The notes under the pieces: generated by a model
Told to the model about the DNA's origin: nothing
The model's database searches: none
Seen by the model: the letters and a program-made list of their open reading frames with translations, nothing else
Shown here: positions 1 through 64,000 of the stretch, piece after piece
Position numbering within the stretch: the first letter of the stretch is position 1
How the letters are laid out: the number at the start of each line of letters is the position of its first letter
Translations under genes and position numbers: made by a program
Assembly (NCBI GenBank): GCA_014437165.1
Contig: GCA_014437165.1_4090.3
Length of the DNA: 64,000 bases
Strand: one strand, 5' to 3'
Origin: a phage

Positions 1-9112: not shown

Positions 9113-9850
9113 TTATACTGAATTGTTAGGATAATATCTCCCATTTCCCCATATTATTCGCACAGCACCACCACCAGCAGCCGTATAAGAAGAATTATCC
9201 CATATACTACCACCACCACCATACATCTTACCAGCACCACCACTACCAGCACCACCATTATATGAACCACCGTAGCTACCACCAATACCATTAGCACCTT
9301 GAACAATGATACCAGTACCACCACCCGTACCAATGAACGAGGTATTATAGAATGTACCACCGCCCCCGCCGCCGCCAGCACCATTTTCACCAGTGATTGC
9401 ATCTCCGTTACCACCTTTACCTGTGTAGCCACCAGCACCACCACCAATGACTGCACCACCACTTACACCAGTATTGCCACCATTACCACCACCATCATTA
9501 ATAGCGTTAGCAGCTTTTCCACCTAGTCCACCAACCGTATATGCACCAGTGAAGCTAACACATAGTTTTTCAGTTCCACGATATAAACCGTTTTCAACTG
9601 GTGTAGTAGTGTTGGTATGCGTAAGAGAAACACTTAAGTACTCACCACTAGTAACCGGAATATTATTACGCCACGATAAGCCGCCGCCAGCACCACGTTG
9701 ACCACCCGGCGAAATAACACATACTGATATTTCGGTAACGCCAGCAGGAACTGTAAATTGTGTTGTTCCTATTGTCGTGATTAATTGTTCACCATGTGGC
9801 TTATATTCAATTTCATTCCCGTACTTAATCATTCTTCCAAAAGGTAACAT
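9113..9850 (-). CDS. glycine-rich (GGxGG / GxGGxG repeat) protein carrying the same N-terminal MLPFGRMIKYGN tag
   Basis: 245-aa ORF; N-terminal ~60 aa non-repetitive, rest Gly/Ser/Thr/Asn-rich; same SD/terminator module as RCC1 paralogs. Confidence 0.75.
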   Translation of the reverse strand: MLPFGRMIKYGNEIEYKPHGEQLITTIGTTQFTVPAGVTEISVCVISPGGQRGAGGGLSWRNNIPVTSGEYLSVSLTHTNTTTPVENGLYRGTEKLCVSFTGAYTVGGLGGKAANAINDGGGNGGNTGVSGGAVIGGGAGGYTGKGGNGDAITGENGAGGGGGGGTFYNTSFIGTGGGTGIIVQGANGIGGSYGGSYNGGAGSGGAGKMYGGGGSIWDNSSYTAAGGGAVRIIWGNGRYYPNNSV

Positions 9851-9897
9851 AATTCCCTCCTTTATTCATTATAATATATTTAATACAAAAAGAAAAG

Positions 9898-9916
9898 CCA
9901 GTACTGAGTACTGGCT
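9898..9916 (-). terminator. intrinsic terminator GCCAGTACTCAGTACTGGC + T-run
   Basis: hairpin + TTTTCTTTTTG on minus strand. Confidence 0.7.
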
Positions 9917-9922
9917 ATTATA

Positions 9923-11110
9923 TTATAATTGTCGGGGTGTATCTAGTACATATCTAGTTGTACTAGGACCACCATCATCATAAGTTCCGGTTGAATATAT
10001 ATTTTTCATATCAGTTAGAAATGTACGATATGAACCTCTATATATTTTTATTTTATCATACATAGAATATGTTATTTGTGTAGGCATTGGACATGCAGTA
10101 AACTTACCAACAGTTGCACTAGTACCAATACCCAATGAACCAGCATAACTACTGGCATTTAAACCAGTTGCATATACACCAGTACTCGTAATTAGTATAC
10201 TAGATTGTGGTGGGTATCCAGTATGAATTGAATACAAAGTACCGGGTGGTAACGTCGTACTGTTATTTCCTAAAACTCCATTAACAGAGCTAGATGTAGT
10301 GTTATTTCCCCATGCCCCATTATTAGCTAACCCACCGACAAGGAACTGACGTGCTCCTGTATTTGGATTTTCAACTAAAGCACTTACTGCACCAGTTGAG
10401 CATCCTGTGTATTGTAACGTTTTTGTGTATGTTGTATTTGGTTGATATAAAGTATATTGATTATATGAAGTCCATGTAGTCGCGGAACTTATACCGGATG
10501 TAACACCACCAATATATAAATTATTTTGTTTATCAAACAACAATACACAGTTATTTGTTGACTGTATTTGTGCAATATCAACATTAGGTGTGACCGCTTT
10601 TACAAATGAACCATCGGTTATTTCATAAGTAGTTCCCGTTCCATCGGCGAATTGTCTAGCACTGTTCCACCCTGTACTCCATATTGTATTATTGTCCATT
10701 AAGAAAGTAAACCACGTAGTACCTCCATACATCTGTTTAATTGAAGTACTTGAACTTTGTGTGTACAAATTTTGAATATATTGGTTATAACTTAAAAACG
10801 TAGTAGTACTAGTTGATAAACCAATATGACTACCATATCCACAGTAATAATAATTTGAGTCATTGTCTTTTACTAATAAAGTTCCTTGTGTAAGCCAGCA
10901 ATCGTTAACGTTTTCTCTAATTAATGTCCATGATTTTAATGCAGTGTTGTTTCCTCTACCGAATTTCCCAAAACTATTATTCCCACGTGCATATAGTTGA
11001 CCATCCGTATACAGAACCACAACATCTAAATCAGTTGGGATTATTTTCTTAATTTGAAGTGGTACTGGGGCAATATTCCCATAATTCATCATTCTTGCAA
11101 AAGGTAACAT
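9923..11110 (-). CDS. RCC1-like beta-propeller paralog with N-terminal MLPFARMMNYGNI tag
   Basis: 395-aa ORF; blades such as LYARGNNSFGKFGRGNN. Confidence 0.8.
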   Translation of the reverse strand: MLPFARMMNYGNIAPVPLQIKKIIPTDLDVVVLYTDGQLYARGNNSFGKFGRGNNTALKSWTLIRENVNDCWLTQGTLLVKDNDSNYYYCGYGSHIGLSTSTTTFLSYNQYIQNLYTQSSSTSIKQMYGGTTWFTFLMDNNTIWSTGWNSARQFADGTGTTYEITDGSFVKAVTPNVDIAQIQSTNNCVLLFDKQNNLYIGGVTSGISSATTWTSYNQYTLYQPNTTYTKTLQYTGCSTGAVSALVENPNTGARQFLVGGLANNGAWGNNTTSSSVNGVLGNNSTTLPPGTLYSIHTGYPPQSSILITSTGVYATGLNASSYAGSLGIGTSATVGKFTACPMPTQITYSMYDKIKIYRGSYRTFLTDMKNIYSTGTYDDGGPSTTRYVLDTPRQL

Positions 11111-11157
11111 AAATTCCTCCTTTATTCATTATACTATATTTAATACAAATAAGAAAG

Positions 11158-11176
11158 CCAGTACAGAGTACTGGCA
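11158..11176 (-). terminator. intrinsic terminator GCCAGTACTCTGTACTGGC + T-run
   Basis: hairpin + T-run on minus strand. Confidence 0.7.
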
Positions 11177-11181
11177 TTAAA

Positions 11182-12330
11182 TCATTGTATAAATGACATA
11201 TCAACTTCTGTATAACTAAGAATGTTTTGTCCAGCAATTCCCCCCATTACTACCATAGCATACCCACAATAATATAATTGCTCAGTGTCCGTAAGTATAA
11301 GTGAACCAGATGGAGTGCGTACCAAATTACACGAACTATTAAACGAAGTATACGAAGGAGTATATGAGTACTGATTAATATTATTACCAACACCTAATTG
11401 ACCAAATCCATTCGACCCAGATGCGTATAGAACTTCATCACCTTTAGCTATATGTGATGCCATGTTACTAACACAAGTATATAGAGTATAAACTCCTGAA
11501 CTCAATAATGTCGGAGTTTTGTATTGTATATCGGTAGATGAAGAAGTACCACCTGTGCCAAATTCGTTCCCGTATTGTGCACCGAACTGTTTACCACAAG
11601 CGTACAAATTATTATCCGATTTAATAAAAAATGTACTTTGATAACTTACATCAAAATCTATAACATCCGAAGCAATCATCGTCACCCCAGTAATAGAAGT
11701 TTGATTACCTGTACCTAACTGATAGTAATAGTTAAAACCACAACCCCATAAAGTATTATCTTCTTTTAGGTATATGTTACCAACTGCCTTTTTAACCGAA
11801 GTTATAGTATCTACCCTTTTGAATGTGTTAAAAGAATTAATGTTTGTACCATCACCAAATGATGATAGGTTCGAGTTATTGTTAACTCCACAACAATACA
11901 ACGTACCATCGTTTGTTATCAAATTCACCTTCATATCATTAAAACTACTCATGTATTTTATATCAGAAACATTAATACCACCTGATGTTATCCACGTAGT
12001 ACAGTCCGTCCACAAAGTTTTTGTATCAGTTACACCAGTGAATGCCTTCGTGTTACCAGTGATAAAAACTTTTCCAGTACCTTTCTCTTCATACAATTGA
12101 CAACTACTACTGTTATCTTCCAATAGAACTCGTTTAACATTCTCTGCACAAAGAATAAATTTACTCGATGCTACACCTGTACCAGTACCCCAATTCGTCG
12201 CAGAAGATGCATACAACTTATTAGTATAAGTATCATGAAGATACATAGAATCACTTGAATATATTTTAAAACGCCTATCCTTACCAGGGGCAATATTCCC
12301 ATAATTCATCATTCTTACAAAAGGTAACAT
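11182..12330 (-). CDS. RCC1-like beta-propeller paralog with N-terminal MLPFVRMMNYGNI tag
   Basis: 382-aa ORF; canonical blade YASGSNGFGQLGVGNN. Confidence 0.8.
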   Translation of the reverse strand: MLPFVRMMNYGNIAPGKDRRFKIYSSDSMYLHDTYTNKLYASSATNWGTGTGVASSKFILCAENVKRVLLEDNSSSCQLYEEKGTGKVFITGNTKAFTGVTDTKTLWTDCTTWITSGGINVSDIKYMSSFNDMKVNLITNDGTLYCCGVNNNSNLSSFGDGTNINSFNTFKRVDTITSVKKAVGNIYLKEDNTLWGCGFNYYYQLGTGNQTSITGVTMIASDVIDFDVSYQSTFFIKSDNNLYACGKQFGAQYGNEFGTGGTSSSTDIQYKTPTLLSSGVYTLYTCVSNMASHIAKGDEVLYASGSNGFGQLGVGNNINQYSYTPSYTSFNSSCNLVRTPSGSLILTDTEQLYYCGYAMVVMGGIAGQNILSYTEVDMSFIQ

Positions 12331-12375
12331 ATTTCCCTCCTTTATTCATTATACTATATTTAATACAAAAAAGAA

Positions 12376-12398
12376 TGCCAGTATCAAGTACTGGCATA
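12376..12398 (-). terminator. intrinsic terminator ATGCCAGTACTTGATACTGGCAT + T-run
   Basis: hairpin + TTCTTTTTTG on minus strand. Confidence 0.7.
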
Positions 12399-12401
12399 TA
12401 T

Positions 12402-13571
12402 TTAAACTGGTGAATCTAATACAAATTCTAAGCTACTAACGCCACCATATGTGACATTTGTCCCCGTGCTATATACAAAATTACCATCAGTTATATAAGT
12501 TCGGTTATACCCACCTGCCATCTGCGACTTACTATAATCAAACCCATCAGGCACGATTGCTTTGGTATATACCAATGCATTGGTAGATGTACCAATACCT
12601 AACATACCAGCTTCTGAAGATTGATTGTAGCCGCAACAATATATACCATCTGTTGTAGCAATAACTTGGTTATAATATGAAGTATTGTTAGCAATGCTTA
12701 CTACATCACCGGGTGGCATTAGTGAAGCAGTTTGAACCTCAAATGCTCTATAATCATTGAGAGAACCATTTGTCCCATCTGCTTGTGCACCAAATATTCT
12801 CGAACCGCCATTTGCGATGATGGTTTTTCCATTTGGATCAGTACCAATTGCCATTGCCATTGAAGTACCATTCTCCGTGTAGTACTTGATATTAATTGTA
12901 TTTCTTAAGCTGGTAGGAGCACCATAATATATAGTATATAACTTACTTCCTGAACTTGTAACTGCATTTACTCTTCCTGTATAAAATAGCCATCCTTGGT
13001 TTGTAACATAACCGTGCATTAAATTACTTGCAAACAATTTAACAGGTAATTGATTTGCTGCGGTCGGAACAGTACTTTTGACGAATTTACCAGCAATATT
13101 GTTAGTTGTTGTCCCATCACCCAACTGACCATCTGACCCCACTCCAGTACTCCATATTGTTTGGTCTGACAGTAACACACTTGTAGTCTGATAACTAACT
13201 GCTATATCTAATATTGGTAATGTTAATGTATCGAATGTTGGCATAGCAGAAGTCCATATTGATACTGCTGCCCCTTTCATACCAACAGTTGTTGAACTTC
13301 CACTGTACCATATTTCATCATTGCTTTTCTTAAGAACTATCGTCGTGGCTCCCATCCAAAAATCTTGAACACCAGAAGTACTATAAGTCCATGTAGTAAC
13401 AGTATTTTTGTGACCTAAACCCAAAAGACCATTTGCATTCTCACCACGCACATATAAATCACCACTGTTTGTTAAAACAGCAACATTATAGTTGTTAGCA
13501 AGTATTTTTTTAATATTTGGTTTAGCAGGGGCAATATTCCCATAATTCATCATTCTTCCAAAAGGTAACAT
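12402..13571 (-). CDS. RCC1-like beta-propeller paralog with N-terminal MLPFGRMMNYGNI tag
   Basis: start at 13571 (Met55 of track ORF) is the one preceded by GGAGG and giving the tag; upstream extension runs through the terminator. Confidence 0.8.
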   Translation of the reverse strand: MLPFGRMMNYGNIAPAKPNIKKILANNYNVAVLTNSGDLYVRGENANGLLGLGHKNTVTTWTYSTSGVQDFWMGATTIVLKKSNDEIWYSGSSTTVGMKGAAVSIWTSAMPTFDTLTLPILDIAVSYQTTSVLLSDQTIWSTGVGSDGQLGDGTTTNNIAGKFVKSTVPTAANQLPVKLFASNLMHGYVTNQGWLFYTGRVNAVTSSGSKLYTIYYGAPTSLRNTINIKYYTENGTSMAMAIGTDPNGKTIIANGGSRIFGAQADGTNGSLNDYRAFEVQTASLMPPGDVVSIANNTSYYNQVIATTDGIYCCGYNQSSEAGMLGIGTSTNALVYTKAIVPDGFDYSKSQMAGGYNRTYITDGNFVYSTGTNVTYGGVSSLEFVLDSPV

Positions 13572-13615
13572 ATTCCCTCCTTTATTTGTTATACTATATT
13601 TAATACAAAAAAGAA

Positions 13616-13638
13616 TGCCAGTATCAAGTACTGGCATT
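13616..13638 (-). terminator. intrinsic terminator, identical to 12376-12398
   Basis: identical hairpin + T-run. Confidence 0.7.
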
Positions 13639-13641
13639 ATG

Positions 13642-14751
13642 TTATTTTGGTAAATCAATTTTAGTAAAGACTGCAACATCCTCGATTGCACCTGGAATGG
13701 CGTAATACGATCCAGTACTATACACATCTCCATTTTTGGTTAATATCGATGTCAAACCATCACTAAAAAGAACATCCCTAATCTCACTAACTTCAACGGG
13801 TAATTGTAAATTGGTAGCACTATATATAGCACCAGTTTGAGAATTGTTTAATCCCAAACCACGGTTCGCCCCAACACCCTTCTGATATGTACTAGTAATT
13901 ACCATTTGTGTAGCAGTATTTAAGGCAGGTGAATTCGTCATAAACAACGGAGAACTATTAGGCAAAGTACTTAAAGGAACTGCACGGAATGTAGTCGTAC
14001 CTGAACTAAGAAAGTTTGGAGTTTGACCACATACGAAATATGATGTACCATTATAGTAATTTAATGCATTACCACCAATGGCTGCATCGATTACACCAGA
14101 ACTACGCAATCCCCAAGTGTTAATTTGTGTTTGGTTCCCCGTACCATGCTGCCCACTACTATTCCATCCAGAACTATATAGCTTATTATCTAATGTAAGA
14201 TACATACTATCATTCGCATTGGTCATTACTTTACGAACGTTCGTAGCACATTGAGTTAATGTGTAAATTGATGATGAACCAATACCCAAAGAACCACGAT
14301 ATCCATTATCTCCTGCACCATAGAGTACTGAATTAGTGCTAAGTACAAATATTAAACCATTTGTACATACAATATTAGCAATTTCACTTACTGGTATAGC
14401 ATTGGTAAACCAATTAGTTCTTTCAACTAATACAGTACTGTAAGAAGTAGTTGTAGAAGATGAGAACCAGTACGTTTGACCTGATGTCCATATCGTATTA
14501 TCATTTTTAATAATAACAAGTGTACGATCACCCACGAAAAAATTAGAAACATCTGCACTTACTAATATCCATGAAGATACCGTGTTGGTATTACCATTTC
14601 CAGATTCACCACCTTGATTTCTACCTATGTAATATAAATCATGTGAATCAGTCAATAAGAATTGGCCTTGGGTAGAAGCACCAACTTTAATTATTTTTTT
14701 AGGACCAGGGACAATATTTCCATACCTAATTATTCTTCCAAAAGGTAACAT
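13642..14751 (-). CDS. RCC1-like beta-propeller paralog with N-terminal MLPFGRIIRYGNI tag
   Basis: start at 14751 (Met8 of track ORF) with GGAGG SD; 8-nt gap to upstream gene (coupled). Confidence 0.8.
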   Translation of the reverse strand: MLPFGRIIRYGNIVPGPKKIIKVGASTQGQFLLTDSHDLYYIGRNQGGESGNGNTNTVSSWILVSADVSNFFVGDRTLVIIKNDNTIWTSGQTYWFSSSTTTSYSTVLVERTNWFTNAIPVSEIANIVCTNGLIFVLSTNSVLYGAGDNGYRGSLGIGSSSIYTLTQCATNVRKVMTNANDSMYLTLDNKLYSSGWNSSGQHGTGNQTQINTWGLRSSGVIDAAIGGNALNYYNGTSYFVCGQTPNFLSSGTTTFRAVPLSTLPNSSPLFMTNSPALNTATQMVITSTYQKGVGANRGLGLNNSQTGAIYSATNLQLPVEVSEIRDVLFSDGLTSILTKNGDVYSTGSYYAIPGAIEDVAVFTKIDLPK

Positions 14752-14759
14752 ATTCCCTC

Positions 14760-15962
14760 CTATTGTTGCCATAACTGCGTTGGCATTAATGTTAGTGTAG
14801 TAATACTATAAGTGCCATCTGGCAATCTACCACCATTTCCATTCCAGCCACCACATGCATATAATTTATAATCTTTAGTAATTATTATGGTTCTGCTCCA
14901 ATCTTTAGATGCCATAAGAACATTGTCATAACCACCACTTATTGCACTAAGATTAAAAATATTCCAAGTTCTAACTAATGTATTAGTTCCATTACCTTCT
15001 TGACCATATGAGTTAGCACCACTACTTCTAACATATGGTGCGTATTGTGCCATAGGTGCACCAATTGATGCATTTCCCATATTACTTGGACAAATAAAAG
15101 TACTGTACTTACTTACATCAACCGTGACCGATGTGTTCCTAATTGGTGTTAGCTGATTTACCGATGTAGTCGTACCATTACCAGCTTGTCCATTACTGTT
15201 AGCCCCGCTATAATATACAGACCCACCAGTAGTAAACCACCAAGTAACATCGTATGTAGTACTAATATGTTCGACATCACTCATCACATATTTGTTCAAA
15301 TATATCATAGAACTAGCACCACAACCACTTTCACCGAAGTTATCCTTACCACAAAACCATGCCTTTTTATTTGATTTAATATAGTGCGTTCCTTGTAATG
15401 AACATGCCATATGTGTAACTTCACCCATATTAGTCATAACTGTTAGTGTGGGTATGGAATTTTGATTACCAGACCCACATTCACCATTGGTATTTCTTCC
15501 ACACGCAATTACTCTACCATCGGTTAATAATATTCTAGTACTTTCACCTATATATACACTCTTGATCATATTAGCCATAACACCAATTTTATTAAATGCA
15601 ACAGTAACATCAGTCCATGTTGTCAAAAAACCATTAACAGGTGTTGCATCTCCATAATCAGAAAATGCACCAACCGATCCAGTGTAGTATATTTTATTAT
15701 CCAAATCAATCATCAATGAACCTTGAACACCAAGCCAAAAGGCTGCACAGTTCCTTGCAAGTACTGTAAATGACGAAACTGCTGCTGAATTCCCAAGACC
15801 AAATTGATAAAAGTTATTACTACCATAACCATATAAAGTATTAGTTGGGTTATGTAGATACATACAGTTTGTATAATGTTGTTGTAAAACATCTGAGAAC
15901 TCTACAGGTTCTGGACCTGGTGCAATATTTGCGTACTTAATCATTCTTCCAAAAGGTAACAT
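14760..15962 (-). CDS. RCC1-like beta-propeller paralog with N-terminal MLPFGRMIKYANI tag; first gene of the minus-strand array
   Basis: 400-aa ORF; SD GGAGGG upstream. Confidence 0.8.
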   Translation of the reverse strand: MLPFGRMIKYANIAPGPEPVEFSDVLQQHYTNCMYLHNPTNTLYGYGSNNFYQFGLGNSAAVSSFTVLARNCAAFWLGVQGSLMIDLDNKIYYTGSVGAFSDYGDATPVNGFLTTWTDVTVAFNKIGVMANMIKSVYIGESTRILLTDGRVIACGRNTNGECGSGNQNSIPTLTVMTNMGEVTHMACSLQGTHYIKSNKKAWFCGKDNFGESGCGASSMIYLNKYVMSDVEHISTTYDVTWWFTTGGSVYYSGANSNGQAGNGTTTSVNQLTPIRNTSVTVDVSKYSTFICPSNMGNASIGAPMAQYAPYVRSSGANSYGQEGNGTNTLVRTWNIFNLSAISGGYDNVLMASKDWSRTIIITKDYKLYACGGWNGNGGRLPDGTYSITTLTLMPTQLWQQ

Positions 15963-16011
15963 ATTTCCCTCCTTTATTTGTTATATCATATTTACCACAA
16001 AAAGAAAACCC

Positions 16012-16040
16012 TTGACATCCTTTCTGGACTCATTTATAAT
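16012..16040 (+). promoter_or_regulatory. sigma70-type promoter TTGACA-17-TATAAT for the plus-strand family A array
   Basis: TTGACA at 16012-16017, TATAAT at 16035-16040, then SD AAGGAGA and ATG 16064. Confidence 0.6.
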
Positions 16041-16063
16041 AGAAAAAATATAAGGAGAAATTC

Positions 16064-16309
16064 ATGAACAATGTAATAGATCACTACCAAGCACTTAGCC
16101 AAAGTACTAAGAACTATATGAGCTACATGAACGCAGAAGACTTCGCATTCTTCCTCTCAAAATTCTGTGCAATCAATACCCTCAAAAAAAGTACTACCCC
16201 AACAAGTGCACTTATGTTGAATTGCTTTATAGAGGACATCTTTGAGGGACTTCAAAACCCTGACGAAAGTAAACGATTCATTAACCTTTTAGTACTGGCA
16301 TCTATATGA
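16064..16309 (+). CDS. small protein, family A
   Basis: SD AAGGAGA; first of a tandem array of 60-80-aa paralogs. Confidence 0.55.
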   Translation: MNNVIDHYQALSQSTKNYMSYMNAEDFAFFLSKFCAINTLKKSTTPTSALMLNCFIEDIFEGLQNPDESKRFINLLVLASI

Positions 16310-16515
16310 CCCAAGAACAAATTATGCAGTACTACCTATGTGCTCTGTCAAAAGGTGAACAGAATAGCATAGAGCATCAACAAATTATACTTGCAAATGC
16401 AAAACGTTCGGCACTTCTGCTTAACTCAGTCAGAAATAACCTCATAAGGAATTTCCTTGAAGGTAACGAGTCTATGCAGTACTATTTCATCTTAACACTA
16501 TTAATCGAGTACTAA
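16306..16515 (+). CDS. small protein, family A
   Basis: ATGA overlap with previous gene. Confidence 0.55.
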   Translation: MTQEQIMQYYLCALSKGEQNSIEHQQIILANAKRSALLLNSVRNNLIRNFLEGNESMQYYFILTLLIEY

Positions 16516-16516
16516 T

Positions 16517-16726
16517 ATGAACACTGAACATAAAGAATTCTACACCAAATACCTTAGCAACGAAGAACAATTGTTTCTAAGGAGTGTATCACCTTTAAGT
16601 ATAGATACACCACACGCCAGAGATTGCTTTAATAATTGTATACGTAGTACTCTAGAAGCAATCGAATGCAATAACAAAAATATTATGTACTCAGGTTTAA
16701 TAGGACTAATCTACTTTTATGAATAA
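16517..16726 (+). CDS. small protein, family A (MNTEHKEFY...NNCI...)
   Basis: tandem, coupled. Confidence 0.55.
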   Translation: MNTEHKEFYTKYLSNEEQLFLRSVSPLSIDTPHARDCFNNCIRSTLEAIECNNKNIMYSGLIGLIYFYE

Positions 16727-16913
16727 TCATGAAGATTTCTATTGTAGTAAACTACACAAGCAAGAACAGCTATCATTCTCTTTAGCACGACCTATGAGAA
16801 AGAATAATCTGTATTATAATTACGATTTCAGGATAGAGACACGTAATGCAATAGAACATACGTTCCCTGCAACTAAGTACCGCTCTATCCTGAACCTCAT
16901 CTTTAAGTTCTAA
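16719..16913 (+). CDS. small protein, family A
   Basis: 8-nt overlap with previous. Confidence 0.5.
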   Translation: MNNHEDFYCSKLHKQEQLSFSLARPMRKNNLYYNYDFRIETRNAIEHTFPATKYRSILNLIFKF

Positions 16914-16965
16914 AAGGTGCAACAGGAACCGAGTACTTTAATATAGTAAGGATAATTGCATTACA

Positions 16966-17151
16966 ATGAATCATATAAGCTACTACTACCAACAACTATC
17001 CGACAGAGACAAGTACAGTCACAACTCCCATGTGTGGTACTACAAACGCGGCAGTATAAGAGACAAACAACATTACTTCTGTATTTCTATTAAAGAAGCA
17101 CTGACAACTAAGTACACGTACCGAGCAGTACTTAAACTAATCTCTATGTAA
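16966..17151 (+). CDS. small protein, family A (…KYTYRAVLKLISM)
   Basis: paralog of 17160-17342. Confidence 0.55.
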   Translation: MNHISYYYQQLSDRDKYSHNSHVWYYKRGSIRDKQHYFCISIKEALTTKYTYRAVLKLISM

Positions 17152-17159
17152 GGAAGAAA

Positions 17160-17342
17160 ATGAACATAGAATTCTATTTAACTAAACTACAACACGCCGA
17201 AAGATTCAACTTCAATAAGTTCAATATTTTCTACAATTGCGGGAACAAAAAAGATAAACACACCTTCCTATATGTCGTCACAAGAGATGCACAAAACGAA
17301 AAGTACACATACAGAGAAGTAATGAAACTAATCGCTATTTAA
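17160..17342 (+). CDS. small protein, family A (…KYTYREVMKLIAI)
   Basis: SD GGAAGAAA; paralog of previous. Confidence 0.55.
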   Translation: MNIEFYLTKLQHAERFNFNKFNIFYNCGNKKDKHTFLYVVTRDAQNEKYTYREVMKLIAI

Positions 17343-17350
17343 GGAATACT

Positions 17351-17530
17351 ATGCAACAATTCTATATAGAACGTATAACCATAAAAGACCGTTTCATGTA
17401 CGACACATTCGTTGATTACTACAACCTAGGAACAAAAAGTACTAAAAATATTAATCTCAATAGCTGCATTTATGCTGTACTAACACAAGATAATCCCTAC
17501 AGGGAAATCCTCGCCCTGGCATCTATATAA
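17351..17530 (+). CDS. small protein (59 aa), family A-like; below the ORF-track cutoff
   Basis: ATG 17351 after SD AAGGAA; ends ...ILALASI. Confidence 0.45.
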   Translation: MQQFYIERITIKDRFMYDTFVDYYNLGTKSTKNINLNSCIYAVLTQDNPYREILALASI

Positions 17531-17540
17531 AGGAAACCAA

Positions 17541-18212
17541 ATGAAACTTAATGCACACAGCAAACAATACCTTAAGCACTTTAAGTACCTCAATAGTATT
17601 CAGGCAGAATCAGTTACATCTGCATATACGTATCACCCGAATGTACTAAAGAAACGAAATAAAAAGGAAAAATCCAGTACAAATGGAGTTAACGTATCAA
17701 AGAACCTTGAATTGTACATGAAGAAAAATAATATAGCTGTTCATTATATGAATATCTATAATACTGATTTAAAAGTATTGAGTACTAATACGAGCACAAA
17801 GGTACTAAAGAACGCATCCTTCATCATCAATATGCAGTTGGATAATACCCCGTGCACTTTAATGCTATACTTCGGGAATACATACTTCTTCGGGAATTGT
17901 AACACCTCCCACGATGTCAATACAGCACAATTCCAAATGGGTGGCATATACTCTACTGATGCAGAAAAAGTACACGAGAATATGCACTTCTGGCAAGCAC
18001 AACGTACAGAAGAAACTGATACAGTACTACAATTCCTCAAAGAACTAGAACACAAAGAACTACAGGAAGAAGAACTATTCATGTACAGTACTGTAATCGA
18101 TAATCCAGTACTCTATAAAAACGCGTACAATCTGACAAAACATGTACAGGAACTTATCAGTACTAATAAGAAAATGCATCACCTCATTACGTATATTACA
18201 AACTATGTATAA
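17541..18212 (+). CDS. hypothetical protein (223 aa); contains EEELFMYSTVIDNP, a possible divergent family C core
   Basis: SD AAGGAAA; long ORF. Confidence 0.6.
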   Translation: MKLNAHSKQYLKHFKYLNSIQAESVTSAYTYHPNVLKKRNKKEKSSTNGVNVSKNLELYMKKNNIAVHYMNIYNTDLKVLSTNTSTKVLKNASFIINMQLDNTPCTLMLYFGNTYFFGNCNTSHDVNTAQFQMGGIYSTDAEKVHENMHFWQAQRTEETDTVLQFLKELEHKELQEEELFMYSTVIDNPVLYKNAYNLTKHVQELISTNKKMHHLITYITNYV

Positions 18213-18390
18213 AGAATACTACAGGGAACATCTCCCAATGTATCTCCAACACCTTGTACCAACAGAACCATTGGGTATAGAAAAAAACTACGAAAAAGAC
18301 TACTTCATTCAGTGCACTAAATCCTCGATATATATTGAAGACTATAATCGAGTACTGTATCACATCCTTTTACTAATATATAGGTACTAA
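18205..18390 (+). CDS. small protein, family A (MYKEYYREH…LLLIYRY)
   Basis: internal ATG 18205 overlapping previous stop preferred over track start 18142. Confidence 0.55.
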   Translation: MYKEYYREHLPMYLQHLVPTEPLGIEKNYEKDYFIQCTKSSIYIEDYNRVLYHILLLIYRY

Positions 18391-18391
18391 T

Positions 18392-18574
18392 ATGCACAAA
18401 GAATACTACACACAATTTCTCCCCAGCATTTTTGAACACTACGCCAGATACAAAGTCCCCCTGGATAACGATTTGGCAGTACTGGGATTCAATAACTGCA
18501 TAGAACGAAGTATAGAAAATAGTAGTAGTTATGACCAGCTATATAACACTATCCTACTTATATTCAGGTACTAA
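18392..18574 (+). CDS. small protein, family A (MHKEYYTQF…LLIFRY)
   Basis: TAATATG junction. Confidence 0.6.
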   Translation: MHKEYYTQFLPSIFEHYARYKVPLDNDLAVLGFNNCIERSIENSSSYDQLYNTILLIFRY

Positions 18575-18575
18575 C

Positions 18576-18764
18576 ATGCATAAAGAATACTACACAAAAT
18601 ATTTCCCAATGTACCTCAGAACTAATCTATTAGATAAACCTCGCGGTATCAATGCACAAAATGATAAAGTGTATTTTACTATGTGCACTAAAGCATGTAT
18701 ACTAGATTTTGACAGCTACCATCGAGTACTGTATCATACCCTGTACCTAGCTTTCGTATTCTAA
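18576..18764 (+). CDS. small protein, family A (MHKEYYTKY…)
   Basis: internal ATG 18576 (Met16 of track ORF) gives the conserved N-terminus. Confidence 0.55.
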   Translation: MHKEYYTKYFPMYLRTNLLDKPRGINAQNDKVYFTMCTKACILDFDSYHRVLYHTLYLAFVF

Positions 18765-18773
18765 GAGAACAAT

Positions 18774-18959
18774 ATGCATAAAGAATTCTACTTAAGCCAT
18801 CTGGATCTAAACTCCCAAATGCTTATACCACTAATCCCAATAGATATCAAGGATAAGAAAAATACCGAACAATTCATTTACCATACACAGTGTGCGATCA
18901 CCCCAAATTACATTCCATATGAATTGTACTACATTCTCGCCCTAATATATAGGTACTAA
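18774..18959 (+). CDS. small protein, family A
   Basis: MHKEFY N-terminus, LALIYRY C-terminus. Confidence 0.6.
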   Translation: MHKEFYLSHLDLNSQMLIPLIPIDIKDKKNTEQFIYHTQCAITPNYIPYELYYILALIYRY

Positions 18960-18960
18960 T

Positions 18961-19146
18961 ATGCATAGAGAATACTACACACAATTTGTTAAAGGGAACT
19001 ACAAACATGCCGTACCCAGAACCCCTTTAAATTCTCATGACCCAAGTACTATATTCTTGTTTAATGACGCAATACGTACAGTACTCAATACTAAAGATGA
19101 AGATGTGCAGTACGTATTCTTACTATTACTTATATACAGACACTAA
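18961..19146 (+). CDS. small protein, family A
   Basis: MHREYYTQF…LLLIYRH. Confidence 0.6.
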   Translation: MHREYYTQFVKGNYKHAVPRTPLNSHDPSTIFLFNDAIRTVLNTKDEDVQYVFLLLLIYRH

Positions 19147-19151
19147 CTAAT

Positions 19152-19334
19152 ATGAATAAAGAACATAAAGAATTCTATATAAGAAAACTAACATTCGTCC
19201 CCGTAAGAATATATAAAGAATGCGACCCAAGATTATACCTATGGCACTTCAATGAGTGCATAAAAGATTCTATATACCCTAAGAACTATAAAGAACAATT
19301 GTGCTCAGTACTAACACTAGTACTATCATATTAA
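19152..19334 (+). CDS. small protein, family A
   Basis: MNKEHKEFY…NECI…. Confidence 0.6.
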   Translation: MNKEHKEFYIRKLTFVPVRIYKECDPRLYLWHFNECIKDSIYPKNYKEQLCSVLTLVLSY

Positions 19335-19349
19335 TTAATAGAGAATACT

Positions 19350-19541
19350 ATGTATAAAAACTTCTATATAAGTAAACTAAAAGAAAATGAACAAGTATGG
19401 ATTAGATCTATAATTCCACTGGCATTTAATAGATATGCATTTAACAGATGTACCGAGATTGCTATAGACCCTTATAATATTAAAGAGAATGTACAGTATA
19501 ATCAGTACTACTATATCTTAATGCTTATATATAGGAAGTAA
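19350..19541 (+). CDS. small protein, family A
   Basis: MYKNFY…LMLIYRK. Confidence 0.6.
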   Translation: MYKNFYISKLKENEQVWIRSIIPLAFNRYAFNRCTEIAIDPYNIKENVQYNQYYYILMLIYRK

Positions 19542-19560
19542 TTAAACACAAGTAGACAGG

Positions 19561-19643
19561 GGAAGCTCCTAGTGAACAACCTTTATGTACAGGCGAATTG
19601 TTAAAATTCAGCCTGGACAAATGCGATCACTAGGATTCTCCCC
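19561..19643. repeat. 17-bp imperfect inverted repeat GGGGAAGCTCCTAGTGA ... TCACTAGGATTCTCCCC with ~50-bp loop
   Basis: read directly at the end of the family A array. Confidence 0.5.
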
Positions 19644-20178
19644 AGGCTAAACCCCGTAATCATAGGTAGTCATAAGTAATCATATATAAACATTTATATG
19701 AGCACCGTAGAATCACAGAATGATTATATATGATTCAGTACTGATTAGTATAGACAAGATTGCTCAAGAATGCACGGAAATGTGTGTGAATGATTCAGTA
19801 CTGATATGCCACTAAGTAGGCAGAGGAAGTCTGCCGTACTTTGTAGTTTCCAAGCTCCTTTTCCATTTTCAAATTACATCAAATGTAATCAAAAGTAATC
19901 ACGCAATGATTAGTACTGAATTATTACTTTCACCTTAATTACAATTACCCTTTTACCCTTCGGGGTAAAATTCCATTACCCCTTGAGGCTCCAGCAAAAA
20001 GTTGGTTAGTACTCCATCCTAAATCTCGATCCTAAAAATTTTGGAGTACCTATGAAATAAAAGTTGGATCTTCGAAAGTTGAAATTTACGTTGGGACGTT
20101 TATGATTTGTGGGATATAATGATGTTTGTAGACGGGTAGTTCTCAAGAATATCAGTACTGAATGGTGAAAGAAAGTTA

Positions 20179-20206
20179 TTGACATTATGATTCAGTACTG
20201 TATAAT
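20179..20206 (+). promoter_or_regulatory. sigma70-type promoter TTGACA-16-TATAAT with no ORF downstream
   Basis: TTGACA 20179-20184, TATAAT 20201-20206; downstream ~200 nt lacks SD/ORF and ends at perfect hairpin CCACCAGCTTGTGCTGGTGG. Confidence 0.4.
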
Positions 20207-20565
20207 GTTCTACATAGGGTGATGAGTTGCTGCGAACAATTCATTTACTCTACCTCCTGTCGTGAGACAGTACAGAAAAGATAGTTCCTCCTGTGGTGGT
20301 ACATCTTTTTGAACCTCATATGAAAATCGTAATAACAGTACTGACATTAACAGAATGGTGTCAGTACTGATTTTAATCTAAAGCATTATGCCACCAGCTT
20401 GTGCTGGTGGATTCCCTCTAACAGTATTCAGTACTACATGATAGTCTTCATCCTCCTACAGTAACAGTGAGGGCTATTGTGGGAGTACTGAATACTCCCT
20501 TCTTAAAGATAGATCTATGGTATAGTACTGACGGATTTTGGGCGTAGTAACCCTAGGTTGAATTT

Positions 20566-20720
20566 AGACGTAGAGATGTCTAGACCTCCAGATGGCTGGA
20601 AGTAAAGATGGCTATCCCTCTAGGCGGCTGGATGGCTAGATTTCTAGATGGCTGTACTGCTAGACGTTTGGACGGCTAAACGGCTAGATGGTTACACGTC
20701 TGGATGTATAGACGGCTAAA
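20566..20720. repeat. iteron-like array of about 10 degenerate direct repeats (C)TAGAYGGCT
   Basis: AGATGGCT/GGATGGCT/AGACGGCT/GGACGGCT copies at ~10-16-bp spacing. Confidence 0.6.
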
Positions 20721-21419
20721 TCAAAATTTTTATTTTATTTTTTCCAATAGTTCCCCTACCGCGTGGGGATGGTTTCCCCGCAGTATCTGGAGTTAGATTT
20801 TTCTGAATCTGGAATCATTATCTAATAAACTGGGGGCAATGTCAACCGCCTGGATGAATAATTTTAAAAAATAATCTAGTACTGAATTTTAGATACAACT
20901 ATGCACCCGGTGGGCTAGAGTCTTTCTCGACTTGATGAAACTATTATACAGTACTGAAAAAATAAAGCAATACCCTAAACGCAAAAAGTTTTAATTAATT
21001 TGCTTGCCATCCTGGGGCGTACTATGATACTATTATTCAGTACTGAGAAAGTGCTATGACCTGCTAAGGTGCGGGAGTGTATCCTTTTTAAATTTACTGA
21101 ATTTTGGGCGTAATTCCGCACCCCCTGGGGTATCCGCTTTCTCGCGTCTATGTAGTAATTATACGCTTTTTTAGTACTGAGTCAATAGCTAAAAACAAAA
21201 TAATTGAAAATAATTTAACGCGTTTAAACGGCCCGTAAAGCCCTGGTTAGCTGGTGGCGGTGCAAATGTATAGCTTAGGTGTATTAATGCGTTAGAATGC
21301 GATTGAGGACGTTTTACGGGGTATAGTACTGAATCAGTACTGAAAGATTGTTCTCCCTGGATTGTTCCAGTACTCCTATATAGAAAGAAAACTATTTTAA
21401 AAGTATTTGTAGAAAGTAC

Positions 21420-21447
21420 TTGCAAAGTATTGGGAAAGGTGTAGAAT
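21420..21447 (+). promoter_or_regulatory. promoter TTGCAA-16-TAGAAT followed by 5'-UTR hairpin
   Basis: precedes ATG 21505; hairpin CGGGGGAGACGCTCCCG between -10 and SD. Confidence 0.5.
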
Positions 21448-21504
21448 GTTTTACATCGAGACGGGGGAGACGCTCCCGACTCACTTTTAAAAGAGATTAA
21501 AACG

Positions 21505-21867
21505 ATGGCTACTAAAATCAATACTATCATGCTTAACCTGGTTTCTTTCCGTGAAGAGATGAAAGATCTTCCCGCTGAGACTGTACGGATTCACATTGCA
21601 GCTTATCGGGAATTGATTGCAATGTTGCCGCTTAAGCGTGAACAGTACGCCGCTACTGCAATGCTGGATGCAATGATCCATAAGATGATCCAGACTGATT
21701 TAACGATGGCTTATCAGTACATGGGCGAAATGTTTGCAGTGTATAGCAAGCCAGTACCAGGAATGGAAAGTACAGAAGTATTGCACGGCTTAAACTTAAA
21801 ACAAGATGCATGGGATAATATGCCTCGTTTCCTGGTATGGGCTGACAGTGGCAAGATTTACGAATAA
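21505..21867 (+). CDS. hypothetical protein (120 aa)
   Basis: ORF with own promoter + hairpin + SD. Confidence 0.6.
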   Translation: MATKINTIMLNLVSFREEMKDLPAETVRIHIAAYRELIAMLPLKREQYAATAMLDAMIHKMIQTDLTMAYQYMGEMFAVYSKPVPGMESTEVLHGLNLKQDAWDNMPRFLVWADSGKIYE

Positions 21868-21881
21868 GTTTAATAAAGTAC

Positions 21882-21909
21882 TTGCAAACTAAGTTTAAAA
21901 GCGTATAAT
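21882..21909 (+). promoter_or_regulatory. promoter TTGCAA-16-TATAAT (PeSL-like cassette with hairpin 21922-21940 GTGGGGAATAGTTCCCCAC)
   Basis: consensus hexamers; 5' hairpin immediately after TACATCA start region; SD AAGAGGA. Confidence 0.65.
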
Positions 21910-21961
21910 ACTTTACATCAGGTGGGGAATAGTTCCCCACTATAATTAAGAGGATTTAAAA

Positions 21962-22201
21962 ATGGCTAAATCAAAAATGTTCTTAGGACACAAAAACAAA
22001 ACTCAATGGAATGTAAGCCTTTGGATTAATAACGACGAATCATTATACCGGTTGGCCCAGGACTTTATTGCCGCTAACACTAATCGTAATGATGCGGCCC
22101 GTCATATGATGCTATTTTTAGAACAGACTGGACAAGATAAAACACCGGACGGCTTTAAGTATAGCACTACTGCGATCCGTGCGGCGATGGTTGGAATGTA
22201 A
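21962..22201 (+). CDS. hypothetical protein (79 aa); paralog of 24362-24601
   Basis: GHKNKTxWNVSLWINNDESLYR…TPDGFKYSTTAIRAAMVGM shared with 24362 product. Confidence 0.7.
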   Translation: MAKSKMFLGHKNKTQWNVSLWINNDESLYRLAQDFIAANTNRNDAARHMMLFLEQTGQDKTPDGFKYSTTAIRAAMVGM

Positions 22202-22283
22202 GAGAATAGATTAAAAGTACTATTGCACGGTGATAGTACTTTATAATAGATTTCTTTTATACAACAACGATAGGGGTAACAGC

Positions 22284-22550
22284 ATGAATATTATATACTT
22301 TGCAACGCGTGAACTTGCTCGGATTGCCGCACGCCAGGACGGGGCGACGTTTAAAGATATGGGCGTACAATCTGAACGTGGTAAACGTTGGGCCGTAGTA
22401 AAGCAAAGTACAGCCCGATCAATTCAGTACTGGCTATCTGCTTTAAAGCGTCCTGATAGTGTATCGCGTCGCGTGGTAGAAATAAAGCACGACCGCAAGG
22501 GCAACCGCGTTACTGTGTACAGTACTAAAAAGATAGCAGTACTTGAATAA
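22284..22550 (+). CDS. hypothetical protein; paralog of 34763-35158 (…HDRKGNRVTVYS)
   Basis: ATG 22284 chosen (track start 22230 lies inside the promoter). Confidence 0.6.
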   Translation: MNIIYFATRELARIAARQDGATFKDMGVQSERGKRWAVVKQSTARSIQYWLSALKRPDSVSRRVVEIKHDRKGNRVTVYSTKKIAVLE

Positions 22551-22556
22551 AAGTAC

Positions 22557-22584
22557 TTGCAAAGTAAGTTAAAAGGCGTATAAT
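22557..22584 (+). promoter_or_regulatory. promoter TTGCAA-16-TATAAT + hairpin GGTGGGGAAGTATTCCCCACC (22596-22616)
   Basis: same cassette architecture. Confidence 0.65.
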
Positions 22585-22634
22585 ACTTTCTATCAGGTGG
22601 GGAAGTATTCCCCACCACATAAGAGGATTTAAAA

Positions 22635-22865
22635 ATGACTATCATGTATATGACCGAAGTTAAAACTGTAAAAGATACTACCACTGATAAAACTACTTAC
22701 TTACAGCGGATCTGTGGTGTATGGCAACGTATCAGTAAAGCAAAGTACTATAAATTAACATCATATGCCAATCGTTCGGATTCATTCAGTACTGAAATAA
22801 AAGGTAATAAAGTACACCAATACGGCACTTATTACTATTATAGCCTGGACGCGATTGCAGTCTAA
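22635..22865 (+). CDS. hypothetical protein (76 aa)
   Basis: SD AAGAGGA 8 nt upstream. Confidence 0.6.
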   Translation: MTIMYMTEVKTVKDTTTDKTTYLQRICGVWQRISKAKYYKLTSYANRSDSFSTEIKGNKVHQYGTYYYYSLDAIAV

Positions 22866-23291
22866 GCAGTTTTTGAAAATATTTACAATTGCCGGTATTG
22901 ACTTATTTTGTCAGTACTGGCATAATGTATCTATTGAAACGAACAATTTGGCCCACGGGGTGCGGGAGTGTATCTATAGAAAAAGTAGTTTAGTACAGTT
23001 ACAATTGTGCACCCGGTGGGTTAGCTGTTGTCATGGGGTATATTATACCAGTACTGGATAGTGCTGTCAATACCTTTTTACTATTCAGTACTTAAAACTA
23101 TTTTCAAAAAGTACTTGCAAACTATGTTTAAAGGCGTATAATGTTTTACATCAGGACGGGGAATGAATAAGTAACTCCCCGTTAAGTAGCCCAGGAGTAA
23201 GGCACACGAAAAACTCCCCTGATAAAATAGTTTGACAATTGTTTTTAAAAGCGTATAATACTTACATCAACTACTGAATGAGGGTTACAAA

Positions 23292-23903
23292 ATGAAAACT
23301 ATCACTACTACTACTTATGTTATGGCTTTTTCTGAATTGAACGCAGAACAACAAACGTCAGCTATCGAACTGGTTCGGGATCGGGAACGTTCAAGCGGTG
23401 ATGATTTCTTTTCTGAGTCAGTGATCGAGTACTATAAAGAAACAGTACTACCAGAATATGGAATTGATGACGCTGATTTGCAATTCAGTGGTTTTTGGTC
23501 GCAGGGTGACGGTGCATCAATCAGTACTGACCACGTTGACGCAGTGAAGTTTTTACGCAAGGTAAGAGCATTAACTAAGTATCGCTCAATCCGTCACCTG
23601 CTGAATGAAGATGATTTGGCGATGAGTGTAAAGCGTTCTCACTCCCACTACTCGCATGAGAACACTGTAAGCGGGTACATTGAATCGGCTTACACTGATT
23701 TAACCGCAAAACAAGAAACGTTAGTTAATGAGCTTGAGGAACTACTCACTGATACTATTCGTGAATTATCCCGCAAGTTGTACCGTGATTTAGAGAATGC
23801 ATATGAGGATCAATTCACTACTGAAAACATTACGGCACTGATTGAGGGTAACGAATATCAATTCAATGTTATTGATGGCGTAGTAGAATCAATCGAATAT
23901 TAA
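23292..23903 (+). CDS. hypothetical acidic protein (203 aa)
   Basis: SD GAGGG; preceded by tandem promoter/structured leader element 23147-23275. Confidence 0.65.
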   Translation: MKTITTTTYVMAFSELNAEQQTSAIELVRDRERSSGDDFFSESVIEYYKETVLPEYGIDDADLQFSGFWSQGDGASISTDHVDAVKFLRKVRALTKYRSIRHLLNEDDLAMSVKRSHSHYSHENTVSGYIESAYTDLTAKQETLVNELEELLTDTIRELSRKLYRDLENAYEDQFTTENITALIEGNEYQFNVIDGVVESIEY

Positions 23904-23915
23904 TTCAAAAAGTAC

Positions 23916-23943
23916 TTGCAAACTAAGTTTAAAAGCGTATAAT
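23916..23943 (+). promoter_or_regulatory. promoter TTGCAA-16-TATAAT + hairpin GAGGCGGGGAATGGTTCCCCGCTC
   Basis: cassette before 23997. Confidence 0.65.
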
Positions 23944-23996
23944 ACTTTATATCGAGGCGGGGAATGGTTCCCCGCTCACACTAAAAGGGCAACAAA

Positions 23997-24263
23997 ATGA
24001 AAACTTTAAATATCACAACTGCACATCAATTGGTTCGGGATGCAATGGATCATGTGCAAGATTTCTTCCCTGATGTAAGTGTCGTAACTTATGAAAAAGG
24101 TACTTGGACTTATTCAACAATTAATGGTTATGAGCCTGATTTTGATGACCTGGAAGAAATGGAATTTAATTTTGATCTGCTGAATGATGCCGCCCGTGAA
24201 GTTGAAAACGATGTTCAATACATTGATGGAGTAGTCGCACCTGATGCAGTAAAAGGATTATAA
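23997..24263 (+). CDS. hypothetical acidic protein (88 aa)
   Basis: cassette + SD. Confidence 0.6.
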   Translation: MKTLNITTAHQLVRDAMDHVQDFFPDVSVVTYEKGTWTYSTINGYEPDFDDLEEMEFNFDLLNDAAREVENDVQYIDGVVAPDAVKGL

Positions 24264-24361
24264 AATTTAAAAAGTACTTGCATTGTAGTTAGATTAACGT
24301 ATAATACTTTATATCGAGGCGGGAGAATGGTTCTCCCGCTCAATCAAACGAGGATTTAAAA

Positions 24362-24601
24362 ATGGCTAGTACTAAATCTTACAACGGTCACAAAAACAAA
24401 ACTCATTGGAATGTTTCATTGTGGATTAATAACGATGAGTCATTGTACCGGATCGCTCAACGTTGGATCGCACAAAGTAGTACTAAAGATTATGCTGCTG
24501 AATGTATGTACCGCGAATTAAAAGCAAACGGTACTACTACAACGCCGGACGGATTCAAGTATAGCACTACTGCGATCCGTGCTGCAATGGTTGGAATGTA
24601 A
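24362..24601 (+). CDS. hypothetical protein; paralog of 21962-22201
   Basis: shared motifs. Confidence 0.7.
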   Translation: MASTKSYNGHKNKTHWNVSLWINNDESLYRIAQRWIAQSSTKDYAAECMYRELKANGTTTTPDGFKYSTTAIRAAMVGM

Positions 24602-24620
24602 CATTCAGTACTGAATCAAT

Positions 24621-24643
24621 GGCGGGGATTGGTTCCCGCCTTT
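24621..24643 (+). terminator. hairpin GGCGGGGATTGGTTCCCGCC + TTT
   Basis: after stop of 24362-24601. Confidence 0.5.
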
Positions 24644-24658
24644 ACTGAGGATTATCTA

Positions 24659-24943
24659 ATGAGCAAAGTAATTAACTATACAGTACTAAGTAAATCATTA
24701 TCTATCAGCCATTGCACCGATGGTTATTGGCTTTATGATGAAACACGCGGCATGAATTTAGCTATGCAGGAGAAAACTACAGATGCGGCATATCTTAAAG
24801 CACTGGAATACTACCAGAAGCGATTAAAGGAAGTAGAAAACGATTATAATAACCTGAAAGCGAAAGTAGATCATTTCGTCGGTCAATTCGTTGACGATGA
24901 CGAGGACGGGCACTACTGCGACCGTTGCGGATCTTACAGTTAA
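24659..24943 (+). CDS. hypothetical protein (C-terminal CxxC: HYCDRCGSYS)
   Basis: ATG 24659 after SD GAGGA (track start 24629 sits in hairpin). Confidence 0.55.
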   Translation: MSKVINYTVLSKSLSISHCTDGYWLYDETRGMNLAMQEKTTDAAYLKALEYYQKRLKEVENDYNNLKAKVDHFVGQFVDDDEDGHYCDRCGSYS

Positions 24944-24960
24944 GTACTGAGGATTATCTA

Positions 24961-25164
24961 ATGAGTGATTTAATTGAACGTATCAAAGAGCTTGAAGAAA
25001 AAGAATTACAGTTAATCGGCTTACAGAATAAAGTATTCCATGATTTAGGTGGCTTTATTAATGCCTGGGATAGTGGCGATCCTGAAGCGTTACCTGCTAA
25101 CCGCCAGGCAATGATCAATGATGTGCGTGATGTCTTTGAGTATGTTTTAAAGCAATTAAATTAA
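24961..25164 (+). CDS. hypothetical protein (68 aa)
   Basis: same SD sequence ACTGAGGATTATCTAATGAG as the previous gene (duplicated junction). Confidence 0.55.
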   Translation: MSDLIERIKELEEKELQLIGLQNKVFHDLGGFINAWDSGDPEALPANRQAMINDVRDVFEYVLKQLN

Positions 25165-25250
25165 AAAAGTACTTGCAATTAGTTTTTAGTACTGTATAAT
25201 AGTTTACATAGAGGGGAGAAATGGTTCTCCCTGGTAATGAGGAAAATACA

Positions 25251-25472
25251 ATGGCTAATATCACTACTCTTTCTCAACTGGAAGCACTGGTTAAATCTAT
25301 GCGGGAACATGCCGACAATATCGGCGTAAAAGATCCAGCCGTTTGCTTCTGCGACGAAATGAATGATGATACACTGGTAATAGCAGAAGTACAAGATATT
25401 TCTAACTATTCATCGCGTTACACTGGCGGCGTAGCAAATAAAGGTGACTTCTGTTTATACCTTACTAAGTAA
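25251..25472 (+). CDS. hypothetical protein (73 aa)
   Basis: ATG 25251 after hairpin and SD. Confidence 0.55.
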   Translation: MANITTLSQLEALVKSMREHADNIGVKDPAVCFCDEMNDDTLVIAEVQDISNYSSRYTGGVANKGDFCLYLTK

Positions 25473-25719
25473 TACAGAGGGGATCAATTGGTCCCCTTTC
25501 TTTTTTCAGTACTGAATCATTTAATAGACGGATCTATGCACCCAGTGGGTTAGAGACTATCTCGTCTTTATGTAGTAATTATGCCAGTACTGGATGCAGT
25601 TGTCAACAATTATTTTTCAAATACTTTTATATTAAAGTACTTGCTATTAGTTTTTAAACGCGTATAATGTTTTACATCGAAAGGGGAAACGGTTCCCCTG
25701 GTAACTAAGGAATAAGAAA

Positions 25720-25956
25720 ATGGTCGAACAAATAAAATCAACGTCTGCGAATGTAACGGGAACAGTATCACACTTTATTGGTGATGAATCGCGGGGCGTT
25801 CCCTATTGTGCTGTACATGTAAACACTGATGGCAACTACTGGTTTACGGTTTACGGATCTTATTCATTTGGTCTGCCTGGACATCAAAAAATCCTGGATA
25901 AAGTACAGCCAACGGGTAAAAATATCACTGCTGAAATGTTTTATAAAAAATCATAA
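25720..25956 (+). CDS. hypothetical protein (78 aa)
   Basis: cassette + SD AAGGAA. Confidence 0.6.
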   Translation: MVEQIKSTSANVTGTVSHFIGDESRGVPYCAVHVNTDGNYWFTVYGSYSFGLPGHQKILDKVQPTGKNITAEMFYKKS

Positions 25957-26040
25957 AGTACTTGATAATAGTTTTTAGTACTGTATAATATTTTACATCG
26001 CAAGGGGTAGCGGTTCCCCCTGGTAACTAAGGATAATCAA

Positions 26041-26340
26041 ATGAAAGTTGCAATCATCGCCCTGGCTTTATCTGTTTCCTCTTTCGCTGTTAACGCATCG
26101 TTAGATGTGAGTAGTGATAAATTCATTCAGTGCACCGTAGCAATGACCAATGAAAGTACTGGCGAGATTGTTTTAAAGGATTTAGAGATCCAGCCAGAAG
26201 CATTTAAAAGCGGCCCGTTCCATGAAGAAGACGAAAAAGGTAGCACGACAATTTATTACGATGTAAGTACTAAGCGTGGATCGGTCACGGTTATGGATAC
26301 TGAGAAAGTAACGCACACCGGAGTAATTAACTGTTTATAA
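26041..26340 (+). CDS. small secreted/periplasmic protein with Sec-type signal peptide (MKVAIIALALSVSSFAVNA|S)
   Basis: N-terminal K + hydrophobic core + A-x-A-like cleavage motif. Confidence 0.65.
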   Translation: MKVAIIALALSVSSFAVNASLDVSSDKFIQCTVAMTNESTGEIVLKDLEIQPEAFKSGPFHEEDEKGSTTIYYDVSTKRGSVTVMDTEKVTHTGVINCL

Positions 26341-26357
26341 TATAGTACTGAATCACT

Positions 26358-26386
26358 AGCCCACCTTAAACAGTGGGCTTTTTTGT
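26358..26386 (+). terminator. intrinsic terminator AGCCCACC-TTAAACA-GTGGGCT + TTTTTTG
   Basis: classic hairpin + T-run; identical copy at 27093. Confidence 0.8.
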
Positions 26387-26588
26387 TTTTGTATTATCGT
26401 AGTACTGCATACTTTAAAAATAGTTTTAAAATAGTAGTTGACATTACCACAAAAAGGCGTAGAATGTATTACATCAAGACGGGGAGCACTAAGTAGACCG
26501 CCAGTAAGTCGAACGAAAAACTGGACACGTCGATAAAACTTTGATACACTAATAAACGTAAACTAAACTTTAATTGAGGATTTATAAA

Positions 26589-27071
26589 ATGGCTAATGTA
26601 AAATCATTCCTGAAAGCACTGATTTCAAACGATACTGTTATTGCTGCTGAATTGTTGGCTGACCTGGATAACGATACCATGAAAGCAGTACGCAACAATT
26701 TTAACATTGCGTACAGTGAAGCTAAAGAACTGCAAGCCAAAAAGGTAGCAGAACTGGAAGAACAGAAAAAAGCCCGTGAAGCCGAACTGCAAGCAACAAT
26801 CGAAAGTATCCAGGCGGCGGTGGCTGGATTGGATCTGGAAGTAGTTGTAGAAATGGCACATAAAGCCCTGGCGGTTAAGTATGGTGAAGATAAGCCAGAA
26901 TCTAAACCTAAAAAATGGATTCAAGAACGTGTTACTGTAGTACTTGATAACGGGGAAGAACATATGATTCCTGTACGCGGTAACTGCATTGCGGTAGTAC
27001 TGGACGCTATCAAAGAAAGCGGTATGACTCGCGAGGAATGGATCGAAGCTCATCGCAAAGTTGAAGCATAA
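26589..27071 (+). CDS. hypothetical coiled-coil protein (160 aa)
   Basis: ATG 26589 after SD GAGGA; Lys/Glu/Ala-rich heptad-like segment. Confidence 0.65.
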   Translation: MANVKSFLKALISNDTVIAAELLADLDNDTMKAVRNNFNIAYSEAKELQAKKVAELEEQKKAREAELQATIESIQAAVAGLDLEVVVEMAHKALAVKYGEDKPESKPKKWIQERVTVVLDNGEEHMIPVRGNCIAVVLDAIKESGMTREEWIEAHRKVEA

Positions 27072-27092
27072 CAATTAAAGTACTGAATCACT

Positions 27093-27120
27093 AGCCCACC
27101 TTAAACAGTGGGCTTTTTTG
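27093..27120 (+). terminator. intrinsic terminator (identical to 26358-26386)
   Basis: hairpin + T-run. Confidence 0.8.
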
Positions 27121-27356
27121 TGTCTGTAGTATTCCAGTCCACCAGCACCGCCTAGAATCGATTCTAACGCATTAAACTGATTATCTGATACATCGCCCTA
27201 GCTGGTGGCGTTAAGGTCGTTAGAATGCGATTGAGAGCGTTTAAAGTATTTTGCAAAAAGTAATAAAAAGTACTTGCACGATTAAGAGATTAGCGTATAA
27301 TGTTTTACATCGAGAGGGGGAAACGGTTCTCCTTCCAAATCAAAGGAATCAAAACA

Positions 27357-27584
27357 ATGGCTATTATCATTACTCGCGTATCTGGTACTACTGGCAACGA
27401 ACAAGTAGTTGCAGTCATTACTAACAAGGCAGGTGCGGAATTGCAAAATGCAATGAATACCTGGGCCGTTAATGAGTTCGGTCAGTGGGCAAGTGTAGCA
27501 TACATTGAAACCTATCAAGTGCCGTCGATTAGTTTAACTGATTTGGGCGTTGAGCGTATCCTTTGCCTGGATGAATTAAATTAA
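27357..27584 (+). CDS. hypothetical protein (75 aa)
   Basis: ATG 27357 after SD AAAGGAA. Confidence 0.55.
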   Translation: MAIIITRVSGTTGNEQVVAVITNKAGAELQNAMNTWAVNEFGQWASVAYIETYQVPSISLTDLGVERILCLDELN

Positions 27585-27671
27585 AAAAAGTACTTGCAAA
27601 GTAAATCGAATAAAGTATAATACATTACATCAAGGGGAGAAATGGTTCTCCCTGATAATGAGGAAACTAAA

Positions 27672-27884
27672 ATGGCTATCATTACTAAAATCAAAGTTAA
27701 CAAGACTATCGTTAAACTGGTAGAAGTGAAAGAAGGTTATAAAGTATCTTGGTGCGGTATGTATCGGACGTTCGCAGATATAGATGATGCGATCAATTAT
27801 TACAGTGACACGGTTAAAAACTTTGTTCGTGCTGATGTGGTTATGGCAGTGGCAACATATAAAGCAGCGAAAGAAAGTAAGTAA
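27672..27884 (+). CDS. hypothetical protein (70 aa)
   Basis: ATG 27672 after SD GAGGAAA. Confidence 0.55.
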   Translation: MAIITKIKVNKTIVKLVEVKEGYKVSWCGMYRTFADIDDAINYYSDTVKNFVRADVVMAVATYKAAKESK

Positions 27885-27895
27885 AAATATTATCA

Positions 27896-27925
27896 CAGTA
27901 CTATTGACATAGTTTGATAGTACTG
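27896..27925 (+). promoter_or_regulatory. promoter with operator-like palindrome CAGTACTAT-TGACA..TTG-ATAGTACTG spanning the -35 and spacer
   Basis: near-identical copies at 30405-30434 and 38799-38828. Confidence 0.55.
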
Positions 27926-27975
27926 GCATAATAGATTTTATCAAGACGACACATATTAATTTAAGGAATACTAAA

Positions 27976-28299
27976 ATGGCTAAAACTATCATCAACACCG
28001 TTTCCCTGGCTGCAATCCATGCAATCAATGTTGACGGTAAACGTTGGACTGATTCATATGGCAATACTTATCATTCTTGTCATGTAAGCGTTGAACTGGA
28101 TAACGGCTTGAATGATCTGGCGGTTGAATCATTTACTTATGGCTATGAGGATGCATATCAACAAACGGCGGTATCACTCTTAAAGGAATCAGTAGACGGG
28201 CTTGATACTGTTGAAACCTCCCTCTATCGTTTGTGCAATGATCTTAATATCCCGTTGCATTGTACTGTACAGAATGTTAAACGCAAAAAAGATCTTTAA
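27976..28299 (+). CDS. hypothetical protein; paralog of 34344-34667
   Basis: shared …RWTDxxGNTYHSCxVS…ETFTYGY…VKRKKD. Confidence 0.65.
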   Translation: MAKTIINTVSLAAIHAINVDGKRWTDSYGNTYHSCHVSVELDNGLNDLAVESFTYGYEDAYQQTAVSLLKESVDGLDTVETSLYRLCNDLNIPLHCTVQNVKRKKDL

Positions 28300-28379
28300 T
28301 TAGCTTTACTTTATGCAGATACTTTGATATAGTGTCTGCATAGGAGAAAGAAATTAAATCAACTTAAGAGGATAGTAAA

Positions 28380-28649
28380 ATGAAAAATATCAGTACTTTA
28401 ATCGATGCAGGTACACATGTTCGTCGGTCTATGGTTGCAACCAGTTCTACAAAACAAGTACCAAGCGGTTATCTTGTATTTGTGCACGATGGAAAACTCC
28501 TGGAACGTTCAATCAATTTTGATGTTAAAAACAATTGCCGTTTTATTATCTTTCGCCGTGAACAATATAAAATTGATTTGCCAGCGAAGCCCATTAGCGG
28601 GGCGTACAACGTGCAATCATTGTTTGAGCGTCAACCATACACCTATTGA
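28380..28649 (+). CDS. hypothetical protein (89 aa)
   Basis: SD AAGAGGA. Confidence 0.55.
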   Translation: MKNISTLIDAGTHVRRSMVATSSTKQVPSGYLVFVHDGKLLERSINFDVKNNCRFIIFRREQYKIDLPAKPISGAYNVQSLFERQPYTY

Positions 28650-28700
28650 TCAAATCATCGTCAGTGGTCGATTTAGGCCGCTTATATTGGGGATTATACC

Positions 28701-29069
28701 ATGAACGTTAATCAAGTACTGAATGAGATCGAAAGCATCATTAAACCGATGAAGCGTACTGATGCTATGTTAACACCGGAAGAATGCCGCCTTTATGAGC
28801 GTTACAGCGTCGAACAAGTCCAGGCAATGGCTAGTATCCTTCCGGTTAGTAGTACTGCTAAAGGTGGCCCAGGTTTAACCGTACAGGATAAAATCGATCT
28901 CCTTAAGCTCAATGGCTATGTAGTTGATGTCGATAAAGAAAAAGTAATGGTATATGATAGTAGTATTGAGCAAGACTATTATAACTATTGCATGATTGAA
29001 AATGATCCTATTGATTCTATCATTGAAAATATGGTTAACAAAGCATTAAAAGATTTAGATTTAGTTTGA
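28701..29069 (+). CDS. hypothetical protein (122 aa)
   Basis: ORF with ATG start. Confidence 0.55.
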   Translation: MNVNQVLNEIESIIKPMKRTDAMLTPEECRLYERYSVEQVQAMASILPVSSTAKGGPGLTVQDKIDLLKLNGYVVDVDKEKVMVYDSSIEQDYYNYCMIENDPIDSIIENMVNKALKDLDLV

Positions 29070-29143
29070 CAGTACTGTAAAAAGGCGTATAATGTTTTAC
29101 ATAGAGGGGGGAAATGGTTCTCCCCAATAACAGGAGATACAAA

Positions 29144-29296
29144 ATGAAACAATACAACGCTCGGTTTGATGTTACTATCGGTAACGGCAAAGGTCAATTC
29201 TCTTTCAGTACTCGACGCAGTTATACAGAAAACTTCCTGCGTAATTGTGCACTGACCGCCGCACAAATTAAACATTACTTTCAGGCTAAAAAATGA
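29144..29296 (+). CDS. hypothetical small protein (50 aa)
   Basis: ATG 29144 after SD CAGGAGA. Confidence 0.5.
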   Translation: MKQYNARFDVTIGNGKGQFSFSTRRSYTENFLRNCALTAAQIKHYFQAKK

Positions 29297-29382
29297 AATC
29301 ATTAGCTTATTACAGTTCGGCCCTGGTCGGTGCATTGATCGCGGCGTTGTTAGTAACCTATCTATTCTTTATGGTGATTTAA
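29293..29382 (+). CDS. hydrophobic micro-protein (29 aa, single TM: MKSLAYYSSALVGALIAALLVTYLFFMVI)
   Basis: ATGA overlap with previous stop; below track cutoff. Confidence 0.4.
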   Translation: MKSLAYYSSALVGALIAALLVTYLFFMVI

Positions 29383-29517
29383 ATGAATCCTAACGGTATA
29401 GTTTACAGTACTCCTAAAACTAAAGCAGATAAAGCTAAAGCACGTAAAGCGAAAGTACAGGAATACATCAAGCAAGGCATGACACGAAAGGCCGCAGTAC
29501 TTAAAGCTAAAAAATAA
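29383..29517 (+). CDS. small basic protein (44 aa, Lys/Ala-rich)
   Basis: ATG immediately after previous stop. Confidence 0.4.
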   Translation: MNPNGIVYSTPKTKADKAKARKAKVQEYIKQGMTRKAAVLKAKK

Positions 29518-29742
29518 ATGAAAAAAGTGGTTGACTTCGGTCAGCCATTTTGTTATTATATAATCATTGAGAGATAGCTCACTAGCCCACAGGGTGCAGG
29601 AGTGTATCTATTGTATAATGTTTGAGTACTGAAAACTATTTTAAAGTATTTGATAAAAAGTACTTGCAAACTATCTCAATAAGCGTATAATGTTTTACAT
29701 CGAAAGGGGAAACGGTTTCCCCTAGTAATAAGGAAACGAATC

Positions 29743-30084
29743 ATGACTATCTCAATTGCTCAATCTAACTTTGAAAACGAAATCATCGCCCAGGCACTGC
29801 GTTTAAATGATGGTCGGGCCGAAATCAATTACGGTTTCAATTCAGGCGGTTGTGAAAACTATCAGTACTTTGTAACGGCTGATGGCTGTGTCCTGGGCAT
29901 CAATACAGTTATTGTAAACATTCAGAAAATTAATTTCAATGATCCAGACGATAGCCAGTTTTACATTGTAGGCGTAGACGTGAATTATGAGGATGATTCA
30001 CTAACTGATGATCACACTGGCGAGAAGTTAGAAAGTGCATACGGTGAAGATGATTATCAGTCCGGTCCAGAAGATTTCGAATAA
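29743..30084 (+). CDS. hypothetical acidic protein (113 aa)
   Basis: cassette + SD AAGGAAA. Confidence 0.6.
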   Translation: MTISIAQSNFENEIIAQALRLNDGRAEINYGFNSGGCENYQYFVTADGCVLGINTVIVNIQKINFNDPDDSQFYIVGVDVNYEDDSLTDDHTGEKLESAYGEDDYQSGPEDFE

Positions 30085-30179
30085 TATAAAAAAAATAGTT
30101 TGACAATAGATTATAGTACTGTATAATAAGTTACATGAAGGGGAGAAATGATTCTCCCCACTAACAGAGAGAAAACAAA

Positions 30180-30392
30180 ATGGCTAATATCTGCACTGTA
30201 CTGAAAAATGCAAAACAAGTTTTATTTTCTGATCACGATCATTTAAACAAGGATATTACTGGCGTTCGGAATATCAAAGATGTAAAAAGTGTTATGGGTA
30301 TCTATTGCAATATGAAACGTGTTGGAACGTTCGGCGATAAAGTACTATACCAGGCAGGGGATTACAATTTTACACTGACTATTATTAACTAA
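30180..30392 (+). CDS. hypothetical protein (70 aa)
   Basis: cassette + SD. Confidence 0.55.
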   Translation: MANICTVLKNAKQVLFSDHDHLNKDITGVRNIKDVKSVMGIYCNMKRVGTFGDKVLYQAGDYNFTLTIIN

Positions 30393-30404
30393 AAAATATT
30401 ATCA

Positions 30405-30434
30405 CAGTACTATTGACACTGATTGATAGTACTG
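30405..30434 (+). promoter_or_regulatory. promoter with operator-like palindrome (copy 2)
   Basis: CAGTACTATTGACACTGATTGATAGTACTG then GCATAATA. Confidence 0.55.
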
Positions 30435-30475
30435 GCATAATAACTTTTATCAACTACACTACTAAGGAATTAAAA

Positions 30476-30655
30476 ATGGCTATCATCGCAAAAACTGAAA
30501 TCATCGGCCTGGATTCTATCATCATGTCGTTTGAAGATCAAAAAGGTATGTATGTAGTTTCCTATGGTGATTATGTTCGGGAGTATGAAACGGTAGACGA
30601 AGCCTTTGAAAGTTACATTCGCCAGGTGAATAAAGCATACGACGATTACCGCTAA
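30476..30655 (+). CDS. hypothetical protein (59 aa)
   Basis: ATG 30476 after SD AAGGAA. Confidence 0.5.
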   Translation: MAIIAKTEIIGLDSIIMSFEDQKGMYVVSYGDYVREYETVDEAFESYIRQVNKAYDDYR

Positions 30656-30754
30656 AATATATTACCAGTACTATTAAAGATATTGACAACGTTTGATAGT
30701 ACTGTATAATAAGTTTTATAAACAGTAGTTAACTTAACCTAAGAGAGAAACAAA

Positions 30755-30898
30755 ATGATCGCACTGGATTCATTCATCGACGCAGTACTGGCAAAAACTG
30801 GCGAGGATCTTACAGCAGAACAATACGCAATGATCGAGCAATGCCAGCAAGACGGTAAATCGGTGAAAGATACTGTTAAGATTATCCGCAAGATGTAA
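30755..30898 (+). CDS. hypothetical small protein (47 aa)
   Basis: SD AGAGAGAAA; followed by terminator 30905-30933. Confidence 0.45.
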   Translation: MIALDSFIDAVLAKTGEDLTAEQYAMIEQCQQDGKSVKDTVKIIRKM

Positions 30899-30904
30899 GA
30901 TTAT

Positions 30905-30933
30905 AGCCCACTGGTTAACGCTGGTGGGCTTTA
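30905..30933 (+). terminator. hairpin AGCCCACTGG..CTGGTGGGCT + TTTAATT
   Basis: stem-loop after stop. Confidence 0.5.
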
Positions 30934-31003
30934 ATTCATTACCCTATACAATGCCAGTACTAAACCGTTTATCTCGTTAGAATGCGTTACAGGACGTTTA
31001 ACA

Positions 31004-31201
31004 ATGATTAGCATGAAATCAGTACAAAAACAAATAGAAACATTATCAAAAATTAAACGTAAACAGTACTCCTTAGAATATACAATCAATGGTAACTATC
31101 ATCTAATGAAAGAGAATAATTTTATAGTCATTGATGAATCATTGCAAATCATTAGTATAGTACTGAAAGCATTAATCAATGACAGAAAAAAATTAAAATA
31201 A
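31004..31201 (+). CDS. hypothetical protein (65 aa)
   Basis: ORF with ATG start. Confidence 0.45.
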   Translation: MISMKSVQKQIETLSKIKRKQYSLEYTINGNYHLMKENNFIVIDESLQIISIVLKALINDRKKLK

Positions 31202-31532
31202 ACTATTGACAATATCATCAAGTACTGGCATAATACTTACATCAAGACGAGAACGTCACTAACCCATAGGGTGCACAAATGTAACTGTATAATATTGATC
31301 AAAAAATGATCTGATCAATACTTGATCAATTTGCGTAAAGTAGTATAATTCTATGCAGTTGGTTAGACGAAAGGTTATGATTAGTAGTGCAAGTGTATAA
31401 AAATTTTCATGGTGTATCGTTTCGCACATATGGGGATGAATATGTGGTATCATGTGGATTGGAAAAAGTAAGAACAAGTAATATTATTGTCGCATTACAG
31501 TACTATAGTATTTTTATAATGAGGTTAAAATA

Positions 31533-31790
31533 ATGGCTGTAGGATTCGCGAAAGATGGGGCCGAACAAGACGAGATTAACGCAGTGATTCAGGCCGCCGT
31601 TAACCACGCTAGAAAGCAAATTAACGCACAAATAGAATCACTGATACATTGCCTCGACTGCGGCGATATAATCCCTGAGAATCGACGCCAGGCCGTTAAG
31701 GGATGTAAGTACTGCATAACTTGCCAGGAGGATCATGATAGTACTTTTAAACGTCCCCCGCGTAATTGTTGGCATAGATCTATGAGATAA
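31533..31790 (+). CDS. DksA/TraR-family C4 zinc-finger protein
   Basis: C-x2-C-G-x2-I-P-x2-R-R-x-A…C-x2-C-Q pattern (CLDCGDIIPENRRQAVKGCKYCITCQ). Confidence 0.7.
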   Translation: MAVGFAKDGAEQDEINAVIQAAVNHARKQINAQIESLIHCLDCGDIIPENRRQAVKGCKYCITCQEDHDSTFKRPPRNCWHRSMR

Positions 31791-31853
31791 AAAGTATTGA
31801 CAGTACTGAAAGATAGTGTATAATATTTTATATCTTAACTGAGGATTGAAATC

Positions 31854-32210
31854 ATGGGAATACAACATATCACGCGTACTACTGACAATGGCGAGATCAC
31901 TGGCTATCAAGTACAGGGCAAAGTAGCACAATTGCAGTACTGGTTTGTTAAACGTGGAATCATTGCACCGGATCTTGATTATGACCGTGTAGCGTTTATT
32001 GATTCTCTTTATGTTGATCCTGATAGTCGGGGCAATGGTGAAGGTAACGAATTAATGAATGCCTTTATTGATGCCGCCGATGATTCAGATTGTATCATTT
32101 TAGAATGCGATACGGGAGAAGATAACGCCTTTAATCTTAAAGAATGGTACGAAGGTTTCGGATTCGAGGTACTGATCGATAGTGAATATCCTATCATGAT
32201 TTTATCATAG
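31854..32210 (+). CDS. probable small GNAT-fold acetyltransferase-like protein
   Basis: motif-A-like V.P..RG.G.G..L segment (YVDPDSRGNGEGNELMNAF). Confidence 0.45.
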   Translation: MGIQHITRTTDNGEITGYQVQGKVAQLQYWFVKRGIIAPDLDYDRVAFIDSLYVDPDSRGNGEGNELMNAFIDAADDSDCIILECDTGEDNAFNLKEWYEGFGFEVLIDSEYPIMILS

Positions 32211-32288
32211 TACTTGCATTTAGTTTTCAGTACTGTTATAGTACTTACATCAAGGGGAAACATCTTCCCCTACTAAGAGGAAATAAAA

Positions 32289-32477
32289 ATGGAAAACTTA
32301 TCAAGTATTTTAGTACAAGATGATTTCGGTAATCCTGGAAGTGCTATCATTGTTCGGGGTAATAAAGCAACGTTTGTTATTGCTGGTGGACCTGTACAGC
32401 GTAGCATTAAAAATAATGCTGTTACCATTAATAATGTACGCTATCGCTTAGATAAAGAATTGATTCATAAACTTTAA
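32289..32477 (+). CDS. hypothetical protein (62 aa)
   Basis: cassette + SD GAGGAAA. Confidence 0.55.
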   Translation: MENLSSILVQDDFGNPGSAIIVRGNKATFVIAGGPVQRSIKNNAVTINNVRYRLDKELIHKL

Positions 32478-32561
32478 AAAGTATTTGACAATAGATTATA
32501 GTACTGTATAATAAGTTACATGAAGGGGAGAAATGATTCTCCCCACTAAGAGGAAAGAAAA

Positions 32562-32774
32562 ATGCAAGGTCAACTAATCGTTCGTAAATGGTCTGATACT
32601 AACGAAAAACCGTGGGATGTACAATACATCGGACCGGATGGGGTATCACGTTATCAGCCTGGCGTAACGCATAGTACTGAGCAATTTGCCAACGCTCACC
32701 GCGAACGCCTGTTAGAATCCATGAAACAGGGATTCTGTGAAAAATTCATTCAAGATCATTGGCTGAAAGATTAA
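32562..32774 (+). CDS. hypothetical protein (70 aa)
   Basis: cassette + SD. Confidence 0.55.
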   Translation: MQGQLIVRKWSDTNEKPWDVQYIGPDGVSRYQPGVTHSTEQFANAHRERLLESMKQGFCEKFIQDHWLKD

Positions 32775-32791
32775 TATAAGGAGTACAGCTT

Positions 32792-32884
32792 ATGCAAATG
32801 AATCCGATGATTATTGTTTTAGCTGTACTTATGATCATTCATGCAATAGTAGAAGTATTAACGCAATCAGGAGTAATAAAATGA
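32792..32884 (+). CDS. hydrophobic micro-protein (30 aa, single TM)
   Basis: SD AAGGAG; MQMNPMIIVLAVLMIIHAIVEVL…. Confidence 0.4.
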   Translation: MQMNPMIIVLAVLMIIHAIVEVLTQSGVIK

Positions 32885-33054
32885 TCCAAGTAGAATTATC
32901 AGTACTGAAAGATCTGTTTTATCGGTTAGGTACTAATGGCGAGTATCCTAAAAGTGATACCGCAAAACTTTTTGTATCACTCGACTTATGGCAACGCGAA
33001 CAATTAGTAATGTCCTGGCGTAAAGGTAAAGAAGATAGCGAGGTGAAAGCATGA
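32881..33054 (+). CDS. hypothetical small protein (57 aa)
   Basis: ATGA coupling. Confidence 0.4.
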   Translation: MIQVELSVLKDLFYRLGTNGEYPKSDTAKLFVSLDLWQREQLVMSWRKGKEDSEVKA

Positions 33055-33200
33055 AAGAATTCTTATTCGAAGTAGTGTTTCAAGGTGTCGGTAGCAACCA
33101 ACTGATTCGCTCAAGTGGTTACAATGTTAACCAGGCATGGAATAACATTAAACAAATGTACCCGAACGCTATCACCTATCGCAACCCGAAACAAGTTTAA
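33051..33200 (+). CDS. hypothetical small protein (49 aa)
   Basis: ATGA coupling; followed by terminator/repeat element. Confidence 0.4.
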   Translation: MKEFLFEVVFQGVGSNQLIRSSGYNVNQAWNNIKQMYPNAITYRNPKQV

Positions 33201-33514
33201 AAATAATTGAAAAAGGGATTGACTCCGGTCAGTCCCTTTGCTATTATATACGCATAGAAACAAATCAGCCCACAGGGTGCATAAATGTATCTATTGTTTG
33301 CTGGTGGCTAGTACTGAAAACTATTTTTAAAAAGTACTTGCATTGTACTTAGAATCAAGTATAATATTTTACATCAGGACGGGGAACGAAACAAGTAACC
33401 CCGTTAAGTAGTCCAGGAGTAAGACATAAGAAAACCTCCCCTGATAAAATAGTTTGACAATAGAAAGTAAACGAGTATAATACTTACATCAACCACTGAT
33501 AAGGAAACATTAAA

Positions 33515-33790
33515 ATGCGGATTCTACTGACAGCTAACGAAATCGAACAAGTACTGACTACTAACCTGGAAGACTGGAAACGTGAAGCAGATATCCAGGC
33601 GGTTCAATGGCTTAACGATAAGTTAACGCCGGATGACTTAAGCAAGATTGTAGATCCTCAATTCTACGAAGATATTCACGACACCGCGTTAAGCGTCGAG
33701 GATGTACTTGATAAGCACTACATTGATATTGATTTGCAGGTTTACGGTCGTAAAAACTTTATCACTATTCACGACATTTACAATAATTAA
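33515..33790 (+). CDS. hypothetical acidic protein (91 aa)
   Basis: preceded by structured leader repeat 33371-33490. Confidence 0.6.
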   Translation: MRILLTANEIEQVLTTNLEDWKREADIQAVQWLNDKLTPDDLSKIVDPQFYEDIHDTALSVEDVLDKHYIDIDLQVYGRKNFITIHDIYNN

Positions 33791-33851
33791 GTATTGACAA
33801 AGTATCTTAGTACTGTATAATAGTTTACATCTTAATTAAAAAGGAAACATC

Positions 33852-33986
33852 ATGAAAGCGAACAAAGCAGCAAAGAAACAAACCAATCCCCTGGCTGGCT
33901 GGAAGTTAGATTTATCCGATGAAGTAGTTTGCACAAATAAGAATGTAGTTGAAGCTGAAAAGAAATTACGAAAAGAAAACAAATAA
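33852..33986 (+). CDS. hypothetical small basic protein (44 aa)
   Basis: promoter + SD AAGGAAA. Confidence 0.4.
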   Translation: MKANKAAKKQTNPLAGWKLDLSDEVVCTNKNVVEAEKKLRKENK

Positions 33987-34071
33987 GTATTGACAAAGTA
34001 TCTTAGTACTGTATAATAGTTTACATCAAGGGGGGAATGGTTCCCCTCCTAACAAAGAGAGAGAAATAAAA

Positions 34072-34254
34072 ATGGCTAAGTGCACTATCTGCAAGAAAGA
34101 AATAGTATTAGTTCCAAGTGCCCGTGAACGTGCCGCTCGGTTCGGTGGCAAAGCGTCAGACTATACAAAAATGTTTACTACCCATGCAGCTTGCCAGGTA
34201 GCAAAACGTTCACAAGAAAGCGTAGAATTAATGCGTAAACTTTCCAAAAAATAA
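34072..34254 (+). CDS. hypothetical protein (60 aa)
   Basis: cassette + SD. Confidence 0.5.
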   Translation: MAKCTICKKEIVLVPSARERAARFGGKASDYTKMFTTHAACQVAKRSQESVELMRKLSKK

Positions 34255-34343
34255 GTATTGACAAAGTATCTTAGTACTGTATAATAGTTTACATCAAGCG
34301 AGGGGAATGGTTCCCCTCCTAACTAAAAGAGAGAGAAATAAAA

Positions 34344-34667
34344 ATGGCTATGATCCTTACCCAGAAAGTAGAACTGAAAATTGTAACCTCCTTTGACATT
34401 AAAGTTAATCGCTGGACTGATCGGAACGGTAACACTTACCACTCTTGCTACGTGTCCGCGTTAATTGGCGACCGCTGGGAAGACTTGGGACATGAAACCT
34501 TTACTTACGGTTACGGTACACAAGGAGAATACACGGGCTTGGAGATCATTAAAGAAACCGTTATAGGTTTCAACCCGAAAGAAAAAGTTATTCACCGCAT
34601 CGAAAAAGAGATTAACAAAGAAATAACAGTTCGCTACTACGATGTAAAACGTAAGAAAGACATGTAA
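34344..34667 (+). CDS. hypothetical protein; paralog of 27976-28299
   Basis: shared motifs. Confidence 0.65.
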   Translation: MAMILTQKVELKIVTSFDIKVNRWTDRNGNTYHSCYVSALIGDRWEDLGHETFTYGYGTQGEYTGLEIIKETVIGFNPKEKVIHRIEKEINKEITVRYYDVKRKKDM

Positions 34668-34762
34668 TAGAATCCATTTAAAGTACTATTTGACATTGCC
34701 CAGATAGTACTTTATAATAGACTCTAACTTGTAGTACTAACTCAACTAATAGGATGTATACC

Positions 34763-35158
34763 ATGATTACTAAATTCTACGCTACCCGTGAAGCTGCCCG
34801 TATTGTTGCACGCGAGGAAGGAGCAGCATTTAAAGACATGGGCAAAGATGCACCGAAAGGTCAACGCTGGGCCGTACAGTTCAAAGAAATCTCTGATATC
34901 GTGAATTCACCGGAGCCAGTACTAACAGCAGCAGAACTAAAACGAGCGGATTTACTGGCGGCAGTACTTAACGCACAAGATGAATTTATCGCTGATTCTG
35001 ATATCAAAGTACAGACAAACCATACCGCTTGGACTCACGCGGATCACCTGGCAAACCTTAAGCGTCCAAGTGAACTGGTTCGCAACCAGAAAGAGATCCG
35101 ACACGACCGTAAGGGTAATCGTGTAACAGTATACAGTAAACGCCGCCAGGTTATCTAA
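34763..35158 (+). CDS. hypothetical protein; paralog of 22284-22550
   Basis: F.TRE.ARI.AR..GA.FKDMG…HDRKGNRVTVYS shared. Confidence 0.6.
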   Translation: MITKFYATREAARIVAREEGAAFKDMGKDAPKGQRWAVQFKEISDIVNSPEPVLTAAELKRADLLAAVLNAQDEFIADSDIKVQTNHTAWTHADHLANLKRPSELVRNQKEIRHDRKGNRVTVYSKRRQVI

Positions 35159-35180
35159 TAACTTGCAGTACTAACAACAC

Positions 35181-35205
35181 GGCGGGATCAGTTCCCGCCT
35201 TTTTT
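35181..35205 (+). terminator. intrinsic terminator GGCGGGATCAGTTCCCGCC + TTTTTT
   Basis: hairpin + T-run. Confidence 0.7.
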
Positions 35206-35220
35206 ATAGGATAAACTAAA

Positions 35221-35475
35221 ATGATTAAGGTACAACTATCTAAAGATAATATCTTGCGGGTACACTATAAAGCACCACAGAGAATCATCACAAAGGCCGT
35301 ACAGCTTGCTAATGAGTTTATTAATGGTAACCTATTACCAAGGAAGTTAAGCAACGGAAAACTGCGTGTAATCGATGTAGACACTAACAACAGAATAGTA
35401 ATTGAGAACACAGGAAAGATAAACCTATATGAACACCAACAATATAATAAGAAAATAAAACTAATATCACGTTGA
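35221..35475 (+). CDS. hypothetical protein (84 aa)
   Basis: SD AGGATAAA. Confidence 0.55.
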   Translation: MIKVQLSKDNILRVHYKAPQRIITKAVQLANEFINGNLLPRKLSNGKLRVIDVDTNNRIVIENTGKINLYEHQQYNKKIKLISR

Positions 35476-35528
35476 CAGTACTCAATTGTTTTAGTATTAT
35501 GTACACATACCAACACGGGAGAAACAAA

Positions 35529-35747
35529 ATGAAATTATCTAAAATCGAAAAGAAAACTATTGATGAAGCAGTTAAGCACGGTTATACCTTTCGTAATGAT
35601 TCACATTTTACCAATTTTCAACAAGGCCAAAGGACTATTAAAAAACTAATTGACAAAGGTTTATTAGTTAAAGTAGATAACGGTAACGGCATTGAGTATC
35701 AGCCAACCCAAGACGCATTATCTTTAAAGAAATATGCAATTATCTAA
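35529..35747 (+). CDS. hypothetical protein; paralog of 35805-36047
   Basis: identical promoter/leader sequence; ATG after GGGAGAAA. Confidence 0.55.
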   Translation: MKLSKIEKKTIDEAVKHGYTFRNDSHFTNFQQGQRTIKKLIDKGLLVKVDNGNGIEYQPTQDALSLKKYAII

Positions 35748-35804
35748 TTGACAGTACTCAAATGTTTTAGTACTATATGTACATACCAACACGGGGAAAA
35801 CAAA

Positions 35805-36047
35805 ATGATTACTTTAGAAAAACGTATCAAAGAAACTACATCGCTGGTGGAACTGTTAACAGTACTGAAATGCCGTACTACTCGGTTTAGTACACCGGAC
35901 TTTATTAATATGGTTGATGTTAACGGTCGTTATCGCATTGCAGTAGAACAAGGAACAGCGAAAGTATTCAGTACTAAAAACACTAAGGAAGTGATTCACG
36001 CTGTAAGTGTTAAAAAAGTAGTTGCCATTGATAGTAAAGTACTGTAA
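35805..36047 (+). CDS. hypothetical protein; paralog of 35529-35747
   Basis: duplicated promoter TTGACAGTACTCAAtTGTTTTAGTA-TAT…. Confidence 0.55.
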   Translation: MITLEKRIKETTSLVELLTVLKCRTTRFSTPDFINMVDVNGRYRIAVEQGTAKVFSTKNTKEVIHAVSVKKVVAIDSKVL

Positions 36048-36078
36048 GATAGTTTCATTAACTCAAGGAGAACATGCA

Positions 36079-36663
36079 ATGCGTAATTATACTAAATTCA
36101 TCCGTACCCTGTCAGAAATGGAAACCAACAAAGAGATCCTTTCAGCTTGTCGGTTAGCTGGTCTGGAGATCATCGGTGCGGGTTCTTCCCGTATTGTATT
36201 CGCTTTAAATGATCGGTTAGTGATCAAGGTCGCGAATTGTGATGCGGGTGTAGAACAAAATGAAACTGAATGTAAGGTATGGAATTTTTTAGATTATGAC
36301 CGCCCTCAATTGAAACAGTACTTTGCAAAGGTGCATATGCATTTATGCGATCCTGATAATATGTTTATCGTTATGGATCGGTTGAGTACTGCAAGTAAAG
36401 GCAGTGTAAAGCACGTAAACGCGTGCAATGAATTAAAGTACAATATTAAACGTAATGCCATTGAACGCCAGCACCGCTTTGCTGATGCACTACAACACGT
36501 TGATGATACATTATCAACACTAACGATAAGAGATATCAGAAAACAGAATATCGGCCAGGATCGTAATGGCCTTATTAAAGTACTTGATTACGGTTTAACC
36601 CGCAATATCTGGAATCAGTACTATAAAAAGCGTGATGTAGAAGCAAGTAAGGTAACACGATAA
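36079..36663 (+). CDS. minimal protein-kinase-like protein
   Basis: G-loop IGAGSSRIVF, LVIKVA lysine, catalytic-loop-like IRDIRKQNIG, DFG-like KVLDYG; SD AAGGAGA. Confidence 0.6.
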   Translation: MRNYTKFIRTLSEMETNKEILSACRLAGLEIIGAGSSRIVFALNDRLVIKVANCDAGVEQNETECKVWNFLDYDRPQLKQYFAKVHMHLCDPDNMFIVMDRLSTASKGSVKHVNACNELKYNIKRNAIERQHRFADALQHVDDTLSTLTIRDIRKQNIGQDRNGLIKVLDYGLTRNIWNQYYKKRDVEASKVTR

Positions 36664-36884
36664 AAAAGATTAAAAAAGGGATTGACTCCGGTCAGTCCCT
36701 TTGCTATTATATATTCATTGAGAGATAACTCACTGACCCATAGGGTGCGGAAGTGTATCTATTATATAAGTATTCAGTACTGAAAACTATTTGATAAAAA
36801 GTACTTGCATTGTACTTAGAATCAAGTATAATGTTTTACATAGAGAGGGGGAAATGGTTCTCCCTGGTAATAAGGAATAAAATC

Positions 36885-37106
36885 ATGACTACAATGACTT
36901 GCATTTACGCTTCCAATCTTCTGAATGATGCGGCCTTTAATGTTGATTCAGAATATCAATGTTATCGGGATGAAAATAAAAAAGTTTTTGTAGTTGATAA
37001 TAATGGTTTCCATATTGAATTACAATCCGGTTTCACTGGTGTTGATGGTAAATCAGTGTGGGGCGTACAGGATGATAAAGGCACATATCATTTTAAACGT
37101 AATTAA
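36885..37106 (+). CDS. hypothetical protein (73 aa)
   Basis: ATG 36885 after SD AAGGAA. Confidence 0.55.
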   Translation: MTTMTCIYASNLLNDAAFNVDSEYQCYRDENKKVFVVDNNGFHIELQSGFTGVDGKSVWGVQDDKGTYHFKRN

Positions 37107-37189
37107 GTATTGACAAAGTATATCAGTACTGTATAATAGTTTACATCAAGGGGAGAATAGTTCTCCCCAATACAATAAGGAATAAAATC

Positions 37190-37597
37190 ATGTCTACTAC
37201 TACTAATCTCGCTCGGAACATCACTAACGATAAAAATCATGCTGCAATGGTTGTAGCTTACATTGAAGCTATGCAATTCAGTACTGTACATAATGATAAC
37301 GGCGATTACCTGGAAGATTATGAGTTATCTGATGAAGCACGTCAAGCGGCGGTGATTGCATGTTCTCGCTTCATTGAGAAACACGGTAATGATCTGGAAG
37401 TAGTTCGCGGTATGTTTATTGATTACGGTTATGAGCAAGCTGGTCATGATCTGTTCCTTACCCGCGAAGGTCACGGAACTGGTTTTTGGGATCGTGGTTT
37501 AGGTCACTATGGCGATGTATTCACGAAGTACTGCGAAGAAATCAACGTTTGCGATCCCTATGTAGGCGATGATAATCTAATCTATATGGGCGAATAA
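37190..37597 (+). CDS. hypothetical protein (135 aa)
   Basis: cassette + SD. Confidence 0.6.
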   Translation: MSTTTNLARNITNDKNHAAMVVAYIEAMQFSTVHNDNGDYLEDYELSDEARQAAVIACSRFIEKHGNDLEVVRGMFIDYGYEQAGHDLFLTREGHGTGFWDRGLGHYGDVFTKYCEEINVCDPYVGDDNLIYMGE

Positions 37598-37684
37598 AAG
37601 TATTTGACAAAGTATATCAGTACTGTATAATAGTTTACATCAAGGGGAGAATAGTTCTCCCCGATACTAAAAGGAAACAAAATT

Positions 37685-37957
37685 ATGTCTAGTTACTCCG
37701 CTACTATGATCATTAAAGATATGAACGGTAATCCTACTTCTGCTGGTGGATCATTTGGAAACATTAATTTAGATGGTCGGTTATCCATGCAATCAGCCAT
37801 CGATGCAGCGAAAGAAGTTTTTAAGAATGAATGTACTGTTAGTAAGCTGGATTATATGGGATTCGCTATCGAGAAAACTAATCGTTTTGTGAACTACAAA
37901 AATCCACTGATGATTGATACTAACCTGAAAGCTAACGAAGTGGGGTACTTATTATGA
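37685..37957 (+). CDS. hypothetical protein (90 aa)
   Basis: cassette + SD. Confidence 0.6.
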   Translation: MSSYSATMIIKDMNGNPTSAGGSFGNINLDGRLSMQSAIDAAKEVFKNECTVSKLDYMGFAIEKTNRFVNYKNPLMIDTNLKANEVGYLL

Positions 37958-38145
37958 CAGTAGAAGAAGTTAAAAAAGTACTGGCAGTACTACGCTATCA
38001 TAATCATTGCAAGGTGAAGAATGATCCTGATTATGTTGATTCATCCCTGGAGGAAGACACATTAAACGCAATAAGCCATATGCAAACATTAGCAAAGCGT
38101 ATGACCGAAAAGAATAGACCGGACTATATCGGAAATAAAATTTAA
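37954..38145 (+). CDS. hypothetical protein (63 aa)
   Basis: ATGA coupling. Confidence 0.5.
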   Translation: MTVEEVKKVLAVLRYHNHCKVKNDPDYVDSSLEEDTLNAISHMQTLAKRMTEKNRPDYIGNKI

Positions 38146-38231
38146 AAAGTACTTGCATTGTAGTTAGATTAACGTATAATGTTTTACATAGAGCGGGGGA
38201 ATAGTTCTCCCGCCAGTCCAGGAGATACACC

Positions 38232-38495
38232 ATGAACACTATCGAAATCACTATCAATGCACACGTATACGACAACGTAGTACTGCAAACTACTATGACC
38301 GCTAATGATACCAGTACTTTGCGGAATACCGTTGTAAGTGCTGTATGTGCTGCAATCGGTGATGTAGCCCTGGAAAATGCAGAACACATCAACAACGGTT
38401 TCACTATGTGCAAACGTGATAACGCAAAACATATCATCTTAGAAGGTTACGGCGGTGTAGAATATAACCTTTATATGAAAAAAGTACTTGCATAA
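38232..38495 (+). CDS. hypothetical protein (87 aa)
   Basis: cassette + SD CAGGAGA. Confidence 0.55.
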   Translation: MNTIEITINAHVYDNVVLQTTMTANDTSTLRNTVVSAVCAAIGDVALENAEHINNGFTMCKRDNAKHIILEGYGGVEYNLYMKKVLA

Positions 38496-38562
38496 TAACT
38501 AAAACAAAGTATAATGTTTTGCATAGGGGGAGATATCCTCCCCCACTAAAAGGAGTAATAAA

Positions 38563-38787
38563 ATGGCTAACTTTGATGAACTAATGCGGGAAGTAGCTAA
38601 CCTGGCAGAAGAGAAGAAATCATTCGATTCTATCTATAACACCGCTCATCGTGATTCAGTACTGGCATGTACTCAGGATCAAAAAGATGAACTGATCGCC
38701 ACCTACCATGAAGCGTGGCAGTACTACCGCCAATGGGAGAAAGAAGAAAGTGAGTCTACCATTGACGGCCTCAATAATCTAATCTAA
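38563..38787 (+). CDS. hypothetical acidic protein (74 aa)
   Basis: cassette + SD AAGGAG. Confidence 0.6.
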   Translation: MANFDELMREVANLAEEKKSFDSIYNTAHRDSVLACTQDQKDELIATYHEAWQYYRQWEKEESESTIDGLNNLI

Positions 38788-38798
38788 AAGTTTTATTT

Positions 38799-38828
38799 CA
38801 GTACTATTGACATAGCTTGATAGTACTG
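38799..38828 (+). promoter_or_regulatory. promoter with operator-like palindrome (copy 3)
   Basis: CAGTACTATTGACATAGCTTGATAGTACTG. Confidence 0.55.
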
Positions 38829-38863
38829 ATGTAATAACTTTACTAACTACAAGGGGAAACATA

Positions 38864-39121
38864 ATGGAACAGTTCACACAATATCGGGTAAATCCTCAAG
38901 CTATGGCCTACGTAGAAGACCATAAAACGTTACCAGTACTAACACCAATTAAAGGCCATATCTATCGTGCAATGTCATGGAATACGGCCCAGGATGGATA
39001 TACTACCGCTGGCGTGGGTATGTATTGCGGGAATGGTGAATGGTTTGATCCAAATAATCCGGTAGCCATTGACAGTACTGAAAAAATGAAATGGGCCGAC
39101 TACATCGAAGATATTTCATAA
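38864..39121 (+). CDS. hypothetical protein (85 aa)
   Basis: SD AAGGGGAAA. Confidence 0.55.
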   Translation: MEQFTQYRVNPQAMAYVEDHKTLPVLTPIKGHIYRAMSWNTAQDGYTTAGVGMYCGNGEWFDPNNPVAIDSTEKMKWADYIEDIS

Positions 39122-39210
39122 AACTATTTGACAGTACTAACCAGTAATGTATAATGTTTTACATAGAGCGGGGGAATAGTTCTCCCGCCAATAGTTTGGA
39201 GTAAAACATT

Positions 39211-39411
39211 ATGTCTATCGCTATCGCCCTGGTTGAAGTACTGAAAGAAGCTAAAGCCAACCAGATCGACGTAAAGATCCAGGAACTACAAAACGGCTTA
39301 ATCGGCTGTACTTGTACCGCTGGTGGAGCGGCAGACTATCGAGAACACGAATCACTCGAATCACTGGTTCGGTATCTTACCATGATCGTTGATGATTGGA
39401 GAATCATCTAA
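39211..39411 (+). CDS. hypothetical protein (66 aa)
   Basis: cassette + SD. Confidence 0.55.
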   Translation: MSIAIALVEVLKEAKANQIDVKIQELQNGLIGCTCTAGGAADYREHESLESLVRYLTMIVDDWRII

Positions 39412-39657
39412 CAAAAAAGAATAAAAAAAGGAGTTGACTTCGGTCCGCTCCTTTAGTACTATATACGCATAGACAAAAACTAGCCCACAGGGTGCATAGG
39501 TGTATCTAAAATATATAGTTAATAACGGTGAGTAACTATCTGCTGGTGGAACTAAAACTATTAATAAAAAAAGTATTGACAAAGTATATCAGTACTGCGA
39601 TAATGTATCTCGTAGGGCGGCAATGGTGCGACGGCCCACAAAGTTAGGAGATTCAAA

Positions 39658-39990
39658 ATGAGTACTTCAATCGCTATCGTTAAAGCTTTCATCCGTACCA
39701 ATGTTTCATCTGTATTCATCGACGGTCTGGATCGGGAAGTAGAATACTCAATCATTATCGCACAGACTGCAAACGGTGCTCGGTATATCCTTAATGATAG
39801 TGAAGCAAATCACTACTACTTCACTAAAGCTACTGGCTTTAAACGCATCGATGCTGACGTAGTATACGCTAAGATGAATAAGCTGGTAGACAAGATTAAC
39901 GCGAAAGGTACTATCGATTTACAGTACTGGACCGAAACCGATCCAGAATATGGATCTCACCGCTACCTGAATCCAGGTATTAAAATGTAA
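39658..39990 (+). CDS. hypothetical protein (110 aa)
   Basis: SD TAGGAGA. Confidence 0.6.
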   Translation: MSTSIAIVKAFIRTNVSSVFIDGLDREVEYSIIIAQTANGARYILNDSEANHYYFTKATGFKRIDADVVYAKMNKLVDKINAKGTIDLQYWTETDPEYGSHRYLNPGIKM

Positions 39991-40079
39991 AAAGTACTTG
40001 CATAGTACTTAGAATCAAGTATAATGTTTTACATAGAGAGGGGGAAATGGTTCTCCCTCCTAAATTAAGGAGTTTTATC

Positions 40080-40481
40080 ATGACCTTCTCAATCAATTCC
40101 TTCGCTGACGTTTTAGTACTGGCTCGGACTTTTGGTAAAGATGCACTGGAGTACGCTGTAAGTAATGGTACTATCCAACCGGAACAGTGCCGCATCATTG
40201 GAAACTGCAAACGTTGGGCGGTATCCAATACTATTGCACTGGAAAACTTCCACGATGGCAACAATGAATATTCTGTTGATGTAGTATTCGAAGCCGTTGA
40301 TCTCGGCGGTATCTATAATACTAACCTGAATGATGTGCGTATCGTTCGCACGGGGTTCGGTGCTTATGATGTATCTATTCGTGAAGCTATGAACACCGGA
40401 TACATTAGCAAGGACTTACTTGCTCACATCATGCAGCTGTGTACGGAACGTAACGAAGCACGCACTATCTTAGGACTGTAA
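40080..40481 (+). CDS. hypothetical protein (133 aa)
   Basis: ATG 40080 after SD AAGGAG. Confidence 0.6.
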   Translation: MTFSINSFADVLVLARTFGKDALEYAVSNGTIQPEQCRIIGNCKRWAVSNTIALENFHDGNNEYSVDVVFEAVDLGGIYNTNLNDVRIVRTGFGAYDVSIREAMNTGYISKDLLAHIMQLCTERNEARTILGL

Positions 40482-40549
40482 GCGTTACACATCACCAAAC
40501 ATCATAGGCCGCCTTGTAGCGGCCTTAACTATATCAGGAGTACATACAT

Positions 40550-40759
40550 ATGTTCTATACAGTATACAGCGTCCTAGGCACTATTGCAGGCGTACATGAT
40601 AACGTCAATGATGCTATGCGTACAGTACTGCAACAGGTTCCACTAAAGCCTAAGACCATTAAGCAGATGACAGCACGACTAACCAGGGCGACCGATGGCG
40701 TGGAAGTATGGCAGGACTACGGGGATACACAGATAATCGTTAGCGTAACGAAGGATTAA
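40550..40759 (+). CDS. hypothetical protein (69 aa)
   Basis: SD CAGGAG. Confidence 0.55.
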   Translation: MFYTVYSVLGTIAGVHDNVNDAMRTVLQQVPLKPKTIKQMTARLTRATDGVEVWQDYGDTQIIVSVTKD

Positions 40760-40788
40760 TGCGTAAAGGGATCTAGTACTGATTCAGA

Positions 40789-40953
40789 AAAAAGTCAAGG
40801 CGTTTTTAAAATTATGCGTTAAAAAAATGCATAGGTAATCCCTTGACTTTTTTGAAATAAAAGGGATTGGACTATGGCAAAATGCGTAGGGGGCTAAAGG
40901 GCGGGTAACCTTAGCGACTTCGAAAAAAGGAGTGATAGGGGCTTGACTTTTTA
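40789..40953. repeat. boundary element: 12-bp inverted repeat AAAAAGTCAAGG / CCTTGACTTTTT plus third CTTGACTTTTT copy
   Basis: read directly in gene-free 280-bp segment. Confidence 0.5.
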
Positions 40954-41042
40954 TATAATTCTGATAATATATAGTCTATATTATATTTCATTCATATTTT
41001 ATATGTTAGTTACATTAACTCAACATTAGAGGTCACAGAACT

Positions 41043-41408
41043 ATGAATCCATCATCTAATAAATGTGGTACTTCCTTTAATGTAGAATGGTTATTTTTTA
41101 AACCCACATCTACTATAAAATCATTCATTGCTGATATCACTGAAGCACCTGACACCCTTGTATCAGTTGTTAACAACAATAACGAAATGGTATTTTCTAT
41201 TGATGAAAATCAATATGCAGATATCTATTCATTGAGTCGTATAAAAAACTTAGTTGTACTGTCCGAGAAAGCGTTCGCAAAAGAAGCGAAGAAATGGGAT
41301 TTTAAACTTCCTATTGAATTGGTACGTGAAATACAAAAATTGGGATGTACTACTATTGAGAATTGTAAAGACTCACGTGCTACTGGGAATATTTCATTTG
41401 AAGTATAA
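41043..41408 (+). CDS. hypothetical protein (121 aa)
   Basis: SD AGAGG. Confidence 0.55.
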   Translation: MNPSSNKCGTSFNVEWLFFKPTSTIKSFIADITEAPDTLVSVVNNNNEMVFSIDENQYADIYSLSRIKNLVVLSEKAFAKEAKKWDFKLPIELVREIQKLGCTTIENCKDSRATGNISFEV

Positions 41409-41431
41409 TGCATTTATATGAACAAAACATC

Positions 41432-41460
41432 TTGACATCATGCCTCACATGGGGTATGAT
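41432..41460 (+). promoter_or_regulatory. sigma70-type promoter TTGACA-17-TATGAT heading the family B array
   Basis: hexamers at 41432-41437 and 41455-41460. Confidence 0.55.
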
Positions 41461-41494
41461 GTTTTTTCACATATGAACCTATGGATTTTATCCT

Positions 41495-41692
41495 ATGCGT
41501 ATTTTAACTAAAGAACAGCACCACGAAAGACTTATCAATAACATGGCTATGATAATGTATAAGTCCCATGACCGTGGTATTGCCTATAAGCGTGAATTAA
41601 TTATGGCACTATTCATTGGAACTAACTTTCAGGAAAGGTATGTCAACGATTGGATTTGGTATTTAATTGAAGATATAACGAGTAAACTATGA
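41495..41692 (+). CDS. family B small protein (LGTNYQ core)
   Basis: …FIGTNFQERYVNDWIWYLIEDITSKL. Confidence 0.65.
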   Translation: MRILTKEQHHERLINNMAMIMYKSHDRGIAYKRELIMALFIGTNFQERYVNDWIWYLIEDITSKL

Positions 41693-41889
41693 AAAAGCGT
41701 ATTTTAAATAAAGAAGAATATCAATCACTGTTACGTAAAAACTTCACAAAGATTTATAATACAGACACACACGTAGAACGAATGGAGTTATACATTTTGA
41801 TTACATTGGGAACAAACTATCAGGGTAGATGGGTGTGGCAATATATGGACTCCTTAAAAAATGAAATATTGTCCAAGAGGAAACAATGA
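41689..41889 (+). CDS. family B small protein
   Basis: ATGA overlap; …LGTNYQGRWV…LKNEILSKR. Confidence 0.65.
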   Translation: MKKRILNKEEYQSLLRKNFTKIYNTDTHVERMELYILITLGTNYQGRWVWQYMDSLKNEILSKRKQ

Positions 41890-42095
41890 AAACTATAACA
41901 CGAACCCAATCATACGGTCTTATCTTGAAATACATGGACTTAATGGTGGATATCAGCAAAGACCTTCCTAAAACTGAAATTGAAGTTGCAAGAGCAGAGA
42001 TCCGCATGTTGGCTGTACTGAACACAAACCATCAGGAAGATTATGTTGAAGAATGGATTCGATTTTTAATAGAAGATATAAAGAGTAAACTATGA
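41886..42095 (+). CDS. family B small protein
   Basis: ATGA overlap; …NTNHQEDYVEEWIRFLIEDIKSKL. Confidence 0.65.
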   Translation: MKTITRTQSYGLILKYMDLMVDISKDLPKTEIEVARAEIRMLAVLNTNHQEDYVEEWIRFLIEDIKSKL

Positions 42096-42307
42096 TTATT
42101 ATAGAAAACTCATATCAATATACTGAACGCATCGCTGCCAGACAACTTGAAATCCTCATAATATACGAAGAGACTTCTGATTTAAACTTAGCCGAGGTAT
42201 TGGAAAATGATATACTATTGGGTGCATTCTTAGGAACAGACTATCAGAAGTATTATGAGGAAAAGTATTTGTCATCTCTTGAGAAATATATCAGGAGCAA
42301 ATTATGA
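42092..42307 (+). CDS. family B small protein
   Basis: coupled; LGTDYQKYY. Confidence 0.65.
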   Translation: MIIIENSYQYTERIAARQLEILIIYEETSDLNLAEVLENDILLGAFLGTDYQKYYEEKYLSSLEKYIRSKL

Positions 42308-42516
42308 TTTTTTTAACACCAGAAGAATATAAGAAACGTTTCAATTCCGCACAGGGTGAAATCTTACTTATATACCTTTCAAATGCAGACCTTAACTTAT
42401 CAAGGGTATTAGAAAAAGATTTACTTATGGGTGCATTCCTTGATACAGACTTTCAGGTGTATTATGTAGGGGAATACTTAATTGCACTTCAGAATTATAT
42501 CAGGAGTAAACTATGA
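42304..42516 (+). CDS. family B small protein
   Basis: coupled; near-duplicate of previous. Confidence 0.65.
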   Translation: MIFLTPEEYKKRFNSAQGEILLIYLSNADLNLSRVLEKDLLMGAFLDTDFQVYYVGEYLIALQNYIRSKL

Positions 42517-42740
42517 AACATTTAAGTAACTCCGAGAAGAATAAAATTATCATAGCTGCAATAAACAAATATTTTACACTTCCTCACAAAGAAGGTTTAT
42601 GTGTAAGGGAACACAGGATAAACACCACCGATAAACGCATGATGGCTGTACTGGGGACGAACTTCCAGGAAGAGTATGTTATTGCACACATAGTTGCACT
42701 CAAGAATTACATTATGGACAAATGTAATGAACATCATTAA
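42513..42740 (+). CDS. family B small protein
   Basis: LGTNFQEEYV…HIVALKNYIMDKC. Confidence 0.65.
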   Translation: MKHLSNSEKNKIIIAAINKYFTLPHKEGLCVREHRINTTDKRMMAVLGTNFQEEYVIAHIVALKNYIMDKCNEHH

Positions 42741-42951
42741 TAACTTTGAATACGAGGCCCGTGCTAAGAGTGCCAGAAAAAAAGAGAACACCATTTACTT
42801 CACTATGATGTACTTACAATGGACTGAAATTGAAGAAAAGGTTGCTGAAGTATGGATGTTGGAATTCATGGGGACGCAGTATCAGAATAGGTTTGCGGGT
42901 GAGTATATCAATGTTCTTATGAAACAAATAGAAAGAAAGGAAAAGAACTAA
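42727..42951 (+). CDS. family B small protein
   Basis: ATG 42727 (Met12 of track ORF); MGTQYQNRF. Confidence 0.6.
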   Translation: MNIINNFEYEARAKSARKKENTIYFTMMYLQWTEIEEKVAEVWMLEFMGTQYQNRFAGEYINVLMKQIERKEKN

Positions 42952-43109
42952 TGGTTTTCATTAACATATCTGACCAACTCGATACTAAACTAGAAGTCGA
43001 GCAGAGTGAGGGATGGATGCTGTACTTTCTTGGAACTTCTCATCAAAATTTTTATATCCATGAACACATAGTTGCACTCAAGAATTACATTATGGACAAA
43101 TGCAAATGA
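42951..43109 (+). CDS. family B small protein (52 aa; below track cutoff)
   Basis: TAATG junction; …LGTSHQNFYIHEHIVALKNYIMDKCK. Confidence 0.5.
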   Translation: MVFINISDQLDTKLEVEQSEGWMLYFLGTSHQNFYIHEHIVALKNYIMDKCK

Positions 43110-43363
43110 AATACTTAACACAAGATGAATATTCACTTAGAATTCGAAAGCTCACCCCAGAAGCAAGAGTAATCTACGATGACCCCACCCTTACATGGAA
43201 CCAAATGCGAGCTAAAGTTAATGAGCTATGGTTGCTGTACTTTATGGGGACTCAATATCAAGATAAGTTTTGCAAAGAATTTGTCGATCAATTAATGAAT
43301 GTTATACAGGATAAACTAGATGAATATTGGCTCGCAAAACATGAAGACTTTATCAGGAGTTGA
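43100..43363 (+). CDS. family B small protein
   Basis: MGTQYQDKF. Confidence 0.65.
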   Translation: MQMKYLTQDEYSLRIRKLTPEARVIYDDPTLTWNQMRAKVNELWLLYFMGTQYQDKFCKEFVDQLMNVIQDKLDEYWLAKHEDFIRS

Positions 43364-43592
43364 GTATCAAACTGCCCTCTTCTCTCTTATTAACACCCTT
43401 AGAAAAAACAATGCATTACATGGTGCACCTGAAGTGGATGTTATCAACGGTGATGTTTATCTTATGAAATTCATTGGAACAAACTATCAAGATCTGTTCA
43501 TTCAACGATACTTGGCAGCATTAAGAAACCAAATCCAATATAAAACCCAGAGAGCCAAAAAAGAATGGAATAAACAATGCGACAAAGACTAA
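43320..43592 (+). CDS. family B small protein
   Basis: IGTNYQDLF; alternative start 43341. Confidence 0.6.
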   Translation: MNIGSQNMKTLSGVEYQTALFSLINTLRKNNALHGAPEVDVINGDVYLMKFIGTNYQDLFIQRYLAALRNQIQYKTQRAKKEWNKQCDKD

Positions 43593-43825
43593 ATCACAAA
43601 ATGTATTGTAAACTATTGCAGACACTGGCACAGAAACACTATGACACGGTATCTGAAATATTACCCTATGATATCATGCGTTTACTTCACTGTGAGGCCG
43701 AGATGCTTGTACTGATGACAGGCACTGATAAAACAGCAATCGCCAGATCGATAGAGCAATATATTGATGCACACTGCCAACACATGAGAACCGAAATCTG
43801 GAGGAAAGAGAATGATAATTCTTAA
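43577..43825 (+). CDS. family B small protein (divergent, MTGTDKT)
   Basis: tandem position, same size. Confidence 0.55.
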   Translation: MRQRLNHKMYCKLLQTLAQKHYDTVSEILPYDIMRLLHCEAEMLVLMTGTDKTAIARSIEQYIDAHCQHMRTEIWRKENDNS

Positions 43826-44027
43826 TGAGTATCAGTATCATTGGAGGTTACAAACTATCAAATCAAAAGTGTATAGTATTGTGTTAAACAAATCTATTGC
43901 ACAAGAGGACAAATGTGTTATAATAGCTGAAATGAAGTTGGGTGTATTCGTAGGGACAAACTATCAAAACATCTACACTGACGTATTATTAAGTTCCTTA
44001 CGTAACAAGGTGGTATCCAAAATATGA
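43812..44027 (+). CDS. family B small protein
   Basis: VGTNYQNIY. Confidence 0.65.
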   Translation: MIILNEYQYHWRLQTIKSKVYSIVLNKSIAQEDKCVIIAEMKLGVFVGTNYQNIYTDVLLSSLRNKVVSKI

Positions 44028-44242
44028 GAAATTTACAAGGCTTTGAATACATCAGACTCCTGAAAACATGTGGAAGCAGAAGGAGAATGATATCAAGCGA
44101 TAAGAGCATCCAAGCTAACCTTAAGCACGCACTAGTAACTGAACTCTATGTAGGTGCACTCTTAGGCACAAACTATCAACAAATGTATGTAGATCTATGG
44201 ATTGACGCTCTACAGAAAGAGGTTAAAAGTAAATGCAAATGA
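44024..44242 (+). CDS. family B small protein
   Basis: LGTNYQQMY. Confidence 0.65.
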   Translation: MRNLQGFEYIRLLKTCGSRRRMISSDKSIQANLKHALVTELYVGALLGTNYQQMYVDLWIDALQKEVKSKCK

Positions 44243-44451
44243 TTAATTTAAGTAAAGACGAATTTTATGTTATACTGGCGAAAACTTATCCAGCACGTAA
44301 GGCCGTTTATGATAGTCACATTATTGAACCCTCAAAGAAGTTGATTTTAGTAAATGAGATAAAGATGCTTTCAGTCTTAGGAACAAACTATCAAGAGAAT
44401 GCTGTACTGATGTTAATTGATGCCCTCCAGCGAGAGGTTAAACGTAAATGA
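44233..44451 (+). CDS. family B small protein
   Basis: LGTNYQENA. Confidence 0.65.
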   Translation: MQMINLSKDEFYVILAKTYPARKAVYDSHIIEPSKKLILVNEIKMLSVLGTNYQENAVLMLIDALQREVKRK

Positions 44452-44678
44452 AAATGATTCATTTAACTTACCATGAATATCAAAAACGTTTAAATGCATC
44501 CAGAGATATAAGGATTCAAATATTCAATAACAAAAGATTGAAGCCTGATATCAGGAAAATCAAAATCATAGAAGCCGTGTTGTGCAACTTCCTAGGGACT
44601 AACTATCAGGAAGGTAAGGTAGAAAACTATCTTATAGAACTCATGAATAGTATTGAAAATAAATGTAAGGGTAATTAA
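44448..44678 (+). CDS. family B small protein
   Basis: LGTNYQEGK. Confidence 0.65.
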   Translation: MKMIHLTYHEYQKRLNASRDIRIQIFNNKRLKPDIRKIKIIEAVLCNFLGTNYQEGKVENYLIELMNSIENKCKGN

Positions 44679-44679
44679 C

Positions 44680-44919
44680 ATGAAAATGATTAAATTATCT
44701 CAAGCAAAATATAAAGAACGCCTGGTGAAAATTGCACCTGGACTTAATGAAATCCATCACGGAGAAGTCATTAAACACGGAAATAAGATGATTATGAAAC
44801 TTGAGTTAAAGGTGGGTGCATTCATAGGAACAAACTATCAGGAGTATTATGTAGATGAATACATAATCGCACTTAAGAGATACATTGGAAGAAAACTATA
44901 TCTACAAACTAAAGAATAG
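44680..44919 (+). CDS. family B small protein
   Basis: ATG 44680 preferred over TTG track start 44653; IGTNYQEYY. Confidence 0.6.
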   Translation: MKMIKLSQAKYKERLVKIAPGLNEIHHGEVIKHGNKMIMKLELKVGAFIGTNYQEYYVDEYIIALKRYIGRKLYLQTKE

Positions 44920-44948
44920 TATTGAAAATAAATGTAAGGGTAATTAAC

Positions 44949-45212
44949 ATGCAAATGATCAATTTAAGTAAAGATGAATATACCGAGCGTATGACAAAAA
45001 TTACGCACAAACGTAATACAATCTATCACAACCCAGAAATTCAACACAGTAAGAAAATGATTATGATGCGTGAGTTAAAGATGGGTGTATTCTTAGGAAC
45101 AAACTATCAAGATACAGAAGTAAATCGCTTAATCGCGGAGTTACTACTGGAAATCAAAGGTAAGCTGTACTTTTATCAAATGACCCAACCACTAAGGTGT
45201 ACTGATCGATGA
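44949..45212 (+). CDS. family B small protein
   Basis: ATG 44949; 37-bp junction identical to 44646-44682. Confidence 0.6.
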   Translation: MQMINLSKDEYTERMTKITHKRNTIYHNPEIQHSKKMIMMRELKMGVFLGTNYQDTEVNRLIAELLLEIKGKLYFYQMTQPLRCTDR

Positions 45213-45460
45213 ATACTATGAATAAAATTAATAAAATCGACTTAGCAGAAAGTTTTGCCAGAATGGGGGAAGCTCTGAAAAGATACGAAAAGGAATATGG
45301 TCATTTAAGCTTTTCTATAGAAAAGAGATATGAACTGGAAACAGAGTTTAAAATGCAGAGTCTCTTAGGAACACAATATCAAACAAGATATGTTCAAACT
45401 TGGATTGATTGTTTAATCCAGACAATTCATGTAAGGAACATTAAATGCAAAATGAAATGA
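45209..45460 (+). CDS. family B small protein
   Basis: LGTQYQTRY. Confidence 0.65.
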   Translation: MNTMNKINKIDLAESFARMGEALKRYEKEYGHLSFSIEKRYELETEFKMQSLLGTQYQTRYVQTWIDCLIQTIHVRNIKCKMK

Positions 45461-45699
45461 TATACTTAACCTATAATGAATACGTCGAGAGATTAGTTCG
45501 TGCCAAGAGATATACCAATAAACGTCCAATTGACCTAAACCAAACCCCAGCAGAAAGGAGTGCAGAAGTATTATTCCAATCACTACCATATCTTCTGGGA
45601 ACTGATAGACAAGAGGAATATGTTGCACGTATGATTAGATATCTTAAAATCACTATTAAGGAAAAAGTAAATGCAAATGAAATACTTAACAGACGATGA
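45445..45699 (+). CDS. family B small protein (LGTDRQEEY)
   Basis: paralog of next gene. Confidence 0.65.
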   Translation: MQNEMIYLTYNEYVERLVRAKRYTNKRPIDLNQTPAERSAEVLFQSLPYLLGTDRQEEYVARMIRYLKITIKEKVNANEILNRR

Positions 45700-45922
45700 G
45701 TTAAAAGAACGACTAATTAAATCAAGAAAACATACAAATCAACTTCCAAACGACACAAACAAGTCTCCAGCGGAAAGGAGTGCAGAAGTTTTATACATTC
45801 AACTCATGTACTTTCTTGGCACTGACAGACAAGAGTATTACATTGAAAGTATGCTTCGATATCTTAAATTCTCTATAAAGGAAAAGATACATGATCAAGT
45901 ATTTAAAAATCCTAACTGCTAA
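45671..45922 (+). CDS. family B small protein (LGTDRQEYY)
   Basis: paralog of previous. Confidence 0.65.
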   Translation: MQMKYLTDDELKERLIKSRKHTNQLPNDTNKSPAERSAEVLYIQLMYFLGTDRQEYYIESMLRYLKFSIKEKIHDQVFKNPNC

Positions 45923-46133
45923 TGAATATCATAAGATTGTAATGAAGACTAATAGTGCTTACGCTAAAAAATCAAACCCAAAGTACATACTGGAACACAC
46001 ATTTGAAGAACGTCAATTAGCTTTAGTTGAAGCAAAACTTCTTGCACTATTAGGAACAAACTATCAGGAAGAATACAATAGAAAACTAATATACCTTTTA
46101 ACTAAACATATAAGAAAAAGAAAAAATGCATGA
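45891..46133 (+). CDS. family B small protein
   Basis: LGTNYQEEY. Confidence 0.65.
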   Translation: MIKYLKILTANEYHKIVMKTNSAYAKKSNPKYILEHTFEERQLALVEAKLLALLGTNYQEEYNRKLIYLLTKHIRKRKNA

Positions 46134-46360
46134 AACACTTGACAGATGATGAACATGGGCTTATAGTAATGGATGTAATCAACATCGAATACAAAAAGTT
46201 GATACGCTATCGTTGTTATGAAGATAAGCAACTCGTTCTAGCAGAACAGAAGTTGTTTCGACTCTTAAACACAAACTACCAAGCACAATACGAAGAATCG
46301 TATATGTACCTTTTGGCGAGGAAAGCAAAAAGAGATTATGAAAATTTTAAGCAAAGGTGA
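46130..46360 (+). CDS. family B small protein
   Basis: LNTNYQAQY. Confidence 0.65.
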   Translation: MKHLTDDEHGLIVMDVINIEYKKLIRYRCYEDKQLVLAEQKLFRLLNTNYQAQYEESYMYLLARKAKRDYENFKQR

Positions 46361-46559
46361 TTCAGTAATATTACTTATAGAGAGTTCAAGTAAATTCTTA
46401 AACATAACACTGTCTGATATAGATGAAGATGACAAAGAAGTACTGAGAGCAGATTTAAGAGTACTGTTACATATCGGAACAAACCTACAAGAAGAATATG
46501 TAGAGTGCTACATCAATGAACTTAAAGAATCAGTACTGAGAAAATGCAAATGCAAATGA
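46338..46559 (+). CDS. family B small protein
   Basis: IGTNLQEEY. Confidence 0.65.
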   Translation: MKILSKGDSVILLIESSSKFLNITLSDIDEDDKEVLRADLRVLLHIGTNLQEEYVECYINELKESVLRKCKCK

Positions 46560-46777
46560 AAATCATTACCGATGTAGAATACCTAACAATCATAAATGGA
46601 CTGTTTTTGAAGCTCTTCGTCATTAACACATCAGATATACCAGATATGGATAAAATTATTAAGAGAAATGAAGTCTATGTTCTAGCTACCCTTGGAACGA
46701 ACTATCAAGAACACGACATTAAAGATTATATTAATACACTTAAACGAGCTATTGAACTAAAATGCCAAAACCACTAG
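46544..46777 (+). CDS. family B small protein
   Basis: LGTNYQEHD. Confidence 0.65.
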   Translation: MQMQMKIITDVEYLTIINGLFLKLFVINTSDIPDMDKIIKRNEVYVLATLGTNYQEHDIKDYINTLKRAIELKCQNH

Positions 46778-46977
46778 GAACAGCAGAATACATTGAACTC
46801 ATGGGATTACACTTCTCATCCTTTCAGAAACTTATGCGAGAATCAAAGAATGATTTAGAATATACCATCAGAGGTTCCGATTTAAGAATGCTTCTCACCC
46901 TAGACACAGATTCCCAAGAGAGATTTGTCAATGAGCATATTAGAGCACTTTTAATGGAAATTCAAAGTAAATTATGA
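46762..46977 (+). CDS. family B small protein
   Basis: LDTDSQERF. Confidence 0.6.
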   Translation: MPKPLGTAEYIELMGLHFSSFQKLMRESKNDLEYTIRGSDLRMLLTLDTDSQERFVNEHIRALLMEIQSKL

Positions 46978-47189
46978 AGATAATATCAAACCAAGAGTAC
47001 TTGGCACTATTCAGGAAGAATAATCACAAATATATGGCACTTGATTCAAGAACTGATATAAGTGAACTTGAAAAAAATCTTTTGCGTTCAGATATGATAG
47101 TACTGACACTCTTAGGAACACAGCATCAAGAGAGAACTGTTAATTCACACATAGGTATTCTTATACAGATTGTACAGGAAAAGATATGA
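46974..47189 (+). CDS. family B small protein
   Basis: LGTQHQERT. Confidence 0.65.
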   Translation: MKIISNQEYLALFRKNNHKYMALDSRTDISELEKNLLRSDMIVLTLLGTQHQERTVNSHIGILIQIVQEKI

Positions 47190-47407
47190 GAATCATATCA
47201 CAACAAGATATTCTTAAGTTCACAAGGGTTCATGCATCTGAATTTGATGCTATATTATCAAAAAGTTACAATGACCCTTATACACAAGATGTACATTACA
47301 GTGAATTATGGATGTATATACTTTTAGGTACAAATAAGCAAGAGCAAGCCGTACAGAAGTATTTGACAGCTTTACGTGATGCTACAGCTAATGGAGTATG
47401 TGTTTAA
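47186..47407 (+). CDS. family B small protein
   Basis: LGTNKQEQA. Confidence 0.65.
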   Translation: MRIISQQDILKFTRVHASEFDAILSKSYNDPYTQDVHYSELWMYILLGTNKQEQAVQKYLTALRDATANGVCV

Positions 47408-47408
47408 T

Positions 47409-47651
47409 ATGAAAGTACTGACAGAACTAGAAATGTATCATAGATTTAATAAGTACTATCATTTACTTAAGCCTATACAGAGGATTAAATGTCCATTTGA
47501 AGAGAAACAGGTTTTAATCTATGAGCACAAGTTCTTTGTATCATTAGGTACAGATCAACAAGAGTACTATTTGACGTTGTACTTGATTACATTAATAGAT
47601 TTAATTCACTATAAAACCAAACAAGCTAATAAAGAGAAATATGAAAACTAA
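47409..47651 (+). CDS. family B small protein
   Basis: ATG 47409 directly after previous stop; LGTDQQEYY. Confidence 0.6.
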   Translation: MKVLTELEMYHRFNKYYHLLKPIQRIKCPFEEKQVLIYEHKFFVSLGTDQQEYYLTLYLITLIDLIHYKTKQANKEKYEN

Positions 47652-47985
47652 TATACAACTCAAGGTATATAAATCATTTGAACATACATATATCAAAAGT
47701 AGTCTATGTAGAGATGTAATGGATTACAAGGGTAAGCCATTCACAATTACCTATGATTCTTATGTTAGTGATTTATATATATCATTTGTTAATTACGAAA
47801 ATAAAATATACAAGCACGTTGATATTAAAGATTTAAGTACTTTATCACCAGAGGAATACTTTCAGGAATCATTAGTATGGGATTTAGAGTTTCCTATGCC
47901 ATTAGTACATAAGATGATAGTACTAATGAAAGAATCTAAACAGGAGCCTAATGGTGATTATGAAGAACACACAGTTGAGTATTAA
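47641..47985 (+). CDS. family C protein (…LSPEEYFQESLVWDLEFP…)
   Basis: core motif E-E-Y-F-Q-x-S-L-V-x-D. Confidence 0.65.
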   Translation: MKTNIQLKVYKSFEHTYIKSSLCRDVMDYKGKPFTITYDSYVSDLYISFVNYENKIYKHVDIKDLSTLSPEEYFQESLVWDLEFPMPLVHKMIVLMKESKQEPNGDYEEHTVEY

Positions 47986-48355
47986 AAGTACTGATAATAC
48001 TAAGAGTTATACAAGCTCAAGTACTGTGACAATCGAAGTGAATTCTATTAATGCTGGTAATGCAGTAGATAAGTTCTTTATTGCTCAAGGGTACAGGAAA
48101 GATATTCATCAATACTGTTCAGTATATGGGGAGTACAATTCTACTGAAGATATAATTTATTGGTCAACACATCAAGATTATATAACTAAAATTGGCGTTC
48201 CAGATGTTAGTACTTTATCTGAAGAAGAATACTTTCAGTACAGCTTAGTACATGATGTACCTATACCTTTAGAGTTGCTCAAGGGTATACAGGAAGAGGT
48301 TCATAAGCTTAAATCCATGAGTTCAGGTACTTTCATTAGAACAGTGCAATACTAG
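47951..48355 (+). CDS. family C protein (…LSEEEYFQYSLVHDVPIP…)
   Basis: SD CAGGAG before ATG 47951. Confidence 0.65.
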   Translation: MVIMKNTQLSIKSTDNTKSYTSSSTVTIEVNSINAGNAVDKFFIAQGYRKDIHQYCSVYGEYNSTEDIIYWSTHQDYITKIGVPDVSTLSEEEYFQYSLVHDVPIPLELLKGIQEEVHKLKSMSSGTFIRTVQY

Positions 48356-48414
48356 CTTGACAGTACTTTTCATTACTGATATAGTACACTAACGTTAATC
48401 ATAGGGTAAAAATT

Positions 48415-48660
48415 ATGTTAAATTTTTTAAATTTCCTTATCGTTTTGTGTATTGTTCTTGGGATTGCACCATTTGTATTGTATTTCATGGATTCAGATGA
48501 AATGCAGAAGATGAATTGCACAAGGACAGGACAGAGTAGAGAAGAGACGATTCTTATGCCTGTTACGGTTATTGTTAACAACATGCCCATTACAAACATG
48601 GTCCCTACCCTAACGACAACGTACCAGTACTCTTGTGCTGACGGTGAGAGGTGGAGATGA
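48415..48660 (+). CDS. small protein with N-terminal hydrophobic (TM/signal-like) segment
   Basis: MLNFLNFLIVLCIVLGIAPFVLYF…. Confidence 0.5.
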   Translation: MLNFLNFLIVLCIVLGIAPFVLYFMDSDEMQKMNCTRTGQSREETILMPVTVIVNNMPITNMVPTLTTTYQYSCADGERWR

Positions 48661-48977
48661 AATTTAATATAGCAAAAACATCGAGTATATGTATTTTTGG
48701 TTATGCTGATGAGTTAGGTGATATTGACATTCTTTTGTACAAAAAGGATGGTGTTATGCATTTCAAGTACCAGGATGAAGAGGCAGACAATTATCCTTTA
48801 CCTAATTTAGTACAAATGCAGGAAGATGAATTATTCCAGTACAGCTTAGTATACGACATTGATATTTGCACGATGCCAGTACTAATTAGTATTCAAAAAG
48901 TGATGCTCGATATGTATGATAAGCTAATACAAGGTACATCAGGGAGAATCATTGAAATCGATATACAAGACAATTAA
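48651..48977 (+). CDS. family C protein (…EDELFQYSLVYDIDI…)
   Basis: SD GAGGTGGAG; core motif. Confidence 0.65.
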   Translation: MEMKFNIAKTSSICIFGYADELGDIDILLYKKDGVMHFKYQDEEADNYPLPNLVQMQEDELFQYSLVYDIDICTMPVLISIQKVMLDMYDKLIQGTSGRIIEIDIQDN

Positions 48978-49170
48978 TCAAGAATGGAAGACCCAAAAGT
49001 ACAGGGAATTCAACAGGAATTTTACAAAAGATGCATTGAATTTAAAAACAACAGAGTTTGATATGTTTATTTTTCTTGGAACACGTTCACAAGAACAATT
49101 TGTTCATTATTATATAAATTCGTTGCGAACGGAGATAGTATGCAAAACACAGGGTATTATAAAAAGGTAA
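48952..49170 (+). CDS. family B small protein (dispersed copy); apparent TTG start
   Basis: FLGTRSQEQFV…; SD AGGGAGAA 5 nt before TTG; no in-frame ATG. Confidence 0.5.
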   Translation: MKSIYKTINQEWKTQKYREFNRNFTKDALNLKTTEFDMFIFLGTRSQEQFVHYYINSLRTEIVCKTQGIIKR

Positions 49171-49406
49171 ACCAATATTTGTACGCTACAAAGTACAGGG
49201 ATTTTTGTTTAAAGGGTGGTGATGAAGATTTTTCTTTGCGATTATCAGAATTTAATCTGTTATTTTATCTTGGTACAAAAGAACAAGAAGAAATGGCACA
49301 GAAATTTATCAAGCACCTTTTACAAAAAATTAATATGCAAATTTTGATGCTTAAGTTACAGAATGAGATAAATGAATATGAATCCAGAAATAGTTCAGGA
49401 TCTTAA
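49140..49406 (+). CDS. family B small protein (dispersed copy)
   Basis: YLGTKEQEEMAQKFIKHLLQKI. Confidence 0.55.
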   Translation: MQNTGYYKKVNQYLYATKYRDFCLKGGDEDFSLRLSEFNLLFYLGTKEQEEMAQKFIKHLLQKINMQILMLKLQNEINEYESRNSSGS

Positions 49407-49764
49407 AAAAGTAATATTTCTTTTGAATACCAGAAGTGAATTGTATACAGAGTTAAAAGAGATTAATGCATTTTATCAGAATTTTGTAATCCAAGAGATC
49501 AGTGATTTAATTACAGATGCATTATTTGAATTATCGGAGAAATACAAAGGTTCAGAGTTCAGTGTTAAGAATGTTATTCGTCCAAGTGCAAGGAAAATTA
49601 TATTATCACATTTTACATTTGACAATAAAGATTTATTCAGTCATAATCCAAGTACAGCTTTATATTTTATTCCTGATTCAGACAAAAATCATCCTATTCA
49701 TTACGGATGGATTTTGTCATATATAGTACAAGGAAAGGAGTATCCTATTAAATGGAAAGATTAG
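49372..49764 (+). CDS. hypothetical protein (130 aa)
   Basis: ORF with ATG start. Confidence 0.5.
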   Translation: MNMNPEIVQDLKKVIFLLNTRSELYTELKEINAFYQNFVIQEISDLITDALFELSEKYKGSEFSVKNVIRPSARKIILSHFTFDNKDLFSHNPSTALYFIPDSDKNHPIHYGWILSYIVQGKEYPIKWKD

Positions 49765-49912
49765 GGCGATTAGATTATTACACAATTAATACAAATTATT
49801 TGTTGCGTAATATAAAATCCGATTACAAAATATGGATAAAGAACAGAGATAGCATGTGTTATGAATTTTATTTAGATTATGCTATCAAACGATTTTTAAG
49901 AGAAGAACATTA

Positions 49913-50116
49913 ATGCAAAAGATTAATACGATAACATTAAATGCATTACAGGATTCATTATTAGATAGTATTAAGATGTATTACAATATACATTTGAAGG
50001 GTGGTATTGATAATTACGATTATTATTTGAGTTTAATTACATTTGAGCACCTTTCAGTACAGGACAGGATTTTACATCCTACAAATCCTAGGTATCCATC
50101 GATAGGTAAATTATGA
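49913..50116 (+). CDS. hypothetical protein (67 aa)
   Basis: ORF with ATG start. Confidence 0.45.
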   Translation: MQKINTITLNALQDSLLDSIKMYYNIHLKGGIDNYDYYLSLITFEHLSVQDRILHPTNPRYPSIGKL

Positions 50117-50661
50117 ATGAGATAGAGTTATTAGCACACAAGATAAGTACAATAATGCTTATCCTCAATAACAACCATCCTATATCGCATATAGATGGAA
50201 TCCTGAGTCAGAGGACAGGTGGTAGTTTATATTTGTCCATAAACGCAGATATCGCAAGGAAATACATTGATATTGATGTTGAAATCGAATATGATACAAC
50301 GGGGATTGTTGATGTAGGTGCATTAATCAGTTCAAATCCAGTATCAGCATCCCCATTGACCAAAGATGTTAGTACAGGATTCGAAGGATATTTGTGGTAC
50401 AATACCAATGATGATTATTTTATATATCAGCATTCCAATACAAATTATGATGAAGACAAATTTCAGTTAATAGACCCTTATGATGAAGCTGGCGTATTCC
50501 AACAATCATTAATCACAAAACCGCATGAGATGATGTATCTAATGTTATTCAGTACAATGCATTTGAATCCATTAATTAAAGGTTTAAAATTTTATATTCA
50601 ATTAAATTTAGTCCATGTAGTTTATGATTTATTAATGCAAGGATATAGTTATGAAGTATAA
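50113..50661 (+). CDS. family C protein (…AGVFQQSLITKP…)
   Basis: ATGA coupling; core motif. Confidence 0.6.
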   Translation: MNEIELLAHKISTIMLILNNNHPISHIDGILSQRTGGSLYLSINADIARKYIDIDVEIEYDTTGIVDVGALISSNPVSASPLTKDVSTGFEGYLWYNTNDDYFIYQHSNTNYDEDKFQLIDPYDEAGVFQQSLITKPHEMMYLMLFSTMHLNPLIKGLKFYIQLNLVHVVYDLLMQGYSYEV

Positions 50662-50962
50662 AATGATGTATACCCCAGATATGATTTATGTTGAATTAGA
50701 AGATGATGACGATGGGTGGAATTTGATTTATTCAAGAAGTTCAGGTTGGTACATGGCACATTTAAATGATTCGATAGTTACAGATTATTTTGTAGATTTC
50801 AATACATTATCCGATGAAGAATTGTTCCAACAGCAATTAGTGATTGACACGGGTGGTTATGATGTCTTATTATTAAAAAAGATACAGAAAGCTGTTATTG
50901 ATTTTAAGCCCATGATATGGCAAAGGAAATATTATGACCTCGAAGTACCGTACCAGCAATGA
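50651..50962 (+). CDS. family C protein (…DEELFQQQLVIDTG…)
   Basis: core motif. Confidence 0.6.
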   Translation: MKYKMMYTPDMIYVELEDDDDGWNLIYSRSSGWYMAHLNDSIVTDYFVDFNTLSDEELFQQQLVIDTGGYDVLLLKKIQKAVIDFKPMIWQRKYYDLEVPYQQ

Positions 50963-51500
50963 AATTCAGTACACCTACGCTAATGCAATCCTTATGGGAC
51001 AAAAGTTAGCTTGTATTGTTGCAGCCTTATATAATGCCCAGAAATATCACAAGCGTCATTTCCACAAATGTATTGGTATTATTCCATCGAAGTACAATAC
51101 ATATATTGCGTGCACGAGTCATTTTGATAAACGATTCAATACACCTGATACCCCAAATTCCCGTAGTGTTATTGGTCTTTTGGATTTCGCACCTGGTGCT
51201 GTTATTGGAAAGAATGATTTAGAGTACGCATGGTATAATAAAAATGCCCCATTAGTAATGGTAACATATGATAAAGAAACGAACAAAACAATAGAGTACA
51301 ATACATATAAATCAGAGGAAGAATTTTTCCAAGGTTCAATGCTTGTACCAGTGCGTTTGTTATTTTATAATGTCATAATGAGTACAGTACACAATAGTCC
51401 ATTACACAAGAATCACAAAATTAATTTCAATTTTTGTGCTTATGCGATTGATGGTGTGTATGAGTGTTTAATGGAGGTATTGAGTTATGAAGCTGAATAA
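50934..51500 (+). CDS. family C protein (…EEEFFQGSMLVP…)
   Basis: core motif. Confidence 0.6.
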   Translation: MTSKYRTSNEIQYTYANAILMGQKLACIVAALYNAQKYHKRHFHKCIGIIPSKYNTYIACTSHFDKRFNTPDTPNSRSVIGLLDFAPGAVIGKNDLEYAWYNKNAPLVMVTYDKETNKTIEYNTYKSEEEFFQGSMLVPVRLLFYNVIMSTVHNSPLHKNHKINFNFCAYAIDGVYECLMEVLSYEAE

Positions 51501-51828
51501 TACATTTGATATTAATAAGTTAAGAGAATGGTTTTATAGTATTGAAATTGAAGCCATCCCGTATCATAGATATGAACAATATAATTTAACCAGTATTGAT
51601 ATCAGTGAGTTGTACGCGTATTATCAAAGTGCATTAGAGATGCATAAGTTATTTTTGAGTACAGATTTTGTTCTAAATTACAATTTTGAGGAATTTAAAA
51701 ATTATAATTTAGTACAGAAATATGTAGTAGCAAAGTACATGTACCTTCAAGGAATTACAAGTATAGTGGAATTCAATACAGTCCTTGCTTTAGTTGAGGT
51801 AATTTTATGCAGTACATGTATGATTTAG
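51487..51828 (+). CDS. hypothetical protein (113 aa), possible degenerate family C
   Basis: tandem position. Confidence 0.5.
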   Translation: MKLNNTFDINKLREWFYSIEIEAIPYHRYEQYNLTSIDISELYAYYQSALEMHKLFLSTDFVLNYNFEEFKNYNLVQKYVVAKYMYLQGITSIVEFNTVLALVEVILCSTCMI

Positions 51829-52313
51829 AGTTCAGCTTAGATGCTGCATTTAAATATGTTCACAAGATAGAAACAATATACAGTACATTATGTGCAATAA
51901 AATCAGTAACAGAAGAGCTTGATGTTGGTGAAAAATATCAGGTATGGAATAATACATTTTTAAATAAAGAACGTTGCTCTACGGGGTTTAATATTTTAAC
52001 ATTTAATCCCAGCAATTGTTACCCAGAGAAGCATGAACGTTATCCGAATGACGACATGTGGTTTGAGTACAAAGAAGATTGTGATATGTCGTTCATTGAA
52101 GTTCCTGATGATTTTAATGCACAAGATTTAACAGACGAGTGGTGGTTCCAGCAGAATTTAGTCCACGATGATATTGATTTATTTTTTTATGTAGTATTTA
52201 AAATGCTTTATCACAACAATATAGTACAAGATAGTGTGTTTTTTTCATGTCTATATATTGATGATTTGTACAATGAAATTCAAATCAACATGCCCAGCAC
52301 GCCTGTATCGTAA
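51807..52313 (+). CDS. family C protein (…DEWWFQQNLVHDDIDL…)
   Basis: core motif. Confidence 0.6.
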   Translation: MQYMYDLEFSLDAAFKYVHKIETIYSTLCAIKSVTEELDVGEKYQVWNNTFLNKERCSTGFNILTFNPSNCYPEKHERYPNDDMWFEYKEDCDMSFIEVPDDFNAQDLTDEWWFQQNLVHDDIDLFFYVVFKMLYHNNIVQDSVFFSCLYIDDLYNEIQINMPSTPVS

Positions 52314-52338
52314 GATATGGGCTTTTTTCGTTTTGGTA

Positions 52339-52367
52339 TTGACAAAGAAGTGCAAAGCTGTTATCAT
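52339..52367 (+). promoter_or_regulatory. internal promoter TTGACA-17-TATCAT within the family C array
   Basis: hexamers at 52339-52344 and 52362-52367, then SD AAGGAGA. Confidence 0.5.
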
Positions 52368-52395
52368 GTGTAATCATTTTAAAGGAGAACATATA

Positions 52396-52908
52396 GTGAG
52401 TTTCATAATCCCAAGTACATACGAAGATGCATCAAGTGCAGTTCATAAGATTCATTATATTTTTAATTTAATTATTAGATCTGCAAAAATTAAAATGTAT
52501 GCACCTCTTGTGACAAATAATCGAAATGAAGAAATTTTTATTAGCACAGACAAAATTATTTTTCCATATTTCAATGAAGATAGATTGTGGTTCATACATT
52601 TAGCTGCATTACAAAAATATAAGATGTCAATTCGTAATAATTTGGTTATACCGTTATATCATCCAGATATTGGAGAGGATGAGTATTTTCAGTACAGTAC
52701 AGTACATCGCCATGAAGATATCTTTGTTGCTATGCTTATTGCTAAATTGAACACCGTTGATTTGGAGTACCACAAATACAATAATAAATCATGTAAGATC
52801 ATAATCCCTGCATTCATAGCTCTTTATGATTATGTGGTGCATAACAAAAAAGATGATACATATGCTTTCAATGAAGAGTATTTGGATTTTTTTAAGGATA
52901 ACATATGA
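52396..52908 (+). CDS. family C protein (…EDEYFQYSTVHRHEDIF…), GTG start
   Basis: GTG 52396 8 nt after SD AAGGAGA; track ORF 52234 reads through terminator/promoter. Confidence 0.55.
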   Translation: MSFIIPSTYEDASSAVHKIHYIFNLIIRSAKIKMYAPLVTNNRNEEIFISTDKIIFPYFNEDRLWFIHLAALQKYKMSIRNNLVIPLYHPDIGEDEYFQYSTVHRHEDIFVAMLIAKLNTVDLEYHKYNNKSCKIIIPAFIALYDYVVHNKKDDTYAFNEEYLDFFKDNI

Positions 52909-53444
52909 GCAGTACAACAGTATCAAAAGTACAGAAAGCAATGTCATTCAATGAAATTGGTACATTTAAAGATAAGATCATTGATTGCCTTGAATACATG
53001 ATTTGTAGTAATATCGAAAGTATCGAGATATTTAACAAGACAAATCGCTCTTACCATATGATGTACATTGCAAACAATAATGGTATCATTCCATTTATTT
53101 CGGATAGTACAATATGGTACGCATGTGATACGAAAAAATACACAGCAGGTTCGTATAGCTTAGGGTCACATACGGAATTGATTATTCCTGAGCATTGTAT
53201 GCAAGAAGAAGAATATTTTCAAATGCAATGTATACATTCACCATTAGTGTTGTTTAGTTTATATATTATACCTTATATCACCAAATGTGTTCATGAGAAT
53301 AAAGCTCCGTGGAATCATGAATTTGTATCGTTGAAGTTATTGTATAATGTATTAGTAGAATATTATGATTACAGGCACAATGGTACAATCAGTGATGTAT
53401 GGGATTTTGAATCGCTAAGGGTGAAAACATACACAGGTGAATGA
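52905..53444 (+). CDS. family C protein (…EEEYFQMQCIHSP…)
   Basis: ATGA coupling. Confidence 0.6.
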   Translation: MSSTTVSKVQKAMSFNEIGTFKDKIIDCLEYMICSNIESIEIFNKTNRSYHMMYIANNNGIIPFISDSTIWYACDTKKYTAGSYSLGSHTELIIPEHCMQEEEYFQMQCIHSPLVLFSLYIIPYITKCVHENKAPWNHEFVSLKLLYNVLVEYYDYRHNGTISDVWDFESLRVKTYTGE

Positions 53445-53445
53445 T

Positions 53446-54060
53446 ATGACCAGAATTAAAATGTATGATTTGATGCAGTACAGTAAAATTGCCATTCCGG
53501 TGCTTAATAAAGTGCTGGATGCATTCATTGCCAAATACCCTGAGAATTCAGTGTTATGTATTCCATTTAGTGTTCCAGATAAAGATGATATATTCCAAGT
53601 GAATGTCAGTACACGTGGTATTACATTACAGCAGAAATACATGGATACGGAATATTATGGAATAAAGTTGGATTCAGTACAGGGTTCAAAATCAGCCTAT
53701 GATTTTTTTGTTCCTAATAATATAGAGTCATGGGAAACAAACATTTCAAAGAAAGATGAAAATGATGTTCCTATTAGTGGTGTGTTCAACAATAAAGTTT
53801 TTTATTATTACGAAACCGACAAATTCCCTGAAGAGTTATATTACAATTCAGAAATGAATGAAGATGTAGATGCATTCATGTTTCAATTATCTTTAGTACA
53901 TGATATCATTGATGTTCAAGAGTTAAGAGCAGAAATCAATTTAGCTAAAGAGTTATCGGACATGCTGCCACCGTTTAGTATGCTTTTTTGTGAAGGTGGT
54001 TATTTTTCAAAAGAAGTGTTTGAACATTTCGTAGATGTTGTAAAAGGGTTGGATATATAG
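53446..54060 (+). CDS. family C protein (…DAFMFQLSLVHDIID…)
   Basis: ATG 53446 just after previous stop (track start 53437 is GTG). Confidence 0.6.
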   Translation: MTRIKMYDLMQYSKIAIPVLNKVLDAFIAKYPENSVLCIPFSVPDKDDIFQVNVSTRGITLQQKYMDTEYYGIKLDSVQGSKSAYDFFVPNNIESWETNISKKDENDVPISGVFNNKVFYYYETDKFPEELYYNSEMNEDVDAFMFQLSLVHDIIDVQELRAEINLAKELSDMLPPFSMLFCEGGYFSKEVFEHFVDVVKGLDI

Positions 54061-54061
54061 T

Positions 54062-54256
54062 ATGCTTACAGTTGATGTTAAACAAAAATACCGTAAGTTT
54101 GATTGGTTCACCGACAGTTTCCAGCTTGAATTATTACATTTGAATATCTGTGAAACATTATGTGCAGAAACACAAGATGAATTTGATGATAGAGTGATGA
54201 ACATAGTAATGCTTTCTTGCTTTAAACATTTTGGTTATTTTTTCGGACAGAATTGA
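54062..54256 (+). CDS. hypothetical small protein (64 aa)
   Basis: ATG 2 nt after previous stop. Confidence 0.45.
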   Translation: MLTVDVKQKYRKFDWFTDSFQLELLHLNICETLCAETQDEFDDRVMNIVMLSCFKHFGYFFGQN

Positions 54257-54264
54257 GGTAAAAA

Positions 54265-54780
54265 ATGCATCAACACAAGCATCATTCATATGATTTTGCA
54301 ATTAACATTATGAAGTTCATTCGAGCGTTGGAGGATGGGAAGCTTAGTCATAAGTACACCAAAGTGGGTGACAATTGGTTCAGAAATGATGATGAGTTCA
54401 GAAGTCATAAGATTGTTTACAGCAATAATTACAGTGCCAATTACCTACAAGATGTAGTGATGTGTTTTGAATACGTGTTGCAGTTCAGGGGTTCAATCCA
54501 GGATGAGTTGATGGAGCACATGTACATCCGATACCTTCCAATGCTCAAAGATGAAAATGTATTATTAAATTCAATATACCAACGAGTTCGTGAAATTGAG
54601 TGCAGGGATATATTAGATACAGAAGAATCGTATTTCCAGCAATCCCTGATTTATGCACCTGATTTATTACAGGTACATAATTTGTTTAATACATTACGTC
54701 AAAACATCAGTACAGACATATTTTTGTCATTATCGGATTATGATACATTTGTCAAAGATTTAGAGGAAATAGGTTTATGA
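54265..54780 (+). CDS. family C protein (…EESYFQQSLIYAPDLL…)
   Basis: SD GAGG; core motif. Confidence 0.6.
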   Translation: MHQHKHHSYDFAINIMKFIRALEDGKLSHKYTKVGDNWFRNDDEFRSHKIVYSNNYSANYLQDVVMCFEYVLQFRGSIQDELMEHMYIRYLPMLKDENVLLNSIYQRVREIECRDILDTEESYFQQSLIYAPDLLQVHNLFNTLRQNISTDIFLSLSDYDTFVKDLEEIGL

Positions 54781-55118
54781 GTCGATTTTCGGTTTGTGTG
54801 GTAAACATAAAAAGTGATGGTAGTTTAATTGAATTAGATGTATATGATGATGATAATGCATATGGTATTAAAGTACAGGATAATGATGTGCAGTTCAGTT
54901 CAAGAACAAATTTTGAAAATCCAGTCCAAGTTCCTAATTTCATAGAAGATGAAGCAGCACGTTTCCAATACGAAACGGCATATGACAATTTACATATGCA
55001 TATTGTTATGCAACAAAGTTTAGTTCAATTAGTTCCTTTGTTCAGACAAAATATATATGTACATGAATTGTCGATCAATGACGTTCGCAGTTCCGTTTTG
55101 TTCGGTACAAATATGTAA
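54777..55118 (+). CDS. family C protein (…EAARFQYETAYDNL…)
   Basis: ATGA coupling. Confidence 0.6.
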   Translation: MSRFSVCVVNIKSDGSLIELDVYDDDNAYGIKVQDNDVQFSSRTNFENPVQVPNFIEDEAARFQYETAYDNLHMHIVMQQSLVQLVPLFRQNIYVHELSINDVRSSVLFGTNM

Positions 55119-55128
55119 GGAAAGTACA

Positions 55129-55680
55129 ATGAGTTCAATGAGTTTATTAGATACATTAGAAAAAGACAGAAGTGCAATTAAGCGTTTAAAAGAGCAAGTA
55201 CAAAAGATTGTATACAACGTTGATAAGTTTGAAGTCCCAGGAAGATTTGGTGATATTTCCCATACGGAGATCAAATCCCTTAAGTCAGATTTGTTGATTA
55301 AAAATAAAAATGGGTTGATTTTAGTTTTGAGTTCAGATATGATGGGGGCAACACATAGTTATAATGCAGTATCGGTGCGTTCAGAGTGTGAAGGTATATA
55401 TCTATCACAGGGTTTCAATAGCGAGACACAGGTTTGTTTTTGTGATGCAGTACATGACCCTATGAAGTTCACGAGAAGTGAAGCCCAAGCGTTATTAGAG
55501 CTATCAGACGAGAGTTTGTTTCAGTACAGTACAATGTATGACAATGATAAGCTTCGTTGTATGTACGCTGTAAAGCATTATACACAGGAGTTTTCTGGAT
55601 TTGCATACCTTTTAGTTAGAACCAATACCAGATATATTGATATGTTAGAAGATTACATCGATAAAGTTGTTAATGTATGA
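55129..55680 (+). CDS. family C protein (…DESLFQYSTMYDNDKL…)
   Basis: ATG 55129 after SD AAGGAAAG (Met25 of track ORF). Confidence 0.6.
   Translation: MSSMSLLDTLEKDRSAIKRLKEQVQKIVYNVDKFEVPGRFGDISHTEIKSLKSDLLIKNKNGLILVLSSDMMGATHSYNAVSVRSECEGIYLSQGFNSETQVCFCDAVHDPMKFTRSEAQALLELSDESLFQYSTMYDNDKLRCMYAVKHYTQEFSGFAYLLVRTNTRYIDMLEDYIDKVVNV

Positions 55681-64000: not shown

Follow-up and report, generated by a model that had tools for sequence, protein, structure and literature searches.

Among described structured RNAs, the preQ1-I riboswitch is an H-type pseudoknot aptamer with the order stem 1, short L1, stem 2, L2, stem 1′, A-rich L3 and stem 2′. The type III antitoxin RNA ToxI is a pseudoknotted unit of ~36 nt with an A-rich segment, and phage-encoded pseudo-ToxI mimics are a known means of counter-defence. 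The leader pseudoknot of T4 gene 32 is a protein-binding site that autoregulates one specific gene via its own product, and the HK022 put RNAs consist of two adjacent stem-loops without a pseudoknot and need no phage protein. The T4-type PeSL, which joins a terminator stem-loop to an early promoter, has been proposed as a recombination point; PeSL cassettes flank variable early genes and seem to pass from phage to phage (PMC2839356, PMC4122927).

The element analysed here recurs in a 64,000-nt stretch of phage DNA (the window). With lambda-type nut sites and rrn leaders (boxB-boxA-boxC) it shares the position of a leader RNA signal just 3′ of early or tandem host-polymerase promoters, and the combination of a single-stranded block that is conserved and a structured part bearing an A-rich loop; a canonical boxA stands in the same leader in Autographiviridae, the window and all myovirus-type copies being without one. 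It differs from them in being a predicted pseudoknot of unrelated sequence rather than a 5-bp hairpin with a pentaloop, in implying no N-like protein and in being carried by the transcripts of the first tandem promoter only. Put, as generally described, is likewise a structured promoter-adjacent RNA, with one or two copies per genome just after early promoters, but has no pseudoknot. Strand order, a core of ~30–36 nt and invariant loop bases are shared with preQ1-I as its fold is usually described, whereas a 3-bp S1, an extra invariant 5′ tail (UAAGUA), a closing helix P1, the lack of an expression platform and the unmatched Rfam models set the element apart. Like ToxI it is a pseudoknotted unit of ~36 nt with an A-rich segment, but it is single rather than in a tandem array and has no toxin gene; its similarity to the ToxI sequence was borderline, only Aeromonas phage MJG beating 500/500 shuffles and the window copies scoring at chance level. 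As in the T4 gene 32 leader, a phage transcript has a pseudoknot close to its 5′ end, but here it precedes unrelated genes in unrelated phages. The PeSL, too, is a short conserved promoter-bearing regulatory cassette beside variable early genes; unlike it, the present cassette also encodes a pseudoknot RNA supported by covariation.

For the ToxI-type comparison, no host or plasmid counterpart of the element was found by BLAST against E. coli, by BLAST against plasmid records or by a pattern scan of GTDB genomes, in which the sole true match was a T3-like contig; judged from these searches, the element is phage-specific. No Rfam family matched it (riboswitch models not even at E = 10), no description was found in the searchable literature, and the RNA pseudoknot family is apparently undescribed.

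Three copies in a jumbo-phage early region

The window contains exactly three copies (A, B and C), each a few bases 3′ of a sigma-70-type promoter, within the 21.5-kb early-gene terminal repeat of a 121Q/PBECO4-like jumbo coliphage whose early region is modular. The pattern ACGGGGA-N5-30-GTTAAGTAG gave 2 matches in the window against 0.00 expected, and TAAGTAG-N8-TAAG-N6-GAAAA gave 3 against 0.12. With filters off, a covariance model built on the core returned only copies A, B and C from the window (50–53 bits; next match, 7.7 bits). Chance is no explanation for the copies. The features, all on the plus strand, are as follows.

23115–23142 (+), copy A promoter 1, TTGCAA-16-TATAAT, predicted start ~23148–23150
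23150–23223 (+), copy A RNA domain (model match 53.1 bits, fold, pair covariation)
23150–55 / 23218–23 (+), copy A P1, 5′ ATCAGG / 3′ CCTGAT
23156–62 / 23176–82 (+), copy A H1, ACGGGGA / TCCCCGT
23183–88 (+), copy A single strand UAAGUA
23189–91 / 23201–03 (+), copy A S1, GCC / GGC
23194–97 / 23214–17 (+), copy A S2, GGAG / CTCC
23198–200 and 23204–13 (+), copy A linker UAA and loop ACACGAAAAA
23232–23259 (+), copy A promoter 2, TTGACA-16-TATAAT, ahead of ORF 23292–23903
23292–23903 (+), ORF behind copy A, 203 aa, phrog_5162, unknown function
26358–26379 (+), intrinsic terminator 5′ of the copy B cassette
26438–26465 (+), copy B promoter 1, TTGACA-16-TAGAAT
26478–26531 (+), copy B RNA domain, without inner hairpin (model match 50.9 bits)
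26478–81 / 26528–31 (+), copy B P1, GACG / CGTC, extendable by ATC 26473–75 / GAT 26532–34
26490–95 (+), copy B single strand UAAGUA
26496–98 / 26508–10 (+), copy B S1, GAC / GTC
26501–04 / 26521–24 (+), copy B S2, CCAG / CTGG
26505–07 and 26511–20 (+), copy B UAA and loop GAACGAAAAA
26541–26569 (+), copy B promoter 2 remnant, degenerate TTGATA-17-TAAACT, seen by eye and not among the listed promoter-scan sites
26589–27071 (+), ORF behind copy B, 160 aa, phrog_27871, unknown function
27093–27114 (+), terminator closing the copy B cassette, hairpin identical to 26358–26379
33338–33365 (+), copy C promoter 1, TTGCAT-16-TATAAT
33373–33445 (+), copy C RNA domain (model match 50.3 bits, fold)
33373–78 / 33440–45 (+), copy C P1, ATCAGG / CCTGAT
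33379–84 / 33399–404 (+), copy C H1, ACGGGG / CCCCGT
33405–10 (+), copy C single strand UAAGUA
33411–13 / 33423–25 (+), copy C S1, GTC / GAC
33416–19 / 33436–39 (+), copy C S2, GGAG / CTCC
33420–22 and 33426–35 (+), copy C UAA and loop ATAAGAAAAC
33454–33481 (+), copy C promoter 2, TTGACA-16-TATAAT, ahead of ORF 33515–33790
33515–33790 (+), ORF behind copy C, 91 aa, phrog_14947, unknown function

Direct reading of the window sequence recovered all three copies of the preliminary description, with A and C near-identical from promoter 1 through promoter 2 and B diverged yet retaining the core. The genes behind them, described as different, fall in three unrelated PHROG families (ORFs 23292, 26589 and 33515). 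The tandem promoters attributed to every copy are present as described in A and C, but copy B has a good promoter 1 and only a degenerate promoter 2. No start codon was read within the element, and no terminator-like hairpin with a U-run was found from promoter 1 to the ORF in any of the three copies. Each window copy is a self-contained cassette of a promoter and a non-coding RNA.

Fold and covariation of the element

The element is predicted to be an H-type pseudoknot closed by the long-range helix P1. The 5′ strand of S1 (GNC) is followed by 2 nt, the 5′ strand of S2 (4–5 nt), UAA, the 3′ strand of S1 (GN′C), a 10-nt purine-rich loop with R-GAA and the 3′ strand of S2; UAAGUA forms a single strand directly 5′ of the pseudoknot, P1 includes the transcript's 5′ end, and hairpin H1 is optional. 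Counted from the predicted start, the closed domain makes up the first 55–75 nt of the promoter 1 RNA.

Among 46 distinct sequences, S1, of 3 bp only, was paired in 100%; its middle pair took all four Watson–Crick forms (AU 29, UA 9, CG 7, GC 1) and its third pair shifted too, to UA and UG. The middle pair differs among all three window copies and is complementary in each. The four core pairs of S2 were never unpaired in the same set, with the forms CG/GC, CG/GC/UA and UA/AU/UG. Since the varying columns (three S2 pairs and the S1 middle pair) were N in the retrieval patterns, pairing in them was not selected for. P1 occurs as at least 14 different complementary strand pairs, and 0 of 2000 shuffles reached the observed mean in a permutation test. 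In T7-like phages its 5′ strand sits in a local hairpin loop, and the hairpin stem and the loop-to-tail pairing both covary; part of the conservation of the tail there may be a promoter constraint, because the A2 −35 hexamer and the P1 3′ strand occupy the same bases. G–U pairs were seen only on the promoter-sense strand.

The unpaired bases UAAGUA, UAA and R-GAA (~15 in all) were invariant, an invariance that for TAAGTAG, TAAG and GAAA was largely imposed by the search patterns and is tested independently only by the members derived from BLAST and the model (window, L020–L026 and L143–L145), in which UAAGUAG was once AAAGUAG, UAAG once UAAA and GAAA once GAAC.

The structured RNA supposed in the preliminary description is therefore borne out by compensatory changes in S1, S2 and P1, and its enclosing helix is real and kept across the family. 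The ATCAGG/CCTGAT helix with an inner hairpin, ascribed there to all copies, applies to A and C, whose minimum free energy folds contain this helix and the ACGGGGA/TCCCCGT hairpin (z ~ −3), but not to B, which has no inner hairpin. That hairpin, taken as a key part, proved the least conserved, being missing in copy B and several relatives; the conserved core is instead the stretch that had been abbreviated by dots, namely UAAGUA-GNC, a 4–5 bp stem and a loop with UAA-GN′C and R-GAA(A).

Distribution among phages

Sequence comparison places the window copies in one putative RNA family that is shared with other phages and spans at least five lineages, T7 included. T7, T3, 13a and phiA1122 carry this core in the interval from host-polymerase promoter A1 to promoter A2, at 551–586 in T7 (+54 to +89 of the A1 transcript) and between the annotated A1 (504–540) and A2 (631–668) promoters in the record of phage 13a. 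BLAST found the T3/T7 form in 502 phage records, one copy each. Copies of the type of A, with 85–97% identity, occur in Asteriusvirus, Vequintavirinae and Justusliebigvirus with differing genes behind them, and diverged forms were found in Munch-like jumbo phages, Erwinia phage Hallingskeid, Pantoea phage LIMEzero, Aeromonas phage MJG and Enterobacter phage Entb_48. The family also takes in other Autographiviridae and rV5-like, phi92-like and Munch-like phages, with one to three copies per genome; metagenome matches had complementary stems in 28/28. Only a handful of BLAST records were rV5-like or phi92-like, which suggests a sporadic, movable cassette in these phages; in the phi92-like phage muut, the cassette of copy C and an ORF of the 33515–33790 type again lie behind the element. 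The local repeat of the preliminary description widens to a family in hundreds of enterobacterial phages, located after strong early promoters.

Possible roles of the RNA

We tentatively favour, at a little below even chances, an autonomous promoter-plus-RNA cassette whose RNA binds a conserved host component. The RNA itself would be the product, because unrelated phages keep ~15 unpaired bases unchanged but differ freely in the stems, because the downstream genes are unrelated and mostly have their own promoter, and because the cassette looks sporadic and movable in rV5-like and phi92-like phages. Host sigma-70 RNA polymerase would initiate at promoter 1, and once the DNA enters, the pseudoknot would expose its invariant unpaired bases for contact with a host component conserved among enterobacteria; the RNA would titrate or recruit this candidate component, and the gene behind would not be regulated.

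A promoter-proximal processivity element acting like lambda nut, HK022 put or the rrn leader, in which the nascent pseudoknot binds its own polymerase or host Nus factors and confers resistance to Rho or intrinsic terminators, is unlikely on balance. The element is always ~20–90 nt from an early host-polymerase start, its conserved single strand and structured part with an A-rich loop recall boxA plus boxB, and its one to three copies per genome can be compared with nutL and nutR. A canonical boxA (GCTCTTTAACAA) stands 3′ of the motif in Autographiviridae, 54–81 nt from the motif start in L043, L039, Entb_48 and MJG, after A3 in T7-like phages and within 600 nt in 35 of ~47 podovirus-type copies, and agrees with a role in cis at the transcription complex no less well than with the cassette reading. 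However, neither the window nor any of ~22 myovirus-type copies has a boxA, and promoter 2 (A2 and A3 in T7) feeds the same genes without the element, which is on promoter 1 transcripts only. Copy B is a one-gene cassette with its own closing terminator, and such a terminator would serve no purpose if a factor-independent antiterminator preceded it; in the window, the copies are found mid-way in terminator-bounded stretches rather than at their starts, and the handful of rV5-like and phi92-like records suggests that the element is no constant part of their early region. Protection of the 5′ end, with P1 burying it and the compact knot blocking RppH or RNase E, would suit the start of P1 2–8 nt from the predicted start in myovirus-type copies, the plain hairpin at the same position in ~40 other early cassettes of the window, and the resemblance of type A to such a hairpin with a pseudoknot inserted in its loop (27635–27660 vs 23150–23223). 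It is nevertheless distinctly improbable: sequence conservation is not required of a stability hairpin, yet ~15 unpaired bases do not vary from one phage family to another, simple hairpins suffice in neighbouring cassettes, and promoter 2 transcripts lack the element.

We give poor odds to a riboswitch-like aptamer, a small P1-closed pseudoknot sensing a host metabolite at infection, although its conservation is typical of aptamers, with stems that covary, junction and loop bases that do not change and P1 as a closing helix, and although its strands run a, L1, b, L2, a′, A-rich L3, b′ over ~35 nt, much as in preQ1-I-type pseudoknots. There is no expression platform, with no terminator following and no obvious ribosome-binding-site pairing seen; the next gene is mostly under its own promoter, none of the downstream genes, which are unrelated, has a known function, and Rfam riboswitch models did not match. 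A classical terminator/antiterminator attenuator of the downstream gene, as the preliminary description had considered, is very improbable. Alternative folds are conceivable in type A, where two UCCCC segments could each serve as partner for GGGGA, but these segments are missing in copy B and T7-like members, and the reading fails because no terminator lies between the two promoters; no G+C hairpin followed by a U-run is present anywhere from promoter 1 to the ORF in any copy. Scarcely credible, too, is a reading in which the RNA has no role and the element is either a DNA-level feature, serving promoter 2 as a UP or activator sequence, or a recombination scar of the promoter cassettes. Most T7-like phages and MJG have the motif directly next to the following promoter's −35 hexamer, with its A-tract at the UP-element position, and the early cassettes clearly shuffle, as T4-type PeSLs do by analogy (PMC2839356, PMC4122927). 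This reading is largely refuted by the covariation, with compensatory changes in three helices and G–U pairs that work on the sense strand only; in addition, the spacing to the next −35 hexamer ranges from ~2 to ~55 nt, no second promoter is evident in L039 or L043, and non-hexamer tails change with their partner strand (GAUUAG/CUAAUC, GUCGGU/ACCGAC and GCUAA/UUAGC).

The small RNA gene nested between tandem promoters that had been proposed at the outset is close to the favoured promoter-plus-RNA cassette, although a free small RNA would need processing because the element has no defined 3′ end. A promoter-plus-hairpin design is common to 121Q-like, rV5-like and phi92-like phages and is found even in the T7 A1 start region (ATCGAGAGGG...).

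The element in the window and its place in the early region

Three copies of the leader element are present in the window, and the preliminary description had located them correctly. Their extents, and those of the RNA domains within them, are as follows:

23147-23275, sense strand: copy A (RNA domain 23150-23223)
26470-26560, sense strand: copy B (RNA domain 26478-26531)
33371-33490, sense strand: copy C (RNA domain 33373-33445)

Copies A and C, together termed type A, are near-identical over the alignment from promoter 1, which precedes the element, to the start codon, and the diverged copy B has in common with them promoter 1, the first transcript bases and a central block of ~40 nt. A second TTGACA-TATAAT promoter had been ascribed to every copy; this holds for A and C (promoter 2, TTGACA-16-TATAAT) but not for B, where only a degenerate TTGATA-17-TAAACT was read by eye. 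The ORFs that follow the copies are, as described, unrelated to each other, and their functions are unknown. The pattern TAAGTAG-N8-TAAG-N6-GAAAA matched three times in the window versus 0.12 times expected, and a core covariance model, applied without filters to the entire window, found the same three sites only (50-53 bits, everything else at most 7.7 bits), so that chance does not account for the repeated central block. The weak model match at 19807-19844 (7.4 bits) was dismissed as a mere TAAGTAG match in the non-coding terminus region. All three copies lie on the sense strand less than ~100 nt downstream of a sigma-70-type promoter, and they occur singly, 3-7 kb apart.

The window originates from a 121Q/PBECO4-like jumbo coliphage (Asteriusvirus, 90-97% identity). 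Its region from ~20.1 to 40.1 kb contains dozens of small plus-strand ORFs, each with a sigma-70-type promoter, a short G+C transcript-start hairpin and a ribosome-binding site (repeat families D1-D4, D6 and D10), and the element may be viewed as a further cassette in this modular early region, consisting of a promoter and a 5' structure with no ORF. The annotation of the close relative vB_Ec-M-J gives bases 1-21,525 as a direct terminal repeat, within which the element matches at 3.7 and 6.7 kb; a third copy should lie near 14.2 kb, before the ORF at 14,324. Because of the correspondence with this 21,525-bp repeat, the physical left end of the genome is placed at about 19.4 kb of the window, at the start of the non-coding stretch 19400-20170, which is probably the start of the direct terminal repeat. 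The early-cassette array stops near 40.1 kb, in agreement with a repeat of ~21 kb. Measured from this left end, the copies would stand at ~3.7, 7.0 and 13.9 kb, within the early region, and if the terminal repeat is present at both ends of the virion genome, that genome would carry six copies.

A pseudoknot closed by a long-range helix

The core of the element reads (U/A)AAGUA-GNC-NN-stem-(N)UAA-GN'C-N4-GAA-N2-3-stem, and its two short stems, S1 and S2, are complementary in all three window copies. The covariation check proposed in the preliminary description bore out three helices, S1, S2 and the closing helix P1, each backed by compensatory changes. S2 is a stem of 4-5 bp around a loop of 16-17 nt, and its four core pairs, which take the forms CG/GC, CG/GC/UA and UA/AU/UG, were unpaired in none of the 46 distinct sequences. 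S1 is formed by the GNC directly after UAAGUA and the GN'C directly after the UAA in the S2 loop; it was paired in 100% of cases, with AU (29), UA (9), CG (7) and GC (1) as the middle pair among the 46, and its third pair is U-A in Enterobacter phage Entb_48 and U-G in sequence L199. The two stems interleave and therefore together constitute an H-type pseudoknot, although S1 has only 3 bp and the two stems may form either simultaneously or in alternation.

P1 is formed by 4-9 nt, starting 0-3 nt past S2, that pair with a strand upstream of UAAGUAG, and at least 14 different complementary strand pairs were found across the family.

Strand pairs of the closing helix P1 (5' strand/3' strand)
Window copies A and C: ATCAGG/CCTGAT
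Window copy B: GACG/CGTC
Most T7-like phages: GUCAA/UUGAC
Other T7-like contigs: GAUUAG/CUAAUC, GUCGGU/ACCGAC, GUCAUC/GAUGAC, GCUAA/UUAGC, GUGAA/UUCAC
More distant members: AUCGAAG/UUUCGGU, AUCAAGACG/UGUCUUGGU

When the upstream region of one class was paired with the tail of another, the P1 score dropped, and none of 2000 permutations reached the observed mean. The 5' P1 strand of T7-like phages sits within the loop of a local hairpin, and both the hairpin stem and the loop-to-tail pairing covary. The window copies alone include three S1 middle pairs (C-G, A-U and U-A), two versions of S2 and two of P1, all of them complementary. In the retrieval patterns the variable columns (three S2 pairs and the S1 middle pair) were set to N and P1 lay outside the patterns; the pairing was therefore not selected for. 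G-U pairs are also present, consistent with promoter-sense RNA rather than the opposite strand or duplex DNA. The inner hairpin H1 is optional, being present in A and C and missing in B and in four of the compared sequences (LTH01, Hallingskeid, L039 and L043). The element is a promoter-proximal, sense-strand RNA fold with covarying stems and invariant unpaired bases, an invariance partly imposed by the search, in that the fixed pattern letters inflate the apparent constancy of TAAGTAG, TAAG and GAAA; members found independently of the patterns had AAAGUAG, UAAA and GAAC once each.

Several other identities were tried and rejected. The element holds no ATG, GTG or TTG and hence no small ORF; in T7, an in-frame read from +1 stops at UAG and is not kept in T3-like leaders. 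Likenesses noticed by eye to a hammerhead core (CUGAUAA...GAAA), the ribosomal protein S8 site (AAGUC/GAUAC), the handle of a type I-F CRISPR repeat (CUAAGAAA) and the UAA/GAN module were set aside, the positions involved being either unconserved or free to covary, and variable spacing together with helix covariation led to the rejection of a role as UP element of promoter 2. Mimicry of 16S/23S rRNA had been considered from UAAGUCGACCGCCUG at 16S 871-885; eight motif variants aligned to the rrnH operon no better than shuffles, the one exception (L043 against 23S, 1/200 shuffles) failing multiple testing. Escherichia phage CMSTMSU (L146, 278-319), whose record is flagged UNVERIFIED_ORG, has small deletions in the motif (TCCAGGAG to TCGAG and CTCCCC to CTCCC) and keeps a 3-bp S2; these deletions may be sequencing errors rather than natural variation.

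Distribution among virulent phages and possible action

BLAST with the 80-nt type A element returned 45 phage records at 85-97% identity, including 142-146 kb rV5-like (Vequintavirinae) and phi92-like (Justusliebigvirus) phages in which the following genes differ; phage muut shares with window copy C both the promoter 2 and the ORF that come after the element. BLAST with copy B gave matches ~550-630 bp into the genomes of Yersinia phage phiA1122 and E. coli phage 13a, counted from the left end. The 13a record annotates a host-polymerase promoter on either side of the motif, A1 (504-540) and A2 (631-668), and A1 and A2 are the annotated promoters in T7 as well. Pattern scans recovered the core in T7 (551-586, with the S1 strands at 557-559 and 570-572 and the S2 strands at 562-565 and 583-586), T3-like phages and many other 37-45 kb contigs, as well as in Munch-like jumbo phages and two unassigned contigs, and all 28 matches of a metagenome scan had complementary stems. 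With the T3 form, BLAST gave 502 phage records with one site per record, the hosts being Escherichia, Klebsiella, Salmonella, Yersinia, Enterobacter, Shigella, Citrobacter, Serratia, Erwinia and Pantoea. More distant members (Pantoea phage LIMEzero, Aeromonas phage MJG and Enterobacter phage Entb_48) were reached by BLAST and the model, not by pattern. BLAST detected no counterpart in E. coli genomes or plasmids, and only one of 48 matches in a pattern scan of GTDB (185,579 species genomes) was real, namely a mis-binned T3-like contig; nor did the model detect a second, degenerate copy in the A2-to-A3 interval of T7. The element is restricted to virulent phages of Enterobacterales, plus Aeromonas, and its presence does not depend on which gene follows. 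Regulatory RNA cassettes appear to have been exchanged between podoviruses and jumbo myoviruses with almost nothing else in common. In Munch-like phages (Salmonella phage Munch, L024, 3700-3712; L018, ~1290), a Chi site (GCTGGTGG) lies in the spacer of the post-motif promoter, TTGACAAGCTGGTGGGAAATTGAGATAAT.

Rfam 15 gave nothing at gathering thresholds over the whole window; at E values up to 10, copy A was overlapped only by unrelated, chance-level matches, and nothing overlapped the motif in 13a, LIMEzero, MJG, Entb_48, CMSTMSU or A7_1. The window contains no tRNA or tmRNA. No description of the motif was found in Rfam 15 or in the searchable literature on the motif sequence, T7 leader RNA, rV5/phi92 promoters, Autographiviridae pseudoknots and anti-defence RNAs, older subscription T7 literature lying outside the search; in three papers the T7 sequence occurs, only as promoter fragments. 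Phage early-leader RNA signals have precedents, whereas the fold, cross-family spread and gene independence of this motif do not.

The functional classes proposed in the preliminary description fared unequally. An attenuator can be discarded because the terminator scan found no terminator-like site between promoter 1 and the ORF of any copy (23143-23291, 26466-26588 and 33366-33514). The riboswitch comparison is half apt: covarying stems with conserved junction and loop bases form an aptamer-type pattern, but an expression platform is missing, as there is no terminator, no pairing with the ribosome-binding site was noticed and the next gene usually has its own promoter. Ligand sensing is among the weaker explanations, as is simple 5' protection. 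A small RNA gene between the two promoters would have its own promoter, but no terminator of its own follows the domain. A DNA-level role can be set aside almost entirely, because of the helix covariation.

The main rival is a nut-, put- or rrn-like element acting on the transcribing polymerase, which the position of the motif favours, as does the boxA that follows within 600 nt in 35 of ~47 podovirus-type copies. This linkage is limited to Autographiviridae: boxA follows within 600 nt in none of ~22 myovirus-type copies, and in the window boxA (GCUCUUUAACAA-like) matches are at chance level with none near any copy, so the element is not a nut site in this phage. Moreover, a lambda-type boxB is a stem of ~5 bp with a GNRA-like pentaloop, whereas the S2 loop has 16-17 nt and holds one S1 strand. 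A lambda-type nut site is also served by a cognate N-type antiterminator protein; the phage lineages that carry the motif are unrelated. HK022 put comprises two adjacent stem-loops acting on the polymerase beta-prime zinc-binding domain, a topology unlike a pseudoknot with a closing helix. Type III antitoxin RNAs are tandem repeat arrays beside a ToxN-type toxin gene, whereas the window copies are single and the downstream ORFs had no toxin-family matches; in local alignments to a ToxI sequence, 0-118 of 500 shuffles scored as well, depending on the variant, a borderline likeness that is not significant for the window copies. In several Autographiviridae genera, an rrn-type boxA lies 10-45 nt past the pseudoknot, or past A3 in T7-like phages, and early leaders of four compared sequences (L043 4167-4184, L145 955-972, L144 534-551 and L002 ~793-810) have it with the same extension (CGCTCTTTAACAATCTGG; Entb_48 ...AATCCGG).

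Identical intrinsic terminators (AGCCCACCTTAAACAGTGGGCT then TTTTTTG) stand at 26358-26379 and 27093-27114, on either side of a unit of promoter, copy B and a 160-aa ORF, which looks like an insertable unit between direct repeats. Copy B may thereby be comparable to the PeSLs of T4-type phages (conserved cassettes of a terminator stem-loop and an early promoter around variable early genes, common to related phages), as may the type A cassette, common to three phage taxa before different genes. Such an insulated one-gene cassette also argues against the polymerase-acting rival, since its terminator would be pointless behind an antiterminator, and it favours instead an autonomous RNA product that would titrate or recruit a host factor. 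The autonomous product is further favoured because promoter 2 frees the downstream gene from the element, because the three jumbo-phage copies lie in the terminal repeat, hence six in a virion genome with both repeats, and because the BLAST matches in rV5-like and phi92-like phages are limited to a handful of records, as would suit an accessory cassette. Something present in every one of these infections would recognise the invariant bases, and a host component is the simplest candidate, as the phages otherwise share little. In its fullest form, which we offer tentatively and consider rather unlikely, the proposal is that the pseudoknot represents a new class of phage-made RNA effector, the first molecule made after DNA entry, which works in trans and ties up or diverts a conserved protein of enterobacteria, and that horizontal transfer has spread this RNA-based takeover or counter-defence tool among T7-like podoviruses and jumbo, rV5-like and phi92-like myoviruses, its presence in the T7 A1 leader having been overlooked. 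Such an effector might target an RNase, an abortive-infection toxin, Rho or some other protein that binds RNA.

No lytic phage has been studied more thoroughly than T7, and transcription biochemistry uses its A1 promoter region as a standard template; a pseudoknot with covariation support at +54 to +97 of the A1 transcript would add something new to this classic system. Long T7 A1 templates used in vitro contain the fold, which could affect pausing or termination assays, and its presence in T7 makes the motif directly testable by T7 genetics. It occurs in ~500 sequenced phages, many of them therapy candidates. Cassette exchange between podoviruses and jumbo myoviruses would carry the modular-shuffling idea of PeSLs past T4-type phages, and should the RNA's partner prove to be a host factor, the RNA would give access to an early step of takeover or counter-defence that is performed by RNA rather than protein.

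Other repeats of the phage DNA

The ~45 early cassettes at 20171-40063 (D1-D4, D6 and D10) follow one common design: AAAAGTACTTGCA or TTGACA, 16 nt, TATAAT, TTTACAT, a transcript-start hairpin GGGGAGAA-N4-TTCTCCCC and a ribosome-binding site. Their first transcribed bases (ACATCGAGAGGGGG...) are similar to the T7 A1 start ATCGAGAGGGACACGG. The same design is found in rV5-like and phi92-like phages, and by analogy with the PeSLs of T4-type phages this looks like a promoter-cassette pool common to several phage families. The 8-bp palindrome CAGTACTG occurs 52 times in the whole window versus 0.76 expected, most densely at 19.7-40.6 kb, often in the promoter spacer directly upstream of TATAAT (TAGTACTGTATAAT) and also in inverted pairs (e.g., 20336-20369); a regulator of the phage or the host may bind to it. 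Repeat family D20 is a promoter whose -35 box is buried within a long inverted repeat, in that a 12-bp hairpin AAAGGGATTGACTCCGGTCAGTCCCTTT holds the hexamer TTGACT and is followed by (T)GCTATTATAT:

33199-33293, D20
36662-36756, D20
39414-39508, D20
29524-29551, also D20

Outside the early region, about nine paralogous units with ~1.2 kb spacing occupy 5420-16030 on the minus strand (D5, D7, D13 and D19) and have conserved segments in common, some ending in an inverted repeat (GCCAGTAC...GTACTGGC). Two more diverged tandem paralogue sets, at 41387-47569 (D12, D14 and D16) and 56715-63813 (D8, D9, D11, D15 and D18), contain conserved internal blocks such as TTAGGAACAAACTATCAAGA and GAAGAGTATTACTTCCA.

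Follow-up and report, generated by a model that had tools for sequence, protein, structure and literature searches.

Palindromic AGTACT words in an early promoter class of RaK2-like jumbo phages

Introduction

Three promoters in the early region of a jumbo coliphage share an inverted repeat that encloses the -35 hexamer, and the question is whether this dyad marks the operator of a dedicated dimeric repressor, as the initial annotation proposed, or belongs to something of wider use to the phage. The stretch analysed here (the window) comprises 64,000 nucleotides of a phage that is an Asteriusvirus-type jumbo coliphage of the 121Q/PBECO4/phAPEC6 group. The three sites are best explained as members of a conserved early σ70-type promoter class of the RaK2-like enterobacterial jumbo phages.

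Architecture of the dyad promoters

The palindrome is present exactly at the three promoters first described (Table 1). Each 30-bp plus-strand site reads CAGTACTAT-TGACA-N4-TTG-ATAGTACTG, with the 9-bp arms CAGTACTAT and ATAGTACTG enclosing the TTGACA -35 hexamer and most of the 17-bp spacer and ending 1 bp upstream of the -10. The variable centre ahead of TTG has four bases (TAGT, CTGA and TAGC) rather than the seven originally given, a pattern of 33 bp that does not fit coordinates spanning 30. No further match to the 30-bp pattern was found with up to three mismatches allowed, and 100 dinucleotide-preserving shuffles gave 0 matches. The common downstream sequence ascribed to all three sites holds for two of them: dyads 1 and 2 continue into GCATAATA, forming TGG-CATAAT with an extended -10, whereas dyad 3 continues into ATGTAATA, and its -10 position is TGTAAT at 17-bp spacing (TGTGAT in 121Q), without the conserved A at position 2. 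Promoter activity of dyad 3 is therefore doubtful. All three sites come immediately after the preceding gene's stop codon, and the genes that follow them are ORFans without mutual relation.

The set of three is not complete. The same 9-bp arms recur at 30666, where the left arm is displaced, and at 22215 and 34681, and at 20153 there is one whose arms measure 11 bp. The two sites listed as looser variants, near 22895 and 31203, do carry the right-hand word AGTACTGG ahead of CATAAT, but the left arm is absent; each drives a CCCAC-N-GGGTGC box element, and no obvious protein gene stands behind the first. The word centres are 22 bp apart in the three dyads, but across all promoters with paired words the spacings are 11, 16, 19, 20, 22, 24, 31 and 40 bp, so there is no single cooperative geometry.

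Table 1. Features of the window discussed in the text
Feature	Position	Strand	Elements and remarks
Early region of small genes	20100..41000	.	each gene with its own σ70-type cassette; AGTACT 6.7 per kb
Dyad with 11-bp arms	20153..20200		words 40 bp apart
Dyad AAGTACTAT...ATAGTACTT	22215..22247	+	words 19 bp apart; arms to 22241 adjoin TATAAT 22242-22247
Half variant	22898..22926	+	TTGACT-N17-CATAAT; spacer word AGTACTGG only, without left arm
Dyad promoter 1	27896..27925	+	AGTACT 27897-27902, 27919-27924; -35 TTGACA 27904-27909; downstream of arms TGG, then -10 CATAAT 27927-27932
Gene after dyad 1	27976..28299	+	107 aa; PHROG 6246, function not assigned; no Pfam match
Dyad promoter 2	30405..30434	+	AGTACT 30406-30411, 30428-30433; -35 30413-30418; -10 CATAAT 30436-30441
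Gene after dyad 2	30476..30655	+	59 aa; PHROG 9374, function not assigned
Fourth dyad member	30666..30710	+	identical 9-bp arms 30666-30674, 30696-30704 (words 31 bp apart); -35 30683-30688; -10 TATAAT 30705-30710
Half variant	31206..31234	+	TTGACA-N17-CATAAT; spacer word AGTACTGG only, without left arm
Dyad AAGTACTAT...ATAGTACTT	34681..34718	+	words 24 bp apart; arms to 34712; TTGACA 34690-34695 enclosed; TATAAT 34713-34718
Dyad 3	38799..38828	+	AGTACT 38800-38805, 38822-38827; -35 TTGACA 38807-38812; -10 position 38830-38835
Gene after dyad 3	38864..39121	+	85 aa; PHROG 34861, function not assigned

AGTACT as a word of the whole genome

Each arm of the dyad is one copy of AGTACT, and the motif search that the initial annotation had suggested finds the arms not to be promoter-specific. 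With 265 copies in the window against 19.5 ± 4.3 expected, AGTACT is the top hexamer by z-score, and since the arms consist of a word enriched about 13-fold throughout the genome, the dyad is part of a genome-wide signal and not a private three-gene switch. The copies are divided between coding (174) and intergenic (91) sequence at about 4.1 per kb, with spacing close to Poisson (CV 0.8–1.0), and density rises to 7–9 per kb in early regions compared with ~4 per kb overall. One copy per 240 bp, two thirds of them coding, is far beyond what transcription control would need. The primary function of the word may be unrelated to promoters.

In plus-strand genes the word occupies all three frames (49/33/48) by way of synonymous codon choice. 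For example, 71 of 146 Ser-Thr pairs are written AGT-ACT where 19 would be expected, and the Tyr codons TAC and TAT are used 37:11 in the AG_T context versus 259:496 elsewhere. The bases preferred on either side mirror each other (C at -1 with G at +1, T at -3 with A at +3), extending the consensus to the 12-bp palindrome TnCAGTACTGnA, and at -1 G is the base found least often (22/265). The word is also found within terminator stems, where pairs are extended by TCC/GGA and GCC/GGC, and other pairs carry the complementary extensions GAAT/ATTC at 40 bp and GAC/GTC at 26 bp. An oriented variant, AGTACA, is confined to one island, with conservation not above background. Divergence within AGTACT compared with outside it is 2.8% versus 7.4% for 121Q, 1.4% versus 3.2% for PBECO4 and 0.7% versus 3.0% for phAPEC6, such that the word evolves 2–4 times more slowly than its surroundings. 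AGTACT is under strong DNA-level selection throughout these phage genomes.

The enrichment follows phage lineage. There are 27–28 copies per 12 kb in RaK2, GAP32 and CBB (4 expected), and per 8 kb there are 70 in Muenster (2.7 expected) and 62 in Hallingskeid (2.5 expected); PA5oct and Atu_ph07 have 0–1 per 10 kb, and RB49 has none in the 14 kb examined. A sample of E. coli K-12 has 3 copies per 50 kb where 11.6 are expected, which puts the phage at 4.1 per kb against 0.06 in that sample, a contrast of ~70-fold. No description of the word was found in the searchable literature on 121Q, PBECO4, phAPEC6, Sharanji, RaK2 and CBB.

Position and conservation within early promoters

About 80% of the early promoters in the window contain AGTACT, and they do so at stereotyped positions relative to the first base of the -10: at -7/-8 in 20 promoters (13 and 7, respectively), at -27 in nine plus seven of the TTGCAT/TTGCAC type, at -17/-18 in five and at -30 in three. 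Stereotyped offsets are seen even in single-word promoters that have no hairpin (-7 in 13, -8 in seven and -27 in nine). The early region is mosaic between close relatives. Spacer words show 0 substitutions in 192 aligned word positions, while the rate is 3–10% elsewhere in the spacer and 0–2% in the -35 and -10. The spacer word is constrained at least as much as the -35 and -10 hexamers.

The two-word class is kept in three phage genera, from which 18 distinct copies were compared. The block CAGTACTATTGA-N7-TGATAGTACTG is invariant in all of them, the loop and the -10 vary, and the arms are more constrained than either; the word-to-word distance is 22 bp in 18/18. The class also has an architecture of its own (17-bp spacer, TGG-CATAAT, unstructured leader), and likeness among its copies extends past the arms, upstream into an A/T-rich tract and downstream into the start of the transcribed region. 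Hallingskeid has eight such promoters within 5 kb, which makes this a major class of promoters rather than a regulon of few genes. The flanking bases C16, A23, T24, T35–T38 and G45 do not vary in the dyad class, while the flanks of generic words do. At their inner flanks (AT/AT, followed by T.G and G.T) the arms deviate from the generic consensus and are mutually complementary, as a hairpin would need, which counts against a protein-site reading.

What the dyad may be for

Our preferred reading, to which we give a probability of roughly 0.4, is of a global network of sites for a putative two-fold-symmetric reader of AGTACT, in which every arm counts as a whole site and the three promoters, with two sites each, form one end. 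The extended consensus is palindromic, which makes a two-fold-symmetric reader a reasonable supposition, and to that extent the original idea of a symmetric protein over the core promoter stands; the arms as the two half-sites of one dimer do not, since each is already a full palindrome with word centres 22 bp apart. One copy is built into the promoter just upstream of the -35, at about -42 to -37; the other takes up the last part of the spacer on its 3′ side (-20 to -15), where it supplies the TG of the extended -10. A lineage-specific factor bound at these positions would compete with σ70 holoenzyme, and 22 bp, about two helical turns, would allow cooperative binding. Early promoters could in this way come under global control, by repression or activation and most simply by shut-off, with the three dyads at the end of a continuum covering most early promoters. 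Pfam detects no DNA-binding domain among the 135 ORFs of the 64-kb window; the gene for the reader could be in the other ~290 kb of the ~350-kb genome. The same two words would also give read-through transcripts a stem-loop of 11–12 bp across the -35, like that of PeSL (promoter-early stem-loop) cassettes, which may be a second function added to the first.

The broader proposal seems to us an even bet: the enterobacterial RaK2-like jumbo phages would use AGTACT, in its extended form TnCAGTACTGnA, as a "self word" of their lineage, read by a putative factor. The word would be maintained by selection acting on synonymous codon choice, on spacers and leaders and even on the stems of terminators. 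Through it the phage would be addressing its own DNA globally, whether to control early promoters, counter silencing, protect or modify the DNA or organise the genome. RNA polymerase would meet this system at the promoter dyads.

The alternative that fares best, although we still consider it unlikely, is that the dyad acts as RNA. On this account the sites are composite cassettes of the promoter-early stem-loop (PeSL) type in which AGTACT merely provides ready-made self-complementary arms; in read-through transcripts these would fold into a stem of 11–12 bp with a 4-bp outer helix (upstream UUAU with AUAA of the -10), so as to attenuate, terminate, process or stabilise the upstream RNA while the embedded σ70 promoter restarts transcription. 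T4-type phages offer precedents, including stem-loops over the -35 or -10 (PMC2839356, PMC4122927). The predicted dyad stems span the -35 with 11–13 bp at -14 to -16 kcal/mol (z -3.4 to -4.7; dyad 1, -14.2 kcal/mol, z -3.7), their position directly behind a stop codon suits the role, other AGTACT pairs have differing complementary extensions at differing spacings, and GC-rich hairpins enclose a -35 nearby at 29524, 33212 and 36675. Against this, covariation is absent: 0 of 16 predicted pairs covary among the 18 copies from three genera, 11 pairs never vary and the twelfth, A27-U34, is broken in 6/18, a pattern that speaks for constraint on the sequence itself and not purely on structure. Likewise, G36 and T35 are invariant and never replaced, although A and C would pair better. 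Being AU-rich and with no U tract directly after them, the stems would be poor intrinsic terminators. The right arm sits at the offset that a single, non-hairpin word takes in ~20 other promoters, a coincidence that a hairpin cannot explain. A conserved stem of structure only, of the kind with G-run and C-run arms of variable sequence, was also considered for the dyads and rejected, given their AU-rich, sequence-invariant arms and the 0/16 covariation.

The leaders deserve separate mention. Those of the five dyad promoters in the window are unstructured (-0.1 to -2.1 kcal/mol), whereas 33 of the 49 other promoter-like sites have a hairpin there, at -9 kcal/mol or stronger, and the split is repeated in Hallingskeid (8/8 dyad promoters) and Muenster (2/2). 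The dyad promoters are exactly those without the leader stem-loop of the neighbouring cassettes, which fits a stem-loop role better than our preferred reading, but this complementary distribution may simply come from the descent of two related cassette lineages.

A third explanation we regard as improbable: the dyad itself would be functionless, the promoters being paralogous copies of one ancestral cassette, and the words would be kept for a purpose outside transcription, such as a self label on phage DNA used in its replication, packaging, protection or modification, and would pile up in the spacers and flanks of promoters, where they are tolerated. The similarity of the copies beyond the arms, the high density and near-Poisson spacing of the word everywhere, coding sequence and terminator stems included, and the contrast with the E. 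coli sample all agree with this. Mere tolerance, however, does not account for spacer words found only at the -10-proximal end (-7/-8, 20 promoters) and not at random, nor for flanking bases that are fixed in the dyad class and variable elsewhere.

Least probable by our estimate is the dedicated dimeric (or tetrameric) repressor first proposed, for which the whole 30 bp would be one operator with 9-bp half-sites 21–22 bp apart, controlling a few genes with kinetics unlike those of neighbouring cassettes: the invariant extended arms, the fixed 22-bp distance and the distinct architecture of the class speak for it, but each arm is a self-palindromic word with 265 copies in the window, identical arms also occur at 19, 24 and 31 bp, the three downstream genes share no relationship, the -10 of the third site is poor, no repressor-like gene was found in the window and Hallingskeid has eight such promoters in 5 kb. 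With the word also in ~80% of early promoters, in 174 coding positions and in terminator stems, a separately regulated three-gene regulon is not borne out.

Relation to known systems

PeSL cassettes are known from the T4-type phages RB49/phi1, PST and nt-1 (PMC2839356, PMC4122927). They combine strong σ70 promoters with stem-loops in five subclasses, some overlapping the -35 or -10 (PMC2839356); the stems contain G-T pairs, and terminator activity was demonstrated by lacZ assay (PMC2839356, PMC4122927). The window resembles these systems in its dense arrays of near-consensus σ70 promoters within a hyperplastic, ORFan-rich early region, in cassettes that run from an A/T-rich tract after the upstream stop codon to a Shine-Dalgarno sequence and ATG, and in the position of the stem-loop relative to the promoter setting the subclass, -35-overlapping stems included. 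Most window cassettes, with a G-run/C-run hairpin in the leader, resemble the classical RB49 type. The dyads combine a near-consensus intergenic σ70 promoter (dyads 1 and 2; the -10 of dyad 3 is defective) with a stable predicted stem-loop, but their stems, which are putative terminators, are AU-rich, are made from a lineage-specific word, have no U tract and are sequence-invariant rather than merely structure-conserved. In the 14 kb of RB49 examined, AGTACT is absent.

Classical operators between or over the -35 and -10, such as tetO bound by TetR, LexA boxes and the sites of lambda CI/Cro, serve few promoters and have arms that are the half-sites of a single dimer. The dyads are similar in being inverted repeats over the core promoter, where a protein on the spacer site would occlude RNA polymerase. 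They differ in that each arm is a complete palindrome of a ubiquitous sequence, which is not restricted to regulated promoters. Spacing in the strict copies is 22 bp (18/18), and the same 9-bp arms also occur at 19, 24 and 31 bp.

Stoperators are asymmetric 13-bp sites bound by a monomeric repressor in temperate phages; they are oriented to transcription, number ~20–35 per genome and are mostly intergenic. In networks of this kind one short sequence serves as early-promoter operator and as many copies dispersed over the transcribed genome, so that the promoter sites are part of a genome-wide set. The cluster A mycobacteriophages (L5, Bxb1, TipsytheTRex) have such an operator/stoperator network (PMC9283540). 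AGTACT too is dispersed in transcribed regions, but rather than asymmetric and in a single orientation it is palindromic, flanks included, and occurs about once per 240 bp, two thirds of the time inside genes, in a lytic phage.

Finally, several chromosome-wide words are read by a protein or enzyme, among them SlmA-binding sites (core GTGAGTACTCAC), Noc sites, Chi and DNA uptake sequences. SlmA sites have the AGTACT core in common with the phage word, but the 12-mer GTnAGnnCTnAC was rejected as an identity for it: GTNAGTACTNAC is absent from the window, G is the base least often seen at -1, and GTnAGTACTnAC flanks occur at 0 of the 265 words in the window. AGTACT is one to two orders of magnitude denser than Chi or uptake sequences and is palindromic, which they are not. 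Overall, AGTACT shares with these words that it is short, lies far above chance genome-wide and is missing from particular islands.

AGTACT Across the Genome

The word AGTACT, one copy of which lies in each arm of the dyads (palindromes over promoters) considered here, is the most over-represented hexamer in the window: 265 copies in 64 kb are set against 19.5 ± 4.3 in dinucleotide-preserving shuffles, an excess of about 13 times, and its flanks are symmetric, so that the word extends into the 12-bp palindrome TnCAGTACTGnA. Intergenic DNA holds 91 of the copies (8.3 per kb) and coding DNA 174 (3.3 per kb), with all three frames used. Within coding sequence the word is the product of synonymous codon choice, as the codon statistics show: Ser-Thr is encoded AGT-ACT in 71 of 146 cases (19 expected), Val-Leu is encoded GTA-CTN 82 times (34 expected) with the codon before it ending in A in 64 of the 82 (31% background), and the Tyr codons TAC and TAT stand at 37:11 in the context AG_T versus 259:496 elsewhere. 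Three-frame occurrence together with this codon choice rules out a protein motif as the source. In alignments with 121Q, PBECO4 and phAPEC6, AGTACT evolves 2.3–4.5 times more slowly than its surroundings. Biased repair of the very-short-patch type was rejected, since under it the deamination product AGTATT/AATACT should be depleted but is actually 1.5 times enriched; regular nucleosome-like spacing was rejected as well, the gaps being near Poisson (CV 0.8–1.0). The word also makes up the stems of two intergenic hairpins of terminator-like anatomy, each built of two copies (see the table).

The enrichment is conserved in at least four genera. RaK2, GAP32 and CBB carry 27–28 copies per 12 kb (4 expected), and the early regions of Klebsiella phage Muenster and Erwinia phage Hallingskeid carry 70 and 62 per 8 kb (2.7 and 2.5 expected), whereas in the more distant relatives PA5oct and Atu_ph07 the word is absent or rare. 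RB49, a T4-type coliphage whose promoters belong to promoter-early stem-loop (PeSL) cassettes, has none in 14 kb, which excludes a host-driven promoter element general to coliphages. A 50-kb sample of E. coli K-12 has 3 copies where 11.6 are expected, and density in phage DNA is about 70-fold higher than in host DNA. Presence in several genera, absence from distant relatives and RB49, and under-representation in E. coli mark the enrichment as a trait of the RaK2-like lineage of enterobacterial phages rather than of the host or of coliphages at large. The accessible literature on these phages, including the CBB, RaK2, phAPEC6 and Sharanji papers, makes no mention of the AGTACT / CAGTACTG motif.

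Two islands lack AGTACT, in the window and likewise in phAPEC6, 121Q and PBECO4; systematic sequencing miscalls at a modified motif were discarded as the cause because these independently sequenced phages have the identical pattern. Island B contains the one-sided variant AGTACA 41 times (2.7 expected); every copy is on the + strand, all frames are used and 13 genes are involved. Their consensus is CAGTACAG, and the island is enriched in AGTTCA/CAGTTCAG too. Because conservation of the AGTACA sites is not above background, selection on them was rejected, and the sites resemble relics. In island A, about 20 paralogous genes of 65–90 aa stand in tandem with few internal promoters; it holds 12–13 TGTACT (1.3 expected), in complement orientation and thus opposite to island B, in three frames, and some of the copies fall within a conserved [M/L]-Y motif.

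The Early Region

The window is 91–99% identical to Asteriusvirus jumbo coliphages (121Q, PBECO4, phAPEC6, JP4 and others), and similarity to these relatives is strongly mosaic from 20 to 41 kb. This stretch is the early region, with about 60 small genes and a near-consensus sigma70-type promoter for almost every one of them. In the 350-kb phages of this group, more than 80% of genes have no known function, and their regulation is, to our knowledge, essentially unstudied. The records of vB_Ec-M-J, fEgEco12 and CRJP21 begin at a position matching about 20000 of the window and are annotated with direct terminal repeats; divergent promoters on both strands are found here, and near 20 kb the GC skew switches sign. 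Among about 100 early ORFs between 20 and 64 kb, the sole recognisable domains are a ParE-like toxin, a DksA/TraR C4 zinc finger and a GNAT acetyltransferase, and the annotation notes of phAPEC6 record several of the ORFs as common to rV5-, T4- and N4-like coliphages. Elsewhere in the window, RCC1-like / WD40_RLD repeat domains (best Pfam E-value 9e-32) occur in an unbroken run of eight large proteins, which are paralogous to one another and, at a guess, fibre or whisker components.

A conserved box, CCCAC-N-GGGTGC...TGTATCTA, is present in ten copies, each with a promoter of its own about 35–60 nt upstream and no obvious ORF. These elements may represent small RNAs of one family or may serve as a binding box; Rfam gave no match to them, and no convincing consensus fold was found. 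Two of the boxes have convergent promoters, so the transcript from the + strand would run through the - element in reverse complement. GC-rich 12-bp hairpins enclosing a TTGACT -35, followed by TATTAT, are terminator/promoter composites that drive these elements with the -35 in the stem; in Muenster and Hallingskeid, too, the box comes after promoters embedded in hairpins. A cassette of promoter plus leader hairpin (TTGACAatagattatAGTACTgTATAATaagttacatgaaGGGGAGAaatgatTCTCCCC) is found in two nearly identical copies 2.4 kb apart, a repeat that could mediate PeSL-style deletion or shuffling.

Features of the window, with strand and sequence remarks where available
Feature	Position	Strand	Remark
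Hairpin stem	3191-3212		TCCAGTACT-TAAT-AGTACTGGA
Eight RCC1-like / WD40_RLD paralogues	4346-15962	-	
Hairpin stem	9897-9915		GCCAGTACT-G-AGTACTGGC; on - strand then TTTTCTTTT
Record starts, divergent promoters	~20000-20900		
Dyad absent from the initial annotation	20153-20200		11-bp arms
Dyads 1, 2, 3	27896-27925, 30405-30434, 38799-38828	+	
Further dyads	22215-22241, 30666-30704, 34681-34712		identical 9-bp arms
CCCAC-N-GGGTGC box	20866-20949, 21081-21164, 22972-23055, 25501-25584	-	22972-23055 convergent with 22917-23000
CCCAC-N-GGGTGC box	22917-23000, 29551-29634, 31228-31311, 33234-33317, 36702-36785, 39449-39532	+	
GC-rich hairpins enclosing -35	29524-29559, 33212-33247, 36675-36710, about 39425-39462		
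Repeated cassettes	30100-30175, 32485-32560		
DksA/TraR C4 zinc finger	about 31533-31790		
GNAT acetyltransferase	about 31854-32210		
Island A	40781-46438		
Island B	48884-56589		

The Word Inside Promoters

Among promoter-like sites, with offsets counted from the first base of the -10 to the first base of AGTACT, the word lies at -7 in 13 sites and at -8 in 7 (i.e., about -19 to -14 or -20 to -15), at -17/-18 in 5, and at -27 in 9, to which 7 sites of TTGCAT/TTGCAC type can be added; at -27 its final T doubles as the first T of the -35. Offset -30 is that of the dyad class, promoters with two words 22 bp apart. In all, the word falls inside the promoter proper at about 35 of the 43 early promoters. 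Copies in promoter spacers show 0 substitutions in 192 aligned positions, compared with 3–10% at other spacer positions and 0–2% in the -35 and -10 hexamers. Taken as a whole, the evidence establishes AGTACT as a signal under selection at the DNA level, with promoter copies as constrained as the core hexamers. Given this constraint and the stereotyped offsets, the right dyad arm belongs to a generic, strongly constrained spacer element common to about 20 promoters that have no second arm; thus, only the left arm is special to the dyad class.

The Dyad Promoters

The three 30-bp sites of the initial annotation are exact (CAGTACTATTGACA-N4-TTGATAGTACTG) and occur nowhere else in the window; with up to 3 mismatches allowed, neither the rest of the window nor shuffled sequence yields another. 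Their arms flank TTGACA and occupy the end of the 17-bp spacer, and the centre, which had been written as N7, is in fact N4 followed by TTG. The GCATAATA said to follow each site is present at two of the three, the third having ATGTAATA; the -10 of dyad 3 is TGTAAT (TGTGAT in 121Q) and is missing the key A at position 2. Of the two words, both of the proposed looser variants carry just the right-hand one, and their promoters drive CCCAC-N-GGGTGC elements. The list had also passed over several dyads (see the table).

In the orthologues from phAPEC6, 121Q and PBECO4 both arms are retained; what varies is the bases at the centre, one of the -35 hexamers and several of the -10 hexamers. A scan of IMG/VR returned 121Q only and the INPHARED phage collection gave more; the same dyad promoter is found as far away as Muenster (2 copies) and Hallingskeid (8 copies within 5 kb). 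Across 18 distinct sequences, the block CAGTACTATTGA-N7-TGATAGTACTG is invariant, and the loop, the -10 and the upstream tract are variable. The class is old.

Our leading reading, to which we give a probability of roughly 0.4, is that the three promoters stand at the two-site end of a global AGTACT network, in which a two-fold-symmetric reader would exist and each dyad arm would be a full site for it.

A serious if unlikely rival, which may also describe an additional function, is that the dyads act as PeSL-type stem-loops. In T4-type phages, the PeSL stem-loop lies between boxes, over the -35 or -10, upstream or downstream, and serves as a terminator or attenuator (PMC2839356, PMC4122927). 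Folded as RNA, the dyads form stable predicted stems of 11–13 bp across the -35 (-14 to -16 kcal/mol, z-scores -3.4 to -4.7), which matches that architecture, with two predicted G.U pairs from the -35 TTGA and the conserved TGAT, and a short outer helix predicted between upstream UUAU and AUAA of the -10. Most cassettes in the window follow the classical pattern of a leader hairpin of the G-run/C-run type (-9 kcal/mol or stronger at 33 of 49 other sites), whereas the five dyad promoters, unlike most of their neighbours, have unstructured leaders (-0.1 to -2.1 kcal/mol); Muenster and Hallingskeid show the same split, although this complementary distribution could reflect just two cassette lineages. 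Against a role that is structural alone, the predicted dyad stems are AU-rich and have no U tract. Because the arms are invariant, covariation lends the hairpin no support: none was found among 16 predicted base pairs in the 18 sequences, compensatory change is absent, and the better-pairing A36 and C35 occur in none of the 18. The dyads thus lack the structure-type conservation and G/C stem that define PeSLs. Rfam (gathering thresholds) and ARAGORN gave no match to known RNA families or tRNAs.

That the dyads are a by-product of descent plus word accumulation is distinctly improbable. The separate operator and private three-gene regulon of the initial annotation can hardly be upheld, as the downstream genes are unrelated ORFans, the third site has no sound -10, the word is ubiquitous, and Pfam finds no DNA-binding domain among 135 window ORFs (only RCC1-like repeats, a DksA/TraR zinc finger, a ParE-like toxin, a GNAT acetyltransferase and DUFs), so that no candidate repressor is visible there.

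Relation to Known Systems

With a word of 6–8 bp, what was loosely an "operator-like palindrome" becomes something concrete that can be put to the test. If a reader of AGTACT exists, it would represent a genome-wide sequence-specific system in a lytic phage; if not, the dyads would carry the PeSL concept, that of mobile promoter/stem-loop cassettes, beyond T4-type phages to jumbo phages. SlmA sites share their core with AGTACT but not their flanks, which are required and are present at 0 of 265 words, and they were rejected. Functionally, PeSLs and the cluster A mycobacteriophage operator/stoperator network are the known systems that come closest. Stoperators are asymmetric sites in one orientation, and both the asymmetry and the orientation are missing from the dyads, which therefore do not belong to that class; they differ from the present case in symmetry, density and lifestyle, but they are the nearest precedent for a genome-wide system.

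Follow-up and report, generated by a model that had tools for sequence, protein, structure and literature searches.

A stem-loop/promoter cassette joined to a putative RNA module is repeated within the terminal repeat of an Asteriusvirus-type jumbo phage

The window, i.e. the whole 64,000-nt stretch of phage DNA analysed here, matches the sequences of Asteriusvirus jumbo phages, and on the basis of this comparison its source is a jumbo coliphage of the Asteriusvirus type (PBECO4/121Q/G17-like). Its early region coincides with a direct terminal repeat of ~21 kb, delimited by blastn to fEgEco12, whose own terminal repeat of 20,993 bp has been experimentally confirmed (PMC13070987). A covariance model search places all 10 copies of the element in the window inside this repeat. 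Four of them are composite copies of ~85 bp and lie at the positions given in the initial annotation. The features are the following:

19815–40911 (end ~40,911), no strand: direct terminal repeat and early region, containing all copies
20888–20970, minus: module (20888–20935) and promoter TTGCTT-16-TATAAT (20943–20970), ~1.1 kb from the left end of the repeat
21103–21185, minus: diverged module (26.2 bits) and promoter TTGACT-16-TATAAT, facing a degenerate plus copy at ~21045–21075
22898–22978, plus: promoter TTGACT-17-CATAAT and module, plus member of a convergent pair
22994–23070, minus: module and promoter TTGACA-17-TATAAT (12/12), minus member of the same pair; inter-module gap 16 nt
25476–25606, minus: small-RNA-like unit with promoter (25578–25606), module (25523–25570) and bidirectional hairpin (25476–25499), the U-tail of which is poor on the minus strand
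29524–29551, plus: composite copy 1, terminator-like hairpin AAAGTGGTTGAC-TTCG-GTCAGCCATTTT with the -35 box within (also written GTGGTTGAC-TTCG-GTCAGCCA)
29531–29559, plus: copy 1, embedded sigma-70 promoter TTGACT-17-TATTAT with TG extension
29565–29612, plus: copy 1, RNA module with SL1 UGAG-AGAUAG-CUCA, CUAG and CCCACAGGGUGCAGGAGUGUAUCUAUU; 58.3 bits
31206–31289, plus: stand-alone promoter TTGACA-17-CATAAT and module with SL1 GACG-AGAA-CGUC; upstream terminator hairpin absent
33212–33239, plus: composite copy 2, terminator-like hairpin AAAGGGATTGAC-TCCG-GTCAGTCCCTTT, an annotated terminator in G17
33219–33247, plus: copy 2, embedded promoter TTGACT-17-TATTAT
33253–33295, plus: copy 2, RNA module of the weak-SL1 subtype, AUAGAAACAAAU; Chi site immediately 3'
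36675–36702, plus: composite copy 3, terminator-like hairpin
36682–36710, plus: copy 3, embedded promoter TTGACT-17-TATTAT
36716–36763, plus: copy 3, RNA module with the top score of all copies, 65.9 bits
39430–39462, plus: composite copy 4, imperfect hairpin GGAGTTGAC-TTCG-GTCCGCTCC with embedded promoter TTGACT-17-TACTAT
39468–39510, plus: copy 4, RNA module of the weak-SL1 subtype; Chi site 32 nt downstream

The conserved 26-mer, which extends from CCCA through UCUA, is the 3' two-thirds of a module of ~47–48 nt. That it is a distinct and conserved sequence was borne out, a strict pattern (≤3 mismatches) finding 6 matches against 0.00 expected from 100 shuffles. The occurrences outside the composite copies (~22952 and ~31262 on the plus, ~20900, ~22998 and ~25537 on the minus strand) were likewise recovered, half-patterns giving 8–9 matches against ~0.3 expected; they had been taken for the 26-mer alone, but are not naked, each being preceded, at one and the same distance, by a sigma-70-type promoter. 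The covariance model added one copy (21103–21150, minus), whose degenerate plus-strand partner was seen by eye.

The module is linked to promoters. In 10/10 window copies the module lies 5–7 nt past a sigma-70 -10 box and, in the genomes of seven relatives, this spacing is found in 71 of 75 copies, with at least 9/12 matches to the sigma-70 consensus in 70 and a module beginning with CA or TA in 74. The promoters and hairpins of the cassettes were also listed, independently, by a separate tool scan. From the fixed position of the -10 box, transcription is predicted to begin with a conserved A, 7 nt past this box. Since the literature was found to hold no transcript data for phages of the Rak2-like clade, RNA starts, ends and abundance are given here as predictions.

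The first part of the composite copies fits, by its sequence, the published definition of PeSLs (PMC4122927), the promoter-early stem-loop cassettes known from T4-like phages (Arbiol et al. 2010, PMC2839356; Comeau et al. 2014, PMC4122927). The hairpin-promoter part of the K64-1 element displays ~85% identity over ~40 nt to the nt-1/KVP40 elements, and the nt-1 sequence (GGG-TTGAC-loop-GTCAG-CCC / TATTAT) has the same design. As in PeSLs of this type, an A-run is followed by a G3–4...C3–4 hairpin and by T's, a near-consensus sigma-70 early promoter has TTGAC in the hairpin and TATTAT 17 bp further on, and the whole sits between small early genes. The embedded promoter recognized in the initial annotation is indeed there, and the hairpin is terminator-like (ARNold-annotated terminator in G17; window scan), but its sequence varies from copy to copy, the loop of copies 1 and 4 being TTCG and not the TCCG reported for all. 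Unlike T4-like PeSLs, in which the promoter leads directly to a Shine-Dalgarno sequence and start codon, the elements described here continue with a 47-nt module and then a second, stronger gene promoter; furthermore, they are confined to the direct terminal repeat, and their module is also found with ordinary, hairpin-less promoters and on the opposite strand.

The module consists of a hairpin (SL1), an invariant U-R-R-CCCA-Y-N stretch and a G·U-rich hairpin, GGGUGCR-loop-UGUAUCU. SL1, a 5'-terminal 4-bp hairpin with a purine-rich hexaloop, occurs with 28 distinct stems in an independent hairpin search; all four of its pairs vary on both sides (e.g., GC 37 / CG 33 / AU 5), with 94.9% of the cells paired, and its covariation score is 0.417 as compared to 0.178 for shuffled sequences (0/500 shuffles reaching 0.417) and to ≤0.077 when the partners are slid. 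In the 3' hairpin (89.6% paired) the 5' strand is invariant and the 3' strand undergoes almost only pair-keeping U/C and A/G changes, i.e. G·U to G-C and U-A to U·G, a pattern that is sensible on the transcribed strand only and is that of an RNA helix; these pair counts come from an alignment fitted to the model and biased toward structure, which the independent hairpin search offsets in part. On the other hand, 36 of 93 copies lack pair C33-G40, the putative alternative CCC/GGG pairing, which would compete with the lower stem of the 3' hairpin, never varies, and the folding stability of single modules is little above that of shuffled sequences (z from -2.1 to +0.6).

The module was found in phages of the Rak2-like clade infecting Escherichia, Klebsiella, Salmonella, Cronobacter, Pectobacterium, Serratia, Erwinia and Yersinia, with 8–13 copies per terminal repeat (~10 in the window phage). 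A whole-genome scan of a 352-kb relative gave 9 significant copies (E ≤ 0.004) and one further weak match (E 0.67), all inside its 21-kb repeat, and none in the remaining 330 kb. The module was not found in E. coli genomes, matches in bacterial and archaeal species genomes were at chance level only and no Rfam family matches it even at E ≤ 5; the RNA element is apparently undescribed. A passive repeat, it had been proposed, would be recognized by a motif unrelated to transcript ends or starts and not conserved; when this was checked, the motif proved to be tied to predicted starts and conserved in at least six phage genera, an outcome that speaks for function.

The copies occur in three settings. 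Thirty-two plus-strand copies lead into genes, and between them and the next promoter there is no terminator; they include the four composite copies, after which the next gene has a strong promoter to itself. In eight minus-strand copies the module is followed, 21–25 nt on, by a terminator and, judged by this layout, these copies look like small-RNA genes of ~100 nt; the other minus-strand copies face another copy, and none leads into genes. One minus-strand copy is syntenic in GAP32, CBB, BF, an Erwinia phage and Yen9-03. Finally, 13 convergent pairs, with inter-module gaps of 16, 27 or 34 nt, fold into long hairpins.

What, then, could be the function of such an arrangement? Its anatomy, promoter linkage, RNA-type covariation, restriction to the terminal repeat and conservation in the clade having been shown, we favor, with a probability of roughly 0.6, an early transcription cassette made of a PeSL-type terminator/promoter and a transcribed RNA module, the latter acting in trans as a small or leader RNA. 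The hairpin of the first part would end the upstream early gene while holding in its stem and loop the -35 box TTGACT, with the host sigma-70 -10 box TATTAT 17 bp beyond. From this embedded promoter the host polymerase would transcribe, straight after DNA entry, the ~47-nt module, whose RNA would present SL1, the single-stranded U-R-R-CCCA-Y-N and the GGGUGCR/UGUAUCU hairpin, the GGG of which could instead pair with the CCC of the linear stretch. The invariant CCCA...GGGUGC face would, we infer, be the surface that a protein or RNA partner recognizes. The multiple copies may amplify the dosage of these immediate-early RNAs, which would act as regulators or decoys, being made upstream of a gene's own strong promoter (the four composite copies), as small RNAs of ~100 nt from minus-strand units ending at a terminator ~24 nt later, or from convergent pairs folding into long hairpins. 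Enterobacterial Hfq-type and multi-copy "sibling" small RNAs offer a parallel, in that the minus-strand copies, ~100 nt in total, combine a promoter of their own with a conserved 5' domain and end, past an A/U-rich spacer, in a rho-independent terminator, and there are several paralogues per genome. Unlike Hfq-type RNAs, most plus-strand copies have no terminator and would continue into mRNA, the U-tails of the units are often interrupted and no target complementarity was found.

The main rival, which we regard as unlikely, is that the module acts in cis as a nut/put/ops-like signal on the nascent transcript, modifying its own RNA polymerase (processive antitermination or programmed pausing), so that polymerases starting at the terminator-embedded promoter, and not those from ordinary gene promoters, would read through the many early terminators downstream. 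The distance from promoter to module is always short and fixed, the composite copies are located exactly at terminators, and the early region is dense in terminators (window scan; G17 annotation). Because no terminator precedes the next promoter, a cis leader role suits the composite copies at least as well as one in trans. The architecture also recalls lambda boxB with its linear box, or the boxB-boxA order of rrn, where a small hairpin with a purine-rich, GNRA-like loop stands beside an invariant linear element. By analogy, the module resembles the lambda nut (boxA/boxB) and HK022 put RNAs, which are promoter-proximal processive-antitermination signals, in being transcribed shortly downstream of early promoters, in placing its hairpin beside a conserved linear sequence and in occurring in both orientations, each copy with its own promoter. 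It differs from them in lacking a boxA consensus, on inspection, or other sequence similarity, and an identified N-like protein; the Rfam result likewise speaks against this reading, and 8–13 copies per 20 kb, instead of two, far exceed the need of a processive signal. Furthermore, about one third of the copies oppose genes, and the conserved terminator or a facing copy 16 nt off is so near that an antitermination signal makes little sense for them.

A second alternative, less probable still, sees in the repeat a passive or selfish PeSL-like recombination cassette, spread and homogenised between copies, with the 26-mer as a hitch-hiking, functionless leader. Gene shuffling by PeSL recombination has been proposed (PMC4122927), and, as far as the start of the module, the leader of the nt-1 PeSL is similar to the weak-SL1 subtype. 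Moreover, among close relatives the module (92.2%) is not better kept than its flanks (92–94%), and the different SL1 types at an orthologous site (window 22944, fEgEco12 3177) indicate exchange between copies. Against this, CCCA and GGGUG are nearly invariant among genera in which the genes around them can hardly be aligned, the existing variation keeps pairing, identical SL1 subtypes, e.g. UGGCAGAUAAGCCG, are maintained across phages of Klebsiella, Cronobacter, Pectobacterium and Escherichia, the spacing to promoter, terminator and partner copy is fixed, and T4-type PeSLs exist without the module. REP/REPIN sequences are similarly short structured repeats, with inverted doublets at fixed spacing and long hairpins; unlike these, every phage unit comes with a promoter whose distance is constant, all of them are limited to a single 21-kb region and no RAYT-type transposase is known to accompany them.

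More improbable again is the reading of the 26-mer as a double-stranded DNA site, be it an operator, a roadblock, a site-specific recombination site or a Tus/Ter-like fork barrier, although protein binding or recombination had been suggested initially. Invariant CCCA and GGGTGC would fit sequence-specific recognition, the position just downstream of promoters would suit an operator or roadblock, the copies are limited to the terminal repeat and TGTA(A/T)CTA may be loosely like the core of E. coli Ter sites, GTTGTAACTA. Yet the motif is not palindromic, its orientation always follows the promoter strand, the upstream hairpin fully covaries, unlike a DNA operator, and at positions 41–45 nearly every change is a transition that preserves pairing (G·U/G-C and U-A/U·G) on one strand.

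The least credible proposal, put forward first in the initial annotation and already disfavoured, is that the 26-mer, a well-conserved motif of ~25 bp, is itself a promoter for a phage-encoded sigma factor or RNA polymerase: these phages do encode a sigma-like factor (CBB, PMC5259590; phAPEC6, PMC7247149), but a near-consensus host promoter, with its -10 box ~20–27 nt upstream on the same strand, precedes every copy so that the motif would be transcribed, transcription from the minus-strand copies would soon meet a terminator, at 24 nt, or another copy, downstream of the plus-strand copies a separate strong promoter serves the gene, no copy lies upstream of middle or late genes in 330 kb, and an internal variable block with pairing-preserving changes is unlike a two-box promoter. 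The earlier remark that the 26-mer is not simply an early promoter holds, but the reverse copies adduced for it are no argument, each having its own minus-strand promoter.

The ~85-bp composite repeat is a real, non-random and clade-conserved feature in which a cassette of a known kind, the promoter-early stem-loop (PeSL) of T4-like phages, is joined to a structured RNA module of ~47 nt that has apparently not been described before. The latter consists of a small 5' hairpin (SL1), a U-R-R-CCCA-Y-N stretch and a G·U-rich 3' hairpin and includes, from CCCA through UCUA, the 26-mer singled out by the initial annotation. The four composite copies lie where this annotation had placed them, and the recurrence of the 26-mer is not a chance event, as six matches with at most three mismatches were found compared to 0.00 expected; furthermore, all nine 26-mer sites originally reported were recovered by half-patterns, against ~0.3 expected.

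Composite copies in the window, with terminator hairpins and the promoters that these overlap
29526-29610, plus strand: copy 1; hairpin 29524-29551, promoter 29531-29559
33213-33296, plus strand: copy 2; hairpin 33212-33239, promoter 33219-33247
36676-36764, plus strand: copy 3; hairpin 36675-36702, promoter 36682-36710
39428-39510, plus strand: copy 4; hairpin imperfect

Between 29 and 40 kb the window is 92–98% identical (megablast, up to 86% query coverage) to jumbo coliphages of the PBECO4/121Q/G17 type, which belong to the genus Asteriusvirus and have ~350-kb genomes. The related phage fEgEco12 has a direct terminal repeat of 20,993 bp, which was delimited with PhageTerm and verified by restriction digestion (PMC13070987). 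Since blastn places nucleotide 1 of this phage at window position 19,815 and the end of its repeat at ~40,911, the stretch 19.8–40.9 kb can be equated with the terminal repeat, both boundaries of one copy of which (19815 and ~40911) therefore fall inside the window. This region is dense with small plus-strand genes, most of which are endowed with a strong sigma-70 promoter cassette, a 5'-UTR hairpin and an RBS; its alignment with fEgEco12 breaks several times, not precisely at the four composite copies. The 20 kb preceding 19815 lie outside the repeat and are presumably unique sequence belonging to the right genome end; beyond ~41.5 kb the window aligns to fEgEco12 just past its left repeat. 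It follows from the single repeat copy spanned and from the way in which its flanks align that the source assembly is circularly joined or collapsed at the repeat.

The module is confined to this early region. A covariance model derived from 16 gap-free copies identifies ten copies in the window, from 20,888 to 39,510, one of which (21103-21150, minus strand) had not been listed by the initial annotation; the 43 kb of window sequence that do not belong to the terminal repeat contain none. When the whole 351,992-bp genome of the close relative EC22.5-2 is scanned with the model, nine significant copies (E ≤ 0.004) and a weak one (E 0.67) are found, all between 30,829 and 49,627 and hence within the equivalent of the repeat (29,754-51,028), and none in the other 330 kb; the copies are likewise restricted to the repeat in Kae01 and CBB, in which repeats are annotated. 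The motif is kept throughout the Rak2-like clade, with 8–13 copies per repeat in K64-1/RaK2, Kae01/Munch, GAP32, CBB, Serratia BF, Erwinia SNUABM_47 and Yersinia fHe-Yen9-03.

A pattern scan of 2.9 million IMG/VR contigs returned only public Rak2-like genomes, two ~360-kb contigs and four shorter contigs; checked with the model, three of these six contigs contain multiple strong copies and the other three a single weak match (24.7 bits). Mimicry of a host sequence was rejected: among 185,579 species genomes of bacteria and archaea, exact-pattern scanning yielded 27 matches, approximately the number that we estimate for chance, none in Enterobacterales and all scoring ≤25 bits with the model, compared to mostly 30–66 bits for the phage copies, and blastn of a module against 5,426 E. 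coli genomes gave no match. Rfam gave no match over the whole window at the gathering threshold and nothing overlapping any copy at E ≤ 5 between 20 and 41 kb, which gives no support to any known small ribozyme (pistol, twister, hammerhead) or leader; a tRNA/tmRNA scan was also negative. Resemblances to tmRNA PK1, the RNase P RNA stretch CCAUAGGG...GGGUGCC, Tus/Ter sites and the CRISPR repeats of types I-E and I-F are taken to be coincidental; with regard to an RNA anti-CRISPR, which mimics a solitary CRISPR repeat, the CCC-AYA-GGG hairpin is presumably shorter than the I-F repeat stem and otherwise dissimilar from it. The sequence AGTTCCCCTACCGCGTGGGGATGGTTTCCCC at 20750-20790 resembles the E. 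coli type I-E repeat in its AGTTCCCC...GGGGAT ends, but more probably it simply belongs to the GGGGA-N-TCCCC family of 5'-UTR hairpins. For phages of the Asteriusvirus, Alcyoneusvirus or Rak2-like groups, a literature search retrieved no paper on the motif, on small RNAs or on transcripts, and the motif is unmentioned in the papers on CBB, fEgEco12 (PMC13070987) and phAPEC6.

PeSLs are composite terminator/early-promoter cassettes described in T4-like phages by Arbiol, Comeau and Krisch (PMC2839356; PMC4122927), the consensus of the nt-1 type being A3-4 G3-loop-C3 T3-4 with TTGYVH-N17-TAWWAT (PMC4122927). The composite repeat is PeSL-like in both sequence and architecture, a terminator stem-loop and an early sigma-70-type promoter being combined in one compact intergenic element. 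Indeed, as in the nt-1 PeSL, which reads aaaaGGGTTGACacatGTCAGCCCtttttgTATTAT, the -35 box lies inside the hairpin, and the first ~40–47 nt of the K64-1 element used as blastn query align at 85–87% with nt-1, KVP40 and their relatives. In our scan the hairpin displays the 12-pair stem, tetraloop and tail (GCTATTATAT) of a rho-independent terminator, albeit with a short and interrupted U-tract, and its orthologues in G17 are annotated ARNold terminators. The hairpin is more variable than the consensus proposed for it by the initial annotation: copy 1 is GTGGTTGAC-TTCG-GTCAGCCA and copy 4 is imperfect. Over its first ~45 nt, the composite repeat is a PeSL. What follows is different: whereas in nt-1 the promoter leads directly to SD and ATG, in the composite repeat it is followed by the 47-nt module and, 16–63 nt later, by a second promoter, which precedes a 5'-UTR hairpin, RBS and ATG, so that the SD and start codon of a PeSL are not found next to the first promoter. 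Two identical terminator hairpins (AGCCCACCTTAAACAGTGGGCT plus a T-run), located 735 bp apart at 26358-26379 and 27093-27114, have neither embedded promoter nor module.

Every module copy, read on its own strand, is preceded at constant distance by a near-consensus host promoter, and this applies also to the copies reported as 26-mer only and to those in reverse orientation.

Promoters upstream of module copies in the window (independent listing by the consensus scan)
Composite copies 1-3, plus strand: TTGACT-17-TATTAT
22898: TTGACT-17-CATAAT
31206: TTGACA-17-CATAAT
25606, minus strand: TTGACA-17-CATAAT
23070, minus strand: TTGACA-17-TATAAT
21185, minus strand: TTGACT-16-TATAAT

Among 75 copies from seven genomes, the sigma-70 match is at least 9/12 in 70, the distance between the end of the -10 box and the unit is 5–7 nt in 71 (exactly 5 nt in 55) and the unit begins with CA or TA in 74; this fixed spacing and this start make the conserved A found 7 nt past the -10 box the expected start point. 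Counted from this predicted start, the 26-mer spans positions ~+21 to +46 and would thus be transcribed. Clade-wide, the -35 box is inside a perfect hairpin ending the upstream gene in 38 of 51 plus-strand copies.

The promoter cassettes of the genes constitute a second repeat family, with 24 copies between 21874 and 40056 (e.g., 36797-36863), in which an A-tract is followed by AAAAAGTACTTGCA/TTGACA, a 16-bp spacer, TATAAT, a transcript start ACAU..., the 5'-UTR hairpin GGGGAGAAAUGGUUCUCCCC, an RBS and ATG; the module promoters differ from these by their 17-bp spacer, their TG extension and a -10 box that departs from the consensus. The palindrome AGTACT, often within CAGTACTG, occurs 265 times in the 64 kb vs ~21 expected, and 919 times in the 352-kb relative, typically in the promoter spacer just 5' of the -10 box, ~60 bp upstream of promoters and in terminator stems; it may serve to bind a regulator or point to a modification or restriction-avoidance system.

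Examples of the AGTACT palindrome, which affects the whole window
20153-20163: AGTACT site
20190-20200: AGTACT site
33311-33318: AGTACT site

As to the structure of the module, SL1 was found by an explicit, model-independent hairpin search and modelled afterwards; located upstream of CCCA, 4 nt before CCC, it typically consists of a 4-bp stem closed by a purine-rich loop of 6 nt (GAGAAA, GCGAAA or AGAUAA), and it occurs with 28 different stems. The covariance model has 111 matches in the window and nine related terminal repeats, and in the resulting model-fitted alignment 94.9% of the SL1 cells are paired and all four pairs vary on both sides (e.g., GC 37, CG 33, AU 5, GU 2). The covariation score of SL1 is 0.417 vs 0.178 when shuffled, none of 500 shuffles reaching this value, and falls to ≤0.077 when the partners are slid. 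The 3' hairpin (GGGUGCR / loop / UGUAUCU) has an invariant 5' strand, and nearly all changes in its 3' strand are U/C or A/G and keep the pairing, with G·U counted 66–68 times vs 15–20 for G-C, U-A 65 times vs 26 for U·G, and 89.6% of the cells paired in the same model-fitted alignment; being strand-specific, this variation indicates RNA rather than duplex DNA.

The CCC/GGG pairing is without any variation and competes with the lower part of the 3' hairpin, and the C33-G40 pair is broken in 36 of 93 copies. Relative to shuffled sequences, the folding advantage of single modules is marginal (z −2.1 to +0.6), so that the structure claim relies on covariation; from unanchored sequences MAFFT with RNAalifold detects CCC/GGG alone, and conservation within a genus is uninformative, since module and flanks are conserved alike. 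A pseudoknot between the SL1 loop AGAUA and UAUCU is possible in one SL1 subtype only and is therefore not general. A mini-ORF (SD-like GGGUG, NUG, UAU CUA stop) resembling the lambda bar minigenes was also rejected, as the substitutions have no codon-position pattern and the start codon is missing in 36 of 93 copies. At one orthologous site two close relatives differ in their SL1 types, AUUG-AAACGAA-CAAU at window 22944-22978 and UGGC-AGAUAA-GCCG at fEgEco12 3177-3223, which indicates exchange or gene conversion between module copies.

The copies occur in three genomic settings. The first comprises 32 plus-strand copies, after which the following gene has a promoter of its own at a distance of 16–63 nt; when the hairpin encloses the -35 box this is the composite repeat, the commonest plus-strand form clade-wide. 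In the second, eight minus-strand copies located between two plus-strand genes have a terminator 21–25 nt past the module and form ~100-nt stand-alone units, syntenic in GAP32, CBB, BF, the Erwinia phage and Yen9-03. The third consists of 13 convergent pairs with gaps of 16, 27 or 34 nt, one of which is situated ~1 kb from the left end of the genome in all genera, and whose transcripts are predicted to fold into long near-perfect hairpins (z −3.6 to −5.3). The attributes of a small-RNA gene (own promoter, no ORF, intrinsic terminator, ~50–300 nt) are combined in the minus-strand class only, and the four composite copies do not possess them all.

Examples of small-RNA-like units (promoter, module, terminator)
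Window 25476-25606, minus strand
Kae01 10935-11041, minus strand

The host polymerase may well transcribe these units once the terminal repeat enters the cell; their functional form would be RNA, not DNA, and the invariant URR-CCCA-YN and GGGUGC, displayed between two hairpins, could offer a recognition surface to a partner, whereas in the composite copies the module would constitute the 5' leader of a read-through transcript. The reading that we favor is that of a trans-acting, dosage-amplified small-RNA family functioning as regulator or decoy, because the unit recurs many times and in both terminal repeats, one third of its copies stand alone and are oriented against the genes, and its distance from the terminator is conserved. 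In the most far-reaching interpretation, to which we assign a chance of about one in four, the module would be a new class of phage immediate-early non-coding RNA, common to all Rak2-like jumbo phages of Enterobacterales and produced at high dose from both terminal repeats in the first minutes of infection, that directly reprograms or disarms a conserved host machine, either as a put-like, protein-independent RNA making host RNA polymerase termination-resistant or as a decoy titrating a host RNA-binding factor or a defence nuclease.

The main competing explanation, a cis-acting signal similar to nut or put, accounts well for the composite copies but poorly for the antisense and convergent ones. 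Furthermore, a lambda-type nut site comprises a boxA (CGCUCUUA-like) and a boxB hairpin with a GNRA-like pentaloop, along with an N-type protein, whereas inspection of 94 distinct aligned copies revealed no boxA-like sequence and the SL1 hexaloop resembles lambda boxB only loosely. A passive PeSL-type repeat is a weaker explanation and is contradicted by variation that preserves pairing and by parts that stay invariant across genera. Weaker, too, is the duplex-DNA site suggested by the initial annotation, which is contradicted by the covariation and by the strand-specific wobble pattern. Finally, its suggestion that the 26-mer is the promoter of a phage polymerase or sigma factor is not supported, for the module invariably comes after a host-type promoter, terminators or opposing copies lie beyond it, and all middle and late regions lack it.

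Rak2-like jumbo phages (PBECO4, 121Q, RaK2, K64-1, GAP32, CBB) are under development for therapy although, to our knowledge, over 80% of their genes and their entire regulation still lack characterisation. The present analysis provides a testable map of the first transcription units of the ~21-kb terminal repeat, gives evidence for T4-type PeSL cassettes in this distant clade and offers, in the module, a candidate new RNA family, repeated 8–13 times per repeat, strictly conserved clade-wide and without Rfam entry. If this RNA modifies the host polymerase or neutralises a host factor, it would represent a new take-over mechanism; otherwise, engineering could still draw on the cassette as a compact natural terminator-promoter-leader part.

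The terminal repeat has other peculiarities. Plus-strand E. coli Chi sites (GCTGGTGG) number ten inside 19,815-40,911 and one outside, ~0.2 being expected for both strands together, and 9 of the 16 plus-strand Chi sites of EC22.5-2 are in its 21-kb repeat; an inverted pair, CCACCAGC-ttgt-GCTGGTGG, is situated ~580 bp from the left end of the repeat. This enrichment suggests RecBCD protection of the linear genome ends.

Chi sites of the terminal repeat (heavy enrichment, strand bias)
20391-20410, 21250, 27201, 30920, 32382, 33300, 35843, 37742, 39319, 39542; plus strand

At 20564-20712, i.e., 750–900 bp from the left end and inside a 1.6-kb non-coding stretch, ~19 units of 8 bp (CTAGAYGG, CTGGATGG or CTAAACGG) are arranged head-to-tail; this array could bind proteins involved in packaging, in recognition of the ends or in the control of injection. 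Elsewhere in the window, 4346-15962 (minus strand) is occupied by a run of ~11 paralogous ORFs of ~250–440 aa with a ~1.2-kb period, conserved ends and intergenic hairpins with CCAGTACTGG-type stems, and two more families of tandem paralogous small genes are found just past the terminal repeat, at 41387-47569 and 58363-61368.

Follow-up and report, generated by a model that had tools for sequence, protein, structure and literature searches.

The window that we analyzed, a stretch of 64,000 nucleotides of phage DNA, encodes on its + strand at 31533..31790 an open reading frame of 85 codons plus stop that runs from ATG to TAA and is preceded by a GAGG ribosome-binding site (Shine-Dalgarno; 31521-31524, + strand), read from the sequence 8 nt 5' of the start codon. 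This coding sequence appears in the list of open reading frames of the window and is matched both by Pfam family PF01258 (zf-dskA_traR; 42.7 bits, E = 5.4e-11, profile positions 5-34 of 36) and by the PHROG 54 "DksA-like zinc-finger protein" (E = 1.8e-18). A sequence-only reading of the locus had quoted a peptide with a C-x2-C-x17-C-x2-C finger and an IP..RR segment and had assigned the product to the DksA/TraR family. The quoted peptide lies exactly in this ORF, with CLDCGDIIPENRRQAVKGCKYCITCQ as residues 40-65 of the 85-aa protein and C40, C43, C61, and C64 as the 4 cysteines of the finger. The family assignment likewise stands, given that the Pfam score, the check proposed with that reading, is well above the curated gathering threshold of 24.9 bits and that the predicted fold is that of YbiI, RNA polymerase (RNAP)-bound TraR, and DksA (see below).

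Our search for homologues among 5.8 billion clustered proteins yielded 58, every one of which carries PF01258. In alignments of 25 and 58 sequences, the columns of C40, C43, C61, C64, I47, R51, R52, G57, and Q65 are invariant, so that the conservation of the 4 cysteines, which the earlier reading had made a second test of its claim, was found throughout the homologues together with that of the arginine pair; P48 and E49 are kept in at least 90% of the aligned sequences. The dN/dS ratio of the gene (Nei-Gojobori) amounts to 0.05-0.15 for pairs with unsaturated dS and to 0.10 in comparison to the orthologue of phage 121Q. The ORF at 31533..31790 is a genuine, conserved gene with a family match far beyond chance. 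That it might instead be a chance ORF or a decaying gene without function, as its shortness and the merely chimeric remnant found in at least one T4-like phage (EP02SG) could suggest, is effectively refuted by full-length conservation across 58 clusters, invariant functional residues, and a dN/dS of around 0.1, besides a proper ribosome-binding site and start.

The 2-kb neighborhood of the gene shares 99% identity with Escherichia phage SHEFM2K and 90-98% with further jumbo coliphages of the genus Asteriusvirus (121Q, SP27, fEgEco12, and others; about 350 kb), and the window belongs to this genus of 121Q/PBECO4-like phages. Using tblastn, we found relatives of the 85-aa protein in 968 phage records, among them a SHEFM2K product of 100% identity that is annotated as "DksA-like zinc-finger protein", and the same annotation is given to the 121Q orthologue, gp294. 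Because public phage genomes already annotate the gene as DksA-like, the novelty is low, and family membership and annotation are an already known, ordinary finding. The genome papers of fEgEco12 and Sharanji do not mention the zinc-finger gene, and our search of the literature on DksA-like proteins of jumbo or T4-like phages found nothing on this phage clade or on the 85-aa protein itself. For YbiI, it yielded a remark from 2009 (PMC2613031) and a mention in a paper on the sigma-S regulon. The sole parts that we consider worth following are the conserved YbiI-type tip and the invariant tail of the virulent-phage clade, and the rest adds little.

Fold, relatives, and conserved ends of the protein

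With the 58-sequence alignment as input, AlphaFold2 predicted a helix of residues 8-32, a zinc ribbon, a short helix of residues 49-54, and a C-terminal helix of residues 62-71 (31716..31745, + strand), at a moderate confidence that is low at both termini (pLDDT about 50). At an overall pLDDT of 73, the model thus contains the N-helix, globular zinc domain, and C-helix that make up the TraR architecture, the boundaries of which lie at residues 2-27, 28-57, and 58-73 of TraR itself (PMC6970531). A Foldseek search of the PDB with this model gave as top matches E. coli YbiI (2kgo), TraR bound to RNAP (6n57_M; target TM 0.67, rmsd 3.3 Å over 67 columns), and DksA bound to RNAP (7khi_M; E = 0.049, prob 0.98). 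The helix of residues 62-71 is predicted to be the counterpart of the C-terminal helix with which TraR contacts the Si1 insertion of the RNAP beta-lobe.

The C4 zinc finger as defined by its invariant columns spans residues 40-64 (31650..31724, + strand) and encloses the segment I47-P48-E49-x-R51-R52. HMMER alignments to the TraR chains of 5w1s and 6n57 place R51 and R52 at TraR R48 and R49, whose reported contacts are the beta' rim helices and beta' Si3, respectively (PMC9239242), and the invariance of R51 and R52 means that the arginine pair of TraR-like regulators is present. The finger also contains an extra, non-conserved Cys58 that aligns with TraR V55, the position of one of the two extra cysteines of lambda Orf73 (PMC9239242).

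The conserved N-terminal tip consists of residues 1-12, MAVGFAKDGAEQ (31533..31568, + strand, delimited by alignment). M1, A2, and G4 are invariant among the 58 sequences and K7, D8, G9, A10, and Q12 are kept in at least 90% of them, with synonymous variation of the codons at each position. The same N-terminus is conserved across all homologues and matches that of E. coli YbiI, which supports the ATG start of the ORF. Its core reads F5-A-K-D8-G-A10, and we regard F5-x-x-D8-x-A10 as the likely counterpart of TraR D3-x-x-D6-x-A8 (D3-E-A-D6-E-A8), a register that is derived from sequence alignment. DksA depends for its function above all on D74 and A76 among its tip residues. The full DxxDxA motif that marks TraR-like regulators (PMC9239242) was absent in every alignment, including those with TraR and lambda-type Orf73: The second Asp and the Ala are kept, but an aromatic residue (F, W, or Y across the homologues) stands in the place of the first Asp, as it does throughout the YbiI branch. 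An N-terminal extension of 7 residues past the tip of TraR, suggested at first by the AlphaFold2 helix start at residue 8, was downgraded because the alignment with TraR and lambda-type Orf73, by equating F5xxD8xA10 with D3xxD6xA8, leaves an extension of only around 2 residues.

The nearest relatives of the protein are 85-86 aa long, share 62-74% identity with it, and come from other jumbo phages and from T4-like Straboviridae such as Citrobacter phage Moon, Yersinia phages MHG19 and fHe-Yen9-01, Escherichia phages JS10 and vB_EcoM_RZ, and Klebsiella T4-likes. They are followed by bacterial YbiI-like proteins of 88 aa with 42-52% identity. Searching PDB sequences with HMMER, we obtained E. coli YbiI as the best match (2kgo, 2.9e-12) and TraR in its RNAP complexes as the second one (5w1s and 6n57, 1.6e-5). 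The YbiI equivalog PRK11019 was also the top match in NCBIfam, spanning residues 1-72 at 81.7 bits and thus below its cut-off of 96. Scores fell short of the respective cut-offs as well for the TraR family of phage and conjugal plasmid C4 zinc fingers (TIGR02419; 51.3 against 59.7), for TraR (PRK13715; 30.4 bits against 108), and for DksA_like (14.2 bits against 105), which places the protein outside DksA proper. When 1.84 billion cluster representatives were scanned exhaustively with HMMER, we obtained 547 matches. Among these, full-length alignment with a high score was seen for a single 50%-identity cluster, and all others aligned only to residues 1-70 or so; this pattern argues for a closely knit clade of phage proteins within the YbiI branch. 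As judged from these sequence comparisons, the protein is closest to chromosomal YbiI and not to F-plasmid TraR, and it falls on a YbiI-like branch. Separately, relatives of the "MSGY...KMLTKML" type (P0078) were considered as P2 Orf82-like, an assignment that found no support and that we do not use, as P2 is absent from the 25 best tblastn records listed.

The uncharacterized chromosomal YbiI of E. coli (2KGO; PRK11019) is therefore the best match of the phage protein in both sequence and fold. The 2 proteins are of similar length (85 versus 88 aa) and have in common the N-terminal motif MAxG[FW]AxD(G/D)A, the finger with its IP..RR segment, and a conserved basic C-terminal tail that ends in S-x-(x)-R. 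However, their identity is only 37-39%, the phage protein has E at position 11 and H at position 25 where YbiI has V and R, the tails read RNCWHRSMR and NRRGSKDSQLR, respectively, and the phage gene lies among early genes of a phage whereas ybiI is chromosomal. With F-plasmid TraR (5W1S, 6N57) and its phage homologues, the protein shares a single N-helix, a C4 zinc ribbon, and a C-helix, the arginine pair equivalent to R48 and R49, the D-x-A part of the tip motif, and a place among early genes of a phage or mobile element. It differs from TraR, to which it is 26% identical, by the F in place of the first Asp of DxxDxA, by 2 more residues at the N-terminus, and by a conserved tail of 14 residues past the C-helix; moreover, it comes from strictly virulent jumbo and T4-like phages, whereas TraR and its homologues come from plasmids or temperate phages. 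DksA of E. coli (151 aa) has the same Pfam zinc-finger domain and, as 7khi_M, is one of the Foldseek matches, but the 85-aa protein is about half as long, with a single N-terminal helix and neither the two-helix coiled coil nor the N-terminal region of DksA. Since these parts are lacking and the DksA_like score is far below its cut-off, dependence on ppGpp is not expected.

The C-terminal tail specific to the phage clade comprises residues 72-85, FKRPPRNCWHRSMR (31746..31787, + strand, delimited by alignments), and follows the pattern FKRxPRNCWHRSMR, of which the last 9 residues, RNCWHRSMR, are invariant in 22 loci. It is predicted to be disordered and has low pLDDT in the AlphaFold2 model. 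The tail codons vary freely (Ser as TCT, AGC, AGT, or TCC; Arg as CGT, AGA, CGC, or AGG) with the amino acids fixed, and the DNA downstream of the gene is unrelated between clades, so that the constraint must act on the protein; the next promoter, or any other DNA signal that overlaps the tail, is thereby ruled out as the source of this conservation. TraR has no counterpart of RNCWHRSMR in the alignments. Because YbiI proteins of bacteria end in another conserved tail (NRRGSKDSQLR) and a metagenomic protein (P0065) carries the intermediate NRKVWHRSMR, a conserved tail seems to be a feature of the YbiI branch, and by sequence RNCWHRSMR appears to be a divergent version of the tail of YbiI. In the T4-like Escherichia phage EP02SG, we noted at 1090-1281 a chimeric ORF of 63 aa that retains just the 27 C-terminal residues of the DksA-like protein (IYCVGCQSMHDEIFKREPRNCWHRSMR), fused to an unrelated N-terminus. 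An ORF of this type is probably the reason why PHROG 25948 matched residues 59-85 of our 85-aa query.

Genomic context and candidate promoters

The zinc-finger gene is embedded in an extended series of small + strand genes without an assigned function. Directly upstream, a GTG-started ORF of 48 aa (31387..31533, + strand; PHROG 38664, unknown function; annotated as gp293 in 121Q) ends in a TAA that shares one base with the start codon of the zinc-finger gene (TAATG), and this overlap suggests that the 2 genes are probably co-transcribed and translationally coupled. As an observation in its own right, the 48-aa ORF and its orthologue in 121Q share just 62.5% identity compared to 95-100% for the flanking genes, and the ORF so marks a local hotspot of divergence. 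Directly downstream follows a GNAT-family N-acetyltransferase of 118 aa (31854-32210) with its own perfect sigma-70 promoter at 31797-31824, which begins 7 nt past the stop of the zinc-finger gene.

A consensus scan revealed 2 candidate promoters for the two-gene unit, both on the + strand: TTGACA-17-CATAAT at 31206..31234 (11/12 consensus positions), with an AGTACTG motif in the spacer that is common to the early promoters of the region, and TTGATC-16-TATAAT at 31322..31349 (10/12), 38 nt 5' of the 48-aa ORF. Upstream of the gene pair, the segment 31296-31328 of the window contains 4 GATC sites in about 33 nt, arranged within TTGATCAA / CTGATCAA / TTGATCAA palindromes that overlap the -35 element of the candidate promoter at 31322-31349.

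In the whole window, perfect TTGACA-N16/17-TATAAT sites occur 17 times compared to 0.19 expected by chance, and 16 of the 17 are on the + strand. They span positions 16012-39155 and include those at 29066, 30100, 30683, 31797, 32485, 33454, and 33794 as well as 33990, 34258, 34690, 37110, 37604, and 39128. Most of them carry AGTACTG just before TATAAT or GTACTG just after TTGACA, and several are identical copies (30100 and 32485; 33794, 33990, and 34258; 37110 and 37604). The region around the zinc-finger gene thus looks like an early region that is transcribed by host RNAP, and Asteriusvirus phages are described as relying on the RNAP of the host together with a sigma factor of the phage and as having no RNAP of their own (PMC11895373, PMC13070987). 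The discriminators of the perfect promoters are AT-rich, with 0-3 G/C in 7 nt in a genome of 35% GC, which weakly points to the type of promoter expected to resist inhibition by DksA/TraR-type proteins.

Outside the genus, the zinc-finger gene does not keep its neighbors. In JS10, for example, it comes after mobD.3 in the tk-nrdC region, and across different phages at least 5 unrelated ORFs precede it and nothing conserved lies downstream. These differences indicate that the gene travels alone without a conserved partner, and we therefore rejected the idea of a partner protein like QisA of the VP882 TraR. A PADLOC search for defense systems gave no match for the zinc-finger gene or its 2 neighbors.

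Possible action on the host RNA polymerase

Taking these lines together, we think that the protein probably binds the secondary channel of RNAP in the manner of TraR and thereby reprograms transcription in the host. According to this model, a small zinc-ribbon protein of the YbiI-like branch would be made early from sigma-70-type promoters. The helix at its N-terminus (about residues 8-32) would reach into the secondary channel of host RNAP and bring the conserved tip F5-x-x-D8-G9-A10 close to the active site. The globular zinc-finger domain would dock via R51 and R52 on the beta' rim helices and beta' Si3, while the C-terminal helix of residues 62-71 would contact the Si1 insertion of the beta-lobe. 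Such binding would be independent of ppGpp and would destabilize the short-lived open complexes at rRNA and ribosomal-protein promoters, and host RNAP could in this way be freed for the strong promoters of the phage itself. RNAP binding, the effects on promoters, and any role of the RNCWHRSMR tail are all parts that we infer.

The model draws on what has been reported for relatives of the protein. All 5 phage TraR homologues that were tested in previous work (lambda Orf73, P2 Orf82, VHML Orf8, VP882 Orf61, and X. bovienii Gp34) bind RNAP and reprogram host transcription, inhibit rRNA and ribosomal-protein promoters, and complement a dksA deletion, and the 2 among them with an incomplete DxxDxA motif still worked, though at lower activity (PMC9239242). 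For VP882 TraR, the RNAP-binding motif is needed to arrest growth of the host (bioRxiv 10.64898/2026.07.27.740977). Finally, highly expressed YbiI was reported to rescue the auxotrophy of a dksA mutant (PMC2613031, data not shown there). Together with the use of host RNAP by Asteriusvirus phages, these precedents make it a reasonable inference, drawn by analogy, that the protein is a phage modulator of host transcription. Should this be true, a strictly lytic jumbo phage and many T4-like phages would have one more means of turning host RNAP from ribosome synthesis without setting off a stringent response, and a mechanism whose demonstration has so far been confined to temperate phages and the F plasmid would extend to them. 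Against a TraR-like mechanism speak the incomplete tip motif, the unexplained invariant tail, the NCBIfam scores below cut-off, the moderate confidence of the model, and the fact that YbiI, the closest characterized relative, has no established function; besides, some members of the C4 zinc-finger family do not act like DksA (PMC9239242).

The alternative that survives best, which we nevertheless consider unlikely, is that a YbiI-type protein of this kind has a true target other than RNAP and resembles TraR merely through shared ancestry of the fold. It could then be a metal-dependent or stress-related factor, or it could bind another protein of host or phage via its N-terminal peptide and tail. 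The closest relatives are YbiI-like rather than TraR, and for YbiI a relation to iron metabolism has been suggested (PMC2613031). MAxG[FW]A and RNCWHRSMR, the 2 most conserved parts after the finger, are absent from TraR, the tail contributes an extra invariant Cys and His, and the full DxxDxA motif is missing. Yet the RR pair with which TraR docks on RNAP is invariant, the predicted fold superposes on RNAP-bound TraR, the neighborhood of the gene, different in each phage group, points to no other target, and a rescue of dksA auxotrophy was reported for YbiI (PMC2613031).

It seems quite improbable, on the other hand, that the protein binds in the secondary channel of RNAP with an outcome unlike that of TraR, be it a general block of the active site that shuts off the host, the exclusion of GreA, GreB, or DksA, or assistance to a holoenzyme with the phage sigma factor at phage promoters. 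Such outcomes are suggested by the aromatic residue in place of the first Asp and the 2 additional N-terminal residues, given that S2 of TraR already lies 4.3 Å from the catalytic Mg2+ (PMC6970531), as well as by the extra conserved tail and by the sigma factor that this phage group encodes, and the activation of F-plasmid promoters by TraR is a precedent for effects on an element's own promoters (PMC9239242). This argument is purely structural, however, and leans on a model of low confidence at precisely the termini, and the complementation reported for YbiI (PMC2613031) suggests a DksA-like rather than a blocking activity. Rather speculatively, the clade of Asteriusvirus and several T4-like genera might form a functionally distinct YbiI-type regulator whose tail and aromatic tip give it a mode of action on RNAP or another target that TraR lacks; it might plug the active site, for example, or use its tail for a second contact. 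We regard this as doubtful, but it would provide a first functional handle on the uncharacterized bacterial YbiI family. The TraR-like secondary-channel binder is the reading that we prefer.

Further features of the window

Many of the perfect promoters are followed, about 8-12 nt past the -10 element, by a conserved G+C-rich hairpin of the form GGGGAGAA-ATGA/ATAG-TTCTCCCC or variants thereof. Such sites are found at about 29102-29125, 30136-30173, 32521-32559, 34026-34050, 34296-34322, 37146-37170, 37640-37664, and 39164-39190. Starting at this distance from the -10 element, the hairpin would lie at the extreme 5' end of the predicted transcripts, and it could be an mRNA-stabilizing or regulatory 5' stem-loop. 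This promoter-proximal hairpin has no match in Rfam, and at gathering thresholds no RNA family was found in the whole window.

Two other hairpins with stems of 12 bp, at 29524-29551 and 33212-33239, share the design AAAG(G/T)G(A/G)TTGACT-xCGG-TCAGxCxxTTT. Both contain the -35-like TTGACT and lead into a -10-like TATTAT, and they look like combined terminator-promoter modules. At 4346-15962, the - strand encodes 10 consecutive ORFs of 245-443 aa, 6 of which are 376-403 aa long, in a block that is divergent from the + strand block of small genes starting near 16 kb; these 10 ORFs may be an array of paralogues.

Follow-up and report, generated by a model that had tools for sequence, protein, structure and literature searches.

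The gene and its surroundings

The window (the whole 64,000-nucleotide stretch that was analysed) carries an intact ORF for a kinase-like protein of 194 residues, lying exactly where the sequence-only reading had placed it. The features of the locus are as follows.

35221..35475, + strand: ParE-like toxin-domain gene, 84 aa, two genes upstream of the kinase gene (PF24732, E=6e-11)
35472..35500, + strand: similar, near-consensus sigma70-like promoter, upstream of the small genes and the kinase gene
35748..35776, + strand: sigma70-like promoter TTGACA-17-TACTAT, the nearest strong one upstream of the kinase gene; putative in function
35805..36047, + strand: 80-aa gene immediately upstream of the kinase gene, 31-nt gap; no Pfam match
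36065..36071, + strand: Shine-Dalgarno sequence AAGGAGA, 7-nt spacer to the kinase-gene ATG, read from the sequence
36079..36663, + strand: CDS of the 194-aa minimal protein-kinase-like protein, from the ORF list and the sequence
36675..36712, + strand: hairpin with a 12-bp stem, 12 nt past the kinase stop; exact 38-nt repeat of 33212-33249

Read directly, the ORF runs for 585 nt from ATG 36079 to the stop codon at 36661-36663. The longest mechanical ORF starts at TTG 36022, not at ATG 36079. The ATG is taken as the start because all homologs and all annotated orthologs begin there (585 nt).

The region is 92–98.5% identical to the Asteriusvirus jumbo coliphages of about 350 kb (G17, Sharanji, phAPEC6, PBECO4, 121Q). 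The kinase-like gene is full-length in 36 of 36 matching records and 100% identical in G17 and Sharanji. Pairwise dN/dS values among six orthologs fall between 0.03 and 0.18, which shows that the ORF is a real gene under purifying selection. Its orthologs include Sharanji gp063 (WNN14351.1), WAE76904.1 of ph0011, and 121Q gp308. Public records already name a kinase: the ortholog is a “protein kinase domain-containing protein” in ph0011, “serine/threonine-protein kinase PRP4” in fEgEco12, “PknA” in Turkey3, and “serine/threonine-protein kinase” in Turkey5, and the PBECO4 entry (UniProt L7TKF0) bears a similar label. The kinase call for this gene is thus not new. A literature search on the family, which corresponds to PHROG 4301, found no functional study and no biochemical data, and phages lie outside the coverage of the PKL-discovery preprint. 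Within the window, neither a paralog of the kinase-like family nor a T7K-like gene was found.

The surroundings are dense in promoters. The window holds 17 perfect TTGACA-N16-18-TATAAT sites against 0.19 expected; 16 are on the plus strand, and all lie between 16,012 and 39,155. Several perfect promoters have identical spacers (TTGACAAAGTATCTTAGTACTGTATAAT, at 33794, 33990 and 34258), suggesting that promoter cassettes have been duplicated ahead of tiny genes. The promoter at 35748 probably drives both the 80-aa gene and the kinase gene, and these two genes are probably co-transcribed. The hairpin beyond the kinase stop overlaps a promoter-like site, TTGACT-17-TATTAT, and likely marks the end of one transcription unit and the start of the next. 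In the 38-nt repeat AAAGGGATTGACTCCGGTCAGTCCCTTTGCTATTATAT (33212-33249 and 36675-36712), the hairpin holds the −35-like TTGACT and the −10-like TATTAT follows. The repeat may be a combined terminator and promoter, or a regulator site, at transcription-unit boundaries.

In vB_Ec-M-J the kinase gene lies inside an annotated direct terminal repeat of 21,525 bp. In Turkey5 the surrounding 45 kb hold about 120 small genes, all pointing the same way; apart from this kinase, a function is annotated there only for a TraR/DksA protein, an acetyltransferase, and a transcriptional regulator. Early expression from host sigma70 promoters is well supported as a prediction from the DNA itself; in the CBB paper, the early status of the equivalent block was inferred from promoters alone. 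A literature search found no transcriptome.

In divergent relatives a ParE-like gene also precedes the kinase gene, adjacent at one locus (L174) and 2.4 kb away at another (L175). The linkage may reflect plain synteny or a functional pair. The 80-aa upstream gene was considered as the equivalent of the ParE-like partner seen at L174 and was rejected, the ParE-like gene of the present locus sitting further upstream.

Two further observations concern the window at large. The palindrome AGTACT is its commonest hexamer, with 265 copies where base composition predicts about 22, and is densest between 16000 and 40000. It often lies within the extended palindrome CAGTACTG and makes up part of the promoter spacer, AGTACTGTATAAT being present 11 times on the plus strand; it is found inside coding sequence too, four times in the kinase gene. 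The palindrome may serve as a regulator site or have to do with modification or restriction; a literature search returned nothing on it. At 4346-15962 on the minus strand, some 10 paralogous ORFs of 245–443 aa, with pairwise identities of 26–40%, stand in an array. These paralogs are unusually rich in Ser/Thr/Tyr (26%), and a Sharanji ortholog, gp114, is annotated as an RCC1-repeat protein.

Kinase fold and catalytic residues

As a single sequence, the protein matches Pfam Pkinase (PF00069) at E=0.0024 and 17.8 bits, below the gathering score of 31.7, and PK_Tyr_Ser-Thr (PF07714) at 16.7 bits, short of the threshold of 23.1. Its best single-sequence match in the PDB is MKK4 (phmmer, E=0.012). 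These weak statistics, and an AF2 model from 14 sequences that was poor in its C-terminal half (pLDDT 53.8), would fit a chance resemblance of kinase motifs in an unrelated small-protein fold. That explanation is most improbable, being refuted by the conservation seen in 122 homologs, by the confident model that they yield, and by the kinase folds that the model retrieves. A 14-sequence family profile matches PDB entries at E values of 1.6e-4 to 1e-3 (MKK4, 1.6e-4; MKK7, 5e-4), with alignments to MKK4 and MKK7 that span the Gly-loop through the DFG motif. The sequence-profile matches are to protein kinases (MKK4/7, PKC, Akt), not to APH or choline kinases. Taken together, the profile matches, the catalytic conservation, and the model establish that the resemblance to kinases exceeds chance.

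Attempts at a curated family assignment failed. Pfam gives the sub-threshold Pkinase match only, NCBIfam has no model for the family, and PADLOC returns only weak matches to PD-T4-6 kinases. Just 6 of 58 diverse family members match Pkinase at E≤0.01. PHROG 4301, labelled “unknown function”, matches residues 3-187 at E=1e-41.

The four motifs that had been picked out from the sequence alone are all present and in the order described: I32-GAGSSRIVF-41; L47-VIKVA-52, with K50; I150-RDIRKQNIG-159, with D152 and N157; and K167-VLDYG-172, with D170. Missing from that list was E64, the candidate αC Glu in Q60-N-E-T-E64, which is present and invariant. The catalytic elements map as follows.

36175..36192, + strand: Gly-rich loop G33-A-G35-S-S-R38, family signature GxGSSR (A3 and A1 alignments)
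36226..36228, + strand: Lys50, the β3 ATP-anchoring lysine (VIK50VA), invariant in 122 sequences
36268..36270, + strand: Glu64, candidate αC Glu in the motif G57..Q60-N61-E-x-E64, invariant together with Q60
36529..36549, + strand: catalytic loop R151-D152-I-R-K-Q-N157, equivalent of HRDxxxxN, aligned to HRDIKPSN of MKK4
36586..36594, + strand: DFG equivalent D170-Y171-G172, with D170 and G172 invariant in A1 and A3

In the broad alignment A3 (122 homologs, 19–95% identity), L29, S36, R38, K50, Q60, E64, G159, D170 and G172 are invariant, and conservation is 90% or more at G35, V48, A52, G57, N61 and D152. In the close set A1, G33, G35 and D152 are invariant. Of the PKL catalytic constellation, then, K50, E64 and D170 are retained without exception and D152 in at least 90% of the sequences; N157 is nearly invariant in the close subfamily only. 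Loss of the Lys and Asp motifs in orthologs, which the sequence-only reading had named as evidence that would tell against a kinase, is not what the homologs display. Lys50 aligns with the region of the VAIK Lys of MKK7, and Glu64, which lies within the predicted helix 55-73, would pair with it. The spacing of 13 between N157 and D170 equals the canonical spacing from catalytic Asn to DFG Asp by PKA numbering. There are departures from the canonical pattern: R38 replaces the third Gly of GxGxxG, and the catalytic loop has no HRD His and a variable HRD Arg (RDIRKQN versus IDISKTN).

AF2 run on the 122-sequence alignment gives a model with pLDDT 94.9 and pTM 0.90. Two N-terminal helices (4-12 and 17-26) lead into a five-stranded N-lobe, with strands at 30-35, 38-42, 47-52 and 96-100, the αC helix at 55-73, and a further helix at 76-81. 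A hinge follows, then αD and αE (109-120 and 130-145), the catalytic loop, a β-hairpin (158-160 and 166-168), D170-Y-G, and a short C-terminal helix (175-182). The predicted model thus has the bilobal PKL arrangement of a five-stranded N-lobe with αC, a hinge, and a helical C-lobe core. Fold searches with the model return essentially only kinase-like folds. Against the PDB, the top Foldseek match is Legionella Lpg2603 (E=2.8e-4, TMq 0.45), followed by APH(2''), MEK1, RIOK2 and SAICAR synthetase; the fold is therefore kinase-like, yet no solved family is close. Structure prediction had been proposed as a check on the suggestion of a stripped-down eukaryotic-like kinase, and its outcome, together with the profiles and the conservation, bears that suggestion out. 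It is almost certain that the 194-aa protein has a PKL fold.

A truncated C-lobe in a large phage family

The protein ends 24 residues past D170, and the AF2 model places a single helix after the DFG-like motif. The activation segment, the APE motif, and αF–αI (subdomains VIII–XI) are all absent, so that the protein falls short of a complete Hanks domain. In their place stand only the helix and a basic tail with a pI of 10.2:

36601..36660, + strand: C-terminal helix (residues 175-182, with a conserved aromatic W/Y..YY motif) and basic tail (AF2 secondary structure)

This truncation is a trait of the whole family. Among 103 single-domain homologs, the median number of residues after the DFG-equivalent Asp is 23. 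The repeated unit of tandem-fusion proteins is likewise about 200–230 aa, and in fusions to GNAT domains the C-terminal end still falls at the aromatic “YY” motif of the family.

The extreme truncation invites the question of whether the fold has been put to another use. A kinase fold without phosphotransfer might, as a nucleotide-binding pseudokinase or scaffold, tie up a host factor, or might carry out another chemistry such as the AMPylation of SelO or the glutamylation of SidJ. Consistent with such a role are the loss of most of the C-lobe, Arg38 in place of the third Gly, the invariant Q60 and N61 at the start of αC, which have no canonical counterpart, the missing HRD His and variable HRD Arg, and the identity of the top PDB match, Lpg2603, as an atypical effector kinase. 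However, pseudokinases typically lose at least one of the Lys, the catalytic Asp and the DFG Asp, and here all three persist in over 100 sequences, with identities as low as about 20%. This retention argues for catalysis at the kinase site. Alternative chemistries are inseparable from phosphotransfer by sequence. On this evidence a role outside phosphotransfer appears unlikely.

The family is very large, uncurated, and restricted to phages. An exhaustive profile search recovers 2,072 clusters at 50% identity with E≤1e-3, of which 244 remain at E≤1e-10; a word-indexed search gives 916 clusters at 90% identity (E≤1e-5), almost none with a Pfam domain. Members reside on viral contigs of about 10–370 kb and, among named phages, in Klebsiella phage RaK2, Pectobacterium phage CBB (two copies) and Ralstonia phage RP12. 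A scan of 185,579 species-representative cellular genomes found no member of the close subfamily.

Some distant members are parts of larger proteins; apart from the L105 fusion, the very long ones are taken as predicted proteins from the protein database. In two of them (P0216 and P0258) the kinase-like unit is C-terminal to a GNAT acetyltransferase, and in another (P0130) it lies inside a tape-measure protein of 3,248 aa. Two to four tandem copies occur in single polypeptides (P0021, P0023 and P0027). In two further proteins (L105 and P0121) the partner is a complete enzyme of the CCA-adding/PolyA_pol type, to which P0121 adds a 2H phosphoesterase. The L105 fusion (L105:7386-10382) is a 999-aa ORF that is stop-free under table 11.

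A survey of neighbouring genes covered 80 viral loci, representing 33 independent lineages and including the IMG/VR loci of distant members (L090-L169). A gene for PolyA_pol, Rnl1, Rnl2 or 2H lies within 8 kb in 12 of the 33 lineages, and one for AAA_33 (a PNK-like P-loop kinase) occurs in 8, at a median gap of 546 bp; both are raw counts without a baseline, so that enrichment of RNA-repair neighbours is unproven. Other genes also recur beside distant members. An SNF2 helicase is found in 7 lineages (median gap 243 bp, again a raw count without a baseline), and DNA polymerase B and a DUF7487/TnsA-like endonuclease are seen repeatedly.

These associations bear on the acceptor. The protein may use its kinase fold to transfer phosphate to something other than a protein, be it a hydroxyl of RNA or tRNA, a nucleotide, or a small molecule; for such a substrate the missing peptide-docking lobe would be irrelevant. 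Small enzymes of this kind exist: ArkI is an archaeal tRNA kinase of 216 aa, and the APH and MTR kinases use small-molecule acceptors. Several observations weigh against a non-protein acceptor, which we consider possible but doubtful. Apart from the want of a baseline, the loci with RNA-repair neighbours are just 22–29% identical to the 194-aa query. Closer relatives (34–52% identity) lie in blocks of tiny ORFs like the present one, without RNA-repair genes, and the window is free of tRNAs and, around the kinase locus, of RNA-repair genes; the RNA-repair link is thus confined to a distant branch. In addition, the profiles point to MKK4/7, PKC and Akt rather than to APH or choline kinases, the His of the APH/CAK motif HxDxxxxN and the C-terminal substrate-binding helices are absent, and the GNAT and tape-measure fusions do not indicate RNA.

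A broader proposal builds on the fusions to a CCA-adding enzyme and a 2H phosphoesterase and on the adjacency of PNK-like, Rnl1 and Rnl2 genes. In it, an unnamed, phage-restricted family of ultra-minimal kinases had an ancestral role in RNA repair or RNA-targeting defence, and the Asteriusvirus copy is an early-expressed anti-RNA-defence derivative. Such a family, of about 200 aa with the signature GxGSSR / K / G..QN..E / D / DxG, would be mechanistically distinct from T7K and would phosphorylate, for example, either tRNA or RNA ends or the nucleases and repair enzymes with which the host attacks or mends such ends. We regard this proposal as rather unlikely.

Proposed activity and comparison with known kinases

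Judged by its conserved residues, the protein is probably an active phosphotransferase; whether its substrate is a protein seems an evenly balanced matter. The reading that we favour, at a confidence about midway between doubt and acceptance, is that of a constitutively active, minimal PKL phosphotransferase that is made early and acts on host or phage proteins. ATP-Mg would bind between the lobes, with Lys50 and Glu64 holding the α and β phosphates, Asn157 and Asp170 holding the metal ion or ions, and Asp152 acting as the base for the substrate hydroxyl. Since the activation segment, the APE motif and αF–αI are missing, activation-loop phosphorylation cannot control the enzyme and a canonical peptide-docking platform is lacking; activity would then be constitutive, and the acceptor site open and perhaps of loose specificity. 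Host sigma70 promoters within the terminal-repeat region of the jumbo genome would drive early synthesis, and the enzyme most likely phosphorylates Ser, Thr or Tyr in host (or phage) proteins, in the service of takeover or counter-defence after the manner of T7 gp0.7.

Interest in phage kinases has grown with the demonstration that T7K disarms bacterial defences through mass phosphorylation. The gene-level kinase claim being public, what is added here is confirmation rather than discovery, with delimitation of a family that is modelled in no curated database and its separation from T7K. The resulting family-level picture comprises the extreme C-lobe truncation, the distinctness from T7K and, more suggestively, the links to RNA repair and GNAT domains; the fusions of distant members to such enzymes are testable leads to substrates. 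If active, the protein would rank with the smallest kinase domains in which every catalytic residue is kept. It would then be of use in defining the minimum kinase core, in learning how an enzyme that lacks an activation segment and an αF–αG platform selects its substrates, and in asking whether phages deploy several kinases with different targets.

Compared with Hanks-type kinases (MKK4/MKK7, PknB, YabT), the protein has a sub-threshold Pfam score, lacks subdomains VIII–XI and the HRD His, carries Arg for the third P-loop Gly, and is about 194 aa long against a domain of about 260 aa. With the effector kinases Legionella Lpg2603, Salmonella SteC and HopBF1 it shares a small, divergent kinase fold, and SteC is among the weak profile matches; however, similarity is low, no family relationship is evident, and those effectors act in eukaryotic hosts. 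HopBF1, described as a “minimal kinase fold”, is not among the top matches listed. There are no sequence-level matches to APH(2'') or ArkI, and the RNA-repair context is absent at the locus of this phage. The protein also falls outside the APH/choline-kinase (CAK) class, having neither the HxDxxxxN His nor the C-terminal helical substrate-binding subdomain.

The closest functional analogue is T7K, which experiments have proven to be a protein kinase and which has a part in anti-defence (PMC13645617). Both proteins have N-terminal helices, an N-lobe, and a minimal C-lobe, the chain ending some 20–30 residues past the DFG-equivalent Asp, and both have D-x4-N and an N-to-D spacing of 13 (D-x4-N-x12-D). 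The motifs are all in register in hhalign, and Foldseek matches T7-type kinases at E values near 1e-5 and TMq of 0.52–0.56. In contrast, the T7K family has a DPV/DP-type motif instead of DFG (PMC13645617), at 213-215 in T7K itself, where the present protein has DYG/DFG with an invariant Gly; the Gly-loop is GxGSSR here and GNGHFS in T7K, and the present protein has no shutoff or DNA-binding domain. Unlike phages with hyperpromiscuous T7K, this one shows no depletion of Ser/Thr/Tyr in its early proteins (17.6% in the early block against 18.8% in the next, p=0.32). Homology to T7 gp0.7 was rejected on hhalign probabilities of 0.2% for the single sequence and 0.9% (P=0.06) for the family profile. 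Membership of the T7K family by PHROG was likewise rejected, the protein belonging to 4301 and having no match to the T7K groups 2828/15752/18305. Given the shared architecture and the lack of significant sequence similarity, T7K is an analogue and not a family mate.

Distant T7K homologues have been reported in jumbo phage G17 (Nature 2026, PMC13645617). The gene so reported is not the one at 36079-36663; it is of the type of Sharanji gp144, which lies outside the window:

OR545507.1 66182-66856 (L171:21183-21857), − strand: Sharanji gp144, second Asteriusvirus mini-kinase, by T7K-profile match

This protein of 224 aa has an ITDPL motif, ends 20 residues past it, and is without a shutoff domain. 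It matches the T7K profile at E=7.6e-21 and the HMM of the PHROG 4301-type family at 6 bits only. Asteriusviruses thus carry two distinct mini-kinases, unrelated in sequence: gp144, which belongs with T7K, and the product of the present gene.

What the first reader, a model, noticed from the sequence alone, without database searches (positions are those of the whole stretch)
41495..47651. Family B: 28 tandem translationally coupled ~70-aa genes with an LGTNYQ core
Every ORF has a variable ~35-aa N-terminus followed by (L/F/I)-(L/I/M)-G-T-(N/D/Q)-(Y/F/H)-Q-(E/D)-x-(Y/F)-V-x5-I-x2-L-x3-I-x-(S/R)-K. Start and stop codons overlap throughout, and four more copies lie at 48952-49406 and 61997-62387. 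I do not recognise the family. An array this large of diversified mini-proteins suggests a reservoir of specificity variants, for example anti-defence or immunity or inhibitor-type proteins, or virion internal proteins.
Basis: seen in the sequence. Interest (0 to 1): 0.8.

Follow-up and report, generated by a model that had tools for sequence, protein, structure and literature searches.

The report
Tandem array of 28 mini-proteins
A giant E. coli virus carries, right after its terminal repeat, one operon of 28 old, diverged copies of a roughly 70-residue three-helix protein of unknown function; it is most likely an early-made set of small binding proteins aimed at different host targets, but that role is inferred, not tested.

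Summary
At 41495-47651 there are 28 head-to-tail + strand genes of one family, and four more copies lie at 48952-49406 and 61997-62387. Twenty-four of the 27 junctions overlap. A leave-one-out profile recovers 29 of 30 members; member 11 is degenerate.

The window comes from a PBECO4/121Q-like jumbo coliphage (Asteriusvirus). The family is PHROG 4148, function unknown. It has no Pfam, NCBIfam, PADLOC or PDB relative. AlphaFold gives a plain three-helix bundle (pLDDT 97.6) with no specific structural neighbour.

The array is the first operon after the roughly 21-kb direct terminal repeat and sits behind a sigma-70-type promoter. Paralogs are about 24% identical and old (dS about 1). Each has a collinear ortholog in other phages (omega about 0.33). 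The locus diverges faster than its flanks. Alleles are replaced and swapped, and contiguous copy number ranges from 12 to 29. RaK2-like phages hold about 12 scattered copies. No member was found in the phAPEC6 virion proteome.

Best reading, inferred and at moderate confidence: an early-expressed repertoire of diversified small binders for host takeover or counter-defence. It resembles the terminal multigene families of large eukaryotic DNA viruses.

The parts
19815..40911 (+). Direct terminal repeat (DTR) equivalent, the immediate-early region just upstream of the array. It holds about 50 small genes, each with its own promoter.
   Evidence: The experimentally confirmed physical left end of fEgEco12 and the last base of its right DTR copy (PMC13070987) map to window positions 19815 and 40911. 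The region has 15 perfect TTGACA-16/17-TATAAT promoters on the + strand, and 107 promoter-like sites against 69 +/- 7 expected.
40990..41492 (+). Window-specific insertion of about 500 bp between the DTR end and array gene 1. It carries ORF 41043-41408 (121 aa), a member of a second paralog family (PHROG 13866-like).
   Evidence: DNA alignment to CRJP21, 121Q, ph0011, Sharanji, JNE01 and fEgEco12 stops at window positions 40956-40991 and resumes at 41492. BLASTP clustering places the ORF in the second family.
41432..41460 (+). Sigma-70-type promoter of the array operon (TTGACA-17-TATGAT, 11 of 12 matches).
   Evidence: Relatives have a different but equally placed site, TTGACT-16-TATTAT or TAAAAT, about 58 nt before the same ATG, with an AAGGGAG Shine-Dalgarno sequence.
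41495..47651 (+). The array: 28 tandem family genes forming one putative operon of 6.16 kb.
   Evidence: Gene coordinates:
41495-41692, 41689-41889, 41886-42095, 42092-42307, 42304-42516, 42513-42740, 42727-42951, 42951-43109, 43106-43363, 43341-43592, 43577-43825, 43812-44027, 44024-44242, 44239-44451, 44448-44678, 44680-44919, 44949-45212, 45209-45460, 45457-45699, 45677-45922, 45891-46133, 46130-46360, 46338-46559, 46556-46777, 46762-46977, 46974-47189, 47186-47407, 47409-47651.

Support: ORFs, start codons and junctions, HMM E 8e-18 to 3e-26, leave-one-out, PHROG 4148 E down to 9e-27, AF2 three-helix bundle at pLDDT 97.6.
43577..43825 (+). Member 11, a degenerate or divergent in-array gene.
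   Evidence: It is not recovered by the leave-one-out HMM and has no PHROG hit. hhalign gives a weak in-register match, P about 1e-3. It is conserved at 86-100% in other phages.
42290..42307 (+). Example of junction type 1. The C-terminal codons of a gene (I-R-S-K-L-stop, ...AGGAGCAAATTATGA) also serve as the Shine-Dalgarno sequence and the overlapping ATG of the next gene.
   Evidence: AGGAG at -11 before starts 42304 and 42513. A second junction type is AAATGCAAATGA (K-C-K-stop over M-Q-M), for example at 44233-44242 and 46544-46559.
46139..46167 (+). Possible internal promoter (TTGACA-17-TATAGT, 11 of 12) at the start of gene 22. Its significance is unproven.
   Evidence: Promoter-like sites are not enriched overall in 38000-50500 (60 found against 62 expected).
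48952..49170 (+). Dispersed member 29.
   Evidence: HMM E 7e-21. PHROG 4148 E 7e-9.
49140..49406 (+). Dispersed member 30.
   Evidence: HMM E 2e-17. Leave-one-out E 4e-7.
61997..62218 (+). Dispersed member 31 (VGSNKQ variant, with S in place of the otherwise invariant T).
   Evidence: HMM E 1e-6, and it was not in the training set. ORF.
62196..62387 (+). Dispersed member 32.
   Evidence: HMM E 5e-13, and it was not in the training set. PHROG 4148 E 1.5e-16.

Best explanation
The locus is a multigene family of a jumbo phage: one early operon encoding 28 ancient, individually retained paralogs of a roughly 70-residue soluble three-helix-bundle protein, with 4 more copies nearby.

Proposed mechanism:
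1. After DNA entry, host sigma-70 RNA polymerase starts at the promoter just past the left terminal repeat and makes one polycistronic mRNA of about 6.2 kb. This step is inferred from promoters and position.
2. Ribosomes translate the 28 cistrons by coupling or re-initiation across overlapping stop and start codons. The conserved C-terminal codons of each gene act as the ribosome-binding site of the next. The sequence shows the arrangement; the coupling itself is inferred.
3. Each product folds into the same scaffold. The conserved residues appear to be the hydrophobic core and the helix-capping, turn-forming LGTNYQE and L-T-x-x-E-Y motifs at one pole. The remaining surface, including net charge, differs from copy to copy. 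The model and alignment show the pattern; the structural role of the motifs is inferred.
4. Each copy acts stoichiometrically, without catalysis, by binding a different host macromolecule or a different variant of one. The targets would be host-takeover targets, defence proteins or toxins. The repertoire as a whole would then set how many host genotypes the phage can overcome. This step is inferred.

The locus evolves like a cassette array. Whole genes are swapped, replaced by divergent alleles, deleted or fused, while each cassette stays under purifying selection.
For: Reality and coding status:
- establish the genes.
- Pooled dN/dS of positional orthologs is 0.32-0.37 in four phage comparisons.

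Early operon:
- The array starts 98 bp after the experimentally defined DTR end in fEgEco12, and 584 bp after it in the window.
- A sigma-70-like promoter sits directly upstream in the window and in relatives.
- The preceding DTR is packed with perfect consensus promoters.
- No convincing + strand terminator lies inside the array.

Binder-type scaffold:
- AF2 gives pLDDT 97.6 and pTM 0.81 with three helices.
- There is no catalytic or DNA-binding family hit in Pfam, NCBIfam, PADLOC or PDB.
- pI ranges from 4.4 to 9.9, and hydropathy is soluble (GRAVY -0.89 to +0.14, negative in 28 of 30).
- Hydrophobic periodicity and the conserved motifs sit at helix starts.

Non-redundant, old repertoire:
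- Paralogs average 24% identity, yet each has a collinear ortholog at 61-100%.
- The closest paralog pairs already have dS about 0.9-1.1.

Fast-evolving accessory locus:
- Window versus ph0011: array dN 0.137 and dS 0.43, against upstream flank dN 0.019 and dS 0.11.
- In JNE01, 7 kb of upstream flank is 94% identical in DNA while the array is essentially unalignable.
- Genes 4 and 5 are in swapped order in 121Q and ph0011.
- A natural fusion of genes 21 and 22 exists.
- Contiguous copy number is 28 (window, CRJP21), 29 (Sharanji), 27 (ph0011), 23 (121Q), about 17-19 (JNE01) and 12 (metagenomic contig L012). RaK2 and L014 have only scattered clusters of 1-3 genes.

Not virion-borne.
Against: - No target, interaction, expression profile or phenotype is known for any member. 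I found no Asteriusvirus transcriptome.
- No similarity to any characterised anti-defence or host-takeover protein.
- The higher divergence of the array could reflect weaker constraint on tiny proteins rather than an arms race. Omega of 0.33 indicates purifying selection, not positive selection.
- Many members are 100% identical across a large set of phages, which is not what a fast arms race predicts.
- JNE01 is divergent over much of its genome (59% coverage against PBECO4), so its replaced array is not unique to this locus.
- The invariant T and near-invariant Q could mark a shared functional site rather than a purely structural one. I could not inspect the model coordinates to decide.
Confidence: 0.4

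Rival explanations
1. The proteins serve the phage's own programme rather than targeting diverse host proteins. They could be subunits or adaptors that dock through the conserved pole (N-terminus plus LGTNYQ loop) onto one common partner, for example host RNA polymerase, a phage replication or transcription factor, or each other. They would then form hetero-oligomers made in fixed ratios by translational coupling.
For: The conserved polar residues (T invariant, Q at least 90%, plus N, Y and E) cluster at one end of the bundle together with the conserved N-terminus. Tight translational coupling is typical of complex subunits. Two RaK2 members carry an extra C-terminal domain, as an adaptor module might.
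Against: A fixed complex should not tolerate copy numbers from 12 to 29, gene-order swaps and wholesale allele replacement. RaK2 has the genes scattered, not coupled. The AF2 model of a natural two-member fusion gave no confident inter-domain packing, though the test was weak (pTM 0.53).
Confidence: 0.15
2. The family is a largely dispensable lineage-specific expansion: 'junk' or weakly beneficial small ORFs tolerated in a 350-kb genome, with no specific individual functions.
For: Omega of about 0.33 is higher than in the flanks, where it is 0.13-0.17. Copy number varies and one member is degenerate. Half of the window's ORFs belong to paralog families of unknown function.
Against: The duplicates are old (dS about 1), yet all 28 reading frames are intact. 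They are collinear across phages with clear purifying selection. AF2 predicts a well-packed fold from a shallow alignment. Neutral ORFs of this age would have decayed.
Confidence: 0.15
3. The proteins act in conflicts between viruses. They could exclude superinfecting phages, or serve as immunity or antidote proteins against toxins made by related jumbo phages or by the phage's own early region, like arrays of orphan immunity genes in bacteria.
For: The pattern is a diversified small-protein array with allele replacement. The adjacent early region encodes at least one toxin-type domain, ParE-like, at 35221-35475 with E 6e-11.
Against: No cognate polymorphic toxin family alternates with the array genes or is linked to them. 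There is no similarity to known immunity or antitoxin folds.
Confidence: 0.1
4. The proteins are small nucleic-acid-binding proteins, either helix-turn-helix-like regulators or DNA/RNA coating proteins.
For: The motif resembles a helix-G-T turn-helix, and 17 of 30 members are basic with pI above 8.
Confidence: 0.07
5. The proteins are virion internal or ejected proteins.
For: Small size and multiple copies. Jumbo phages do package many proteins.
Against: None of phAPEC6 gp467c-gp489c is among the 62 virion proteins found by mass spectrometry, although a 4.66-kDa protein was detected. The early-type promoter and position are atypical for structural genes.
Confidence: 0.03

Closest known systems
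PHROG 4148 (unannotated phage protein cluster)
   Same: This is the same family by sequence profile. Ten of ten tested canonical members hit it at E 7e-9 to 9e-27, member 32 at 1.5e-16, and RaK2-type members at 2e-4 to 3e-9.
   Different: The PHROG carries no function, structure or genomic description. Member 11 does not match it.
Multigene families at the genome ends of large eukaryotic DNA viruses (African swine fever virus MGF110/360/505; poxvirus terminal host-range families). Comparison from general knowledge.
   Same: Both are tandem paralogs next to terminal repeats. Both show copy-number and allele variation between isolates while individual members are conserved. The viral families are early-expressed host-interaction or immune-evasion genes.
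   Different: There is no sequence or fold relationship. The proteins here are far smaller single-domain proteins in one translationally coupled operon. A host-range or evasion role is not shown here.
Lineage-specific expansion of a small domain in a jumbo phage: about 35 zinc-ribbon copies in Bacillus phage G (PMC7824862)
   Same: Both are very large expansions of one tiny domain within one jumbo-phage lineage, with unknown function. The phage G copies were suggested to act as specific factors.
   Different: The fold is different (zinc ribbon against three-helix bundle), and there are no metal ligands here. The phage G copies were proposed to be transcription factors or DNA binders. A single coupled array is not described for them in the passage I read.
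Host-takeover gene blocks in or next to long terminal repeats (SPO1 terminal-redundancy module, T5 pre-early region, Kayvirus 'tre' genes). Comparison from general knowledge.
   Same: All are blocks of small genes of unknown function at the first-entering or terminal region, driven by strong host-type promoters.
   Different: Those blocks mostly hold unrelated genes with individual promoters, like the window's own DTR at 19815-40911. They are not 28 paralogs in one operon.
Small three-helix-bundle binder domains (staphylococcal protein A/Sbi-type domains, GAT and MIT domains)
   Same: Same general architecture and size. They were the nearest shapes in Foldseek against PDB. They work by surface binding and tolerate extensive surface diversification.
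   Different: The matches are not significant (E above 4, TM 0.3-0.5). There is no evidence of homology.

Membership tests
PHROG 4148 | Significant match to the family profile over most of its 74 positions. | tested here: met
   Exception: member 11 (43577-43825) has no hit.
Helix-turn-helix DNA-binding proteins | A match to an HTH profile, or structural neighbours with HTH geometry. | tested here: not met
Structurally characterised anti-defence proteins (anti-CRISPR, anti-restriction, anti-CBASS/Thoeris sponges and similar, as present in PDB) | Sequence or fold similarity to a solved member. | tested here: not met
Anti-defence or host-takeover proteins (functional class) | Demonstrated inhibition of a host defence or host process. 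| not testable with these tools
   The evidence is only circumstantial: early position and promoter, diversification, and accessory-locus behaviour.
Known defence-system components (PADLOC) | A consistent match of members to a defence protein model. | tested here: not met
   Ten models were each hit by a single member, with best E 6e-4. This is noise.
Virion internal proteins | Presence in purified virions. | tested here: not met
   Literature proteome of phAPEC6: the array orthologs gp467c-gp489c are absent from Table 1 of PMC7247149. This is indirect evidence from another strain.
Viral terminal multigene family (as a kind, not a homologous family) | Tandem paralogs adjacent to the terminal repeat. 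| tested here: met
   DTR boundary; paralogy.
Viral terminal multigene family (as a kind, not a homologous family) | Copy-number and allele variation between isolates, with members under purifying selection. | tested here: met
Viral terminal multigene family (as a kind, not a homologous family) | A role in host range or immune evasion. | not testable with these tools
   Needs genetics.
Toxin-immunity or toxin-antitoxin arrays | A cognate toxin gene paired with, or alternating with, each small gene. | tested here: not met
   The array consists of one family only.

The most novel reading that the evidence does not exclude
The array is a natural 'binder library'. It would be a cassette-structured repertoire of about 30 three-helix-bundle proteins in which each cassette neutralises a different host defence protein, toxin or takeover target. 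Cassette shuffling between co-infecting jumbo phages would re-assort host range. That would make it a new class of multi-specific counter-defence locus in phages, and a bacterial-virus counterpart of the ASFV and poxvirus multigene families.
Probability: 0.3. Interest if true: 0.8.

Novelty: new variant of a known kind. Interest (0 to 1): 0.55.

Why it matters
If the members are specific binders, a single 6-kb locus would supply about 30 ready-made inhibitors of E. coli or Salmonella proteins on one minimal scaffold, possibly of defence systems. That would help map host vulnerabilities and explain the host range of therapeutic jumbo phages.

It would also show that bacterial viruses, like large eukaryotic DNA viruses, keep terminal multigene families as host-interaction repertoires.

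Even without a known function, the locus is a clean natural case for two questions. One is how very small proteins diversify on a fixed fold. The other is how 28 cistrons are translated from one coupled message in which each C-terminal coding sequence doubles as the ribosome-binding site of the next gene.

Tried and rejected
Library searches with no informative hit:
- Pfam, NCBIfam, PADLOC and a PDB sequence profile gave nothing, or only scattered sub-threshold single hits.

Helix-turn-helix idea: the motif looks superficially like helix-Gly-turn-helix or a LuxR/sigma region 4 element. I rejected it on spacing, on the model and on the fold searches.

Hetero-dimer proxy: the AF2 model of a natural fusion of members 21 and 22 (P0001) was uninformative. 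The second domain had no alignment depth, and pTM was 0.53.

Fusion clue: the extra C-terminal domain of about 50 aa on RaK2 ORF362 and ORF372 and their relatives has no Pfam or PHROG match.

Wider homologs:
- A word-indexed search with two profiles and an exhaustive profile search of 1.84 billion representatives (93 hits, all 52-122 aa) were run.
- Every hit that carries a source name is from an Asteriusvirus or RaK2-like phage or an E. coli assembly.
- The unnamed metagenomic hits I traced to contigs (L012, L014) have a similar context. No informative fusion appeared.

Recent 'accordion' amplification: rejected, because the closest paralogs already have dS about 0.9-1.1.

Literature: searches found no description of this array and no Asteriusvirus transcriptome.

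One dN/dS script timed out and was rerun with a faster aligner.

Full report
**Source of the window**

The window is from a PBECO4/121Q-like jumbo coliphage of the genus Asteriusvirus. The array region matches 36 phage records. The best is vB_EcoM_CRJP21, at 94% identity over 100% of the query. All genes under the match are annotated 'hypothetical protein'.

**Checking the observation**

- ORF listing shows 28 consecutive + strand ORFs of 52-96 aa filling 41495-47651.
- They align over their whole length, not only the C-terminal core. The consensus is M-K-x-L-(T/S)-x-x-E-Y ... E-x-x-(M/L)-L-x-(F/L)-L-G-T-N-Y-Q-E-x-Y-V-x-x-Y-I-x-x-L-x-x-x-I-x-x-K.
- An HMM of 30 copies, searched against all 967 six-frame ORFs of the window, finds exactly 32 ORFs. 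All are on the + strand. Two were not in the training set: 61997-62218 (E 1e-6) and 62196-62387 (E 5e-13). There are no hits in other frames or in a codon-shuffled window.
- Leave-one-out recovers 29 of 30 members at E 4e-7 to 5e-21.
- The exception is member 11 (43577-43825). It has a 6-residue insertion and lacks the Q. It has no PHROG hit and aligns only weakly, though in register. It is conserved at 86-100% in other phages.
- Of the 27 junctions, 15 are ATGA overlaps, 1 is a TAATG overlap, 8 are longer overlaps and 3 are gaps of 1, 29 and 1 nt.
- The conserved C-terminal codons (…AGG AGT AAA CTA TGA = R-S-K-L-stop, or AAA TGC AAA TGA = K-C-K-stop) supply the Shine-Dalgarno sequence and start codon of the next gene. 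Part of the C-terminal 'motif' is therefore dual-coded.

**What the protein is**

- The family equals PHROG 4148, function unknown.
- Nothing consistent appears in Pfam, NCBIfam, PADLOC or PDB sequences.
- AlphaFold2 on the 30-sequence alignment gives a very confident model, pLDDT 97.6 and pTM 0.81. It has three helices (residues 6-24, 28-39 and 46-64 of member 1). A one-residue beta-bridge ties residue 2 to the invariant Thr.
- BFVD models of other members superpose on it (TM 0.66-0.98).
- The conserved polar residues lie at the starts of helices 1 and 3, which are at the same pole of an up-down-up bundle. The other conserved positions show hydrophobic heptad-like periodicity.
- I infer that the motif is mainly fold-determining (capping, turn and core). 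I could not inspect coordinates to prove this.
- Surfaces differ strongly between copies. pI runs from 4.4 to 9.9, with 7 acidic and 17 basic members. All but two have negative GRAVY (range -0.89 to +0.14), consistent with soluble proteins.

**Genomic setting**

- Asteriusviruses have direct terminal repeats of about 21 kb. [quoted passage not shown]
- Mapping those ends onto the window places the repeat at 19815-40911.
- That stretch holds about 50 small genes, each with its own promoter. It has 15 perfect TTGACA-16/17-TATAAT sites on the + strand, and 107 promoter-like sites against 69 +/- 7 expected. This is typical of an immediate-early block transcribed by host RNA polymerase.
- The array is the first unit after the repeat. 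Gene 1 starts 98 bp past the repeat end in fEgEco12. In the window it starts 584 bp past the end, because the window has a private insertion of about 500 bp.
- A sigma-70-type promoter precedes gene 1. In the window it is TTGACA-17-TATGAT at 41432-41460. In relatives it is TTGACT-16-TATTAT or TAAAAT.
- All 32 copies lie within about 21 kb after the repeat. None occurs in the next 50 kb of the closest complete genome.

**Evolution**

- Paralogs in the window average 24% identity (maximum 57%). Each has a collinear positional ortholog in CRJP21, Sharanji, ph0011 and 121Q at 61-100%.
- The closest paralog pairs already have dS about 0.9-1.1. The expansion is therefore old and is not a recent amplification.
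- Positional orthologs are under purifying selection, with pooled omega 0.32-0.37. Flanking genes have omega 0.13-0.17 upstream.
- The locus is much more diverged than its surroundings. For window versus ph0011, the array has dN 0.137 and dS 0.43, against 0.019 and 0.11 upstream.
- Divergence is mosaic. Against Sharanji most genes are 99-100% identical, but genes 9, 10 and 18 are 71%, 67% and 44%.
- In JNE01, 7 kb of upstream flank is 94% identical in DNA while the array is essentially unalignable.
- Genes 4 and 5 are in swapped order in 121Q and ph0011. A metagenomic variant fuses genes 21 and 22.
- Contiguous copy number is 28, 28, 29, 27, 23 and about 17-19 in six Asteriusviruses. It is 12 in a diverged 101-kb metagenomic contig.
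- The sister genus (RaK2) and another metagenomic lineage have about 12 members scattered as clusters of 1-3 genes in the equivalent region. Two of the RaK2 members carry an extra domain of about 50 aa.
- An exhaustive profile search of 1.84 billion representative proteins finds only 93 clusters, all 52-122 aa. Word-indexed searches add nothing outside these phages.

**Function**

No direct evidence exists. I found no transcriptome for this genus, and no paper describing the array.

The phAPEC6 virion proteome of 62 proteins includes a 4.66-kDa protein. It contains none of the array orthologs gp467c-gp489c. This argues against the packaged-protein idea.

The following features together fit best with an early-made repertoire of stoichiometric binders, each with its own target, used for host takeover or counter-defence:
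- early-type position and promoter;
- a minimal soluble binding-type scaffold;
- heterogeneous surfaces;
- long-term retention of every paralog;
- accessory-locus behaviour (allele replacement, swaps and copy-number change).

I hold this at about 0.4. Four points weigh against it:
- selection is purifying, not positive;
- many alleles are identical across many isolates;
- tiny proteins may simply be less constrained;
- the invariant Thr and Gln could mark a shared site, which would favour the common-partner or complex rival.

The other rivals are a near-neutral expansion, inter-virus immunity, and nucleic-acid binding. They are laid out with their tests in the rival and next-step sections.

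**Comparison with known systems**

By sequence the genes belong to PHROG 4148 and to nothing else.

In kind, the locus most resembles two things:
- The terminal multigene families of ASFV and poxviruses (general knowledge). These are tandem paralogs next to terminal repeats, with variable copy number and individually conserved members.
- The roughly 35-copy zinc-ribbon expansion of Bacillus phage G (PMC7824862).

It differs in fold, in its extreme compaction into one translationally coupled operon, and in having no shown role.

I rate it a new variant of a known kind. It is real, unusually large and tidy, undescribed in the literature I could search, and directly testable. Its mechanism is still inferred.

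Noticed in passing
window 4346-15962 (- strand): Nine to eleven tandem paralogs of about 380-443 aa with RCC1-like beta-propeller repeats (Pfam RCC1 E 1e-10; WD40_RLD E up to 3e-23, below the cut-off). 'DNA condensation protein' entries of about 40 kDa (gp003-010, gp549, gp551), which I take to be their orthologs on size and paralogy without mapping them, are in the phAPEC6 virion proteome.
   Followed up: partly
window 41043-41408, 47641-48977, 56334-58093, 63536-63898 (+ strand): A second paralog family of 10 members, PHROG 13866-like, function unknown. It brackets the array on both sides. One copy sits in a ~500-bp insertion (40990-41492) that is absent from six compared relatives.
   Followed up: partly
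window 19815-40911: The terminal-repeat equivalent has 15 perfect sigma-70 consensus promoters on the + strand. It also has repeated intergenic elements of about 100-240 nt, including the stem-loop AAAGGGATTGACTCCGGTCAGTCCCTTT at 33212 and 36675 and a variant at 29524. The stem contains a TTGACT -35 box.
   Followed up: partly
window 35221-35475 (+ strand): An 84-aa protein with a ParE-like toxin domain (PF24732, E 6e-11, above Pfam's cut-off) lies inside the immediate-early terminal-repeat region. It is conserved in a diverged metagenomic relative (L012 3293-3544).
   Followed up: partly
window 16517-19541, 16966-17530, 58103-61489: Three further tandem paralog families: seven genes of 60-82 aa, three of about 60 aa, and six of about 150-160 aa. 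In all, 76 of the 155 non-overlapping ORFs in the window belong to paralog families.
   Followed up: no
window 1-19814 joined to 19815 onward: The window runs from the right-end unique region through a single copy of the terminal repeat into the left-end unique region. The source is therefore a circularised or repeat-collapsed assembly, or a concatemer junction, and not the linear virion map.
   Followed up: partly
L009 (RaK2) 20001-20366 and 23645-23992; proteins P0210, P0273, P0196: Some RaK2-type family members are fused to a shared C-terminal domain of about 50 aa that has no Pfam or PHROG match.
   Followed up: partly
window 36022-36663 (+ strand): A 213-aa early-region protein with a weak, sub-threshold protein-kinase-like match (Pkinase E 3e-3).
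   Followed up: no
protein search results: Many family members come from contigs of about 345-360 kb labelled as Escherichia coli assemblies. These are whole Asteriusvirus genomes sitting in bacterial isolate assemblies, consistent with reports of lytic phage genomes in bacterial assemblies (PMC12768965).
   Followed up: no
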